Shown: piece by piece, positions 1-64,000 of the stretch
Numbering within the stretch: position 1 is the stretch's first letter
Layout: every line of letters starts with the position of its first letter
The notes under the pieces: generated by a model
Seen by the model: only the letters and a program-made list of their open reading frames with translations
Database searches by the model: none
What the model was told of the DNA's origin: nothing
Translations under genes and position numbers: made by a program
Source of the DNA: Macrostomum lignano
Lineage: Eukaryota
Length of the DNA stretch: 64,000 nt
Direction of reading: 5' to 3'
Assembly (NCBI GenBank): GCA_002269645.1
Contig: NIVC01000177.1
Span: 398,810-462,809, forward strand

Positions 1-288
1 CGCTACGGACAGGCGACGCCACGGATGCAGCGGCCGCAGCCTCCTCAGCTGCCCGACCTCCGAGCTGCTGCTCAGGTCGCTGACAGGCCGCCAAGTCACG
101 ACAGCTGTCCGTACGCCTTTCTCAACTGCATCAAGGGCAGCTCAAAGTACAAAGAGCTCAAGCTGATGCGCTCGACAAAGACTGTCAACTCGGTTAGCAG
201 GATCGATGAGATCTCCAAGATTCTTTTTCCAGCGCTGTTCGCCCTTTTCAACCTGGGGTACTGGACTCTGTACCTGAAGGTGCTGTGA
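1..288 (+). CDS. 3' end (M3-M4 loop, M4, stop) of a second, inverted copy of the GRD-like GABA-gated Cys-loop channel; gene continues beyond the left edge
   Basis: Translates [10 protein letters not shown]...[29 protein letters not shown]. It is the reverse complement of 6046-6333 except for 4 synonymous third-position changes (204, 240, 246, 249). Confidence 0.9.
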
Positions 289-566
289 CTGGAGTGTTCT
301 GTGCTCAACCTGGGGTACTGGACTCTGTACCTGAAGGTGCTGTGACTGGAGTGTTCTGTGCTCAACCTGGGGTACTGGACTCTGTACCTGAAGGTGCTGT
401 GACTGGAGTGTTCTGTGCTCAACTTGGGGTACTGGACTCTGTACCTGAAGGTGCTGTGACTGAAGTGTGCTGTGCTCAACCTGGGGTACTGGACCCTGTA
501 CCTGAAGGTGCTGTGACTGGAGTGTGCTGTGCTCAACCTGGGGTACTGGACTCTGTACCTGAAGGT
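247..566 (+). repeat. 57-bp tandem repeat, about 5.6 units, starting inside the last codons of the + copy
   Basis: CAAC(C/T)TGGGG recurs at 249, 306, 363, 420, 477 and 534. The unit encodes [12 protein letters not shown] plus a short 3'UTR segment. Confidence 0.97.
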
Positions 567-849
567 TCCGTAACGTGAGTGTGCTTTTGAACTGTTCAAT
601 CCGATGCACTTGAAATACTAAACTACTACTATATACTAAATAATTGTACTACATTAATATAGCAATATCCTCATGGGAGTAAACTCAGTAGTTACCATAA
701 CTGACTGTCTATTCAAGATTTTCATTATCCCTGTTGTGTCCTGTTCCTGTAGGTACTAGCAAACCCTAAGTATGCGCTGTTCTGTTTGTTGTCGAACTGT
801 TTCTAAACATAACAGCAGAAATCAATGTGTTTTTGTTAATTAGTAGTAA

Positions 850-855
850 AATAAA
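850..855 (+). promoter_or_regulatory. Candidate polyadenylation signal AATAAA for the + copy
   Basis: AATAAA at 850-855 in the unique AT-rich spacer downstream of the + stop codon. Confidence 0.35.
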
Positions 856-920
856 GTGGAAGAATTCATCAAACATTAAAGGACATGCTTTGCACAAAAG
901 CAGTCACGTATAATTACGAG

Positions 921-926
921 TTTATT
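921..926 (-). promoter_or_regulatory. Candidate polyadenylation signal AATAAA for the - copy
   Basis: TTTATT at 921-926, in the unique spacer beyond the 5-kb array on the minus strand. Confidence 0.3.
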
Positions 927-1034
927 TGTTTTACTTATTTCCTTATACGCTCGTGTAACTTTCAGCTGTGTAGGGCAGTAGTGGTACAGTAGTGGCCTTA
1001 AACATTTAGGTGCTATGTGTCATCAGCAACTTCG

Positions 1035-4000
1035 CCTTCAGGTACAGAGTCCAGTACCCCACACAGGTTGAGCACAGCACACTCCAGTCACAGCACCTTC
1101 AGGTACAGAGTCCAGTACCCCAGGTTAAACACAGCACACTCCAGTCACAGCACCTTCAGGTACAGAGTCCAGTACCCCAGGTTGAGCACAGCACACTCCA
1201 GTCACAGCACCTTCAGGTACAGAGTCCAGTACCCCAGGTTGAACACAGCACACTCCAGTCACAGCACCTTCAGGTACAGAGTCCAGTACCCCAGGTTGAA
1301 CACAGCACACCAGTCACAGCACCTTCAGGTACAGAGTCCAGTAACCTAGGTTGAGCACAGCACACTTCAGTCACAGCACCTTCAGGTACAGGGTCCAGTA
1401 CCCCAGGTTGAACACAGCAGCACACTCCAGTCACAGCACCTTCAGGTACAGAGTCCAGTACCCCAGGTTGAGCACAGCACACTCCAGTCACAGCACCTTC
1501 AGGTACAGGGTCCAGTACCCCAGGTTGAACACAGCAGCACACTCCAGTCACAGCACCTTCAGGTACAGAGTCCAGTACCCCAGGTTGAACACAGCACACC
1601 AGTCACAGCACCTTCAGGTACAGAGTCCAGTACCCCAGGTTGAGCACAGCACACTTCAGTCACAGCACCTTCAGGTACAGGGTCCAGTACCCCAGGTTGA
1701 ACACAGCAGCACACTCCAGTCACAGCACCTTCAGGTACAGAGTCCAGTACCCCAGGTTGAACACAGCACACCAGTCACAGCACCTTCAGGTACAGAGTCC
1801 AGTAACCTAGGTTGAGCACAGCACACTTCAGTCACAGCACCTTCAGGTACAGGGTCCAGTACCCCAGGTTGAGCACAGCACACTTCAGTCACAGCACCTT
1901 CAGGTACAGGGTCCAGTACCCTAGGTTGAGCACAGCGACAGCACACTTCAGTCACAGCACCTTCAGGTACAGAGTCCAGTATCCCAGGTTATACACAGCA
2001 GCACACTCCAGTCACAGCACCTTCAGGTACAGGGTCCAGTACCCCAGGTTGAGCACAGCACACTTCAGTCACAGCACCTTCAGGTACAGAGTCCAGTACC
2101 CCAGGTTGAGCACAGCACACTCCAGTCACAGCACCTTCAGGTACAGGGTCCAGTACCCCAGGTTGAACACAGCACACCAGTCACAGCAGCTTCAGGTACA
2201 GAGTCCAGTACCCCAGGTTGAACACAGAACACTCCAGTCACAGCACCTTCAGGTACAGAGTCCAGTACCCCAGGTTGAGCACAGAACACTCCAGTCACAG
2301 CACCTTCAGGTACAGAGTCCAGTATCCCAGGTTGAGCACAGCACACTCTAGTCACAGCACCTTCAGGTACAGAGTCCAGTATCCCAGGTTGAGCACAGCA
2401 CACTCCAGTCACAGCACCTTCAGGTACAGAGTCCAGTATCCCAGGTTGAACACAGCACACTCCAGTCACAGCACCTTCAGGTACAGAGTCCAGTATCCCA
2501 GGTTGAACACAGCAGCACACTCCAGTCACAGCACCTTCAGGTACAGAGTCCAGTACCCCAGGTTGAGCACAGCACACTCCAGTCACAGCACCTTCAGGTA
2601 CAGAGTCCAGTATCCCAGGTTGAACACAGCAGCACACTCCAGTCACAGCACCTTCAGGTACAGAGTCCAGTACCCCAGGTTGAGCACAGCACACTTCAGT
2701 CACAGCACCTTCAGGTACAGAGTCCAGTACCCCAGGTTGAGCACAGCACACTTCAGTCACAGCATCTTCAGGTACAGAGTCCAGTATCCCAGGTTGAACA
2801 CAGCAGCACACTCCAGTCACAGCACCTTCAGGTACAGAGTCCAGTACCCCAGGTTGAACACAGCACACCAGTCACAGCACCTTCAGGTACAGAGTCCAGT
2901 AACCTAGGTTGAGCACAGCACACTTCAGTCACAGCACCTTCAGGTACAGGGTCCAGTACCCCAGGTTGAGCACAGCACACTTCAGTCACAGCACCTTCAG
3001 GTACAGGGTCCAGTACCCTAGGTTGAGCACAGCGACAGCACACTTCAGTCACAGCACCTTCAGGTACAGAGTCCAGTATCCCAGGTTGAACACAGCAGCA
3101 CACTCCAGTCACAGCACCTTCAGGTACAGAGTCCAGTACCCCAGGTTGAGCACAGCACACTTCAGTCACAGCACCTTCAGGTACAGAGTCCAGTACCCCA
3201 GGTTGAGCACAGCACACTTCAGTCACAGCATCTTCAGGTACAGAGTCCAGTATCCCAGGTTGAACACAGCAGCACACTCCAGTCACAGCACCTTCAGGTA
3301 CAGAGTCCAGTACCCCAGGTTGAACACAGCACACCAGTCACAGCACCTTCAGGTACAGAGTCCAGTAACCTAGGTTGAGCACAGCACACTTCAGTCACAG
3401 CACCTTCAGGTACAGGGTCCAGTACCCCAGGTTGAGCACAGCACACTTCAGTCACAGCACCTTCAGGTACAGGGTCCAGTACCCTAGGTTGAGCACAGCG
3501 ACAGCACACTTCAGTCACAGCACCTTCAGGTACAGAGTCCAGTACCCCAGGTTGAACACAGCACACCAGTCACAGCACCTTCAGGTACAGAGTCCAGTAA
3601 CCTAGGTTGAGCACAGCACACTTCAGTCACAGCACCTTCAGGTACAGGGTCCAGTACCCCAGGTTGAGCACAGCACACTTCAGTCACAGCACCTTCAGGT
3701 ACAGGGTCCAGTACCCCAGGTTGAACACAGCACACCAGTCACAGCACCTTCAGGTACAGGGTCCAGTACCCCAGGTTGAGCACAGCACACCAGTCACAGC
3801 ACCTTCAGGTACAGAGTCCAGTACCCCAGGTTGAGCACAGCACACTCCAGTCACAGCACCTTCAGGTACAGGGTCCAGTACCCCAGGTTGAGCACAGCAC
3901 ACTTCAGTCACAGCACCTTCAGGTACAGAGTCCAGTACCCCAGGTTGAGCACAGCACACTTCAGTCACAGCATCTTCAGGTACAGAGTCCAGTATCCCAG

Positions 4001-6090
4001 GTTGAACACAGCAGCACACTCCAGTCACAGCACCTTCAGGTACAGAGTCCAGTACCCCAGGTTGAGCACAGCACACTTCAGTCACAGCACCTTCAGGTAC
4101 AGAGTCCAGTACCCCAGGTTGAGCACAGCACACTTCAGTCACAGCATCTTCAGGTACAGAGTCCAGTATCCCAGGTTGAACACAGCAGCACACTCCAGTC
4201 ACAGCACCTTCAGGTACAGAGTCCAGTACCCCAGGTTGAACACAGCACACCAGTCACAGCACCTTCAGGTACAGAGTCCAGTAACCTAGGTTGAGCACAG
4301 CACACTTCAGTCACAGCACCTTCAGGTACAGGGTCCAGTACCCCAGGTTGAGCACAGCACACTTCAGTCACAGCACCTTCAGGTACAGAGTCCAGTACCC
4401 TAGGTTGAGCACAGCGACAGCACACTTCAGTCACAGCACCTTCAGGTACAGAGTCCAGTATCCCAGGTTAAACACAGCAGCACACTCCAGTCACAGCACC
4501 TTCAGGTACAGAGTCCAGTACCCCAGGTTGAACACAGCACACCAGTCACAGCACCTTCAGGTACAGAGTCCAGTAACCTAGGTTGAGCACAGCACACTTC
4601 AGTCACAGCACCTTCAGGTACAGGGTCCAGTACCCCAGGTTGAGCACAGCACACTTCAGTCACAGCACCTTCAGGTACAGGGTCCAGTACCCCAGGTTGA
4701 ACACAGCACACCAGTCACAGCACCTTCAGGTACAGGGTCCAGTACCCCAGGTTGAGCACAGCACACCAGTCACAGCACCTTCAGGTACAGAGTCCAGTAC
4801 CCCAGGTTGAGCACAGCACACTTCAGTCACAGCACCTTCAGGTACAGGGTCCAGTACCCCAGGTTGAGCACAGCACACTTCAGTCACAGCACCTTCAGGT
4901 ACAGAGTCCAGTACCCCAGGTTGAGCACAGCACACTTCAGTCACAGCATCTTCAGGTACAGAGTCCAGTATCCCAGGTTGAACACAGCAGCACACTCCAG
5001 TCACAGCACCTTCAGGTACAGAGTCCAGTACCCCAGGTTGAGCACAGCACACTTCAGTCACAGCACCTTCAGGTACAGAGTCCAGTACCCCAGGTTGAGC
5101 ACAGCACACTTCAGTCACAGCATCTTCAGGTACAGAGTCCAGTATCCCAGGTTGAACACAGCAGCACACTCCAGTCACAGCACCTTCAGGTACAGAGTCC
5201 AGTACCCCAGGTTGAACACAGCACACCAGTCACAGCACCTTCAGGTACAGAGTCCAGTAACCTAGGTTGAGCACAGCACACTTCAGTCACAGCACCTTCA
5301 GGTACAGGGTCCAGTACCCCAGGTTGAGCACAGCACACTTCAGTCACAGCACCTTCAGGTACAGGGTCCAGTACCCTAGGTTGAGCACAGCGACAGCACA
5401 CTTCAGTCACAGCACCTTCAGGTACAGAGTCCAGTATCCCAGGTTGAACACAGCAGCACACTCCAGTCATGCACAGCACCTTCAGGTACAGAGTCCAGTA
5501 CCCCAGGTTGAACACAGCACACCAGTCACAGCACCTTCAGGTACAGAGTCCAGTAACCTAGGTTGAGCACAGCACACTTCAGTCACAGCACCTTCAGGTA
5601 CAGGGTCCAGTACCCCAGGTTGAGCACAGCACACTTCAGTCACAGCACCTTCAGGTACAGAGTCCAGTATCCCAGGTTGAGCACAGCACACTCCAGTCAC
5701 AGCACCTTCAGGTACAGAGTCCAGTACCCCAGGTTGAGCACAGCACACTTCAGTCACAGCACCTTCAGGTACAGAGTCCAGTACCCTAGGTTGAGCACAG
5801 CGACAGCACACTTCAGTCACAGCACCTTCAGGTACAGAGTCCAGTATCCCAGGTTGAACACAGCAGCACACTCCAGTCACAGCACCTTCAGGTACAGAGT
5901 CCAGTACCCCAGGTTGAACACAGCACACCAGTCACAGCACCTTCAGGTACAGAGTCCAGTAACCTAGGTTGAGCACAGCACACTTCAGTCACAGCACCTT
6001 CAGGTACAGGGTCCAGTACCCCAGGTTGAGCACAGCACACTTCAGTCACAGCACCTTCAGGTACAGAGTCCAGTACCCCAGGTTAAACAG
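1035..6090 (-). repeat. 57-bp minisatellite, about 88 units, with higher-order structure; same unit as 247-566 in opposite orientation
   Basis: Unit CCAGTCACAGCACCTTCAGGTACAGAGTCCAGTACCCCAGGTTGAGCACAGCACACT (period 57, e.g. 1141 to 1198). It is continuous with the terminal exon of the - gene. Confidence 0.98.
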
Positions 6091-9000
6091 GGCAAACAGC
6101 GCTGGAAAAAGAATCTTGGAGATCTCATCTATCCTGCTAACCGAGTTGACAGTCTTTGTCGAGCGCATCAGCTTGAGCTCTTTGTACTTTGAGCTGCCCT
6201 TGATGCAGTTGAGAAAGGCGTACGGACAGCTGTCGTGACTTGGCGGCCTGTCAGCGACCTGAGCAGCAGCTCGGAGGTCGGGCAGCTGAGGAGGCTGCGG
6301 CCGCTGCATCCGTGGCGTCGCCTGTCCGTAGCGAAGGCCGCCGTTCTCAGGAGCGCCGTCGGTCTCCAGGGTGACGTGAGTCTCTCCGCTGCCGTGCTTG
6401 GTGAAGTAGTGCACAGAGGCGAACTCAATGATGGTGGCGAGGATCTGAGCGAAGCACATGCCGACGTACCAGTCCAGAGCGGTCCCGTAGCTGACCCTGG
6501 GCAGGTCCTGCCGGTTGTCCATGCCGAGGAAGGTCATCGTGAGCACTGTAGTGATGCTCAATGCTATTCGATCAGATGTAGCTTCCCGATTGATCCAGAA
6601 TCCGACCCAGCTGAGAACTACGAGCAGACTGCAGGGCAGGTACAGCTGCAAGGTCAGCGATTCAGCGTTTGTTTCGAATTCTTTTGCGAAGTTTCTTTTT
6701 GAGACCATTTAACCATGGCCTAGTTTGGTTAACCCAGAGGTTGGCAAACTTCGACCCTCAGGCCACATGCGGCCCCTCTTTATCCGGCCCTCGGGTTTGT
6801 GAACAATATCATAATAATAACAATCCGGCTGGCGCACAAGGTTTATATCTCTTCTCAGATCTCTTTTTCTCCTCTCCCCTCTCCTCTCTTCCCTTTCTTT
6901 CCTCATCCTTGCAGCCATGACAGCCGAAGTAAGAGTCACCTTCGCATGCATGCTTAATGAGCTTGAATTAAACAATTATAAATATGGCGACGTATGCAAG
7001 TTAAGATGGATCCGTCAGCTTCTACTGCTGAAGTAGCACCTAGGGCACTAGAATTTCGTCCAGGCCATTTTCATGTATAGCGTTATTTAGTGGTGACTCC
7101 ATCAGCACAGATTTAATGAGCTTCCGTCCGATGACAGTCCCCCCCCAAGGACTATTTCGCTTAATTCACTTCATCGGCCTGCAGCTCTCGAGGCAGCTGG
7201 AAAAGAAGAGGGATTCGGTGCTAATCTGGGTCGCTGACAGGAAAGATTTCTCCTGCTGCATGCTGGACGCCATGTGGCTCTCATTTCATTTCAACAGGAG
7301 AATGAAGCAGGGATCTAGGAGTCTGAATTTTAACTAGATGGAATAAAATTCACTGGATTAAGCTGTCTCGCCGCGCGCGTGCAGTTTGTCGGTTTTCCAA
7401 TCCAAAACTGGCAACGAAATGAGATTCCAAGAAACGAGATTTACCCGGTAATATTCAAGTGGACGATAGTAGAGTTTGGGAGCGCCTATTCCAATATTCC
7501 TGATAAATTTCGCGCAAGTTGTATCTCGGCTCACGGCCACTTTAGCGATCCAATGCATCGTCAAACTCTGCAGGCTTTGGGAACCTTTAGCTTGCCGAAA
7601 GCACCGCTGAGTACATGAGTTTTATGTGCGTTTTGTTCGTTGCACCTTGAGTCTGAGCTGTCACCAGACTTCCACTCATTTTCATCAACTACTCACCTGC
7701 AGTAGAAAATACCCCATGTGCCGTTCAAACTCGAAGTGACACATCAACGCCGAGAAGGAGCCTCGTCTGCCCATTCGAAGCGTGTCACGGCTGATGGGAA
7801 TTCCTGTTGGCCCGGTTGATAAGCGGAACTTGTGACAAACCATCATCGCTAACTGCTCTGATTAACTGGGAGACAGAATTCTGATTCGCAACTCAAGCAG
7901 AGAAGCCACACCATCAACTCAAACCCACGGAAGCAACTCAAGCAGAGAAGCCACACCATCAACTCAAAGACACGGAAGCAACTCCAGCAGAGAAGCCACA
8001 CCATCAACTCAAAGACACGGAAGCAACTCAAGCAGAGAAGCCACACCATCAACTCAAAGACACGGAAGCAACTCCAGCAGAGAAGCCACACCATCAACTC
8101 AAAGACACGGAAGCAACTCAAGCAGAGAAGCCACACCATCAACTCAAAGACACGGAAGCAACTCAAGCAGAGAAGCCACACCATCAACTCAAAGACACGG
8201 AAGCATCTCCAGCAGAGAAGCCACACCATCAACTCAAAGACACGGAAGCAACTCAAGCAGAGAAGCCACACCATCAACTCAAAGACACGGAAGCAACTCA
8301 AGCAGAGAAGCCACACCATCAACTCAAAGACACGGAAGCAACTCAAGCAGAGAAAGAGAAGCCACACCATCAACTCAAAGACACGGAAGCAACTCAAGCA
8401 GAGAAGCCACACCATCAACTCAAAGACACGGAAGCAACTCAAGCAGAGAAAGAGAAGCCACACCATCAACTCAAAGACACGGAAGCAACTCAAGCAGAGA
8501 AGCCACACCATCAACTCAAAGACACGGAAGCAACTCAAGCAGAGAAGCCACACCATCAACTCAAAGACACGGAAGCAACTCAAGCAGAGAAGCCACACCA
8601 TCAACTCAAACACACGGAAGCATCTCCAGCAAAAAAGCCACACCATCAACTCAAAGACACGGAAGCAACTCAAGCAGAGAAGCCACACCATCAACTCAAA
8701 GACACGGAAGCAACTCAAGCAGAGAAGCCACACCATCAACTCAAAGACACGGAAGCAACTCAAGCAGAGAAGCCACACCATCAACTCAAAGACACGGAAG
8801 CAACTCAAGCAGAGAAGCCACACCATCAACTCAAAGACACGGAAGCAACTCAAGCAGAGAAGCCACACCATCAACTCAAAGACACGGAAGCAACTCAAGC
8901 AGAGAAGCCACACCATCAACTCAAAGACACGGAAGCAACTCAAGCAGAGAAGCCACACCATCAACTCAAAGACACGGAAGCAACTCAAGCAGAGAAGCCA

Positions 9001-10120
9001 CACCATCAACTCAAAGACACTGAAGCAACTCAAGCAGAGAAGCCACACCATCAACTCAAAGACACGGAAGCAACTCAAGCAGAGAAGCCACACCATCAAC
9101 TCAAAGACACGGAAGCAACTCAAGCAGAGAAGCCACACCATCAACTCAAAGACACGGAAGCAACTCAAGCAGCGAAGCCACACCATCAACTCAAAGACAC
9201 GGAAGCAACTCAAGCAGAGAAGCCACACCATCAACTCAAAGACACTGAAGCAACTCAAGCAGAGAAGCCACACCATCAACTCAAAGACACGGAAGCAACT
9301 CAAGCAGAGAAGCCACACCATCAACTCAAAGACACGGAAGCAACTCAAGCAGAGAAGCCACCCAATAACCCCATCGACTCCGACTGTCTCGAAAGGACTC
9401 AAAACAAACTTTGTCACAAAGACCCAAGCACAGTACAGCTGACTCACTGCGCAAGTCGAACTGGGACAGCAGCAGGTCTTTGTTCAGCTGAATCGACTCA
9501 TCGCCTTTACTCCACTCGTACACCACATCTGCCTCTGTGTAGCCGTGACTGCTTACCACCAACGGACACACCTGGGTGTCCATGGGGAACTTGAGCAGAT
9601 TCATGGGACAATTGGCCTTGATGGTGAGTCTCATTGAGTAGAGAATGTGCCCGGTGCTGTTAATCCTGAAGAGTACATTCGGAGACGTGATGTTGTGCAA
9701 GTACGAGCCCATGCCGTTCACAAAGTACGTGTCCGGCTTCCAGATGTCTCTGAGCATTTTCTCGTTCAGCTGCAGGTGCGAAAAGTTGTGATGAGTTGGA
9801 AAGGTGAGCCTGGCGTCCATCCACTCCTGCCTGAAGTAGCAGTCGAATGAGAATATCATGGACTTCTCAGAGATGGGACCGACGCTCCTGTTGTTCATGT
9901 TGATGCGCACAGTAACCGGCTGCGCGTCAAAGTCGGGCCTGAGGTTCTTGTCGTAGTTGTCCAGCAGTCTGTTGAGCGTTTCGGTGATGTTCTTGGTCAT
10001 CTCGGTGTGGTTGACTCCGGCTGTGTACAGCATGGCTGAGCAAGGGCTGCCGATCGGGAGGGCGAGAATGATGGCGAGGCACACGAGAGGATGCTGTAGA
10101 CTGCCTGAGTTAAACAGCAT
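6046..10120 (-). CDS. GABA-gated Cys-loop ligand-gated ion channel subunit, invertebrate GRD/CG8916-like (alpha-like), 459 aa
   Basis: Exons 10120-9448, 7803-7697 and 6645-6046 (GTGAGT donors, CAG acceptors, phases 1 and 0, 1380 nt). Signal peptide; YDKNLRP; YFRQEW (loop D Arg); WKPDTYF; Cys-loop CPMNLLKFPMDTQVC; RHMGYFLLQLYLPC; M1-M2 WINREATSDRIALSITTVLT; DLPRVSYGTALD; M4. Confidence 0.93.
6735..6795 (+). mobile_element. Fragment resembling a hAT/Charlie-type transposon end, in intron 2
   Basis: CAGAGGTTGGCAAACTTCGACCCTCAGGCCACATGCGGCCC resembles the CAGGGGTCGGCAAAC..GGCCCGCGGGCCA..GCGGCCC terminus of Charlie-type MITEs. No matching second end was found. Confidence 0.45.
7889..9361. repeat. 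45-bp intronic minisatellite, about 33 units
   Basis: Unit CAACTCAAGCAGAGAAGCCACACCATCAACTCAAAGACACGGAAG. It fills intron 1 of the GABA receptor gene. Confidence 0.97.
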
Positions 10121-11149
10121 TGTACCAATTCTGTTAATGAGAGCGTATTTTCAACTTCTGTTCGTGAGTGCCAGCTTTTGCGGTCTATTGGAACAGCACC
10201 CAATTTATAGCGGCGCGCTGTCCTTCCCTCATTGGCCAATGGCTGCAAGCACTTTGCTGGTCTAAACACTGTTTTCTGAGTTTCTTTGCCAGCCAGCTAG
10301 TCTTACAAATGTTATTTATGCGAGAAACTATACTGGGATCAAAATTTCCCACTTTTTTGTAGAATAATGCAGTACTAAGAAACGCAATAATTTTACTACG
10401 ATTGTGAGCGCCGATTAAACCGAAAACATCGAGAGCCTGTTCTCGTTCTTCATCAAAATGTCATGGACTTCTGGATCAGCTTTAGCGGGAACGAGGGATG
10501 GAATTGGATCCACGGTACCCGTTTGCGGATAAAATCTAATAAAAGCAGGATTAAAAATCTGGAATTAATTTACGCGTTCCGAGAAAGTGCGCACTTTGTT
10601 TACACAGTAGTTAAGGTAAATTTATGTACTTTTTTCGTCTTTATAGAAAATCGCTGCTTGCTTTTTCCATGGGTGGGTGAGATTTTGCCAGCTTTGGTTC
10701 ATTGTCTCTATACGCGTCATTATTACATGTAGTGAGATTTCAATCAGTGAATACACGTAGATGCACGCCACGTGAATTTCGAGTAGCTACTCAATTCCAA
10801 TCGGCATTGGTTTTTATTCCCTACTATAGTTATATAGATGTGCTTCATTAAGTGGAAACTTGGGGGCTCTTTCAGTTACGAAGCTTGATTTACAAACAAC
10901 TACGAACAAATGCGAATGGCCATTATCTTTGTTCAAAAAATTCACGTCGCGCCTGGGCCTCGGGATCAAGAAAAAACTAGCTGTTATATACGTATGGAAA
11001 TAAAGTGTATAGATCTTTCTTTACATACTTAGAAGTAATTTATGAATGCGACTGCATTGTTTGCGGGTGCCAAAGCTGCAGGGGAACTCGGTAGCTACCG
11101 TAATCGATTTGTCTTTTATTTACGATGCTTGTAAATATGTATTGTACAC

Positions 11150-11310
11150 TGTATATATATATATATATATATCATATACATACGTATATACATTTACATA
11201 TATATACATATATGTAAATGTATATATTACATACATATGTATGTATGCATGTATACATACATGTATATGTATACATATGTATATACATACAGGGGGTTGT
11301 ATATATATCA
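11150..11310. repeat. (TA)/(CA)/(TG) low-complexity microsatellite
   Basis: Alternating purine-pyrimidine run TATATATATA...CATATATGTATGTATGCATGTATAC. Confidence 0.8.
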
Positions 11311-13384
11311 TGTAGTTTCCATATGCGTGTAGCTATTAAGTACTACTCAAGTGGAGGGACGGGAAACTACGTTTCTTGGAAAATTTTAGGGGGCACCGAA
11401 AGCTTTGTGAAAATCAATATACTGCATGTAGAGCTATATTTAAAAGATATATAAGCCGTATCAAAAGATGAGCATTTGGATCCTTGCTTTTCTATCAAAA
11501 GCAAGAACAACTTTTGTGCTGAAAAACTGAAAACCTCTAGCTATGTATTTTATTCTTTGTGTACTATGTATTTTATTCTTTGTGTACTATGTATTTTATT
11601 TTATTCGTAATGTATTTTTTGGTAGAACCCTGCTTCCTAAAATTTTCCAAGAAACGTAGTTTCCGACTTACTTGATCGTACGTTCTTGGTATTATTGCAT
11701 GTTAATTTAATGTCCTGTAGTATATACTTAGATCGTAACATGTTTATAATACTTGTTAAAAATTTGTGCTTTAATTATCATCACTATGATAATGCATGTG
11801 CTTCCTCATATATAAGGGGTGAGGATAAAAATTCTCAATGCTACAAAGAATATACTGAGGTAAATATATAACGTCACTTAAGTAGTCTGTTAATCCGCCG
11901 AGCTTAATATTTAGTAACATCCATGTAGAAACAAATTTTGTAGGAGTAATTGCATCCAAAAAACATAATATAAAATGTTTAGATACCCTTATATAGACAG
12001 CGAACTCAGGCTACAGAAGAACAACAATTTGTTTCTATACAAAAAGATGGGGGTAATGGTTCGCCCCACTTTGGGTCTTCAGGGTTCTTTTCCATCTTTT
12101 TGCTGAGTTTATAATGCAAAACAAGTAATAACAAGAAATTATCGCCAATAAAACTCGCCTTGGAAGCTTTTTGCTAGAGTTTAGTTATACCACGTGGAAA
12201 AGAGCCACGGTAATAATTTGAAATTAGGCGTTTTCAGAGAAAGACAGAAAATCGAAAACAGATCGATATCTTTTCATAGAAGGAAAACACTGTATAAATG
12301 CTTTTGAATTAACGAGACTTGTTGTTGTTCCTCTAAAATCTTTTGGCAGTTTGGAAGTTCGCGAGTTTTACTCCACAGAAATGTGACGTTCGCACTTTTG
12401 GCCTAGGCCAAGATACTTTCAGTTTTCTATCTTTAAGATGTCGAATATTTTGAATTTGCTAAACCAAAGAACAATTGCTTTGGCTAGCTTAGGGGCATGC
12501 GCTACAATTGCAGCTTACTGCATATACTCGAGAAAGTCTTGGTCTATAAGCAGAATTCAAGGTACGTAATAATTCATTAAGGCGTGCTTGAAAGATTGAC
12601 TATATTGAAATATTAGCTATTGTTTTAAATAGAGTATTTCCTATGTTTTGCTTTCTATCTAAATAGTCTTCTGGTTTTATATAGCTAATTTATAACTTTA
12701 AGCAGTTCCATTTAAATAAGAATCAAGTCAACTACAATGTTCATCGGCTTATTTTGCATTCAGTTCAATAGAGAGATATGGAACTTTATCAAATCCTATT
12801 TAATACTAGAATCAAAAGAGTAAATAATATTTTAAACGTTTTAGTTTTTTGGAATTTAATTTGAGTAAAACTTAAAATAAAGCACAAAATACCAGAGCCC
12901 AAAACTTGCATTTTAGTTAATTTATATACTTTTAAGAAACATAATATATGTTTAAGGAATTTAGTCATCCATAGGGTCTATTGTTAATTTTTTAATTAAA
13001 GCACAGTGGCACTGCAGTTATATTATATTATTATGTATATACGAGTATTAAAAACTAACTGATTATAAATGAAATAATTATATAAAGGAAATATTTATTT
13101 TATAAATAATAATTTAATATCGAAGTAAGTATAACTTTCAAACAAAATATGAAAGACTCCATCATTCATAAATTTCTTAAAGTTGATTTTGCTGCTATCA
13201 ATGTATAAGACAGGCAATTTATATTCTCATGGTTCCTTTGCCATTATATAAATCCAATGGCACAGCAGAAAGAATATACCTTTTGAATAAATATTTAAAT
13301 TCATTTATACTGTCAGAGTCTTGAAGAAGTTAAGCAATGTCATTCGTGGTTCAGTGATGTGTGAAGACGTGAAGCACCAGGGAT

Positions 13385-13742
13385 TGGCTTTAGCATCAGG
13401 TTCTTTAGCACCAGGGGCGCCAGCACCAGGGGCGCCAGCACCAGGGGCGCCAGCACCAGGGGCGCCAGCACCAGGGGCGCCAGCACCAGGGGCTTTAGAA
13501 CCAGGGGCGCCAGAACCAGTGTCTTTAGAACCAGTGTCTTTAGAACCAGGTTCTTTAGAACCAGGGGCTTTAGAACCAGTGTCTTTAGAACGAGAGGCTT
13601 TCGAACCAGGGGCTTTAGAACCAGTGTCTTTAGAACCAGGGGCTTTAGAACCAGTGTCTTTAGAACCAGGTTCTTTAGAACCAGGGGCTTTAGAACCAGT
13701 GTCTTTAGAACCAGAACCTTTAGAACCTTTAGAAGGCTTTAG
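13385..13742. repeat. 15-bp minisatellite, about 23 units of several variants
   Basis: Units CCAGGGGCGCCAGCA / CCAGGGGCTTTAGAA / CCAGTGTCTTTAGAA / CCAGGTTCTTTAGAA. It abuts a truncated SINE. Confidence 0.92.
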
Positions 13743-13980
13743 AACGCGGATGCGTACGCAGTCATACGCACAGGCACACACTCACACAGGAGTGTACAGC
13801 GGCCTTAACTTTATTTATCGTTAGGCATGTACACATCTTCACTTGGCCCTCAATGGCGTTAACTGCACCGTTAACTGCAATCTCAGAGCCAAGCTGAGAT
13901 TCAAATTTAGCCCTAAATTATGTGACTGCGTTTGGAATCGAGCCTGGGCCGCTGGCACAGAGCCGTATACAGAGGGCTAC
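13742..13980 (-). mobile_element. tRNA-derived SINE, 3'-truncated copy
   Basis: Shares the body (GCACACACTCACACAGGAGTGTACAGC...TTAGGCATGTACAC...AGAGCCAAGC...GGAATCGAGCCTGGG) with 16421-16782 and 60495-60810. B-box GGCTCGATTCC on the - strand. Confidence 0.8.
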
Positions 13981-14589
13981 TTACAGAGAATATGCCTTAC
14001 AAATTTATTCGAAATTATGTTTTGGAAATGGCGAGGCCTGAGACCCTTCAGACTAATGAAATCTTCCATCTTATAGCAAAGACCCGCGTCAGTCGGCTTC
14101 ACTGACTCGTCTAATAAGGACAGGAGCCGGGAAAATCATTTTCTTTTTTGTGTCTCCAACGGCTCCTTCTGCTGATCCGCGCCTTTGTGTGTGCAGGCAT
14201 TGAGAGATTCTCTTTGCCTGATTGTTTCCTGTCAACAGCGAGACTGACCGGCAATAATAATTCTATCTTCACTACTCAGGAAATGAGAAACCCGAAAGGC
14301 AGAAGAATCTCTTTGAATAGGGGCAGGCTGATATGATCAATAAATAGATATTCGAAACGTGATACAGCTAATGAGAATTTAGTTTTATTTGCAATATACC
14401 ATTCATACTACTTTACACGTAAGTAGTTATAAGTAGATATTGTATTAATTTGCGTGGTAAAGTTACGAGCACTTTATGTTGTATAGTTCAGGAATGATTT
14501 CGATGCTTTATATCGGCATGAATATTCGGAATTCACTGACAACAAATTTTTAAGTTTATAGAAGGATAGCGCATTTTGCAGACACCACT

Positions 14590-14835
14590 TGAACAACAGG
14601 GATGCCACCTGTTCAAAAGGGATGTCACCTGTTCATTAGGGATGTCACCTGTTCAACAGGGATGCCACCTGTTCAACAGGGATGCCACCTGTTCAACAGG
14701 GATGCCACCTGTTCAACAGGGATGTCACCTGTTCAACAGGGATGCCACCTGTTCAACAGGGATGTCACCTGTTCAATAGAAAGGGATGTCACCTGTTCAA
14801 CAGGGATGTCACCTGTTCAACAGGGATGCCACCTG
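14590..14835. repeat. 20-bp minisatellite, about 12 units, immediately 3' of the GluCl-like stop codon
   Basis: Unit CCTGTTCAACAGGGATG(C/T)CA containing the quasi-palindrome CCTGTT-C-AACAGG. Confidence 0.93.
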
Positions 14836-14857
14836 CTCAATGTCAAATGTTCAGCAG

Positions 14858-17800
14858 CTAGGCGCCACCTCCACAATGGTCCCTCCCCCTAGTGTAGTAG
14901 GCCCAGTAGACAGCTTGGAACAGCGCATAAACTGTGGGAAAAATGAACCGACTCCAATAATCCAAACTTCGAGGCGTCCAACAGTTGCGGCGTTGACCTT
15001 CTTCTGGTTCAAGTCGATTTTCTGGCGACTGGCCCATTTCCAGAGCGACTGCAGCTTCTTCATTGAATTTGTTGCCGAGTTCCACCGGGGAATTCTGGGC
15101 TTCTGTCGCGTTCCTGTCTGCAGTGTTAGATACGAGTTTCAGAGCTGTTAGATACAAGTGTCGGAGCTGTTAGATTCGAGTATCGGAGCTGTTAGATTCG
15201 AGTATCGGAGCTGTTAGATTCGAGTATCGGAGCTGTTAGATACAAGTGTCGGAGTTGTTAGATTCGAGTATCGGAGCTGTTAGATTCGACTGTCGGAGCT
15301 GTTAGATTCGAGTATCGGAGCTGTTAGATTCGAGTATCGGAGCTGTTAGATACAATTGTCATAGCTGTTAGATACAAGTTTCAGAGCTGTTAGATACGAG
15401 TGTCGGAGCTGTTAGATTCGAGTATCGGAGCTGTTAGATTCGAGTATCGGAGCTGTTAGATTCGAGTATCGGAGCTGTTAGATACGAGTGTTGGAGCTGT
15501 TAGATACGATAGTCATAGCTGTTAGATACAAGTTTCAGAGCTGTTAGATATGAGTGTCGGACCTGTTAGATATGAGTGTCGGACCTGTTAGATATGAGTG
15601 TCGGAGCTGTTAGATACGAGTGTCGGAGCTGTTAAATACGAGTGTCGGACCTGTTAGATATGAGTGTCGGAGCTGTTAGATACGAGTGTCGGACCTGCTA
15701 GATATGAGTGTCGGACCTGTTAGATATGAGTGTCGGACCTGTTAGATATGAGTGTCGGAGCTGTTAGATACGAGTGTCGGACCTGTTAGATATGAGTGTC
15801 GGAGCTGTTAGATATGAGTGTCGGACCTGTTAGATACGAGTGTCGGAGCTGTTAGATATGAGTGTCGGAGCTGTTAGGTACGAGCGTCAGCTATCAGACA
15901 GTTATGTCAGCCGCACCCACCTCCTTGTCTCGGACGCCGCCTACTGAACCGGCCGCCGTCCAGTCCCGGCTTGTCGCGCTGCCTGGCCAAGAAGCTGGCT
16001 GCGGCAAACTCCAACAGAGCGGCGATGACGAACATGAGGCTGGCCATCATGAACAGGTCGATGGCCTTGGCGTAGCTCACTCTGGGCATGCCGGTCATCT
16101 GGGCGCCGGCGTTCTGCGTGACCACGGCCAGCACAGTCAGGAAGGATATGGTCACCCGGGCTGGGGTGGCCCTGGCATCGATCCAGAATCCAGCCCAGCT
16201 GATGCACACCATTAGGGTGAACGGGGCGTAGGTGTTCATCAGGTAGAAACCGAATGATCGGCGCATGCGGATGTTCGCCTGCGGGCCGAAAGAATGTTCG
16301 TGTCCTGTTAGATAGGCTACTGTTTGTTAGATAATGTAGCCGTTACTACCAATTATTAGATATTATTATGGGCCTATTTTTATCAATGGCGTTCCTGTTC
16401 GATGTTTGGCTCTTCCTGTTTTTTTTTTTTTGAAGCAGGGGGGTTGTGTGCACCCTGGCGCACTTTAAGCGACATAGGCACACAACCGGCGAGAGGCATT
16501 ACTGCCCATTCCGCCGACTCCCCTGAGCAGGCATACAAGCGCGCGGATACGTACGCAGGCACACACTCACACAGGAGTGTACAGCGGCCCTAACTTTATA
16601 TTATCGTTAGGCATGTACACTTCACTGCGCCTTGGGGCGTTGGCTCTCAAGGCCGTTAATTGCACGAGCAGAGCCAAGCCGAGATTCCAATTCAGCCCCA
16701 AATTAATGTGACTGCACTTGGAATCGAGCCTGGGTCGCTGGCACACCAGAGCAGCTGCGCTATCGCTGGGCTACGGCCCCCCTGGCTCTTCCTGTTAGAT
16801 ATATGGGTGTTCCTGCTAGGTATGCGGGTGTTCCTATTACGTATGCAGATGTTCCTGTTAGATCATAGTCTGCTCCTGTTAGACATGCGGGTTATCCTGT
16901 TAGACATGCGGGTTTCCTGTTAGATATTTGACAGTTTCTGTTAGACCAGGGCCTCTTCCTGTTAGATATGTGGGTTTCCTGATATTCGCTTGTTCCTGTT
17001 AGATATTTGGGGCTGTTCCTGTTAGATATTCGGCTGTTCCTGTTAGACCAGAGCCTATTCGTGTTATCTCATAACTCACCCATAAAATACAATGGATCTG
17101 TAACACGTTAGATATGCATGCAATTCGGGACAGTCAGAAGCTTAGTTTATATTTTCACTTCGAAAAAATCTTTTTACGTCTCAAATGTCGTCCTTTCTAC
17201 TTACAGTAATAAAACTGATAATTAATTATTTAGCAACATTAAAACCCCACAGCTTCCATCTTGATTTGAAGTTTCCCGTTCCTTAAAGGCAGCTATGTAC
17301 ATTTATGTACATAGTACACTATGTAACTATACGAATGTACATTTATGCTATTACAGTGATTTCTCCAGGGACTCGACTCTGCTGCTCAGCTGATCATAAT
17401 AAAATTCGAATCTTAGACCAACCCTGAGACAAGCGAATTCCCCAGTGACTGAGAAACTCTTAGTGCAGTTTTTCACTGAGATGCTCGGCTCGGAGAACTC
17501 GGGTATCTGCATGGCGTCCTCCTCAAGGGTGACATTCGTGGTGAACCAGTGGAATCGAACTTCGTTCACCGAACTGCCGTAGGCTCCCATCTCTATACGG
17601 CAGGTCTGACAGTCCAAGGGGAAGTCGCGAAGGTCCATCATGCACCACAGGCGTACTTTCAGCTTCTGGAATTGGATAGGGTGGGGTGGATTCTGTCATT
17701 GCCTCCCCATCTCCTCTCCCCATCTCTCCCCATCTCCTCTCCCCATCTCCTCTCCCCATCTCCTCTCCCCATCTTCTCTCCCCATCTCCTCTCCATCTCC

Positions 17801-20800
17801 TCGCCATCTCCTCTCCATCTCCTCTCCCATCTCCTCTCCATCTCCTCTCCCCATCTCCTCTCCATCTCCTCTCCCCATCTCCTCTCCATCTTCTCTCCCC
17901 ATCTCCTCTCCATCTCCTCTCCCCATCTCCTCTCCATCTCCTCTCCCCATCTCCTCTCCCCATCTCCTCTCCCCATTTCCTCTCCATCTCCTCTCCATCT
18001 CCTCTCCATCTCCTCTCCATCTCCTCTCCATCTCCTCTCCCCATCTCCTCTCCATCTCCTCTCCCCATCTCCTCTCCCCATCTCCTCTCCCCATTTCCTC
18101 TCCATCTCCTCTCCATCTCCTCTCCATCTCCTCTCCATCTCCTCTCCCCATCTCCTCTCCCCATTTCCTCTCCATCTCCTCTCCATCTCCTCTCCATCTC
18201 CTCTCCATCTCCTCTCCATCTCCTCTCCCCATCTCCTCTCCATCTCCTCTCCCCATCTCCTCTCCCCATCTCCTCTCCCCATCTCCTCTCCCCATTTCCT
18301 CTCCATCTCCTCTCCATCTCCTCTCCATCTCCTCTCCATCTCCTCTCCCCATCTCCTCTCCCCATCTCCTCTCCCCATCTCCTCTCCCCATTTCCTCTCC
18401 ATCTCCTCTCCATCTCCTCTCCATCTCCTCTCCCCATCTCCTCTCCATCTCCTCTCCCCATCTCCTCTCCCCATTTCCTCTCCATCTCCTCTCCATCTCC
18501 TCTCCATCTCCTCTCCCCATCTCCTCTCCCCATCTCCTCTCCCCATCTCCTCTCCCCATCTCCTCTCCCCATTTCCTCTCCATCTCCTCTCCATCTCCTC
18601 TCCATCTCCTCTCCCCATCTCCTCTCCCCATCTCCTCTCCCCATTTCCTCTCCATCTCCTCTCCATCTCCTCTCCATCTCCTCTCCCCATCTCCTCTCCC
18701 CATCTCCTCTCCCCATTTCCTCTCCATCTCCTCTCCATCTCCTCTCCATCTCCTCTCCCCATCTCCTCTCCCCATCTCCTCTCCATCTCCTCTCCCCATC
18801 TCCTCTCCCCATCTCCTCTCCCCATTTCCTCTCCATCTCCTCTCCATCTCCTCTCCATCTCCTCTCCCCATCTCCTCTCCCCATCTCCTCTCCCCATCTC
18901 CTCTCCCCATCTCCTCTCCCCATTTCCTCTCCATCTCCTCTCCATCTCCTCTCCATCTCCTCTCCATCTCCTCTCCATCTCCTCTCCCCATCTCCTCTCC
19001 ATCTTCTCTCCCCATCTCCTCTCCATCTCCTCTCCCCATCTCCTCTCCATCTCCTCTCCCATCTCCTCTCCCCATCTCCTCTCCCCATTTCCTCTCCATC
19101 TCCTCTCCATCTCCTCTCCATCTCCTCTCCCCATCTCCTCTCCATCTCCTCTCTCCATCTCCTCTCCCCATCTCCTCTCCATCTCCTCTCCCCATCTCCT
19201 CTCCCCATCTCCTCTCCCCATCTCCTCTCCCCATTTCCTCTCCATCTCCTCTCCATCTCCTCTCCATCTCCTCTCCATCTCCTCTCCCCATCTCCTCTCC
19301 CATCTCCTCTCCCCATCTCCTCTCCCCATTTCCTCTCCATCTCCTCTCCATCTCCTCTCCATCTCCTCTCCCCATCTCCTCTCCATCTCCTCTCCCCATC
19401 TCCTCTCCCCATCTCCTCTCCCCATTTCCTCTCCATCTCCTCTCCATCTCCTCTCCATCTCCTCTCCCCATCTCCTCTCCCCATCTCCTCTCCCCATCTC
19501 CTCTCCCCATCTCCTCTCCCCATTTCCTCTCCATCTCCTCTCCATCTCCTCTCCATCTCCTCTCCCCATCTCCTCTCCATCTCCTCTCCCCATCTCCTCT
19601 CCCCATCTCCTCTCCCCATTTCCTCTCCATTTCCTCTCCATCTCCTCTCCATCTCCTCTCCCCATCTCCTCTCCCCATCTCCTCTCCCCATCTCCTCTCC
19701 CCATTTCCTCTCCATCTCCTCTCCATCTCCTCTCCATCTCCTCTCCATCTCCTCTCCATCTCCTCTCCATCTCCTCTCCCCATCTCCTCTCCATCTTCTC
19801 TCCCCATCTCCTCTCCATCTCCTCTCCCCATCTCCTCTCCATCTCCTCTCCCCATCTCCTCTCCCCATCTCCTCTCCCCATTTCCTCTCCATCTCCTCTC
19901 CATCTCCTCTCCATCTCCTCTCCCCATCTCCTCTCCATCTCCTCTCTCCATCTCCTCTCCCCATCTCCTCTCCATCTCCTCTCCCCATCTCCTCTCCATC
20001 TCCTCTCCATCTCCTCTCCATCTCCTCTCCATCTCCTCTCTCCATCTTCTCTCCCTATCTCCTCTCTCCATCTCCTCTCCCCATCTTCCCTCCCCATCTC
20101 CTCTCCCCATCTCCTCTCCCCATCTCCTCTCCCCATCTTCTCTCCCCATCTCCTCTCCTCATCTTCTCTCCCCATCTTCTCTCCCCATCTCCTCTCCTCA
20201 TCTTCTCTCCCCATCTCCTCTCCTCATCTTCTCTCCCCATCTCCTCTACATCTCTTCTCCGTTTATTTTCTCCTTCTCACCTCTTCCCCGCCCCTTTATC
20301 ATCTCCTATCCTATCTTCCCTATTTATCATTTTATCCTAAATCTCCAAAAAATTCTCATTTCCGCTCCCTCTTGTCTCTTCTTGTCCTCTCCTCTTTCGC
20401 CTGCCTCTTGCTTTACTAATACCGCACTTGTTTCTTGTTTCTTCCCTGTTTCGCTACTCTTTTGAAAAGAATTCATCGATGCATAACCGCCGAGACGGAG
20501 GCAGTTTTGTAAAGTTGGAACAAATTTTCTTTCTAAAGTATTATCTGGCTGCAAGACGTTATCTGCCTGGCTTTGAGTCACCCGTGCCTCAGCTGGCCCA
20601 GCATGCCGGCCTCGGCTATTAATTATTGAGCAAAATTGATGAAGCTGAGTGCACTTGAGCTTTACTAATGCTTTGGCGCTTCTCCCTGCCGTGCCTCTCT
20701 GTTTTTTGGCTGCTGGGCCCAGGCTGCTGTCACGCATGATTTACCTTGATGTGATCCATCTATTGTACATTCATTCATGACCTTATCCATATCCATGTCT

Positions 20801-22479
20801 ATTATTCATTTACACTCTGTGTGTCTATATCCTACTCTTCCTACCTTGCTATCTACCTACCTACCTACCTACCTACCTACCTACCTACCTACTTCCCTAC
20901 CTAACAAACTACCTATCTACCTACCTATCTGCCTACCAATACCTACCTACCTACCAACCTACCCTTCTCTACCTACCTACCTATACCTATCTACGTATCT
21001 CCCTGCCTACCTTACCTACTCTATCTGCCTACCAAGAAACCTTCACACCTACCTACTTTTCTATCTAGCAACCTACCTACTTACCTACCTATCTACCTAC
21101 TTATCTATCTACCTACCCACCCACTTGTGACTGTGGTACATCTGTTCACTATCTCGCTGCAAAGTTTCCTCAAGCCACGCAGCGAAATTTTTTTCTTTTT
21201 GCATTCCCTCTAACGAGCGGGAGCCCCAGTTTGTGTTTTTTCTTCATCCCGGATGCGACTAACTAGCGCCGTTGCTGACAGACTTTTCTCTTGTCCAGCA
21301 GCTAAATGAGATTGGGAATTTGATCCTACTGTGGGAGACAGGATCTGGCAGTGCTGAGACGGAAGCAGGCTGGGGCCCAGTGTGTGTTTTCTATCTTTCC
21401 TTTTTTTGCAATATTCTTCTTTCATTATCGGGAGAACTCTGTCTGTATTTCTTTGAGACGCAGGAAAACTCTGTTTATCCCATGATGGGATAGCTCCTCT
21501 CTCCTCGTGGTCTGCAATAACCGGCGCTCGCAAGCCTTACAAGTGAAATTTGGTTGATAATGGAAGGAGTGCAGCCTATAATGGAAAGTATGTTATGGCA
21601 AGAAGCCCTGAGAATGAGGAAGTTAATTCCAAGTTTTGAATGGCACAATTTCTGCTTTGTTGAGGTGTAAACTTTAGCAGTATTAGCGATGAGCTGAGCT
21701 CAGACCTGTGCAGAAAATAGGAAAGTATGAATTTTATAGCTCTTGAAATTCAACAACTCCCTTATTCGCCAGTGTACCAACTGCACTATTAGCCATGCAG
21801 TGTACCAACTGCACTATTAGCCAGTGTACCAACTGCACTATTAGCCAGTGTACCAACTGCACTATTAGCCAGTGTACCAACTGCACTATTAGCCAGTGTA
21901 CCAACTGCACTATTAGCCAGTGTAGCAACTGCACTATTAGCCAGTGTACCAACTGCACTATTAGCCAGTGTACCAACTAACTTAACCAACTAAATTAACG
22001 CATACCTGAGAAAAGTAGATCTTCCCCGAAGGCTGAAGCTTGACCAGAATATTTGGGACTGGGTCGGCGTGCTTCTCCACCTGTTTAGCATTGCGAAAGA
22101 AGATGTCCGGCAGCCATAGTTGATCTTTCATTGTGTGCAAACTGATTGCCGCGTCTGGCTTTGTGGATTTGTACACAAGACGCTGATCTTTCCAGATCAT
22201 TCTTAAATAAATATTAACGGTGAAGTCCATATTCTGTACGCTCATCGTGCTGAAGGACACGATGTGCAAGTTGACCATCACGTCAGTGCTGTGTCGCGTT
22301 GGCGGCCTGTGGTTCTTGTTGTACCGCTTTGGATCCAGCAGTTTGCTGACAAGTCGCTCTTCCAATATGCCTGCAGCTAGGGAGGTGTTTGAGTAGTTCT
22401 GACAGTCGGTTCCATCTGGACCCGAGGCGTTTACACCCTGGCTTAGTTTTAGTATTGTAAGAAGGAGCAGTAGCCACAT
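14858..22479 (-). CDS. Anion-selective Cys-loop channel, GluCl/glycine-receptor-like, 444 aa
   Basis: Exons 22479-22006, 17665-17423, 16278-15921 and 15117-14858 (phases 0, 0, 1; 1335 nt). Signal peptide; YNKNHRP; YLRMIWKDQRL; LWLPDIFF; Cys-loop CMMDLRDFPLDCQTC; loop-C disulfide CTKSFSVTGEFAC; PAR motif IDARATPARV; PRVSYAKAID; M4 LDYWSRFIFP. Confidence 0.92.
15123..15890. repeat. 22-bp minisatellite, about 34 units, filling intron 3
   Basis: Unit GGAGCTGTTAGAT(T/A)(C/T)GAGT(A/G)TC. On the sense (-) strand each unit contains TCTAACAG. Confidence 0.95.
16421..16782 (-). mobile_element. Full-length tRNA-derived SINE (about 360 bp) with poly(A) tail and 14-bp target-site duplication
   Basis: On the - strand the head is GGGGGGCCGTAGCCCAGCGA (A-box 16773-16763) and the B-box is GGCTCGATTCC (16730-16720). 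The A-tail is the T-run at 16419-16431. TSD TGGCTCTTCCTGTT at 16407-16420 and 16783-16796. Confidence 0.9.
16785..17060. repeat. Degenerate CCTGTTAGA(T/C)A-core repeat in intron 2 (also 16300-16340)
   Basis: More than 10 recurrences of TTCCTGTTAGA(T/C)A at roughly 21-bp spacing. Confidence 0.8.
17700..20260. repeat. About 2.5-kb polypyrimidine/polypurine satellite of mixed 11- and 13-bp units
   Basis: Units CCATCTCCTCT and CCCCATCTCCTCT (with a CATTTCC variant). It lies in intron 1 of the GluCl-like gene. Confidence 0.97.
20726..21120. repeat. Dispersed repeat followed by (TACC)n microsatellite; second copy at about 22707-23005
   Basis: CTGTCAC(G/A)CATGATTTACCTTG(A/G)TGTGATCCATC...ATGACCTTATCCATATCCATG occurs at both sites, each followed by a TACC array. 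Confidence 0.7.
21768..21977. repeat. 24-bp tandem repeat, about 8.7 units
   Basis: Unit GCCAGTGTACCAACTGCACTATTA, about 30 bp inside the donor end of GluCl-like intron 1. Confidence 0.95.
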
Positions 22480-22706
22480 CTCTGTAGAGTGCTTAACAAT
22501 GCGAGGTGATAGTAAGAAAAAAGTTTTATGATAAAGTTTCCAGATAAGAATTTATTTATTATAATCTATCTAGTCTGTAGTTGCGTTCCGATTGGCTGAT
22601 TGCCAACTTTTTGAGCGCGTATTTTGTCTACACTACTTGCAGTAGTTTTTTAATGCTATACATCAAAACCTTTCCCGTGTCTGTGCCCGAGCCTAGGGTA
22701 GCTCGT

Positions 22707-23005
22707 ACTGTCACACATGATTTACCTTGGTGTGATCCATCAACATGTATGACCTTATCCATATCCATGCCTATATTGATATGCACGATATGTATGTAAA
22801 CACATTGATATGTGTCTACATATATATCTTCATACTTGCATATCTATCTACCTACCTGTCTTACTTACCTATCAACCTACCTTCACACCTATCTACCTAC
22901 CTACATGTACCTACCTACCTACCTACCTACCTACCTACCTACCTACCTACCTACCTACCTACCTACCTACCTACCTATCTATTTACCTATCTATCTATCT
23001 ACCTA
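22707..23005. repeat. Second copy of the dispersed repeat plus (TACC)n
   Basis: See 20726-21120. Long perfect CTAC run at 22905-22975. Confidence 0.7.
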
Positions 23006-23128
23006 TTTTAGGATAAAAAATTACCTGCGAAGTTTTAACAAACTAAAAATATTTGAGACCGGGGATGTGACATCAAACTTGACAATCTCCTGAGAGCGTG
23101 ACCCATATTTCATACTGAACTCCCTCAG

Positions 23129-25665
23129 AGGCACAGCAGGCGGCGGACCAGGCGACAAAGAATGTCGGTGCTGCAGTCTCAGCCAACACAAGCGCTAGCA
23201 GCGACTCGGGTCTGACGGCCTCAGACGGCCCGGACGAACTGCCGCATCAGCAGGTGCAAATCCGACGTGGTCGAGGCGACAGCGGCATAGTTGACAACAT
23301 CGTTGCCATGGAGAAAACTGATGACGCTGATGCGGCGGCCTCGGAATTGGATCTGGTGGCCAGTGCGATGTGTCAAAACTTTGCCAGCCCGGTGCCGCTG
23401 GTTGCTAAGGACGCAAAACTGCATCTATCTAAACCGGTTGCTAAGGACGCCAATAATAGTTCGGCTCCATTGCTAACTGCACAATTTATCGACGCTCGTC
23501 TGCGCGTCCTTAGCAACGCGCCTGACAACGCCGCCCTCCTGTTAGCTGACGGCGACGCCGATATTTTAATTAAACGTCTCTATTCGTTGTTAAGCAACGG
23601 CGAGCAGGGCGGCACAGATGCCGGTCAGCTGATCGGCCATCTGCAGCTCATCGGGCGGCTCCTGCTGTCGCCTCAGCGCGCCGAGCCGCTCTGTCGCAAC
23701 GGACGCCTCTACGAAGCCCTCGCCGACCTGTACGAGCGACAGGCCGAGGCTGGCGTCGAGATTCGCGTCCGCTGCGTCCTGGCGCTGGCATCGGCTCGCG
23801 GCGCTAACAACAACAGCGTCTCCATGGCAACTACAGATCTGCGATTGGCTCCGTTACTAGTGGACGACGCGGTGGCTTCTGACCGGGTGAGGCCGCACGC
23901 CCTGCGGCTGCTGAACCAGCTGGGGCCCGCCTGCCACCCGCTGCTCACCGGCCGCCTGTCCGCCTTGCTGGCTCGGCTGCGTCGCCTTGGCAGCAGCGAC
24001 TCGACAGCATCCAGCGCTGACGATGTAGGATTCTGCCTGATTGCCGAACTGCTGGCTAAATTGATTAACGATCCGAAGTGCCGCTCAGTGGCCTACTCGC
24101 CGAGCACACTGGTCGCTTCTATTGGCGAATTTTCTACGCCGTCGACTCGTCGACTTAGACGCGATGTTGCCATGCGGATGGCCTGGCTGGAGCTGCTCGG
24201 CGCGCTGGCTTGCGAGGCGAGCCGCGCCGAACTGGCCTCGATCTGGTGGCCAACATTGTCTAGCGGCGGCGGCTGCGACAGTAAAGCTGGGAAAACTGCT
24301 GCTAGGGGTGGCGACTTTGTCGCTTTGGCTGGTCGACCGGCGCCCCTGGCTGCGGCTGTTCGAGTAAGTTTGAGAGAGAGAAAAAAAATTCTTGTGCTTT
24401 ACTATGAGTAGCTGTCAGGTGCTGAGTAGCCAATTCGGCAGATGTCCGTAAGTTACAAGCAGAAATTGTAGTCAAATTCAAATAGCCATATGTGACTGCT
24501 TACGCTCGTAACTTCAAACTGCAGTCACCTTAGCCAATGGCAATACTTTAGTGCTCTACGATGGGCAAGACAAGCCTAATGAACTTTAATAATCCAAATC
24601 CTGTGTGTGTGCATAGCGACCAAGCGAAAAAGGGGGTGGTGCTTCAGCCCCAGCCAGGCCAATAAACAGTTTGGCTTTCCTTTTGCCCGCTTGTCAGACT
24701 TTGACCTCTCTCCTTATTAGTCTCTCATTGGCTGATCTAGATTGGGCCTGTCCCCTAGGCTCAGTTTCGTCCGTCTGACTTTAACCCTCTCTTCTTACTG
24801 CTCTCTCATTGGCTGAGCTAGATTGGGCCTGTCCCCTAGGCGCAGTTGCGTCCGTCTGACTTTGACCCTCTCTCCTTACTGCTCTCTCATTGGCTGAGCT
24901 AGATTGGGCCTGTCCCCTAGGCGCAGTTGCGTCCGTCTGACTTTGACCCTCTCTCCTTACTGCTCTCTCATTGGCTGAGCCAGATTGGGCCTGTCCCCTA
25001 GGCTCAGTTTCGTCCGTCTTGCGCTTACTTGTGTACACCGAGTTAAACGCTTGTTGTCATTGTTTACCCCATACGCTTCTGAGGCCGCAAATCCCGAGGA
25101 AAGAATAGAAATTTTAGTGTCATATTAAATTTAAGTGAAACTGCGCTGAAAAACTACTGAAAAAAGTAGACGCTTCACTTTTTTCACGACTTTAATTGCG
25201 AGTGGCTATTCCAGTATCTGTGGTAGGAACAGATACTCTACTTGGAGTAAAAATAGTCGTTGAGTTATGGGTATGAAATTTCTAATTTATAATAAAATCA
25301 GCGAATTCCGCAGTGCAACTTATAGTAAAAAGAAATACGATAATACTCAAGATTAGCATATATTGTACGAGTGTAGTATGTCTGTCAATATGTTTACTCA
25401 TGTAAATTTGGAAATCAATACGAGCCGTATTGATAGTTTATAATATCTTCAGTAGAATGGCAAAATTTTCATAGTGACACTGTGATTAATCATTAACCAG
25501 GCCCAGATGTCCGAGATCTACAAGCAGGTGAAAAAAATGGCAAACGGTATGAAATCGTCAGAGAAGAAAAGTCAGCCAGGTCAGCGTCTGCTTGCGGTCA
25601 AGAAGGAACTGAAATTGCTGAAACAGCTGGCCAAGCACAAGCCGAAGCCGGCAAAGAAAAAGTGA
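23129..25665 (+). CDS. Uncharacterised Leu/Ala-rich alpha-helical (ARM/HEAT-like) protein with a Lys-rich C-terminus; 5' end uncertain
   Basis: Exon 23129-24363 (acceptor TCCCTCAG, open frame, first ATG at 23308 in a GCCATGG context, donor GTAAGT at 24364). It splices in phase 0 to exon 25501-25665 (AQMSEIYKQVKK...KPAKKK*). The family assignment is by composition only. Confidence 0.7.
24700..25020. repeat. 81-bp tandem repeat, about 4 units, intronic
   Basis: GGCTGA(G/T)C(T/C)AGATTGGGCCTGTCCCCTAGGC recurs at about 24730, 24811, 24892 and 24973. Confidence 0.9.
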
Positions 25666-26157
25666 CCATAAAGCAGAAGACTTGTTTTCTTCAACCTCCT
25701 GTCAAGACCTTTTTAACAAAAATGGTTGGAACTCTCGTGGAATTATCGGATCCAAATTCAGTAGTATGAATAGCGTTTTTCGTTATTCTTAAATAGATTT
25801 TCAACTTATATCAAGTATATATTCGTTTTACTCTACCTACAGCGGTTCGCTGGCAGTAGGCTACTTAGCTTTTTATGGTATATTTTTCGATCCACATTAA
25901 AAATTTCGTTTTTCACGTCCTATTTTCAGCCGCTAATCAATTATTTATCTTTTGCGCGCTGTTAAATATCTTTTTTACTAGTATAAGCACTTTCTGTGTC
26001 ATTAAATTGCTTTTCAATTTGATCCACCGCGACTAATGCACTTAATCTTTTCGAATTTTCTTAGAAATTCACTTTCCTGTTTTTCAGTTTGATTTCTTTC
26101 GCTGTAGACTCTATATAGAGTTTTACTTGTATTTTAGCTACTCTTTTTAAGACAAAC

Positions 26158-26579
26158 CACAGATACTAGAATAACTAGATGGGCCACTCAACACATTTGC
26201 GTGCAAGCTACTTTCTATTCAGTAGTAAGATAAAGTGAAGCATTTTAATGTGTTTTTAAGACAAGGCTTATTTATTGGCTATTACCCCCCCCCCAAACTC
26301 CACACAGAACCTCTACCCCTGCCCCGCCACCTAATTTTTATCACCTTCCGCGGTTGTTCCAGCCTAAATCTGGTATGTACATTTCAGTAGCTAATGTACA
26401 TTATGGCTGAACCAATTAGCAAGTTGTTTACGTCTGCAATCTTGGCTTCTTAACTTAACTTGACTTCACATCTAAGCTGCCTTTATTCTTATAAAATAGC
26501 TTATGTTTTCTTCTTTGCTACTAAACTGAAACTAGAAAGATGTTTTGCTAAGGCCCATCTAGTTATTCTAGTGTCTGTG
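26158..26579. mobile_element. MITE (422 bp) with 28-bp terminal inverted repeats
   Basis: CACAGATACTAGAATAACTAGATGGGCC (26158-26185) versus GGCCCATCTAGTTATTCTAGTGTCTGTG (26552-26579), 1 mismatch. Flanks AGACAAAC / CGACAAAC (7/8 TSD). Confidence 0.8.
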
Positions 26580-27694
26580 CGACAAACGGGTTTACTAAGA
26601 AGATGGATGAACTACAACTACTTATAGTAGAAATGGTAGCTAATTACATGCAAATTCTGTCAGCTTATACAGGCATAGTTAAAATCCATCACTTTTTCCT
26701 CTCTGTGTCTTTTTTATAATTCTTTCGTCTTGAAAGTAGAAAACACTATAAAAAGGAAAAAGTACAGCAAATTATTTTATTGTTGTTAAGCTTGTTGTGC
26801 CGAATTCTGCGCTAGTGCTGCACACGGATTATATTAGTTGTAGAGTTTATCCTTGGCTTGGTACAGATTGAAGAGCATATTATCATAACCTATTGCTGAT
26901 CTCGTCAGAGTAAACTATGATTTTTTTATTTTGTTGCTTTATCGTCGTCTTTTTGTACAAAAAGACCAAAAATGCACCATTCCAGTTTTTTAAAACCTTT
27001 TCTGTTACGGTGTCAGCTTTCTAGTTTTTAATATTTTTGGGTTTTCTGAGTAGCTTTCTTGCGTTAATAATTAGTGATCAGATGTGAAAAGGCTGTTTTT
27101 AAAGTGGGTAAAATGTTTGGGACGAAAGATGGGCTGCAAATTCTATCATGCACTAACCGCGGACAACTCTACTTAACTTAGCAGATTGCGCTGACAGATT
27201 GTGCGTTATGAAATCTCTCGGTATTACATGTACTTTCTAATGCACCCAGGTTTACTGTTAGCGGTGTGTTTTCCTGCGTTTTTAAGACAATTTTTTACTA
27301 CTCCGTCTACCACGTAATGTAGGTTTTTTAGTTTTCTATCTGGCAATTTTTGGCGATAATTTATTCTATATTTTTCTTCTGTGGTGTTGCATGTTTTGTT
27401 GCTTTCCGCTCACTGTGTTTTTCGCCGCATGCGCCACAACAGCCGTTTTTTGTTTTGGAATCTCAAAAATATAATATACCAATGCAGTTTTCAATTTTGT
27501 TTAAAAGAAATATGCACTTTCATCATCAGATTACTCAATTTTTTGAAGTCGAAAATTGTTAACAGCATCGTCTTTTTTGTAGGATTATCTGTTCTTTGCG
27601 GAAAGAATTTGTTAAGTATTTTGATAGGGTTCTGAATTGTGGTGATCAGAATTGAGAGTTCATGGCGTGCTTAGATATGAAAATCTAGAGCCAA

Positions 27695-28270
27695 TCAGGA
27701 GAGAGATATTATACGAGGAGAGAGAAGAAGTGGCACAAAGTAGGGCGACAAAGAGGGCACTACTGGGGAAAAAATGAAAATGGAGAGCCAATCAGAGGCG
27801 AGGAAAGACAGAGGGGAGCGACAGGATGCAACGCACAAAATGGGGGGTTGGGTGCTAGACGTAAGGGTTGGTGGAGGCCCGGATAAGTAGACTGGGCGAT
27901 ATAGAACGAGAAAGTGCACTACTAGGGTAGAGGTGAAAATGAAGAGCCAATCAGAAGCGAGAGTGATAAAACACAGGCGAGCGAGGGGAAAAGGCACAAG
28001 GGGGGTTAAGCGAGAGTGATAAGACACGGGAGAGAGGGGTAGGGGCATAAAATGGGGGGGTGAAGCGAGAGTGATAAGACACAGGGGAGAGAGGGGTAAG
28101 GGCACAAAATGGAGTGGGGTTGAAGCGAGAGTGATAAGACAAGGAGAGAGGGGGGAATGCACAAAATGGAGGGGTTTGAAGCTGAGAGCGATAAGACACA
28201 GGGGGAAAAGGCACCTAGGGTGCTAGATGAAAGGATAGGTGGGAAGATAAAGGACAAGGTAGTGCACGGC
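27695..28270. repeat. Imperfect G/A-rich tandem repeats (about 60 bp) with AGCCAATCAG and GAGTGATAAGACA motifs
   Basis: GAGCCAATCAG occurs three times, and GCGAGAGTGATAA(G/A)ACA-like motifs about five times. Confidence 0.6.
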
Positions 28271-28450
28271 TAGGGTTGAAAAAAATTAAACCAGCTGGCA
28301 GTTAGCAGGATTAAAGATTAAAGTGAGGATTAAGGGGTGAATTTCAAAAATGGCGCAAAATTCCATTTAAAAGTCTGAGCGAGACAAATTTCTTGTAATC
28401 AGAGAAGTCGAGGATTGAAGATGCAACCAAAATTCACGATCAATTGTCGG

Positions 28451-31157
28451 TCATTTATCAGCCAGGACTTGGCGCAGCTCGGCATAAGTGTTTCGCCTGC
28501 GGAGCAGGGCGTGCTTCACCCGGTCAAGGTCGCTGCCGATTACGGAGCCCAGGGCGCTCTCGTCTCGACTGTTGCTGCTGCCGCCAGCGGCGGCTGAGCT
28601 CAGCGGACTTCGAGACGACGAAAGAGTCGACAAGTTTCCTGGGCTGGGCGTCGCCTGCAGCGTGTCTCGGCTTAAAAAGAGTTTTTTGGTTGAAAACAAA
28701 GGGTGACTTGAATCAGAGTCTTAGGGCTCTAAGGGTCTGACACAAAGCGTCAAAGCGTCTCGGGTTTGATTCCGCTCTCCTCAAGAACTTGGGTTTTATG
28801 ATTATGAAAGCCGATCCCTGAGCCTGCCGACAGGAAGTCAGGGCTACTGTACACATCAGGGCTAATGAGTGCCTGTGTACATCTACGTGTGTAGTCGTGA
28901 GTCTACATACCCTGCATCTTAGGGTTTGTTGGGCCCTGTGGACATTAATCTCATGGCAAACCCTCAGGCCAATTTGCGGAATCGCATGTACGAGTACTTT
29001 GGTACAAGAATCGAACGAATTACCACCGACCTCATTTGCTACCGCCTAAGACTAGCAGTTGGTCCTTAATGGTCCTTCATTGTGGTCATCTGTACGAAGT
29101 GATTGATATTTGTGCAATATTACTGGACCTCATGGATCTTCATTCATCTATGCATTGTGCCTCCTTCCAAAAATAGACAAATAGCAGTGGGGGGCCCGCT
29201 GCCGACGTCCTACCTGCTAGCGGCAGATTCGCACCGATCCCGATTAATGAGACTCCACACGGTGATCTCAATTCGTTGCACGTCGCCGTAGTCTCGCACA
29301 GTCACGTGACTTGTTCGCAGCTTCAACCCGAAGCGAATTAATTCCAGTTTAGCGTCGTTTCGACTGAGCGAAACCAGCCAGCGATTGTCCATGCCGGAAA
29401 CTTCCAGCTGGCTGGCCAGCGGCAGAAACTGGATGCTGTTGATTGTGTATGGCATGTGGACCGCGTCGCGTAGTCGAGTGGCAATGGCCGCACGGACTTC
29501 CGCGTGCGTCAGAGAGAGGCCTTGGTGGACGAGGACTTCTTATGGTTTACTAGTGCCATTGCTCCGATTTGGACAGATCACTTGGGGCACTTGGAATCCG
29601 GACTTAGTGATGAATTCAGTGATATGGAGACTATTTTTCGATATTAAAAGTTTTAGTAAAACTAAGGACTTTAGACTGATTTAGGGACCTAGTGGGTACA
29701 AAAACCTATGGCAAACTTTGATGCTAAAAGGCAGAGTGATACAAGGCTTAAACTGATCGAGAAAGCCCAGGATTTCAGAGTCTTCAACTTTTTAATATTC
29801 TCTTTGATAAACAATTACTCACCTGGATAATTAAAGCAAACGGTGAACCCGGATGCCACGTGCTTTGGCTGCTCAGTGCATTTCAGGTACACCGGACGGA
29901 TGACCCGCTTCATACCGGGGTCGTTTATAACCAGCTGGCCGATTCGCTTCTTCAACAGCGGCAGAAGATTTTGCACCTTCTTCGGGTTCATTCGTTTGCC
30001 ACTGGCTCGGATGAGGATCGGCGCCCAGTCGCTCTCGAATTCGACCTCGTCGGACGGGCCGTCGTTTGGGTCCAGGCCGTGGTAAACCACGTGCTTGCCC
30101 TTGAATTTGTACTTCTTATTGAGCGGCGAGCGCTTCTTTGATAGAACGGAAAATTCTTTGAGGTAGCGCTCGTCTCGGTCCTGGGCGTTGTTGCTGCTGG
30201 CTGCGGAGCGGACGACGCTGCTCAGCCGGCTGCCTCCTGCTGCGGTGCTGCTGGCTTCTACATTTTTTAGGGTTGCAAAGCTTCAGAAAGATTGTTTGAT
30301 TGCTGGGGACACACTGGGCACCCACTTTTTGTGGGTGCTTCTTTTGATTTTTGTGATAGCTTAGCCAACGCGTGATCCGCTGACCTATGAGCACGCATAC
30401 GTACAAAGGCACACACGTAGTTCACACGATATGACATTTTATGGACGGAAAATTTGATTGATTGAACTTGGGTACTTTGGTGAGTCTTAGGTCGCTTAAT
30501 GAACCCTACCGAGTATAAAGTTTGAAGCTTACAACGTACAAAACCCTCTTTTCGCTGCTGGATTCGTGGACTTCGTGCGTCAACTTTTGTGGAGGCCACC
30601 TTCTAAACGTTATTTTTTACTCTTTAGCGATGTCTCTGGTTAACAAAGGACTCAACGGAGTTAATTTCCAGGATATCGAAAATACTGAGCTAATAATTTT
30701 GTGCCACTAGTCGTAAAAATTAAGTTATGAAGTATGTTTTAACTCTTCATAAATCGATGTGCGAAGGATATTGATTAGTCTAAGTATGTAGCTCGTAGAA
30801 AGGCCAGCTAGAGCCGAAATATTACCACTTGATACCAATTGACTCACTGCTACCGATCGAAGACCAAGCCGATTTGATCTTCTTCTTATGGGATCGCCGC
30901 TTTCTCTTGCTGCCGCTCTTAACGGCGTCGCCTCCGGTGTCCGAACTGGCACCGGAAGACAGCTCATCGAGCTCCTTCTGAGCTGTCACATCGCCATCTT
31001 CAATGTCGAATCCGGCGCCTGTAGCTTTTCCTTCACCCTCGACTTCATGATCTTCACCGTCGGTATCTTGGCCATTGTCCTGCTCATTCTCGTTGTCACT
31101 GTCGCTGTCGCTTCGTCCAGTTGCGTCCTCAACTCTAAGCGAATCTCTGCTGGCCAT
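28451..31157 (-). CDS. Uncharacterised 423-aa protein: acidic/basic disordered N-terminus, central folded region, possible ORF1p/ZCCHC3-type RRM
   Basis: Exons 31157-30848, 30257-29823, 29520-29214 and 28670-28451 (phases 1, 1, 2; 1272 nt, all junctions GT-AG and in frame). NLS-like KRKRRSHKKKIK; motif DNRWLVSLSRNDAKLELIRFGLKLRTSHVTVRDY. Confidence 0.75.
28725..28930 (+). mobile_element. Possible diverged tRNA-derived SINE in intron 3
   Basis: B-box-like GGGTTTGATTCC near 28762, preceded by GTCTGAC as in the head of the 56600-56840 copy. Otherwise only weak similarity. Confidence 0.35.
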
Positions 31158-31675
31158 GATGATGTCTAGCGGCTGCTGAGACTTGCTACTATTGATGGAT
31201 ACTCAAAAAGTATCTTAGAGTTCCAGTCAAGCTATAATACGATTGTATGGCCTCTGCACAGGTTTATCGATGCGTAATGGCTCATGCATAATGCACCAAT
31301 GCTGCGCAGCTGATGCGTTGCATCGCGTGTGACTTGGCTGGCATAAATCTTTACATAGTCGATCTATTATTGTGGCCAATAGCAACGGTCACGGTTCTAT
31401 TCAGAATGGCTCAATCAAAGCTTATCGTATCTGTCTAAGCCTCATCAGACAGTTTTTATACAATCAGCCTCATTACGCCTGATCAGAAAGAATGCAAATC
31501 GAAATGGGATGAAAAAGTTTTCGTGTCCTTGACATTTATAAACTTAAAACAGTTATTTTTCATTGAAAAGAACATCATGCTGCCCATTTGAAGAGGCCTT
31601 TTTTATCCATTTCCATCGAGACACTGCAGAATAATAATGTTAAAAACGAAAAGTTCCAATGACGTGTTTTTGTGA

Positions 31676-32314
31676 CTATCTCGTTTCCTTTGTTTTGCTC
31701 TCGCGTCCCTTTGAAATTGAGTTACCAAACGGCTGTCTAAATGAAGCCGCAGTTTGTTGGGAGTCTTTTTTATTAGTAAAAGTAGATTGTCGACCGGAAG
31801 CTGCTGCTGATCGGCCTCGGGGCATCAGTCGGTGCTGAGAATTTTGCAGCGCCATGATCTCGGGCGTCACCCGTCGGTCCTTCTTGAACGCCGAGTCCTG
31901 CTCGTAGCGGACCACGTGCGACCGACTGATGATGTCGAACTCGCCCTGCAGCACAGCCTCGCGTCGGGCGACGTCGGCATTGCTGGTGGACATCAGCGGT
32001 GAGCGTTGAATGTTGGCCGCGGACGAGACGCGACGACGAGGGCGCGAAGTTGACGACGAAGAAGGCGAAGTCGTAGATGAGTTTGATGAAGCCGATAGGG
32101 AGGCTGGATATGAGAGTCGTGGCTCAATGCTACTAACTCCAGCAAGGATGCCTTGCTCAAATGAGCGGTTGAGATTGCGGCTGGCCAGTTGCAACAGCTG
32201 CGCTTGAGAGAGTCGCCGTCCAAGATCGTGCGTCTCCATGGAGGCGGTGTAGGCCATCGGTTTCATGTAGGCCGGGTCCATGGCCGGCTGACTGACTCGC
32301 GTGGATTTTGGCAT
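31676..32314 (-). CDS. Hypothetical single-exon protein, 212 aa, Ser/Arg-rich
   Basis: Open frame from ATG 32314 (MPKSTRVSQPAMDPAYMKP...) with GC-rich, coding-like composition relative to its AT-rich flanks. No recognisable domain. Confidence 0.55.
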   Translation of the reverse strand: MPKSTRVSQPAMDPAYMKPMAYTASMETHDLGRRLSQAQLLQLASRNLNRSFEQGILAGVSSIEPRLSYPASLSASSNSSTTSPSSSSTSRPRRRVSSAANIQRSPLMSTSNADVARREAVLQGEFDIISRSHVVRYEQDSAFKKDRRVTPEIMALQNSQHRLMPRGRSAAASGRQSTFTNKKDSQQTAASFRQPFGNSISKGRESKTKETR

Positions 32315-33648
32315 GCTCAAGTTTAGCGGTTAACTGATATTGGCAATATTAGCGAGGAGTATGATGCGCATCTGCGACAAACTCTTGGAATGCAGATTAC
32401 AAAGCTCTACTCAGATTGGAATAAAATCCCGAACTTCCATAGACAAAACACGGCCCGAGAATACTAGCGTATCTACTTCATATTGTAGAAGCTTAAGCTT
32501 CATTTTTGCCGGTTGTTTACGAGTAATTTTATCCGAGGTCAAAAAACCGTCGGACAGTCAATCTCCCGAACTGTCTGTCCCGAACTGCACTAGGGTTTTT
32601 CATTCAAAAAAGGCATGATTCACTTTAAAGCCACCAAAACTGGACCGAATCATAGTGTTTCAAGTTTTAATTGTTAATTTTAGCAGATTTCACAGGCTAC
32701 ATCCCTACGTCTGCTGACGTAACCCAAAGTCAATTATATGGACATAACCGGTCTCAAATGTATTTTTCAATTTTGTCAACAGATGTTGTAGCTGTTATCG
32801 TATATATATGCGCCGTCCTGAACGTTGGTGCAACGTAAGAGTACCCATTTGCTAGCGATGTCTAGCTACATATGTCAATGTCTGTTTGTAGTCTGTTTGT
32901 ATTTAGGAAAGCCCTAAATAAATTTAAAGTTATAACATGGCGAACATATCTCGCAGTCGTTAGCGGTCAAAAATATTTTGCGTACAATAAATGCAAAGAT
33001 TTACCCGAATGTACTACTCTCCTAATTATGAAGAAATTATGAGACTCAAAAGATGAAAGATCATTTTCTTTTAGATTTCAAAAAAGAAATATTATATAGC
33101 TATACTGAAAATGCATAGTTACTGTATACTGAATATAGTCATTTACTAGTCAATAAAACTAAAATCAAATGAATCTTCGTCGGTGTGTTTGTCGTCTTTT
33201 AAACAAATTCTCTTTTTCTTATGTCACCATAGCCATCAACAATGCGTTTGTTTGCAGAAGCCAGGAAAAGCTTGAATCGGAAAGCCCCCCCCCTCCCAGG
33301 TCCTTGAGACAAACCATCCGCAGTTTCACTTCAAATCCCATTCAACCGATGAAGAGCGCTTTGCTTGCAGATAGCAATCACCAGTCACAGCTCTAGACTA
33401 GGCGGTGCAAACAATATGATCTGCAAACAATTGCAAATCGCTCAAATACAGATCCGTAAAAGCGTTTCGATTGCCGAATCGATAAAACAGACAAACTTGG
33501 CAGCTTCGGTTTAAACACTTAAAAAGGATATTCTCTTCCTTTCACCTAGCTAGTGGGTCAATACTCGTATTTGGCGAGCGTTTTGCCTCTCCATCAAAAG
33601 CGTCGACAAAATCTTCATTTTCTGGAAAGATCTTCTGGAGCTCTAAAC

Positions 33649-34857
33649 ATGTCATATCTATTTTTCGCATTCGGTTTCATCTACTGCATTGTCATAGCAA
33701 CTGCTGTGGCCGCAAACTCCGGCTGGGAGCGCCATCGAAGCGACCTCGCCGAGTACCGGGTGCTGGCGGTGAAGCTGGCCATCAGCGACATTCACTGTAC
33801 GATGCTTGCTGAGAACGCAGATGCCGTCCGCTTCGACGCGGCCTCGGGCTCCTGCTCGCTGCTGGCCTGCGATCGGGGAGCGATGGACGCCTGCAGGAAG
33901 TGCCGGCACTCCAGCGACTCCAGCCTGCCTCAGCTGTGGGTGAGTGAGCTGGGCTTTGCTTAGTGGATTCTGCACTTTGCAGCACCGCATCAATATGCGT
34001 GCACGAAATGCAGCACCGCATCAATATGCGTGCACGAAATGCAGCACCGCATCAATATGCGTGCACGAAATGCAGCACCGCATCAATATGCGTGCACGAA
34101 ATGCAGCACCGCATCAATATGCGTGCACGAAATGCAGCACCGCATCAATATGCGTGCACGAAATGCAGCACCGCATCAATATGCGTGCATGAAATGCAGC
34201 ACCGCATCAATATGCGTGCACGAAATGCAGCACCGCATCAATATGCGTGCACGAAATGCAGCACCGCATCGCTAATTGCAGCTGAGGGAGCCGGTGAAGT
34301 GCTGGACGACCTTCCAGCACCGAGTCGACGGCTCCGTCAGCTTCAACCGCAGCTGGGCGGAGTACGCGAGCGGATTCGGTCAGGGCGAGAGTCTCAACTA
34401 CTGGATGGGACTGGAGCAGCTCCACCAGCTCACCGCCACTGGAGTGTGGAGAGTCCGCTGGGAGTTCAGCGACTGGAACGGCACCTGGTACTGGGCTGAG
34501 AATGCTCCGTTCTCTGTTGGCCCAGCGAGCGACAAGTACAGGTGCTCGATGGGACCTCTGGACGTGAGCAGGTCGAGTGTCGGGCAGCGTACTGAGCAGC
34601 ACTGGTCTCCGAACAACTGGCAGTTCAGCACGCTTGAATCGGACAATGACAACTGGAGCGGTGGCAGCTGCGCCCGAGATAGATCAGGTGGCTGGTGGTT
34701 TGGCTGGTGCAACTTCATCAATCCTAACGGTGTTTACCTGCTCCCACCTGCTGCACTGAATAACACAGGCATCTTCTATTACCTGGTCAATTCAGTGGGC
34801 AGTTCGCTTAAACTGGAGTACTCAATGAAGACTTTTGAGTGCATGCTCTGGCAGTGA
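33649..34857 (+). CDS. Secreted fibrinogen-related (FReD/ficolin/angiopoietin-like C-domain) protein with an N-terminal Cys module, 288 aa
   Basis: Exons 33649-33939 (signal peptide MSYLFFAFGFIYCIVIATAVAA, donor GTGAGT) and 34282-34857. Motifs WTTFQHRVDGSVSFNRSWAEYASGFG, YWMGLEQLHQLT, FSTLESDND, CARDRSGGWWFGWC, NPNG. AATAAA at 34891. Confidence 0.92.
33979..34270. repeat. 31-bp tandem repeat, about 9 units, filling the FReD intron
   Basis: Unit GCAGCACCGCATCAATATGCGTGCACGAAAT. Confidence 0.96.
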
Positions 34858-37349
34858 GATACACATGTATATTATACTCATGCTGTGAAGAATAAAGTTT
34901 ATCATTTTTTCTGGATTCTGCAATAGGTCCAATTCAAATATACATCGTGTAGCGGAATCTATTCTGCTTAAGAGAACTTAAACTATGGCGTAGGAAATTA
35001 TTAATAATATTCGCTCTAGCAATCTTATATTTTCCGATTTACTTAGCGCACATGTATTGTCTAATAGCTACATGTAATTTTTATGCTCGTACATTACATT
35101 TAAAATACGCGCGCGTCGCCCTGGATTTTATGGTGTGGGGGGGGGGACAAAGCCAAGAATTCAACATGTAAGAGTACGTGACTAAGATTCCTACATTTCC
35201 ATTATTTTGAGAATCGTGTTGTCAGCACATATTTTGGCGCCGCATGAATTCCTTTTTAGCGCCACAGGTACTCATTTTAGCGCCGCAGGCACTCATTTTG
35301 GCGCCCTGAAGAAAAAATATTGATTACCACAAAACGAGTCACAAGGTTGGGGTGGGGGGACAATAAAGCATTGGAATGTTCCCCCAATAGCTTTCATTGG
35401 GTGGGACATGTCCCACATGTCCCCCCGGTGGTGACGCGCCTGTTTGATATTATAGGCGCTTCTTTAGGGAGCGCCACGCAGCTTTGGGGCCACCAGCGGG
35501 GAGCGGCCCAAAGTGCATATGGCTCCCCTGCATCGTAGTCGTGTGGGTTCAGGGGGGCAAAAAGCTTAAAGTCAAGGATTACTGCAAGAAGTAAATGTGG
35601 AGCATTTTTAATTTTAACTTGTGATTTTTGTGCCAATTTACGAGCCGTGTGTGACGAAGTACATGTACACATGCAGCTAGTAGGTTGTGTCAAATTGTTG
35701 TGTTGGGAATAGCTAAAATTGCATGGGAACATGGCAGCTATAGGTGTCGACGTCAACAAGTTGTGAGGAAGCGCGAAACTAATTGCTTTTAAGAAGGGGC
35801 TAGTGGAGCGCCATAACAATTTTTCCAAAGTCTTTGAATACCTGTAACTGCATATAGATATACATATATTGGTGTGGCCGACAGAAGCAAAATCTGCATT
35901 CGCGCATATCACAGTACGTGTTAGTAGTAAGGGGCTCAACCGCGAGGAATGGATAGGCTGATGCAGCTGCTTGTATGATTAAAAAAGAAACTCACCTTTC
36001 TCGCAGGGCCAGGATTATAGCTTAATTGTATACTTTGTTGCCTAAATGTATAATTATGCATACCTACAGCAAAAGAGATTTTTGATGATCCTAATTTCTT
36101 TCAGTAAATGATTTTTTCGGCGCACGTAGTAGCTTGCGGTATAATATTAATTTGTAATGATTGATCACAACTTTGCGATAAAAGAGACTTGCATATTGTA
36201 AAACATTAGACGATAAATAATAATAATGATTATATACAGACGATGAATATTAAATATTATGTTTTAGCCAAGCCAAGCTGAGCTATCGATTAAGCAACGC
36301 ACAGTGATTAGTATCGTGCATGAGTACAGAAGAATTACACGCACATTAGCTATCATTGACAATATTAACAAAAAAAACGCAATTTTTTGGATGGGTCGAA
36401 ATGGTTTATTTAATTGTTGGGAATGCGTCTCTACAATAATGTGATGCATGCTAGGCCTCTGTTGGGTGCAGTGCATGCAAGTTATAAAAGAAGTTAGCTA
36501 TGGGGTTCGCTCACATGAAGACAAGACAGCAGAAAACAGACGCAAAAAATATGCGTGAGCGCAATTGAAGTCACGAAAAAATGTGGCGGTAATTTAATGT
36601 TCGATATTGCAACAAAATTTGAACGCTCGTATTAACCTTAAACATGCCCTCTGCCTCTGGCTCTGGCCAACCAACCAACTACTCTAGCTGTTTGACCTGC
36701 TTAGGCATTATGTAAATTAAAGTAATTACGTTGTCAGGTATTGCATTAGCATTAGTGAAGATTCGAGCACAACAGCTCTTGAAGGCATATTATTGAAATT
36801 TATTGGATTAGGCCTAGCCTTCCCCCTTATCCTATTCCTATTCAGTATTCAGGCATTTGTTTGATATTAAATATTTCATAAGCCTAGGCCCTATATCTTA
36901 ATATTTTAATATCAATTATAATTGCTTTTCTTACTCCTATATAGTGTATAGTTATTATCTATAACTTACATTATGTTACATAGATATATTCCAATTTTTT
37001 TATATTTCAAAATTTATTATATTAAGATAGACAAATATCACACCAGTTTTCAGTTTCAGTTTTAGTTATTTCAAAACTTTTTATTATAATATTAATTATC
37101 ATGCTGATATTAATGTTATATATTAATGTTAATGTCAATATTTCTTATTAGGCCTAATTGTTTTTCAAAATCTTAAAACTTTAATCTTGATATTTCCTAT
37201 GCTATGCTATTGTCTAAAATTTTGGGGCTTTTCATTACTTAAAAAGAAATTGATTAGAAAGCTTATAAAATTTATATTTTATTTAGGGCCTACTTATTGA
37301 CTTAGCCCAGGATGGAATTCTTACACAAAAGTTGTTGCCCATTTGTGCG

Positions 37350-37900
37350 CCATAGTCAGGAAGGTAGCGCCGGAATAATTTTTTGGGACAATTTGTGCGC
37401 CGTCTATGCGCCGTCTATGCGCCATTTGTGCGCCGTCTGTGCGCCACTCTTCACAAGTAGAGTTTTCTAAGAAAAGCCTTCGTATGAAAAGCCTTTTTAA
37501 AATGTTACACATATTTTAATTTTAAACAAACTTAAATTATACCTACAAATAGAGTAATTCAAAATTGATTTTTAGCATTTTTAGCGATAATTTATACTAA
37601 TTTTATTTACTATTAATTTTTAAGAAGCAAAAAGTTTATTACTGACTTTCTAGACTATCTATACAAATTTCTTTTATTTTATGTAAAATTGTTAATTTGC
37701 ATTACAATTTTCATGCATGTCAGGGACCTTATGCGCCATAATTATGCGCCACATGCGCTAGGGACCTCAGTGTGCGCCATGATTGTGCGCCAAGTGCGCC
37801 AAGGACCCCTTGTGTTTGCCGCGCTTGTGCGCCAATATGTGCCAAGACCCTTTGTGTGCGCGGGAATTTTCCCCCTCAGAGGCCACCTTCCTGACTATGG
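37350..37900. mobile_element. MITE (551 bp) with 19-bp TIRs and subterminal TGCGCC repeats
   Basis: CCATAGTCAGGAAGGTAGC (37350) versus GCCACCTTCCTGACTATGG (ending 37900). Flanks TTTGTGCG / TTTGTGCA. Many TGCGCC motifs near both ends and an AT-rich centre. Confidence 0.75.
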
Positions 37901-38014
37901 TTTGTGCACACTTGTCAAATTTGTGTGCGCTTGTGCACTGAAAAAGAGCCTACTTGTGCACTCTTAAAGAAGGTGTGTGCACACTCCATCATATGCGCTT
38001 GCACAAGAAGCTGT

Positions 38015-39520
38015 TTGCAGCTGCAGAATCACAGATAGGATTTGACTTAAATTACATGCATTCAACAATCAACATGCTTATAAGTTATGTGCAATGTGGC
38101 ATTTGCGTGCTCAAGTTCTTACTACTTTTCATAGTCCAGAAGATGTTTTTATGCCAGAAAATTTCAAAAAAAAGTAAAACAAAGAATAATAGTTTTTAGC
38201 AAAAACAGTTACTTTAAAGTTTAGTAAAACTCTTATAAATTTTTAAGAATATTTTCTATAAAAAATGTAGTGTTCAAGCTACTTACACTTGAAGTACAAT
38301 TTTTAAATTTATATTAGCGTAGAATTGAAAAACTAAAAAAATGAAAATTCTTCTTTGCGCATAGGCCATGATCCACATTATGACTTATTTTTATAGTTGG
38401 CATGCGCACTTGCACACTGTTCCAAAAACAAAAATTTTCTTATCCCCAAGCAATAATTCCATTTTGGGACTTAGCTATAGGGCTATTTTGAAAGAAGACA
38501 ACTAAATGAAAAAGGTATAAATATCCATTCTATTAACCCTTTAATAGCCAATGCATTACTATACCTATAGTGTAAAAAAAGTTAGTATTGCTTGGAGAGA
38601 TCCCCTAGTATTGCTAGTATCTATGCTATTCTATGCTATGACCCAATATAAGTGAGTCTAGCTTGCATGAACATATACATGCAACCTCCAAATTTGGTCA
38701 GCTATGCGACTTAGTTTTAACAAAAAATTCAACATAGTTTTTGGCCAAAAATGCAACTTACATGTAAAAGAAACCCTAAAGCAAAGTTAATGCAACTTTG
38801 AGTAAATGGCACGAGTAACTATGACTGCCTTATTAAGCCAAAATGCCTTGTTATCTACTTAGTACTACTTTGATATTTATTTGGGTGGGCATTTTTGCTA
38901 TTTACCTTGGTTGGCCACCAAATTGGTCAGCCAGATCAGCCAACTCAGCTGACTGTTCCGCATGTTGTTGCGCAATGTTGTATGTTGCATGAAGGTAGGA
39001 TAGATACTAGCATAATGTTCAATAGGTTCATTATCTTAGTTACAAAAACTGCAAATGGAATTGCCATTGGTGGTATTGCCTTGCATTGCAAGTATTAATG
39101 TCTATAGAAATAGAAATGTCTTGCGCAAGAAGCTGTTTGCTGCAGAATCACAGACAGGATTTGACTTTTACATGCATTTAGATGTTTTTATACTGGAAAA
39201 TTTAAAAAAAAGTAAAACAAAGAATAATAGTTTTTATCACAAATAGTTACTTTAAAGATTAGTAAAACTCTAATAATTTTTGAAGAATATTTTCTCTAAA
39301 AAATATAGTGTTCAATCAACTTTATACTTGAAATACAATTTTTTAATTTATGTCAGTATAGAATTAAAAAACTAGAAAAATGAAAATTCTTTATTTTTGT
39401 GCATGGGCCATGATCTGCATTATGACTTATTTTTATAGCTGGCATACGCGCTTGCGCGCTGCTCCAAAAACGTGTGCTTGTGTTTTCCTACCCTTGAGCA
39501 AGAATTCCATTTTGGGACTT
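38015..39520. repeat. Diverged direct repeat of about 430 bp (about 38015-38470 and 39120-39520)
   Basis: Both copies contain CAAGAAGCTGTTTGC..CAGAATCACAGA.AGGATTTGACTT, AAAGTAAAACAAAGAATAATAGTTTTTA, and ATTATGACTTATTTTTATAG.TGGCAT. Confidence 0.8.
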
Positions 39521-40396
39521 CCATTGCCATTGGTGGTATTGCCCTGCATTGCAAGCATTAGTGTCTAAAAAATAGCCATGATCTGAGAGGGTCATAATGG
39601 CAGCCTGGATATCTCTTTGTGAGAGGTGCACAAGGAGTTTCTAGAGCTAATAAGAAGGCTAAGCAATGGCAGCGCAGGGAGGAAGGGGCAGGGGGTCTAT
39701 AGCAGGGGGTGACCACCCTTTTAACAAAAAATTCTAAAAGTATGTGCAAGGCCACAAGAAATATTTTTCTTGTAAAGGTAAGGGGCAGGGGGTGGCCACC
39801 CAACCACTGCCCCTCCTCCAACTAGAGGTGCTGCGCCACCACTGAGGCTGATTTCCAGAACCTACTCAAGGGTAATTTTGTTGGTTGAACCCAATATGTT
39901 GAGGAGTTTTATACAGTTGAAGACTGTTGCAGAGTTGACTTCTAAATATCAATATATTATAGCTATACAAATAGCTGTATGTATAGATAGCCACTATAGG
40001 TATTAATTATACTGTAGTTACCATAGGGATAATCACATTGGAAAACTATTTTGGAAAGTGGTTCAAATCCATTTCAAACAAAAATGGAAATATCAATCCC
40101 ACAGATCAAGATGAGGGATTAACAAACCCTTATTTCACTGAAGTTCCAAATAAAGAATATTGCTCACGACTGCAGGCACGCCAGAGAAGAGGACAAGAGA
40201 AGTAATTAAAGAGACAGAGAGAAGAAAGGATAGAAAATAAGAGAGGAGATAAGAGGATAGATAAAATGAGAGCTGAGAAGAGACACAAACCTTGAGCATG
40301 CTGGATTGCTATTGAGAAGGTTCAAAGGTCTCAACCCCTGCGATTGATTCCATCCACCTCGAGAAAGAACTCGCAGGCCTATAAATTTAATTCCAC

Positions 40397-43300
40397 ATGC
40401 TGCAGCCTCATCATCATCAGCAGCAGCAGCAAGAAGGAGAGCTGGCGGCTGATGAAGATGGTAGAGAGTCTGGCATGCTGCCGCCACCGCCACCTCTGCC
40501 GCCTCGCGCAGCGAGCGAGGCCGCTCTGAGCAGCCTAGCCGGAGTTCGCCAATACGACCGAGCCGAACTCGACTCCGCCGTTGTCCGCCAGCTCAGCGGC
40601 GAACTCGAGCGTCGAAGAGCAGCAGAATTGGCCGGACTTCGAGCTCAATTGGCTCGCATCGAATCCGACGCCGATAGCGCTCGTCGGGATCTGGCCAGCT
40701 GCGAGGCTCAACTTGATGCGGCTCTGCGAGATGCCGAGTCTGGAAGCTGCGATCCGGCCAAGACGCGTCGAATTCGTTCGATGGAAGCGGCGGCCGAGGC
40801 TCGCGTCCGCCAGTTGCAAACGTTGGAGGCGAGGCGTCGAGCTACTAAGGAACGAATCGAAGCTGCATCTTTAGAAGCGGAAGCTGTTGCCGAAGCTGAG
40901 GCTGCTGGCACGACGAATCGGGTTGCAGCAACTGGGGATGCAGATTGCGACATGGGATTCGCCGGAGTTGGCAGGGCCGCTGCCGCGCCTTCAATTGAGA
41001 GGCCTGTGGCTGTGAAGCGGCCAGCAGTTTGTGTTGAGGTTTGTTCACATTGTTGAGATTGGCTTGCTTATTCATTACCAGCGTCAATAGTGGAGTAGTA
41101 TTTGTTTTTCCTCTGGTTTTGATTAGAGCCGATACAGAAGTAGATGAGTCTTTGTTTTTCCTCTGGTTTTGATTAGAGCCGATACAGAAGTAGAGGAGTC
41201 TGTTTTTCTCCTGGTTTTGATTAGAGCCGATACAGAAGTAGAGGAGTCTTTGTTTTTCCTCTGGTTTTGATTAAAGCCGATACAGAAGCAGAGAAGTCTT
41301 TATTTTTGTCTGCTTCTGACTCTGCGTTCATACTGGACCATAGTTGTAGACTTTGTTTCTTGTTACAATTCGTGTTTATTAAGAGAAGCAACTAGTCTTT
41401 GTTTCGATGTAATGCAAGTCTTTGTACGAGCTATCCTAACAAGAGCTAACAGATATCTTTCTCAGGTGTTTATGGCCTATCTAAATTAATCAGGTGGACC
41501 CTTCAAGCACGCGAAGCGCCCCTGCAACAAAGCGCTCTCGACAACAGCAGAAGCAACACCAGCAACGTCGAAGACAGTCAGTTCGCCTTGTGGAGGAGTC
41601 GCCTCCAGAGTCGCCTTCTTCAGCGGCATCCTCGGAACTTCATCAGGAGGCTCAGCATCAGCAGCAGCAACAGCGAGCCCGTCCTCTGCTGGATGACGCC
41701 AGCCTACTGGCCTACGAGAGACGCATCGCCCGTCTGAATCGCAGCGAACTCATCGACAGGCAGGTTCGTCTGGAGGACGGTGGCAGCGACATCGGCGATG
41801 ACTTTAACGATGAATCCGACGATTCGCCGATGCAATTGGAAGGCCTGCCAGATGGTTTGGCGTTCGCTTTGCCCAGAAAAGTCTGGCAGTCTTTGTTTCC
41901 TTATCAGCGAGTGGCCGTGCGCTGGCTGAGGGAGCTGCACTCTCAGGCAGGTTGGAGGGTTTTTGAGTACTTTCCATGATTGATATTTGTTAGTACTTAG
42001 AAATAGACAAACCATTTTAGTATACCGGACGTGGGATCTACTAATCTTGATAAGGAATCTATAGATCTTAATGAAAAATCTATAGATCTTGATGAGAAAT
42101 CTACAGATCTTGATAAGAAATCTATAGATCTTTAAGAGAAATCTAAAGATCTCGACGAGGAATCTATAGATCTTGATATGGAATCTATAGATCTTAATGC
42201 AAAAATCTATAGATCTTGATGAGAAATCTTTAGATCTTGATAAGAAATCTATAGATCTTAAAGAGAAATATATAGATCTTGATGGGGAATCTATGGATCT
42301 TGATAAGAAATCGACAGATCTTGATAAGAAATCTATAGATCTTTAAGAGAAATCTAAAGATCTCGACGAGGAATCTATAGATCTTGATATGGAATCTATA
42401 GATCTTGATGAGAAATGTATGGATCTTGATAAAGAATTTATAGATCTTAATGAGAAATCTATAGATCTTGATAATGAATTTATAGATTTTGATGAGAAAT
42501 CTTTAAATCTTGATGAGAAACCTTTACATCTTGATGAGGAATCTATAGATATTGATTATAAGGAATCTATAGATTTTGATGAGGAATATTTAGATCTTGA
42601 TGAGATACCTATCTTGATGATGAATCTATAGATCTCGATAAAAAGTCTATAAGATCTGGATAAGAAACCCATAGATTGTTTTGAAAAATTTATATCATAT
42701 AAGAAAACACAATCAAGCACAATGCAACATCACTGCAGGGAGTTGGCGGCATTATGGGCGATCAGATGGGCCTGGGCAAAACTGTGCAAATGATTGCCCT
42801 ATTGGCTGGCCTGTCCTACAGTCACAACCGGTTAGGCGGCCCCCGTCTCGGCCCTGTGCTTATCGCCTGTCCGGGCACCGTGCTGCAGCAGTGGCTTGGC
42901 GAGCTGCGACAGTGGTACCCGAGATTTCGGGTGGCTATTCTGCACTCTACTGGTAGCGGCTACTCTAAACCTGCTAAATTAGTGCACAGCATTGCCAATC
43001 ATCCCGGCATATTGCTGACTACCTACAATACCTTAACTATGCATAGGGATGTTCTGTTAAAGTACAGATGGGATTACGTCATCCTGGACGAAGGCCATCG
43101 GATTAAGAATCCAACTAGCGATGTTACTATCGCTTGCAAGCAGTTCCCGACGCCGCATAGGATAATTATATCCGGTACTCCGATGCAAAATAATCTTAAG
43201 GTGAGCGGTGAACATACTACTTTTTTAACCTTAAACTACTGATATATGCTACTGATTGCTTGAGTGTGTTTTAATACTACTGATTAATTAATTGGGTGTG

Positions 43301-46136
43301 TTATATACTTACTGATTAATTGAGTGTGCTGTATACTACTGATTGCTTGTGTGTGTTATATACTACTGATTGCTTGTGTGTTATATACTACTGATTATTG
43401 AGTGTGTTATATACTACTGTTGCTTGTGTGTTTTATATACTGCTGATTGCTTGTGTGTGTTATATACTACTGATTATTGAGTGTGTTGTATACTACTGAT
43501 TAATTGCGGCTGTTATATACTACTTATTAAAAATAAGTGTGTTTTATACTGCTGAATTAATGGCCTTCGTGATATCCTAACACTTTGCAATTTGTTTACC
43601 AACTTACAGTACCAACTTAAGCTAAAAAATACAATTTATCAATAAGCATTTGAATAGCTGTTAAAAATATCAAATTTAAACCAATCACACCGAACCCCCA
43701 ATACCAGGAACTTTGGTCTCTATTCGACTTTGTCTATCCTGGCAAACTGGGCGACCTGCAAGACTTTATGCAGCACCTGGCCACCCCTATTCTACAGGGT
43801 GGCTACGCCAGCGCTAGCAAATTCCAGGTGGAATTGGCTTACAGGTTGGTTCCGCCTTTATGTGCTAATAGTATATTTATAGATATTTTATTATTAACTG
43901 GGTGATGCGATCTCTAATTAGGGATTAATACCTGTGTGATAGAATCTCTAATTAATGATTAATACCTGTGTGATAGAATCTCTAATTAATGATTAATACC
44001 TGTGTGATAGGATCTCTAATTATGGATTAATACCTGGATGATGGGATCTCTAATTAACCATTAATACCCGGATGATGGGATCTCTAATTAACCATTAATA
44101 CCTGGATGATGGGATCTCTAATTAACCATTAATACCCGGATGATGGGATCTCTAATTAATGATTAATACCTGGATGATCGGATCTATAATTAGGGATTAA
44201 TGATCGGATCTATAATTAGGGATTAGTACCTGGATGATGGGATCTCTAATTAGCTTGGATTAATACCTGGATGATGGGATCTCTAATTAGGGATTAATGG
44301 CTGGATGATGGGATCTCTAATTATGGATTAATACCTGGATGATGGGATCTCTAGTTATGGATTAATACCTGGATGATGGGATCTCTAATTAGGGATTAAT
44401 ACCTGGATGATGGGATCTCTAATTAAGGATTAATGGCTGAATGATGGGATCTCTAATTATGGATTAATACCTGGATGATGGGACCTCTAATTAGGGGTGA
44501 AGAGGTCTACACCTGACAGATAAATGCTCTAGACCGCTGGACAGTAGACCCGTAGTAGTTTTCCTAGATTTACTACTAACAGTAATAGAACTAAATAGCA
44601 GTGCATGGAATAGTTCAAATGGAGTGATAGTTTGTTCATTCACTGGTAATTATTTCTTGATACAAAACCAGATGCGCCTGCAGCCTACGGGACACCATCA
44701 ATCCTTATCTATTGCGCCGAATGAAAGAGGACGTGCGCCTGCAATTGCCGGGCAAAAGCGAACAGGTGCTATTCTGTCGTCTGTCTGACTATCAACGCGA
44801 TGTGTACAAGGAGTACCTGGCGTCTAGGGAGTGCCGGCAGATTCTGGAGGGTCGCTATATGGTAAGGTTTATTCGGTAGATTAGCAGATCGGTTGATTAC
44901 TGAACAGCTTGATAGGTAAGATTTGTAGACCGCTAGAATGGTAGATAAATTGGTATGCCGATATGTAGATTTGTGAGCAGGTAGATTTGGGTAGACAGGT
45001 AGATTTAGGTGGGTAGGTAGATTCGGGTTGCAGGTGGGTTTGAGTAGACAGATAGATTAGGGTAGACATATATATTAGGGTAGACAGGTAGATTTGGGTA
45101 GACAGGTAGATTAGGGTAGACAGGTAGATTTGGGTAGACAGGTAGATTAGGGTAGACAGGTAGATTTGGGTAGACAGGTAGATTAGGGTAGACAGTAGAT
45201 TTGGGTAAACAGGTAGATCAAGGTTGACAGAGTAGATTAGGGTAGACAGTAGATTTGGGTAGACAGGTAGATTTGGGTAGACAGGTAGATTAAGGTTGAC
45301 AGGTAGATTAGATTAGACAGATATATTAGTAGGTAGGCAGGTAGAATTTGATAGACAGGTAGATAGATTGTTAGACAGGTAGGTAGATGTTTAGGCAGCC
45401 AAGTAGGTAGACAGGTGGGTAGACAATGGTAGAACATTTAAACGGTTTGGCAGGGAAATGGATAATCAGTCCTATAGCTTACAACCCCGCCACCACCCCG
45501 ATCCCACAGGTATTCCCAGGCCTGTCCACCCTCCGCAAGATCTGCAACCATCCAGACCTGTCAACCGGGCCGCCGCAGAAGTTCGGCCTGCCGTCGCGCG
45601 AGTCTCTGACATTCGGCTACTACAAGCGCTCCGGCAAGATGCTGGTTGTTGACGCTCTGCTGAAGGCCTGGCGCTCGGATGGTCACAAAGTGCTGCTGTT
45701 CAGCCAGAGCCGCCGGATGCTGGGGGTGCTGGAGGCGTTCGTGAAGAAGCGCGGCTATCCCTACATGCGGATGGACGGCGGCACAGCCGTACGCAGCCGG
45801 CAGACCCTGGTGCACAGGTTCAATACGGATCCTGGCACGTTTGTGTTCCTGCTGACCTCGCGAGTTGGCGGGATTGGGGTCAACTTGACCGGGGCTAATC
45901 GGGTCATCATATTCGATCCCGACTGGAATCCGTGCACGGATTTGCAGGTTTGATTGATGGGGAGAGACTTTAATCAATCCGTTTATTAATTGGTTTATCA
46001 ATTAGTAAATATATCGTAAATCTATCTATTCTAATTAATCAATCTTCCAATCCATCAATCAATCTTCCAATCCATCAATCAATCTTCCAATCCATCAATC
46101 AAACATCCAATCCATCAATCATCCAATCTATCTATA

Positions 46137-46218
<82 letters not shown>

Positions 46219-46256
46219 ATCTATCTATCATCTATCTATCTATCATCTATCTATCC

Positions 46257-46295
<39 letters not shown>

Positions 46296-46329
46296 CATCT
46301 ATCTATCTATCATCTATCATCTATCTATC

Positions 46330-46399
<70 letters not shown>

Positions 46400-49300
46400 C
46401 TAATCAATCACTCAAACAGGCCCGAGAGCGTGCCTGGCGCATCGGGCAGCAGAGAGACGTGGTGATCTACCGCCTGCTGTCCTCCGGCACAATCGAAGAG
46501 AAAGTTTACCACCGCCAGATCTTCAAGCAGTTCCTGGCCAACAGAATCCTTCGCGATCCTCGACAGCGCCGCTTCTTCAAGGCCAACAATTTGGACGAGC
46601 TGTTCGCTCTGAAAGACGACGTCGAAGGCACGGAGACCAGGGCGCTGTTCACCGGCACGGGGGCCAGCACCAACAGGTTCGACGCCTTGCGACAGCGTCA
46701 AGAAGCTGCCGGAGTCGATCTGGGCGCAGCGTCCGACAGCGAAGCTGAGATGGCCTCCACCGATGTGGACGCGATGAGCGAGTCGTCCGCTAGTGATGGT
46801 TTGTGTTGGGTTGTTTGTTGGACTTTGTTGCTTGACTTCGTGTCTTGTCAGTTTTTTTAGTCTGCACCCCAAAGTTGTTTAGTTTAGACCCTAAAGTTGT
46901 TTAGTTTGACCCTAAAGTTTTTTAGTTTGACCCTAAAGTTTTTTAGTTAGACCCTAAAGTTTTTTAGTTTGACCCTAAAGTTTTTTAGTTAGACCCTAAA
47001 GTTTTTTAGTTTGACCCTAAAGTTGTTCAGTTTGGACCCTAAAGTTTTTTAGTTTGGACCCTAAAGTTTTTTAGTTTAGACCCTAAAGTTTTTTAGTTAG
47101 ACCCTAAAGTTTTTTAGTTTGACCCTAAAGTTGTTTAGTCTGCACCCCAAAGTTGTTTAGTTTAGACCCTAAAGTTGTTTAGTTTGACCCTAAAGTTTTT
47201 TAGTTTAGACCCTAAAGTTTTTTAGTTAGACCCTAAAGTTTTTTAGTTTGACCCTAAAGTTTTTTAGTTAGACCCTAAAGTTTTTTAGTTTGACCCTAAA
47301 GTTGTTCAGTTTGGACCCTAAAGTTTTTTAGTTTGGACCCTAAAGTTTTTTAGTTTAGACCCTAAAGTTTTTTAGTTAGACCCTAAAGTTTTTTAGTTTG
47401 ACCCTAAAGTTGTTTAGTTTGGACCCTAAAGTTTTTTAGTTTAGACCCTAAAGTTGTTTAGTTTGACCCTAAAGTTTTTTAGTTTAGACCCTAAAGTTTT
47501 TTAGTTAGACCCTAAAGTTTTTTAGTTTGACCCTAAAGTTGTTTAGTTTGGACCCTAAAGTTTTTTAGTTTAGACCCTAAAGTTTTTTAGTTTGGACCCT
47601 AATGTTTTTTAGTTTGACCCTAAAGTTTTTTAGTTGGATCCTTAAGTTTAGCTGGATCCTAAAGTCTAGTTGGATCCTGAAGTTTAGTTGGATCCTGAAG
47701 TTTAGCTGGATCCTGAAGTTTAGTTGGATCCTGAAGTTTAGCTGGATCCTGAAGTCTAGTTGGATCCTGAAAATTAGTTGGATCCTGAAGTCTAGCTGGA
47801 TCCTGAAGTTTAGTTGGATCCTGAAGTTTAGCTGGCTCCTGAAGTTTAGCTGGATCCTGAAGTTTAGCTGGATCCTGAAGTCTATTTGGATCCTGAAGTT
47901 TAGCTGGATCCTGAAGTTAATTCTAGCTAAATTGCATTCTGCACCTTACAGTTTTCTGGAAAATGATATTTATTACTTAATCTTCATCGCACCACCCCCA
48001 GCAGCGCCGGCCGCAGCGGCCCAGTTGACCGACAGCAGACGCGCAGAATTGCGCGAATTGGCGCGCAAGTTAAGCGCCAAAGTGGCGCGCGAATTTAGCG
48101 CCCCGTCAGGCGCCGATGCCGAGCCGGCCGAGGCCAGAGGGCCGGCTCAAGAGAAATCCCGTCGTAAAGAGAAGAAGCAGAAGAAAAAGAAGAAGAAAAG
48201 CAAAGACAAGAGCGGCGGTGACAGGAAACGCGCTCGCGGCGCCAAGCGCCAGGAAGTCGACGGCCATCGAATCGAGTTTGTGGTGAAGCAGGCCGCGTTC
48301 GACTATGGTGATGGACAGCGGGGTTCGGGTGAGACCACTGTTCAAGATTTTAAATAATCCAAAGCACTTTAATTTATCAGATTTTATACTTGTTCAGTCG
48401 AATAACTTTTGGGATTTCATATTTCGATCCAGGTAAATTTTGATCCTATTGGGAAAGATTTTGGGATTTCATAATTTTATCCAGGTAAATCTTAATCTCA
48501 TTGGGAAGAATAGTTGGGATTTCATAATTTTATCTAGGTAAATCTTGATCTCATTGAGAAGAATAGTTGGGATTTCATATTTTGATCCAGGTAGATTTTT
48601 ATCCTATTGGGAAGAATAGTTGGAATTTCATATTTTGATCCAGGTAAATTTTTATCCTATTGGGAAGAATAGTTGGAATTTCATAATTTGATCCAGGTAA
48701 ATCTTGATCTCATTGGGAAGAATTGTTGGGATTTCATAATTTGATCCAGGTAAATCTTGATCTCATTGGGAAGAATTGTTGGGATTTCATAATTTGATCC
48801 AGGTAAATCTTGATCTCATTGGGAAGAATTGTTGGGATTTCATAATTTGATCCAGGTAAATCTTGATCCCATTGGGAAGAATCTTTGGGATTTCATAATT
48901 TGATACAGGTAAATCTTGATCTCATTGGGAAGAATCTTTGGGATTTCATAATTTGATCCAGGTAAATCTTGATCTCATTGGGAAGAATCGTTGGGATTTC
49001 ATAATCATCCAGGTAAATCTTGATCCCATTGGGAAGAATAGTTGGGATTTCATTATGCTCCAGGTATGAATCAAAGCCATAATTCCCTTCTCAATTAACC
49101 AGACAAAACCGGCGCCGGGCCGTCGACCTCCAGAGATGCAGCGGACTCTGCGGACCCCCTGGTGTCGGCCCTGGTGCCGCGAGCCAGTCAGCACCGGCTT
49201 GAGGCAGCGGAACGCTCAAATCCTCAAATTGACGCTGAAGTTCGTCGAGTACTTCGCAAAGCCCGTCTGGATGCCTCACCGGCCAAGCGGAAGCCGCCGG

Positions 49301-52300
49301 CGGCTCTCGATGGCAAAGCAAAGAAATTGAAATCGAAAATAGCAAAGATACCAAAGTTGCAGACAGAATCAAAGGCTGCATCTACTACTGCCGGTCCGTC
49401 TAGCGGCAGTAGTATAATAGCCAGCGGTGCAAATAATAAACTGGAGAGGGCGTTGATTCGTTGCGGCGTGCAAGACGCCGTATTGCAGGAGGTGATCGAA
49501 GCTCCCGGACCAGCGGATGTGGATCTGGTCGAATGGCAGGCCAGTGAGACTGCGACTGCGGCGGTTGCAGCGCTGCGAGATCGACTGGCTGCCTCTGCTG
49601 CTGCTGCCGCTGCCGCTGGGCCGGTCAAGCAGTTTGGTCGGGTGCGCCGCTGCTGGCTCTGGTGTCGGCTGGATGATTCAACAGCTCAGGGCCAAGGTAA
49701 AAATGTTGCTTGATGTTATAGACACTTCCGGTGTGTTACCTCAAGTGACAACCAAATAGTACTTCCGGTGTTGCTTCAAGTGATATTCAAATAGTATTTC
49801 CGGTGTTCCTTTAAGTGATAACCAATTTTACTTCCGGTGTTGCTTTAAGTGATAACCAAATAGTACTTCCAGTGTTGCTTTAAGTGATAACCAAATAGTA
49901 CTTCCGGTGTTGCTTTAAGTGATAACTAAATAGTACTTCCAGTGTTGCTTTAAGTGATAACCAAATAGTACTTCCGGTGTTGCTTCAAGTGACAACCAAA
50001 TAGTACTTCCGGTGTTGCTTCAAGTGACAACCAAATAGTACTTCCGGTGTTGCTTCAAGTGACAACCAAATAGTACTTCCGGTGTTGCTTCAAGTGACAA
50101 CCAAATAGTACTTCCGGTGTTGCTTTAAGTGATAACTAAATAGTACTTCCAGTGTTGCTTTAAGTAATAACCAAATAGTACTTCCGGTGTTGCTTTAAGT
50201 GATAACTAAATAGTACTTCCGGTGTTGCTTCAAGTGACAACCAAATAGTACTTCCGGTGTTGCTTCAAGTGACAACCAAATAGTACTTCCGGTGTTGCTT
50301 TAAGTGATAACTAAATAGTACTTCCAGTGTTGCTTTAAGTAATAACCAAATAGTACTTCCAGTGTTGCTTTAAGTGACAACCAAATAGTACTTCCGGTGT
50401 TGCTTCAAGTGACAACCAAATAGTACTTCCGGTGTTGCTTCAAGTGACAACCAAATAGTACTTCCGGTGTTGCTTTAAGTGATAACTAAATAGTACTTCC
50501 AGTGTTGCTTTAAGTAATAACCAAATAGTACTTCCGGTGTTGCTTTAAGTGATAACCAAATAGTACTTCCAGTATTGCTTTAAGTGATAACCAAATAGTA
50601 CTTCCGGTGTTGCTTCAAGTGACAACCAAATAGTACTTCCGGTGTTGCTTTAAGTGATAACCAAATAGTACTTCCGGTGTTGCTTTAAGTGATAACTAAA
50701 TAGTACTTCCGGTGTTGCTTTAAGTGATAACCAAATAGTACTTCCGGTGTTGCTTCAAGTGATAACCAAATAGTACTTCCGGTGTTGCTTCAAGTGACAA
50801 CCAAATAGTACTTCCGGTGTTGCTTTAAGTGATAACTAAATAGTACTTCCGGTGTTGCTTTAAGTGATAACCAATGGTACTTCCGGTGTTGCTTCAAGTG
50901 ACAACCAAATAGTACTTCCGGTGTTGCTTTAAGTGATAACTAAATAGTACTTCCGGTGTTGCTTTAAGTGACAACCAATGGTACTTCCGGTGTTGCTATC
51001 AAGTGACAACCAAATACTGTATGTTTGGTGTTGTCTGAAGCAACATTTAACGTAATTTCCGGTGTTGATTTTGGGGATATTTTATGACACTCCCGGTGTT
51101 GCTTTTAGGGATATTTTATGACACTCCCGGTGTTGCTTTTAGGGATATTTTATGACACTCCCGGTGTTGCTTTTAGGGATATTTTATGACACTTCCGGTG
51201 TTGCTTTTAGGGATATTTTATGACACTCCCGGTGTTGCTTTTGGGGATATTTTATGACACTCCCGGTGTTGCTTTTAGGGATATTTTATGACACTCCCGG
51301 TGTTGCTTTTGGGGATATTTTATGACACTCCCGGTGTCACCTTTAGGGATATTTTATGACACTCCCGGTGTTGCTTTTGGGGATATTTTATGACACTCCC
51401 GGTGTCACCTTTAGGGATATTTTATGACACTCCCGGTGTTGCTTTTGGGGATATTTTATGACACTCCCGGTGTTGCTTTTAGGGATATTTTATGACACTC
51501 CCGGTGTTGCTTTTAGGGATATTTTATGACACTTCCGGTGTTGCTTTTAGGGATATTTTATGACACTCCCGGTGTTGCTTTTGGGGATATTTTATGACAC
51601 TCCCGGTGTTGCTTTTAGGGATATTTTATGACACTCCCGGTGTTGCTTTTGGGGATATTTTATGACACTCCCGGTGTCACCTTTAGGGATATTTTATGAC
51701 ACTCCCGGTGTTGCTTTTGGGGATATTTTATGACACTCCCGGTGTCACCTTTAGGGATATTTTATGACACTCCCGGTGTTGCTTTTGGGGATATTTTATG
51801 ACACTCCCGGTGTTGCTTTTAGGGATATTTTATGACACTTCTGATGTGGCTTCCAGCCGCAAAATTGTCTTACACGCACAATAAAATACTTGAAGAGTTG
51901 ATTCGGGAGGTGATCAGTCTCCAGAAAACTCCCACTTCCAGACACTTGAGCCTGGGAACAGAATAAGGTGTTCACTTACTGTGGCGGGCTCCTCTTCTGT
52001 GTTGGGCAGGTTCTCCGAGCTCGTTTCTTTAAATCTTCTTCTCCGGAGGAATCTTCTTGAAGTCTAGAATCGGCCGAAAGTGAGAGCGTAACAATCAAGT
52101 CTGGCGACGTCGCAGTATTTCTCGAATGCAAACCAATATAGGCCTTAGGTTCAATAATCAATATCAACAATGCGCCCTAATAACAAGATCAACTTCTGTG
52201 ATAATAACGAGGTCCTCCAAGAAAGGCGTCTTCTTCTAGAAATAACGGAATCGGAGTGGTGTGCTCCTATCGGTTAATCTAGGATAACCAAAATCAATCA

Positions 52301-53289
52301 ACTCGATAATCCTCTAAGGGTATCGGAATCGGTCCGCAGATCCCATCCAATCCCTTAGGAAAATGGGAGGCCTCAAATTCAATGAACTCAGTTGAATAAA
52401 CTGATCAATAACGGCCGGCAATAAAATCGCTCTCAGTAATCCAAATAACAAAGGCTCGAACAAAGGCTTACCGAACGGTATTTATTTCCTCAGAGATGTA
52501 GCCTCGCTTAGCTGTTCCAGCAAGCTTCAACATCTTTGGAGGCAGGTCCGAGTCTGAGATTTTGACTCGGATTTTGGCTTGTATTTATAGTAAACTTTTG
52601 GGGTAAACAGGTTATTTTGGGAAGGTGACTCATTTGCGTTTTGGAATTTTGACCTCTCGAAAATTGCATAGAATAAACTATATAGGTTTTGCGCGTCAAT
52701 TCTATTTTTAGAAATGTTGCATAAGATGATCACTCGTTGTTTCGTGGTCTTCTAAAAATGGAGTATGATCACTTGATATTTTTAGATTCTAAAATTAAGT
52801 TTTCGCATTTTTATGTTACTACTTATAGTAGTTCACTTTGTACCGTATTTGGAGATCTCTACATACTTAGCTCGTAGTTCCACCCGCCGCTGCCCCAACT
52901 CAGTCGAGAGCCACTTCTCCGGTGCCGCCCTGCTGTCAACTGGCCGAGTTCGCTACTCATCTGACGACCTGTTCCTACTCATCGACCTCCGGCTCCGCCG
53001 TCAGCAGCAACAGTCGGCTGGCCTCGGCCAGGCGGGCGGTCTGAACCGGCGCGCCGTGGATCTGGCCAGCAGCATTCGAGTGTTTCACACGCTGGTGCAG
53101 GACTGCCGCAGGGACAGCTCCGAGATTGCTAGGCATTTCAGCTTTTCTACTTCAAGTAGTATGAGTAGCGACGTAGTTGGCGAGATTTTGCGACCAGACG
53201 AGGGCCACCTGCTTCGAGCTCTGCTGCGACAGATGTGCGACTTCGATCGGCCCAGCGGGATGTGGACTCTGAAGCCGGAGTTTCGCTAG
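40397..53289 (+). CDS. ERCC6: DNA excision repair protein ERCC6 / Cockayne syndrome B (SNF2-family ATPase), about 1346 aa
   Basis: Exons 40397-41038, 41494-41946, 42739-43200, 43708-43844, 44672-44861, 45510-45947, 46420-46798, 48002-48328, 49103-49696 and 52871-53289 (4041 nt, in frame). Motifs [99 protein letters not shown], and CSB-specific C-terminal WTLKPEF. The start codon is uncertain (an acceptor-like TGCAG follows it). Confidence 0.95.
41100..41305. repeat. 50-bp tandem repeat, about 4 units (ERCC6 intron 1)
   Basis: Unit TTTGTTTTTCCTCTGGTTTTGATTAGAGCCGATACAGAAGTAGA(T/G)GAGTC. Confidence 0.9.
42045..42670. repeat. Degenerate 21-bp repeat (ERCC6 intron 2)
   Basis: Unit approximately GAGAAATCTATAGATCTTGAT, containing the palindrome ATCTATAGAT. 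Confidence 0.9.
43235..43550. repeat. Degenerate repeat of about 27 bp (ERCC6 intron 3)
   Basis: TATACTACTGATT(G/A)(C/A)TTG(A)GTGTG recurs about 10 times. Confidence 0.85.
43900..44495. repeat. Repeat of about 34 bp (ERCC6 intron 4)
   Basis: Unit approximately GATGGGATCTCTAATTAGGGATTAATACCTGGAT. Confidence 0.9.
44975..45425. repeat. GGTAGA(C/T)-rich degenerate repeat (ERCC6 intron 5)
   Basis: Recurrent GGGTAGACAGGTAGATT(T/A). Confidence 0.85.
46040..46405. repeat. (TATC)n microsatellite preceded by CAATC repeats (ERCC6 intron 6)
   Basis: Long TATC run at 46125-46400. Confidence 0.95.
46855..47920. repeat. 21-22-bp array grading into an 18-bp array (ERCC6 intron 7)
   Basis: GACCCTAAAGTTTTTTAGTTT(A) to about 47630, then GGATCCTGAAGTTTAG(C/T)T. 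Confidence 0.93.
48400..49060. repeat. 53-bp tandem repeat, about 12 units (ERCC6 intron 8)
   Basis: Unit GGGAAGAATTGTTGGGATTTCATAATTTGATCCAGGTAAATCTTGATCTCATT. Confidence 0.93.
49720..51840. repeat. Two adjacent related arrays: 35-bp (49720-51015) and 34-bp (51055-51840) (ERCC6 intron 9)
   Basis: Units TAGTACTTCCGGTGTTGCTT(C/T)AAGTGA(C/T)AACCAAA and ACACTCCCGGTGTTGCTTTT(A/G)GGGATATTTTATG share the core CCGGTGTTGCTT. Confidence 0.96.
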
Positions 53290-53669
53290 GAATATAACTT
53301 ACTACTCACAGTAGCAGGGACATCTTTTTCAAGAGCTTTGTCTAACTAATACTGGTATTCCGCGTAAAGTTTTTATTCTATAATGTATTACCTGTAATGT
53401 ATTTGTTTTTTGAAAAATATTCTTCCTGCAATAATGTTTAGTTAATTTGATCTGTAGAAGTACGAGTATAGCTCGTACTGAAGTTTAAATATATTACCTT
53501 TTTGACCAAATTGACCTGTTAAGCTGTCGGTTGAATATTTTAATAATTTTGTGCCAAAACTATAAGTTATAAAGTTATAAAGTTACTTAGCTACTTTTTT
53601 TTTAAACTTACCAATCTAAATTCAGGGTGCCAAATAAGGTGTTAATGAGATCTTATTCTCTTGCAAAGG

Positions 53670-54110
53670 TGCTAAATCAGGTGTCTAAGGGATCTAGTTG
53701 GCTCACCAAATCAGGTGTCTAAGGGATCTAGTTGGCTCACCAAATCAGGTGTCTAAGTGATCTAATTGGCTCACCAAATCAGGTGTCTATGGGATCTAAT
53801 TGGCTCACCAAATCAGGTGTCTAAGTGATCTAATTGGCTCACCAAATCAGGTGTCTAAGTGATCTAATTGGCTCACCAAATCAGGTGTCTAAGTGATCTA
53901 ATTGGCTCACCAAATCAGGTGTCTATGGGATCTAATTGGCTCACCAAATCAGGTGTCTAAGGGATCTAATTGGCTCACCAAATCAGGTGTCTAAGGGATC
54001 TAGTTGGCTCACCAAATCAGGTGTCTAAGTGATCTAATTGGCTCACCAAATCAGGTGTCTATGGGATCTAATTGGCTGACACATATCAAATGTCTATGGG
54101 ATCTAATTAG
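53670..54110. repeat. 34-bp tandem repeat, about 12 units
   Basis: Unit TTGGCTCACCAAATCAGGTGTCTA(A/T)G(G/T)GATCTA(A/G). Confidence 0.94.
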
Positions 54111-54439
54111 CTTGCTCAAAATTACGAGTACTTACTTATAATAAAGGCTGTGGTGTCCTTGAAGGCTATGTATCTGTGACTACATAACTAAGACATAGCT
54201 CGTTCCAATCCTTAGGTAGACCACCCTCTGGTACCTATTGTTTCTATCGTTAGCACGGTTAATTAGATGTTAGTGATGGAAGTACCTTGATGCTATGATC
54301 AAGCTTTTTACGGAACAGGAAGCTAGTGTCAACTCTCAAAGTTTTTTCCTGGACTGTTTGAATCAATAAAATATCAATTCTAGTGACAATTTATTCAGTT
54401 TTAATGTGGTGGTGTTGTTAACTTAATGTTTTTCGCACT

Positions 54440-54860
54440 GAGAAGCCTTGCCATCGATCTGTCAGCAGATTGAAATACCGTGTCGTCTACCAATTGATTT
54501 GCTCTGAGAACCAGTGCACCACCTATGCTGGAGAAAACTTAACGACAGTTGTATATGAGGGCTAAGGAGCATTAGGTTCAGAACTCTTCAGGACAAGATT
54601 ATGAATTGACCGTACGTGACATGAGTGGTTGCACTTTCCTGTACGCCCCTTGGCTTGCCCACTGGACTGGCTCATCAAAACTACTACAAGTACCAAAGCA
54701 TAATTTACCTCATTCCAGTGTTTCCTGTCTTATCAACCCAAGTATCTGATATATGTATATATATATACAATTAATGTTGTTTGTTCACTCTTTCGTTTCA
54801 AGTTAAAATCTACCCTGACGAAGTGCTACTTAGGACGAAAAGCTCCCGGTAGCTACATGT
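54440..54860 (+). mobile_element. Degenerate Penelope-like retroelement 3' remnant (GIY-YIG endonuclease)
   Basis: Frame from about 54461 reads VSRLKYRVVYQLICSENQCTTYAGE and, after a shift, MRAKEH. This matches the PLE endonuclease pattern VVYxIxCxxCxxxYxGET...RxKEH. A hammerhead-like motif follows. Confidence 0.65.
54810..54852 (+). ncRNA. Minimal type-I hammerhead ribozyme-like motif, degenerate
   Basis: Stem I CTACC (54810-14) / GGTAG (54848-52); core CTGACGA (54815-21); stem II GTGCT-ACTT-AGGAC with one G.G mismatch; GAAA (54837-40); palindromic AGCT; the expected UH is replaced by CCC. Confidence 0.55.
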
Positions 54861-55275
54861 ATATACACTGCATGTACGAGCGTATGTTGCTTATAACTTT
54901 TCTTGCTTCTCTTATCATGCCAGCTTGGAATTCAGTTTATATCAGTTTGTTCAGTTTGAAATAAACGTGGATCCAGAATCCTGGCTTCTGTAATGAAGTT
55001 TTGATATATAAGGATCCAGGCCCTTCCTAGGGTTAGAATTTTGCATATAAGTGAGTTTCCTAATATGGAATAAGGAAATGCAGCTTGCCAATAGGGTTTC
55101 TCTCTTAGTTAGGTTTGCCGTTGGGCAGCGTTTACTGTCTACGAGCTAGTTAAATTGTATGGGTGCTGTGATAGAATACCTATTTTTAAGAGCCTAGGCT
55201 TTTGTATAAATATAATAAAGCTGGACTCGGCTGCGGAGGTCAGAAATAACGCCTTTAAAGTTTATCTGACTGACA

Positions 55276-58200
55276 ATGCCTCGCTATCTTGTGTCTCTAG
55301 CCCTGCCTCTGCTGCTTCTCAGCAGCTGCTGTTTGCACGGTGAATCTTCTTTGCCGAGCTATGTCGATTTTCTTCACGACTACAGCCGCACGTACGACTG
55401 TCGATGTCATACGGTTTCTTCGGAATACGACTTCTTGTGCGAGATCGTTAAAAAAGGATTAACGGCAGCAAATAGCAGCATCAGCTGCTCCAACCTGCCT
55501 ACAAAAGTGATTGCTCACCTAAACATCAGCTGCTCCGGTTGCAGCAACTGCGTCTCAGTGAACATGCACGAGATGACTCGAGCTCATTATGACGATGACC
55601 AGCAGATAAACTTTTATCCGCCGTCGGAGATTTCACTGAACGATTGTCGGGTCAACAGTCTCAATATTAGAATGATGCAGTTGAGAGCTGAGAATGTCAG
55701 CGTCACTGAAGGCATGGAGATAGCACAGTTCGGTGTGCCACAACATCCGGGTGTTGGTGGCTACTACACCGTGAATGTCACCTACCCGACTGATTTCAAC
55801 GCGTCCGATTGTTGGCTGACTTACCTGCACATCAGACGGAGCAGTATGTGGTACTTGCCCGCCTATGTTCTACACAAATGCCAGTACATTCGTAGTGTAA
55901 GCATCGTTGAGTCGCCGATCACGTGGGTATCGATGACTGACCTACTGGCCCTTCGGTCAATCGATAGCTTGACCCTGCGCAACTGCAGCGTGAGAACGTT
56001 TGCCGATGACGCTTTGTCGAAAGCGCTGACGGCTCTAGATGAATATCTGCAACGAGTTGGTCCGCAGCCAGTCACTGAGAATCCTCAAGTAGCAGAGGCT
56101 ATTAAACGACTGCGTAAGATGAGGCAGGACTCCGGCAAACTGAACTTGGTAATCAATCTGTACGACATGATGGACTCATTCAACATCAGCTTTTCGCTGC
56201 TATTCGGCTACCGAACCATCAGCCTGGGCAGTGGCTTTTCTCCCTCCGACATTCCGTTCGACGTAGCTCTCAGTTACTTGAACTTGCAATACAATGAGCT
56301 GACCGAGATCCCTTTTTCTATCAGCATGTTTGGCAATTTAAATGCAATTGACCTTAGTCACAACAAAATACGCAGGCTGTATCACAGCTGGCTGTGCTGG
56401 TACCCTCCTATACGCGAGGAAGACAAGGCAAACTCTACCAGACACTGCTATTGGTTCAGAGGATCCAGGCAGACTCTGAAAGTGCTGAACCTTTCTTACA
56501 ATCGAATCAAACAAATTGGCGAAATTCAACCTTGGCACGGGGTAAGGTGCATTGAAAAAATATTATTCATATTTTCATTCGCAGGATGGCTGTAGGCACG
56601 TCTTCGGCGACATTGTCCCACAACCAACGCTGAGGCCATTCTGTTCATTCCACTGACTCCACAAGCGCTCCAATACTGTACGCAGGCACTCACTCATGCA
56701 CTCGCTCACACAGGGTGTGAAGTGCACAAACCCCCCCCCCCCAACCATTTTTCGTGCACACAAGCCCCAAATGTATGAGGCCGCGCGCGGAATCGAACCA
56801 GGGGTCGTTGCGCGAGAGTCAGACGGGCTTACCGCTAGTTCTCTTGATAGCCTCGTATTGGGGTTTTATAATAAAACCTGTTGACAACCCACAATGTCTT
56901 TAAACGGACATTGTTCTAAATTCTACTAGCTGTTTCTATCTTCTCGGATACCTTTAAATGACGCCGCGACAATTGTTCTAGTAAAAAAAGATACCCAGCA
57001 AGTTTAAAACCCAACTCGTCACATCTAGGTGGCACTGGCCGAGCTGTACCTGCAGAATAATTTTATTGTGAGCATCAATTCGGACGCATTCAGCTATTCG
57101 CTGCTGTCAAAGAGCCTGCTGGCGCTTAACCTCGACGACAACCAACTGCCCTACATTCATTTAAAGTGCTTGAGCCGCCTGGAGACTCTGAGCATTCGAA
57201 ATGGTGGCCTGGCAAATATCGAGCTCAGTTCCATTCCCCAGTCGGAAAGGCTTAGGTGGATCAATCTGACCAACAATTCAATCAGCTCGATTTCCTACAA
57301 CGCTTTCAACAATCGTCCAGCCTTGGAGACAATAGATCTAAGGAACAATAGCTTAGAAAATATGTATGCATACAGCTTCAACATGTCGGAGCGTCCAACC
57401 TTAAGCTCTCGTGTTGTCTTGTTAATAAGCGGGCAAAAGGTTAAAACGGTCTGCAACTGCTATCACGTCTACGCTTACATAACAGAGGAAGAGACCGACT
57501 TGGAAAGGACTAACTACCACTATCCAGCGATCCCTAAGCACGAATTGGAAATTACGTCATGCCTATTCTTCTTGAAGGACGGTGCTAACTCAACTAGAAA
57601 ACTAAGTGGTGCATCGTACCGCGAGTTCTTATGTGCCTTCAGTGGCGACTATGAACAGAAATTACCGAAAAAATACTGCGAACAACCCCCACAATCTCAG
57701 TATGCGTCGTACGCAAATGAACCAATCCCATAACAGGCCTGACTAACAGCACGTTTGAGTGTTGGGAGACTTGCGTACCCGACTGCAGCTGCTACCACAC
57801 GGCCAAGTGGGAGTTGTCCGACCTCAACTGTACCAATATTGATGTAAACATGGTCAGCATACTGCTGCGCATCCCTGTAAAGTACATGTACTTTTCCGGA
57901 ATCAGGGAGTCCGACTATTTCCACAGAATAACAAATTCCACACTGAAATGGGAAACACCAAAACTCCGCGATGCCTTAGTAGTTTTGTTTTTCAACAATA
58001 GCAACATTCGCTACATCGAAGAGAATGCGTTCGTAGATAAAACTTCGATAAAGTTTCTATACTTGGACGACAACAGGCTTGAAAAAGTACCGGCAAAAGC
58101 TTTCTGCTCACCGAATTCAGATCTGATTCGGCTAAGTCTATTGAGAAACAACCTAACTTGGATTGACCCCTATTTGTTAAATTCTAGCTGTCTTCCAAAT

Positions 58201-60117
58201 TTAAACGAACTCAAGATCAGCAGCAATCCGTGGCACTGTCAGTGTAACGAAATGTGGACAAGTCTTCACAAATCTCTAATTAGTGTGGCGCGCACAACGC
58301 AAGTTGTCCCAGATTTCGAAAGTATGCGTTGCCAAGTGGATCCGGCAATTATTGAAGCCTGCGAATTGAACAGATGGAATGATGCCTGGCGACTTGATTG
58401 CCAAAAAATTCTTTTAAGCAATGGATCTCGCGACTATCCAGTGAGCGATGAGGGCGGACTCGTCAGGGTGTGCGAGCTTATAGCGGACTCGGCAGCACAG
58501 CAGTGAAGGCAGATCGTCCTGATCATTCTGTCCTCATTATTCGGTCTCGCGCTGCTCGGTTTCGCGGTGCTCGCTGTCCGCCGTCGACACCGACTGCTGG
58601 CCGTGGTTCGAGTCCTCATCCTCCTCAAGTACCAGAGCAGTCGGCGACTGCAGCAGCAGACATCTCGGGACTCGCTGCCGTACGACGCGATGCTGTGGGC
58701 GTCGGACAGAGACCAGGACTGTCTGGTCGACGTGCTGAACTGCGTGCGCAGCGCCTCGGGCGGAGACGAGCTCGAGCTGTGCGTTCCGGAGAGCTTCCTC
58801 TACTCGGACCTGTGCTCCTGTCCGCTCACCTACTTTGACTGTCCGGCTGAGGGAGCCAAGTTCAGCGGCAAGGTGGTGGTGGCTTTGTCCGAGAGGTTTC
58901 TCGACACCCAGTACCTGGCTCTGTGTCAGGTGATTCGAGATCTCGACAGCTTAGGTCGGAATCCGTTCAAGGACATCGTGTTTCTGCGCCTGAGCTCGCG
59001 CAGAGTGTCGCTTCAGCGCCAGAGACAGCTCGGACCTGAGGACGTGGAGGCGTTCCACACTCTGCAGAGAATCCTCGCAGGGAGCGACATCGAATACAAG
59101 TCCGTTGACTGGGAATACAGACTCATCGAGCGCATTCGGAACCGAGATCCGGCCGCCGTTCTCGTGTTTGACTCGTCTGTTCCGCCAGAGACTTCAGCGG
59201 CGGCCACGCCCGCGGTAGCTGACCGCCTTGATATTACCGTCGGGACCGCATCGGAGCCTGAAGAGCTATTAGACCTTCCAGGCGAGGGGCAGCCATTAAT
59301 TGTGGACGTTGAGCAGACAATAGATTTTATAAGTAAGTACACAAATTATTGCGGCACTGTTCTGAAATCGGCTTCAAAACGATGAGCTCGGAATTTCCAC
59401 CATTACCCGTATAATATATTATCATATAACCAATATAAAGGAAGCCGCACCATCCTGAGCACGATTCGGGACTGGCCGCCGTTCCACTCGGACAAAGTGC
59501 CGGAGGTCTTCATCCTGTCTGCTCCTGAGTCCGCCTCTGACTCCGAGTCCCGAGCCGACCCAGATTCGAGCTCGAACACCGTCGTCGAGCTCATCGTTCG
59601 TCGCCTCCAAGGCGTTCGGCTCGGCACCAACGACGCGGCCCTGACTGCTCGCTGGCCTGACAACTTCGAGGGCGCCTCGCCAGCCGGCCGCATCAACAGC
59701 TTCCTGATGAAGCGAACTCGCCAGTTCGTGCTGCTGCTCAGCAACGGCCTGCTCTGCTGGCTCAGAGACGAGGCCGAGCTGCAGTGCGAGTTCCAAGCCT
59801 TCCTCGCTGCGAACTCGTTCAGACGCCGCCTGCTGGTAGTTCAGGTTGGACAGGTGAGACTCTCGCAATCAGCTGAGTGTGCAGGTCTGAGTTTTGAGTA
59901 GCTTTGCCTCACTGCTGTGTGAGTGAGACATACAGTATCGATCTTTATTCACTCGCAGGTGGACAGCCGGTCGAGAGCTCGCTACCGGGCGCTGGCGAAT
60001 CAGCGACTGGACGGCGGGGAGTCCGGGCCGGCGACGAACTGGTTCGACATGAGCGCCGAGGACCGCAACGTCGAGGCACTGGGGCTGTGGCTGGATGGCG
60101 TGCTGTACAAGAAGTGA
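55276..60117 (+). CDS. Toll-like receptor, multiple-cysteine-cluster type, with two TIR/SEFIR-like cytoplasmic domains; disrupted in this sequence (possible pseudogene)
   Basis: Exons 55276-56541, 57029-59332, 59441-59853 and 59959-60117. Signal peptide; more than 11 LxxLxLxxN LRRs; internal LRRCT plus LRRNT (CWETCVPDCSCYH..W..SDLNC); SNPWHCQC; TM IVLIILSSLFGLALLGFAVLAV; TIR box YDAMLW. One-base frameshift near 57722 and in-frame TGA at 58504-58506. Confidence 0.85.
56600..56840 (-). mobile_element. Diverged tRNA-derived SINE in TLR intron 1
   Basis: The - strand head TAGCGGTAAGCCCGTCTGAC...CCTGGTTCGATTCC has A/B boxes. GCGACATTGTC(C/A)CACAACC is shared with the 60495-60810 copy. Confidence 0.7.
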
Positions 60118-60494
60118 CTCCTGAGCATGAAACTTTGATGAAGCGCACGAAAAAATTGATAGACAGTAAGAATGTTATCCCAGTTCGACATGTAGAATTT
60201 AAATATTGAAAAATTAAAAGTGCAATAAATTGCAACCGAACATCACTTTTTCATCGTAAAGATCCACCTTAAAAATATACAACATGTGAATTCGAGTGGT
60301 TGCTTCACGTCGACTAAGAGCCACTGGCCGGAAAAGAAGAAAGTGCTGGGGACTTCCTGCTGAACACAGGCAAAGAGCCGCAAGGCCGCTATCACCCTGG
60401 AAGGAAACCGTTAGCCATCAGATTACTCCTTGGTCAAGCGTCCATCAGCACTGACCTACTGTACACTGGGACCTTATTGTGTTAGTTATAGGCA

Positions 60495-60810
60495 GGGGCT
60501 GTGTGTACCCTGACGCACTTTAAGCGACATTGTCACACAACCGGCGAGAGTCATTACTGCCCATTTCGCCGATTCCCCTGAGCAGGCATACAAGCTCGCG
60601 ATGCGCACGCAGTCATACGCACAGGCACACACTCACACAGGAGTGCACAGCAGCCCTAACTTCATTTATTGTTAGGCATGTACACTTCACTATGCCTTGT
60701 GAGTTGGCCCTCAATGACGTTAATTACACGAGCAGAGCCAAGCCGAAATTCCAATTTAGCTCCAAAAATGTGACTGCACTTGTGAATCGAGACTGGGCTG
60801 CTGGCACTGC
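60495..60810 (-). mobile_element. tRNA-derived SINE, 5'-degenerate copy
   Basis: Aligns over about 300 bp to 16440-16745 (GCACTTTAAGCGACA..CACAACCGGCGAGAG.CATTACTGCCCATT...). Confidence 0.85.
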
Positions 60811-61099
60811 CAGGACCTCAGCGCCAATGAAGCTGCTCAGCAAGTCCTCCCGCCATCACGCCAATCACGGAACAAAAAGATACCCTTTGAAGTGCGCCTT
60901 GCATAGTGAAAACAGGCGACAATGTCTCTTAAGCTATCATCCTGAAAGTGCACAAAGTGCATGACATTTGCAAGGGGTCTTGGATGCAACAGTCCCGGCC
61001 GTTAAATGTGTTAAATTGGGTTTCCAATTAAAAGGAGCAATGAACTGACCTACCAACTAGTGTCTCTTTGTTGTCAATATCGAAGTAATAGCCTATTAA

Positions 61100-62104
61100 A
61101 AGGACAATGATGCAACTGGGGATCGCACGTCCTTCTTTACTAACTCATTCAAGCAATCCCCAGACTAACCTTCAAGCAATCCCCAGACTAACCTTCAAGC
61201 GATCCACAGACTAGCCTTCAAGCGATCCACAGACTAACCTTCAAGCGATCCCCAGACTAACCTTCAAGCGAGCCCCAGACTAACTTTCAACCAATCCACA
61301 GACTATCAAGCGATCCCCAGACTAACCTTCAAGCAATCCCCAGACTAACCTTCAAGCGAGCCCCAGCCTAACCTTCAACCAATCCACAGACTAGCCTTCA
61401 AGCGATCCCCAGACTAACCTTCAAGCAATCCCCAGACTAACCTTCAAGCAATCCCCAGACTAACCTTCAAGCAATCCCCAGACTAACCTTCAAGCAATCC
61501 CCAGACTAACATTCAAGCGAGCCCCAGACTAACCTTCAAGCGATCCCCAGACTAACCTTCAAGCAATCCCCAGAATAACCTTCAAGCAATCCCCAGACTA
61601 ACCTTCAAGCAATCCCCAGACTAACCTTCAAGCAATCCCAGAATAACCTTCAAGCAATCCCCAGACTAACCTTCAAGCAATCCCAGACTAACCTTCAAGC
61701 GATCCCCAGACTAACCTTCAAGTGATCCCCAGACTAGCCTTCAAGTGATCCCTACACTAACTAACCTTCAAGCGATCCACAGACTAACCTTCAAGCGAAT
61801 CGGAGTTGATTAAACGCTCATAAGAGCAAAGCGTGACTATGTCAGGGGCAGATGAAAGCTGGTACATGTAGCTCGTAGATGCAGCTATATCAAGTATCAC
61901 AAAGTCAAAGGTTAGTGTTGGCGCCAGCGTTCTTGATAGCTATAGCTTTTAAACTTCGTTTTACAACCTAAATCTGACAAATCTGACAATAAATTAATCG
62001 TGGTAATTACGACATATGAAATTTTAAATATTTTAAAGTCTGGGGATTGCTTGAATGAGTTAGTGAAGGAAGGACGTGCGATCCCCAGTTGCATCATTGT
62101 CCCT
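61100..62104. mobile_element. Non-autonomous Kolobok/T2-MITE-like DNA transposon (about 1 kb), TTAA target duplication, TIRs of about 68 bp
   Basis: TTAA|AAGGACAATGATGCAACTGGGGATCGCACGTCCTTC..CAAGCAATCCCCAGACT (61100-61166) is the inverted match of 62037-62104 ending ...CATTGTCCCT|TTAA. Confidence 0.85.
61148..61798. repeat. 23-bp tandem repeat, about 28 units, inside the MITE
   Basis: Unit TTCAAGC(A/G)ATCCCCAGACTAACC. The first unit is the inner end of the left TIR. Confidence 0.96.
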
Positions 62105-64000
62105 TTAATCGGCTTTAAACCAACTGTTTTTACGATTGCACGATGCAAAACTTTGTTTTAGATTGTTTTCGCTATCAACCCGTTTGTATTGCTAAAGTCT
62201 ATGCATTTGCCAGCAAGGATAGAGCCTGTGTCAGTTCGGAATTTCAACCTTTGCCAACCGGTTTGTTGTCAGCCTTCTCTCATGACACAAAAAACTGCAG
62301 AAATTTTTCTCTCTTCGACTGGATACTATCCGAAAAATAGTTGCATACTAGATGACAAAAATAGTTTAGAAGAAAGCATCTATGCTTCCTAACCCTCGTT
62401 TTGCAGTATGTTAATAAAAAAGTGTTCTGAAAACGCCACTAGCTGTACGATATTATGAAGCAGAATGTATGCGCACGAGCTGTGCAGACACAAGAAACGG
62501 CTGAAAGTTCCTTTTTTGTTTTTTATTTAAATCTACCCTGTCTGCAGGGTACTGGCAGACTGGCCAGTACCCTAGGAAGGAAACTGGCAGGGGTATACTC
62601 GTATTATACTGCAATTGTCTCTTAGACTGCACTGTCTATATATAATTTTCAACCATTATAGAACTAGCATAATAAGAATATGTAATTACATGTACTTGTA
62701 TTCGGATTGGCTCTTCTCCAACTGCTGCATGAACTCGATATGCATGTAAAATCTGAGATGGAGTTTAAATCTGACCTGCTAAATTCAAGCCTGATATTGT
62801 AATGGACATTATGTATCCTGTGCGACAACATTATCACAATATAAGTTAATTTAGTGCTTCAATTATGCTAGCACGACTCAGCGGGTATGATGTTGCCCCA
62901 GGCGTCAGTCAGTCACTTGCGCGGTGATAAGCATGCAGCCCATAATCAAACGAAGCTTGCTTTCTGGTTCACAAGGACAGGTAGTGCTGCTGGAAGAAGA
63001 CTTCAGCCTCATCAGGCATTGTGGTGAAGGGCGTTGTCCGCGCAGAATAGGGAATCTAGCTACTGCTTCAGATACTCTAACGGCCTCGTTGCTCCTGGAT
63101 GTGTGCAAATGTATTTAGTACATGTTGAAGGCCCAAGTTCTCTCTGTGAAGTGTCTGCATTGTTCTCCGTTGATGAACATTGCAGCTTGAGATCCAGGCT
63201 CTATGTACGAGTTGGACATAGCCAACAAGAAGATTCAAGTCCATTTAGACTTAACTTGTACATGTACGTCATTCCGCGTGACACCACGGCATGGTTGTAC
63301 ATATTTTCATCAAGTTGTACCTCGTTAGGATTTCGTTTTGGGTTATAGGGTTAGGATATTAGAGTTAGGGTTCATAGGATAGAGTTTAGGCTAAGCACAC
63401 GTAGCTATAGTAGGGTTTGGTTTGACAGTCAACTCGCGGCTGTCAGATGTCGCAGACTCAGTGGAGTGGTTCGATGGCTTAATTCTGTAGATGCTATTAC
63501 GGTCGTACTCTTGATTCCAAAAGTAAGTAGACCACGATTTATCGTTCAATATCTGTAATGTTTATTAGCTAAATACAGCTTTTCATAGTCTTCTATTGGC
63601 TATCGAATGTAGATCTGCATCTGCGCCAGAAATATTTAATGACGCTAGCTACAAACTGTTCGATTGTTGACCTGCCCGAGACCTACTGAGCTGTTTTTGC
63701 CATCGCTCAGGCTGCAGCTATTTTTTGCGTAGAACGCTTGTTTTTTCAGGAAATTGTCTACGGAGCAGTAGGAGCAGTAATTGTGCGTTCATATTCGAGC
63801 AGGGTTTTTTTAAGACAGCCTGTCCTCCGCAGGCACGCAATGACTGTACAGTTCCGTGCATGCACAAGAGAGATTAATAGCTAGTGTCTGTCGTGATGTG
63901 CTCAGGTGTGCTCAGGTTTATTATATAGGCTCTCCAACGCATTGCTACGCATACTTAATGATAAATATATGCAGGAAGCGAAAAATAAATTCTGCAATAA

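Follow-up and report, generated by a model that had tools for sequence, protein, structure and literature searches.

A probable Toll-type receptor gene with a divergent TIR domain and an additional conserved C-terminal domain in the flatworm Macrostomum lignano

TLRs are given as absent from Platyhelminthes, with Macrostomum lignano at 0 TLRs (PMC8609888; PMC10279657; PMC7958881). Does the locus at 55276-60117 of the window (the whole 64,000-nucleotide stretch of M. lignano DNA analysed here) encode a Toll-type receptor, and what is the second domain on its cytoplasmic tail? The locus is a genuine gene, and we consider it quite probable that it belongs to a small Macrostomum multiple-cysteine-cluster (mcc; P-type, Drosophila-Toll-like) Toll/TLR family with a divergent TIR domain (TIR1) and a further C-terminal domain (D2), this copy being nonsense-bearing. 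It would thus be a Toll-type receptor gene in a phylum for which published surveys give none.

The gene, its relatives and its ectodomain

A search of 1.84 billion representative proteins returned relatives solely from M. lignano, in keeping with a flatworm host. P0001 (UniProt A0A1I8HBV3) matched at E 7e-138, with 97% identity over TIR1, and P0002 (PAA67356.1 / A0A267F0V0) at E 7e-11. P0002 and P0010 (PAA88883.1) are ~31% identical to the window protein and collinear with it end to end, D2 included. Ectodomain identity is 30-65% to P0001 and ~31% to P0002; compared by region, identity was 30% in D2, 31% in TIR1 and 27-51% in the ectodomain, so D2 is conserved about equally. Between the two M. 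lignano duplicates there are 14 synonymous and 4 non-synonymous codon differences, of which 5 and 2, respectively, lie inside D2; judged by such codon counts, the family shows apparent purifying selection in the paralogues, D2 included. All three entries belong to one gene family with the window copy, and P0002 and P0010 have its whole architecture, including D2, and two of its intron positions. The window copy differs from them as a distinct paralogue with two additional introns and an in-frame TGA. A sequence-only reading had proposed an overlooked flatworm TLR lineage; the surveys indeed give no TLRs, but UniProt already names relatives automatically as 'TIR domain-containing protein' or 'Protein toll'. 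In a literature search the entries A0A1I8HBV3, PAA67356.1 and PAA88883.1 were undiscussed and bore automatic database names only. Relatives were seen in a single species, M. lignano.

Five exons are joined through four canonical GT-AG introns, all frames meeting exactly, into a frame of 1363 codons (Table 1). The exon 1 donor is G/GTAAGG (slash, splice site), and the site of intron 1 (PWHG/VAL) matches a phase-0 intron (PWFE/VNL) of an M. lignano paralogue. Excision of intron 2 makes frame 2 exactly continuous with frame 1 and leaves an LRRCT-LRRNT spacer whose length class P0001 and P0002 share. Most of the lesions suspected earlier are introns, the apparent frameshift near 57700-57750 being the 50-nt intron 2, and the TGA alone remains. 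Intron 4 contains two in-frame stops and is missing from the paralogue, and exon 5 aligns with the P0002 C-terminus (YR.LA...ES...N.F...G.W). The strings quoted in the sequence-only reading all lie on the + strand where it had placed them.

Table 1. Coordinates of the gene parts and encoded features in the window
Feature	Position	Strand	Description	Basis
Exon 1	55276-56541	+	aa 1-422; start ATG, signal peptide, N-terminal cysteine cluster, first LRRs	listed ORF
Signal peptide	55276-55341	+	within exon 1	
N-terminal cysteine cluster	55399-55551	+		alignment of N-terminus and cysteines to P0001 and P0002
Intron 1	56542-57028	+	487 nt, GT-AG, phase 0	
Exon 2	57029-57699	+	LRR block 1 and internal LRRCT-like cysteine cluster	
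Internal LRRCT-like cluster CxC...C...C...C	57452-57679	+	exon 2	four-sequence alignment
Intron 2	57700-57749	+	50-nt GT-AG mini-intron, phase 2	
Exon 3	57750-59332	+	LRRNT-like cluster, LRR block 2, juxtamembrane LRRCT, TGA, TM helix, TIR1, linker	
LRRNT-like cluster CxxxCxxxCxC...C	57760-57831	+	exon 3	cysteines invariant in alignment
Juxtamembrane LRRCT 'NPWHCQC...'	58225-58473	+	exon 3	cysteines invariant in alignment
High-identity block against P0001	58450-59169	+	juxtamembrane, TM helix, TIR1	sliding-window protein identity
In-frame TGA	58504-58506	+	codon 898, two codons ahead of TM helix	
TM helix IVLIILSSLFGLALLGFAVLAV	58513-58578	+	followed by RRRHR	Kyte-Doolittle peak
TIR1 (putative)	58672-59133	+	divergent TLR/Toll-type TIR domain, aa 954-1107	hhalign profile-profile match
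Intron 3	59333-59440	+	108 nt, GTAAGT...AAAG, phase 1; separates linker from D2	
Exon 4	59441-59853	+	linker end and most of D2	
Intron 4	59854-59958	+	105 nt, GTGAGA...CGCAG, phase 0	
Exon 5	59959-60117	+	last 52 residues of D2 and stop TGA (60115-60117)	
Polyadenylation signal AATAAA	60224-60229	+	107 nt 3' of stop codon	

The predicted product is a type-I membrane protein whose glycosylated ectodomain has an LRRCT-LRRNT pair set between its LRRs. Its domains run in the order signal peptide, LRR ectodomain with conserved cysteine clusters, TM helix, TIR1, a poorly conserved linker of ~60 aa, and D2. Pfam LRR_8 matched exon 1 (E 4e-11), exon 2 (8.4e-14) and exon 3 (4.6e-10). All 20 N-glycosylation sequons (NxS/T) of the ectodomain lie N-terminal of the TM helix, with 0 in the tail, and there is one strong hydrophobic peak (aa 901-922; Kyte-Doolittle maximum 2.7 at aa 901-923). 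Cysteine patterns invariant across the ~31%-identical paralogues mark the internal LRRCT-plus-LRRNT as well as the 'NPWHCQC' LRRCT next to the membrane; the Pfam LRRNT and LRRCT models gave no score on these clusters. Cysteines 564, 566, 600, 624 and 639 of the internal LRRCT-like cluster were invariant in the four-sequence alignment, and the 34 ectodomain cysteines are largely invariant between the window protein and P0002/P0010. The LRR_8 matches, the cysteine patterns and the topology from sequons and hydrophobicity thus agree with the Drosophila-Toll-type ectodomain and TM helix first proposed.

P-type/mcc Tolls (Drosophila Toll; spiralian mccTLRs) likewise have a signal peptide, an ectodomain whose LRRs are divided by an internal LRRCT-LRRNT pair, an LRRCT next to the membrane (NPWxCxC), a single TM helix and a cytoplasmic TIR. 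The window protein differs from them in a TIR too divergent for Pfam, lacking the canonical BB-loop 'RDxxPG' and box-3 'FW', in an N-terminal ~320 residues with few recognisable LRRs, in the additional conserved C-terminal domain, and in coming from a phylum reported without TLRs.

The two cytoplasmic domains

Using shallow hhalign profiles (2-3 family sequences against 9 TIRs that were validated against the PDB), TIR1 matched TLR/MyD88/Toll TIRs with a score of 40.6 (P 5.4e-6, probability 86%) and 132 columns in register. The TIR comparison profile retrieves 88 TIR chains from the PDB, with E values as low as 3e-62. Control scores were at most 20.0 for 100 column shuffles, 11.8-12.3 for reversed sequences and at most 17.5 for real-protein chunks. 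The best single template was Drosophila Toll (P 6.5e-5), and the best templates were Toll, TLR4 and TLR2 rather than SARM1 or plant TIRs. Motifs of the window protein paired with those of the TIR profile as YDAM/YDAF, LELCV/FKLCL, KVVVALSERFL/KTVFVLSENFV and VDWEY/YLEWP. This alignment in register (P 5e-6) suggests that TIR1 is a highly divergent TLR/Toll-type TIR domain.

D2 begins at 59464 (IRDWPP...), carries the exon 4 motifs EVFILSAP, WPDNFEGAS, RQFVLLLSNGLL and RRLLVVQVG, and shares about 30-33% identity with the C-terminal domain of P0002, where the motifs are conserved. It is, as predicted from its sequence, a conserved ~182-aa alpha/beta C-terminal domain of the receptor. The signs that it is a TIR are weak. 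Among nine templates the D2 profile matched the SARM1 TIR best (score 24.4, P 0.003, probability 10%), in a 64-column alignment that runs from the BB loop to betaD and pairs RQFVLLLSNGLL with RNFVLVLSPGAL; 0 of 300 shuffles reached this score (null maximum about 22). Against the SARM1/plant subset hhalign gave 19.8 (P 0.028), and the window D2 alone scored 18.7 over 96 columns, exceeding all 79 real-protein controls. Against the whole TIR profile P was 0.063, a score equalled by 6 of 300 shuffles. D2 differs from SARM1 in that it lacks SAM and ARM domains, sits on a receptor tail and has no family-wide conserved catalytic Glu. A second, very divergent TIR-like domain, nearer to SARM1 than to the TLR type and no recent copy of TIR1, comes close to an even call in our judgement; otherwise D2 would be a lineage-specific domain.

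A bolder interpretation is that D2 is a genuine second TIR, possibly cleaving NAD+, and the protein a true twin-TIR Toll; its family would then correspond in flatworms to the 'twin-TIR / SPP-2TIR' P-type Tolls of bivalves. Besides the SARM1 scores, it is favoured by D2 elements in TIR order and approximate spacing, namely EVFILS (betaA), PDNFEG (BB-loop-like), RQFVLLLS (betaC), a Trp and an acidic residue in alphaC, RRLLVV (betaD) and G.W near the C-terminus, which at low stringency follow the TIR profile collinearly across 140 columns. The AlphaFold model of D2 (pLDDT 47) has the beta-alpha alternation of a flavodoxin-like fold, but no TIR was among its Foldseek matches. Pfam, PADLOC and PDB sequence searches with D2 gave no match, and hhalign probabilities stayed at or below 10%. 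The sequence-only claim of a second TIR thus stands as a weak indication (P 0.003-0.06), the HMM searches being negative and the AlphaFold confidence low; its 'SEFIR-like' part is unsupported, a search of D2 for SEFIR having given no signal. The Glu aligned with the NADase catalytic position does occur in the window copy, in a low-confidence alignment, but is not conserved in P0002. There is a spiralian precedent: twin-TIR P-type Tolls are a class already described in bivalves (oyster, mussels, Hyriopsis cumingii), with a P-type ectodomain and two tandem cytoplasmic globular modules as in the window protein (PMC10279657). The two-domain tail is therefore less novel than supposed, although its second domain is real and conserved. 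In the bivalve proteins both modules are recognisable TIRs, and mussel pairs cluster together as duplicates (PMC10279657), whereas the second module here is weakly TIR-like, and profile comparison detected no similarity between it and the first (D2-TIR1 score 14.2). We regard a true twin-TIR Toll as possible, and hold to it only tentatively.

Under the preferred reading of a divergent Toll with an added domain, ligand would dimerise the ectodomain and bring the TIR domains together; these might seed TIR-TIR assemblies that take in adaptors such as MyD88, and D2 could serve as an added second interaction or effector module. MyD88 has been reported in planarians (PMC7958881).

The in-frame TGA

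The sequence around the TGA reads CAG CAG TGA AGG, and the corresponding residue of P0001 is Arg (QQRRQIV, where the window copy reads QQ-stop-RQIV). An intron could not remove the TGA without loss of residues conserved in P0001, and the TGA is the sole lesion of the gene. As written, the window copy would yield no more than an 897-aa LRR fragment, which would be secreted, or its mRNA would be liable to decay, and because of the premature stop it may do nothing. The stop lies in a block with 80-100% protein identity to P0001 in sliding windows, against 20-50% in the flanks, which looks like a gene-conversion tract homogenised with the paralogue.

Most probably the window copy was inactivated recently or is a null allele, the genome holding redundant copies. 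That the TGA instead stems from faulty sequencing or assembly, or segregates as an allele, and that the receptor is functional at full length, seems unlikely to us, if far from negligible. The TGA is the only defect among 1363 codons, the splice sites and polyadenylation signal are all intact, and the surrounding block is 97-100% identical to the intact paralogue, so that any inactivation would be very recent. Against this, the base in the window is unambiguous and CGA-to-TGA is a frequent mutation; moreover, much of the M. lignano genome is duplicated, and the worm would therefore tolerate losing one copy.

Less probable views of the tail

The cytoplasmic region might also be non-TIR, making the protein an LRR-TM receptor ('LRR-only TLR-like') with a lineage-specific tail whose TIR likeness is convergent or spurious. 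All curated HMMs and sequence-to-profile searches were negative: Pfam TIR, TIR_2 and SEFIR gave nothing at E<=10 for either cytoplasmic domain, PADLOC likewise nothing, PDB sequence searches with TIR1 no detection and PDB profile searches only chance-level matches, and a TIR HMM run with filters off over the window's ORFs did not rank TIR1 among them. AlphaFold models of the two domains were of low confidence (pLDDT 34 and 47), with no TIR match in Foldseek; the box-2 and box-3 motifs are missing, and published HMM-based surveys have no TLR in M. lignano (PMC8609888). The TIR1 claim is thus supported by profile-profile comparison, while every sequence-to-profile method fails to detect the domain. 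The match in register, with controls far lower and with templates specifically of the Toll, TLR4 and TLR2 type, nevertheless argues against a non-TIR tail, as do the independent automatic TIR names of the relatives and the Toll-type LRRCT-LRRNT arrangement of the ectodomain, and we judge such a tail improbable.

Least of all do we expect exons 4-5 to be a separate downstream gene or untranslated sequence outside the receptor: the closest relative, P0001, is annotated without D2 and ends within the equivalent of intron 3, but D2 lacks an upstream Met and a signal that it could call its own, and in the paralogues it is under apparent purifying selection. In the window, splicing from the exon 3 donor (GTAAGT) to the exon 4 acceptor keeps the frame, and the annotations of P0002 and P0010 make D2 part of the receptor, after a phase-1 intron that sits at the corresponding point, 7-9 residues ahead of a WPP motif common to both copies, as the sequence-only reading of a second unit on separate exons of the same gene had it.

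Gene model and premature stop codon

Three-frame translation of 55100-60400, together with the ORF list, gave six long plus-strand ORFs between 55276 and 60117. When four canonical GT-AG introns (see the table) were taken out, all frames of the Toll-type receptor gene joined exactly into 4092 nt, i.e. 1363 codons plus a stop codon, with an AATAAA 107 nt downstream of that stop. The sequence-only reading had placed a frameshift lesion near 57700; the frame change there turned out to be the 50-nt intron 2, and once this is spliced out, the spacer between the two cysteine clusters matches that of the paralogues in length class. For intron 3, a 59337/59460 junction was considered; GTAAGT as donor and 59441 as acceptor were preferred, though this choice is unproven.

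The sole real defect of the gene is an in-frame TGA two codons upstream of the transmembrane (TM) helix, where the M. lignano relative A0A1I8HBV3 carries an Arg (QQRRQIV, against QQ-stop-RQIV in the window). We also considered that the TGA might be spliced out as part of a 72-nt in-frame intron at 58441-58512 and rejected this, since the residues there are conserved in A0A1I8HBV3. With a real TGA, the window copy would yield a secreted LRR fragment at most, and this copy is probably a null allele or a pseudogene of recent origin; we consider it rather unlikely that the TGA is an error or a polymorphism. Because the copy is probably null, the biology of the family is better studied on the intact paralogues.

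The window protein is related to A0A1I8HBV3 in a mosaic manner. Identity was 37-65% by block over the ectodomain (aa 1-875, of which aa 231-345 had no counterpart), 82% over aa 876-935, 97% over aa 936-1119 and 20-40% from aa 1120 onward. The block encoding the juxtamembrane region, the TM helix and the first cytoplasmic domain (TIR1) reached 80-100% protein identity with sharp boundaries, while its flanks were at 20-50%. This pattern of protein identity points to a gene-conversion or recombination tract between paralogues, and since the tract includes the TGA, the nonsense change would be recent. Third-position GC of the receptor coding sequence was ~0.5-0.6 in the ectodomain exons and rose to 0.75-0.89 at the TM helix, staying there up to the stop codon; this rise passes beyond the conversion-like tract into the C-terminal domain (D2).

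Positions of features in the window
Feature	Position	Strand	Details
Cys-loop ligand-gated ion-channel genes, two	6046-10120, 21982-22479	-	Pfam Neur_chan_LBD E 3e-47, 4e-25; Neur_chan_memb E 7e-35
Fibrinogen-related domain exon	34276-34857	+	Pfam Fibrinogen_C E 3e-34
SNF2-family helicase gene, multi-exon	40397-49713	+	Pfam SNF2-rel_dom E 1e-42, Helicase_C E 1e-19
Receptor intron 1	56542-57028	+	487 nt, canonical GT-AG
Receptor intron 2	57700-57749	+	50 nt, canonical GT-AG
Receptor intron 3	59333-59440	+	108 nt, canonical GT-AG
Receptor intron 4	59854-59958	+	105 nt, canonical GT-AG
In-frame TGA	58504-58506	+	two codons upstream of TM helix
Candidate conversion or recombination tract	58450-59169	+	juxtamembrane, TM helix, TIR1
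TIR1	58672-59133	+	aa 954-1107
D2	59464-60114	+	aa 1182-1363, spread over exons 4-5

Receptor architecture and relatives in M. lignano

The predicted protein shows a type-I LRR receptor architecture. Its N-terminus is a signal-peptide-like hydrophobic stretch (MPRYLVSLALPLLLLSSCCLHG), LRR_8 was matched in three exon products (Pfam E 4e-11, 8.4e-14 and 4.6e-10), and a single strong hydrophobic peak at aa 901-922 (KD 2.7) followed by RRRHR forms the predicted TM helix. Of NxS/T sequons, the ectodomain carries 20, all ahead of the stop and the TM helix, and the tail none. Cysteine clusters were located at aa 42-92, aa 564-639 (CxC...C...C...C), aa 650-673 (CxxxCxxxCxC...C) and aa 805-887 (NPWHCQC...C...C), and they are invariant among family members that are only 31% identical. 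Because the LRRNT and LRRCT models of Pfam did not score on the window ectodomain, the tentative assignment of this arrangement to the P-type, or multiple-cysteine-cluster (mcc), Tolls rests on pattern and conservation.

The TM-TIR1-linker ORF served as query for a full HMMER search of 1.84 billion representative proteins, which returned two true relatives, both from Macrostomum lignano. One is UniProt A0A1I8HBV3 (1068 aa, E 7e-138), which bears the automatic name 'TIR domain-containing protein'; the other is PAA67356.1 (BOX15_Mlig015932g1, 1357 aa, E 7e-11), named 'hypothetical protein BOX15_Mlig015932g1' in NCBI and 'TIR domain-containing protein' in UniRef. The other seven matches covered the linker stretch only (query ~134-285), via many repeated segments, and were read as low-complexity. 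Grouped with PAA67356.1 in its 90% cluster are the duplicate PAA88883.1 and fragments whose names are 'Protein toll', 'LRRCT domain-containing protein' and 'Leucine-rich repeat protein'. Exact-match look-ups of the exon-1 ORF product and of A0A1I8HBV3 gave no entry. The relatives place the window in Macrostomum, most probably in M. lignano or a very close congener; repeats shared with M. lignano contigs amounted to short matches of 75-93% identity.

Over their whole length, from Met1 to the C-terminal end, PAA67356.1 and PAA88883.1 run collinear with the window protein and share ~31% identity with it. We reconstructed the exon structure of PAA67356.1 exactly on its contig and found that two introns are common to it and the window gene: a phase-0 intron in PW(H/F)xV, immediately before the V, and a phase-1 intron that lies 7-9 residues ahead of WPP, the opening motif of D2. 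The window gene has two extra introns and PAA67356.1 has one, inside TIR1. PAA67356.1 is thus annotated with its TIR1 and D2 exons spliced together, the arrangement proposed here for the window gene; A0A1I8HBV3 ends inside the equivalent of intron 3, and its annotation is therefore truncated. Mlig015932 is present in two nearly identical copies, g1 and g2 (NIVC01001489.1 and NIVC01000172.1). Both have as neighbours genes for an XPG-like protein, a PH-domain protein and an MFS sugar transporter, and the duplication is consistent with large-scale duplication in the M. lignano genome. Comparison of the duplicates showed 14 synonymous against 4 non-synonymous codon differences in the whole sequence, of which 5 and 2, respectively, lie in D2. 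At the level of codons, purifying selection is evident in the paralogues.

Identity of the two cytoplasmic domains

The first domain had been read as a TIR, and this reading drew support from profile-profile comparison and none from Pfam, PADLOC or PDB searches. No match to the Pfam models TIR and TIR_2 was found at E<=10 in TIR1 of the window, A0A1I8HBV3 or PAA67356.1, PADLOC did not recognise TIR1, and PDB searches with phmmer and hmmsearch found no TIR. When a TIR HMM was run with filters off on 687 window ORFs, TIR1 was unranked and D2 scored only 2 bits. Two PDB profile matches of TIR1 to a bacterial kinase effector (E 0.18-0.32) were at chance level and were judged to be noise. The automatic UniProt name of the relatives suggests that some other TIR signature matches.

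Both domains were then compared by hhalign, using shallow profiles, with a hand-typed alignment of nine TIRs (TLR1, TLR2, TLR4, TLR10, MyD88, Drosophila Toll, SARM1, RPS4 and L6); checked in the PDB, this alignment recovered 88 TIR chains, with the source proteins at E 3e-62 to 2e-33. TIR1 scored 33.1 against all nine (P 8.9e-5, probability 60%) and 40.6 against the TLR/MyD88/Toll subset (P 5.4e-6, probability 86%, 132 columns in register), versus a non-significant 14.3 against the SARM1/plant subset. The top single templates were Drosophila Toll (33.8, P 6.5e-5), TLR4 and TLR2. In the controls, 100 column shuffles gave a mean of 11.6 (SD 2.1, maximum 20.0), reversed alignments gave 11.8-12.3, and 79 chunks of unrelated real proteins reached at most 17.5. 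The motifs paired were YDAMLWASDRD with YDAFVSYSERD, LELCVPE with FKLCLHK, KVVVALSERFLDT with KTVFVLSENFVKS, and SVDWEY with YLEWP; neither the canonical BB-loop RDxxPG nor the box-3 FW is present in TIR1. A probability of 95% is the level usually taken as proof in hhalign, and the 86% of TIR1 falls below it. From this remote homology we conclude that TIR1 is most plausibly a very divergent TIR of the TLR/Toll type, a divergence by which it would have been missed in HMM-based surveys.

D2 shares ~33% identity with the C-terminal domain of PAA67356.1, with conserved blocks WPP, (E/D)V..L..P, RRL, PD.FE..GAS, K.TRQFV.LL, W, RR.LV, YR.LA, N.F and G.W. Its conservation is about that of TIR1 and the ectodomain, which, combined with the codon differences between the duplicates, indicates that D2 is coding and constrained. 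It was unrecognised in Pfam, PADLOC and PDB sequence searches, and no relatives were found in metagenome and prokaryote genome contigs.

Against all nine TIRs, D2 scored 16.9 (P 0.063; 6 of 300 shuffles were as high), against the SARM1/plant subset 19.8 (P 0.028), and against SARM1 alone, the best of the nine templates, 24.4 (P 0.003). The SARM1 alignment spans 64 columns from the BB loop to betaD and pairs RQFVLLLSNGLL with RNFVLVLSPGAL; none of 300 shuffles scored as high, and the null maxima were 21.7-22.1. AlphaFold gave a pLDDT of 34 for the tail of PAA67356.1 alone and, for D2 with a three-row alignment, a pLDDT of 46.8 and a pTM of 0.45 with beta-alpha alternation; Foldseek returned nothing below E 0.1, and no TIR, for either of these low-confidence models. 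We regard D2 as a real and conserved module of the alpha/beta type. The hypothesis that it represents a second TIR, similar to that of SARM1, is reasonable, and we give it slightly less than an even chance.

The sequence-only reading also placed a Glu at about the position used by TIR NADases. In a low-confidence alignment this alphaC Glu does line up in the window copy (W-L-R-D-E/AEL with W-C-K-Y-E-L of TIRs); the paralogue reads W-F-Q-E-D...RRL, so that the Glu is not conserved. The alphaC Glu is also present in non-enzymatic TLR TIRs. The proposed SEFIR-like character of D2 found no support: the SEFIR model of Pfam gave no match at E<=10, and the comparison with IL-17RA/IL-17RB (sequences confirmed in the PDB) scored 11.7, noise equal to reversed decoys, in a set-up of low power in which TIR against SEFIR itself scored only 15.

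Known Tolls, possible function and the rest of the window

Twin-TIR (SPP-2TIR) P-type Tolls are an established bivalve class (PMC10279657, PMC5845394, PMC8181103). Both TIRs of the bivalve proteins can be recognised and group together as duplicates, which is not so in the window family: the hhalign score of D2 against TIR1 (14.2, P 0.23) is within noise, and the two domains show no sign of being tandem duplicates. TLRs have been reported as absent from flatworms (PMC8609888, PMC10279657, PMC7958881), and M. lignano was scored with 0 TLRs by a TIR HMM (PMC8609888). Such surveys screen with TIR HMMs, a type of model that TIR1 escapes. In the literature searched, no paper was found that ties Macrostomum to a Toll receptor. 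The family is already public under automatic names and is not categorically new; it is a strongly divergent Toll variant with an extra tail domain, in a phylum reported to have lost Tolls.

Dimerisation would drive TIR signalling via adaptors such as MyD88, which planarians have (PMC7958881), and D2 would act as an added interaction or effector module. D2 may be a second TIR, as in the twin-TIR Tolls of bivalves, that has degenerated, or it may be a signalling module of a new kind. We only tentatively entertain the fuller reading, in which macrostomorphans keep a functional P-type Toll family with a TLR-type TIR and a second, SARM1-like TIR module in the tail. If it were true, TLRs would not have been lost at the base of Platyhelminthes, and the receptor would come with an adaptor- or effector-type TIR built in and might be related to the mollusc twin-TIR Tolls. 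A real Toll family in early-branching flatworms would shift the inferred TLR loss to later flatworm lineages and would mean that fast-evolving immune receptors are undercounted by HMM-threshold surveys. M. lignano, which is amenable to RNAi and transgenesis, would then gain a candidate pattern-recognition or developmental Toll.

Elsewhere in the window, the fibrinogen-related exon, ~20 kb upstream of the receptor, belongs to another candidate immune-recognition gene, and the SNF2-family helicase gene is ERCC6-like by domain order. Within intron 1 of the receptor gene, 56770-56845 (GCCGCGCGCGGAATCGAACCAGGGGTCG...CTTACCGCTAG) looks similar to a tRNA 3' half in reverse complement and could be a fragment of a tRNA-derived SINE; neither ARAGORN nor Rfam gave a match in the window, this segment included. 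A stretch of ~2.9 kb at 17500-20450 has a GC skew of -1.00, with an essentially G-free plus strand, and is a degenerate short-period repeat that gives pseudo-ORFs of 800-950 codons in several frames on both strands. Many tandem-repeat arrays were also present (1-6000, 7849-9447, 50000-51839, 53674-54112 and 61139-61801), with periods of 35, 34, 34 and 23 nt for those between 50 and 62 kb. Repetitive pseudo-ORFs arise from the longer arrays, at 0-6 kb and at 7.8-9.4 kb, the second of which sits between exons of the ion-channel gene.
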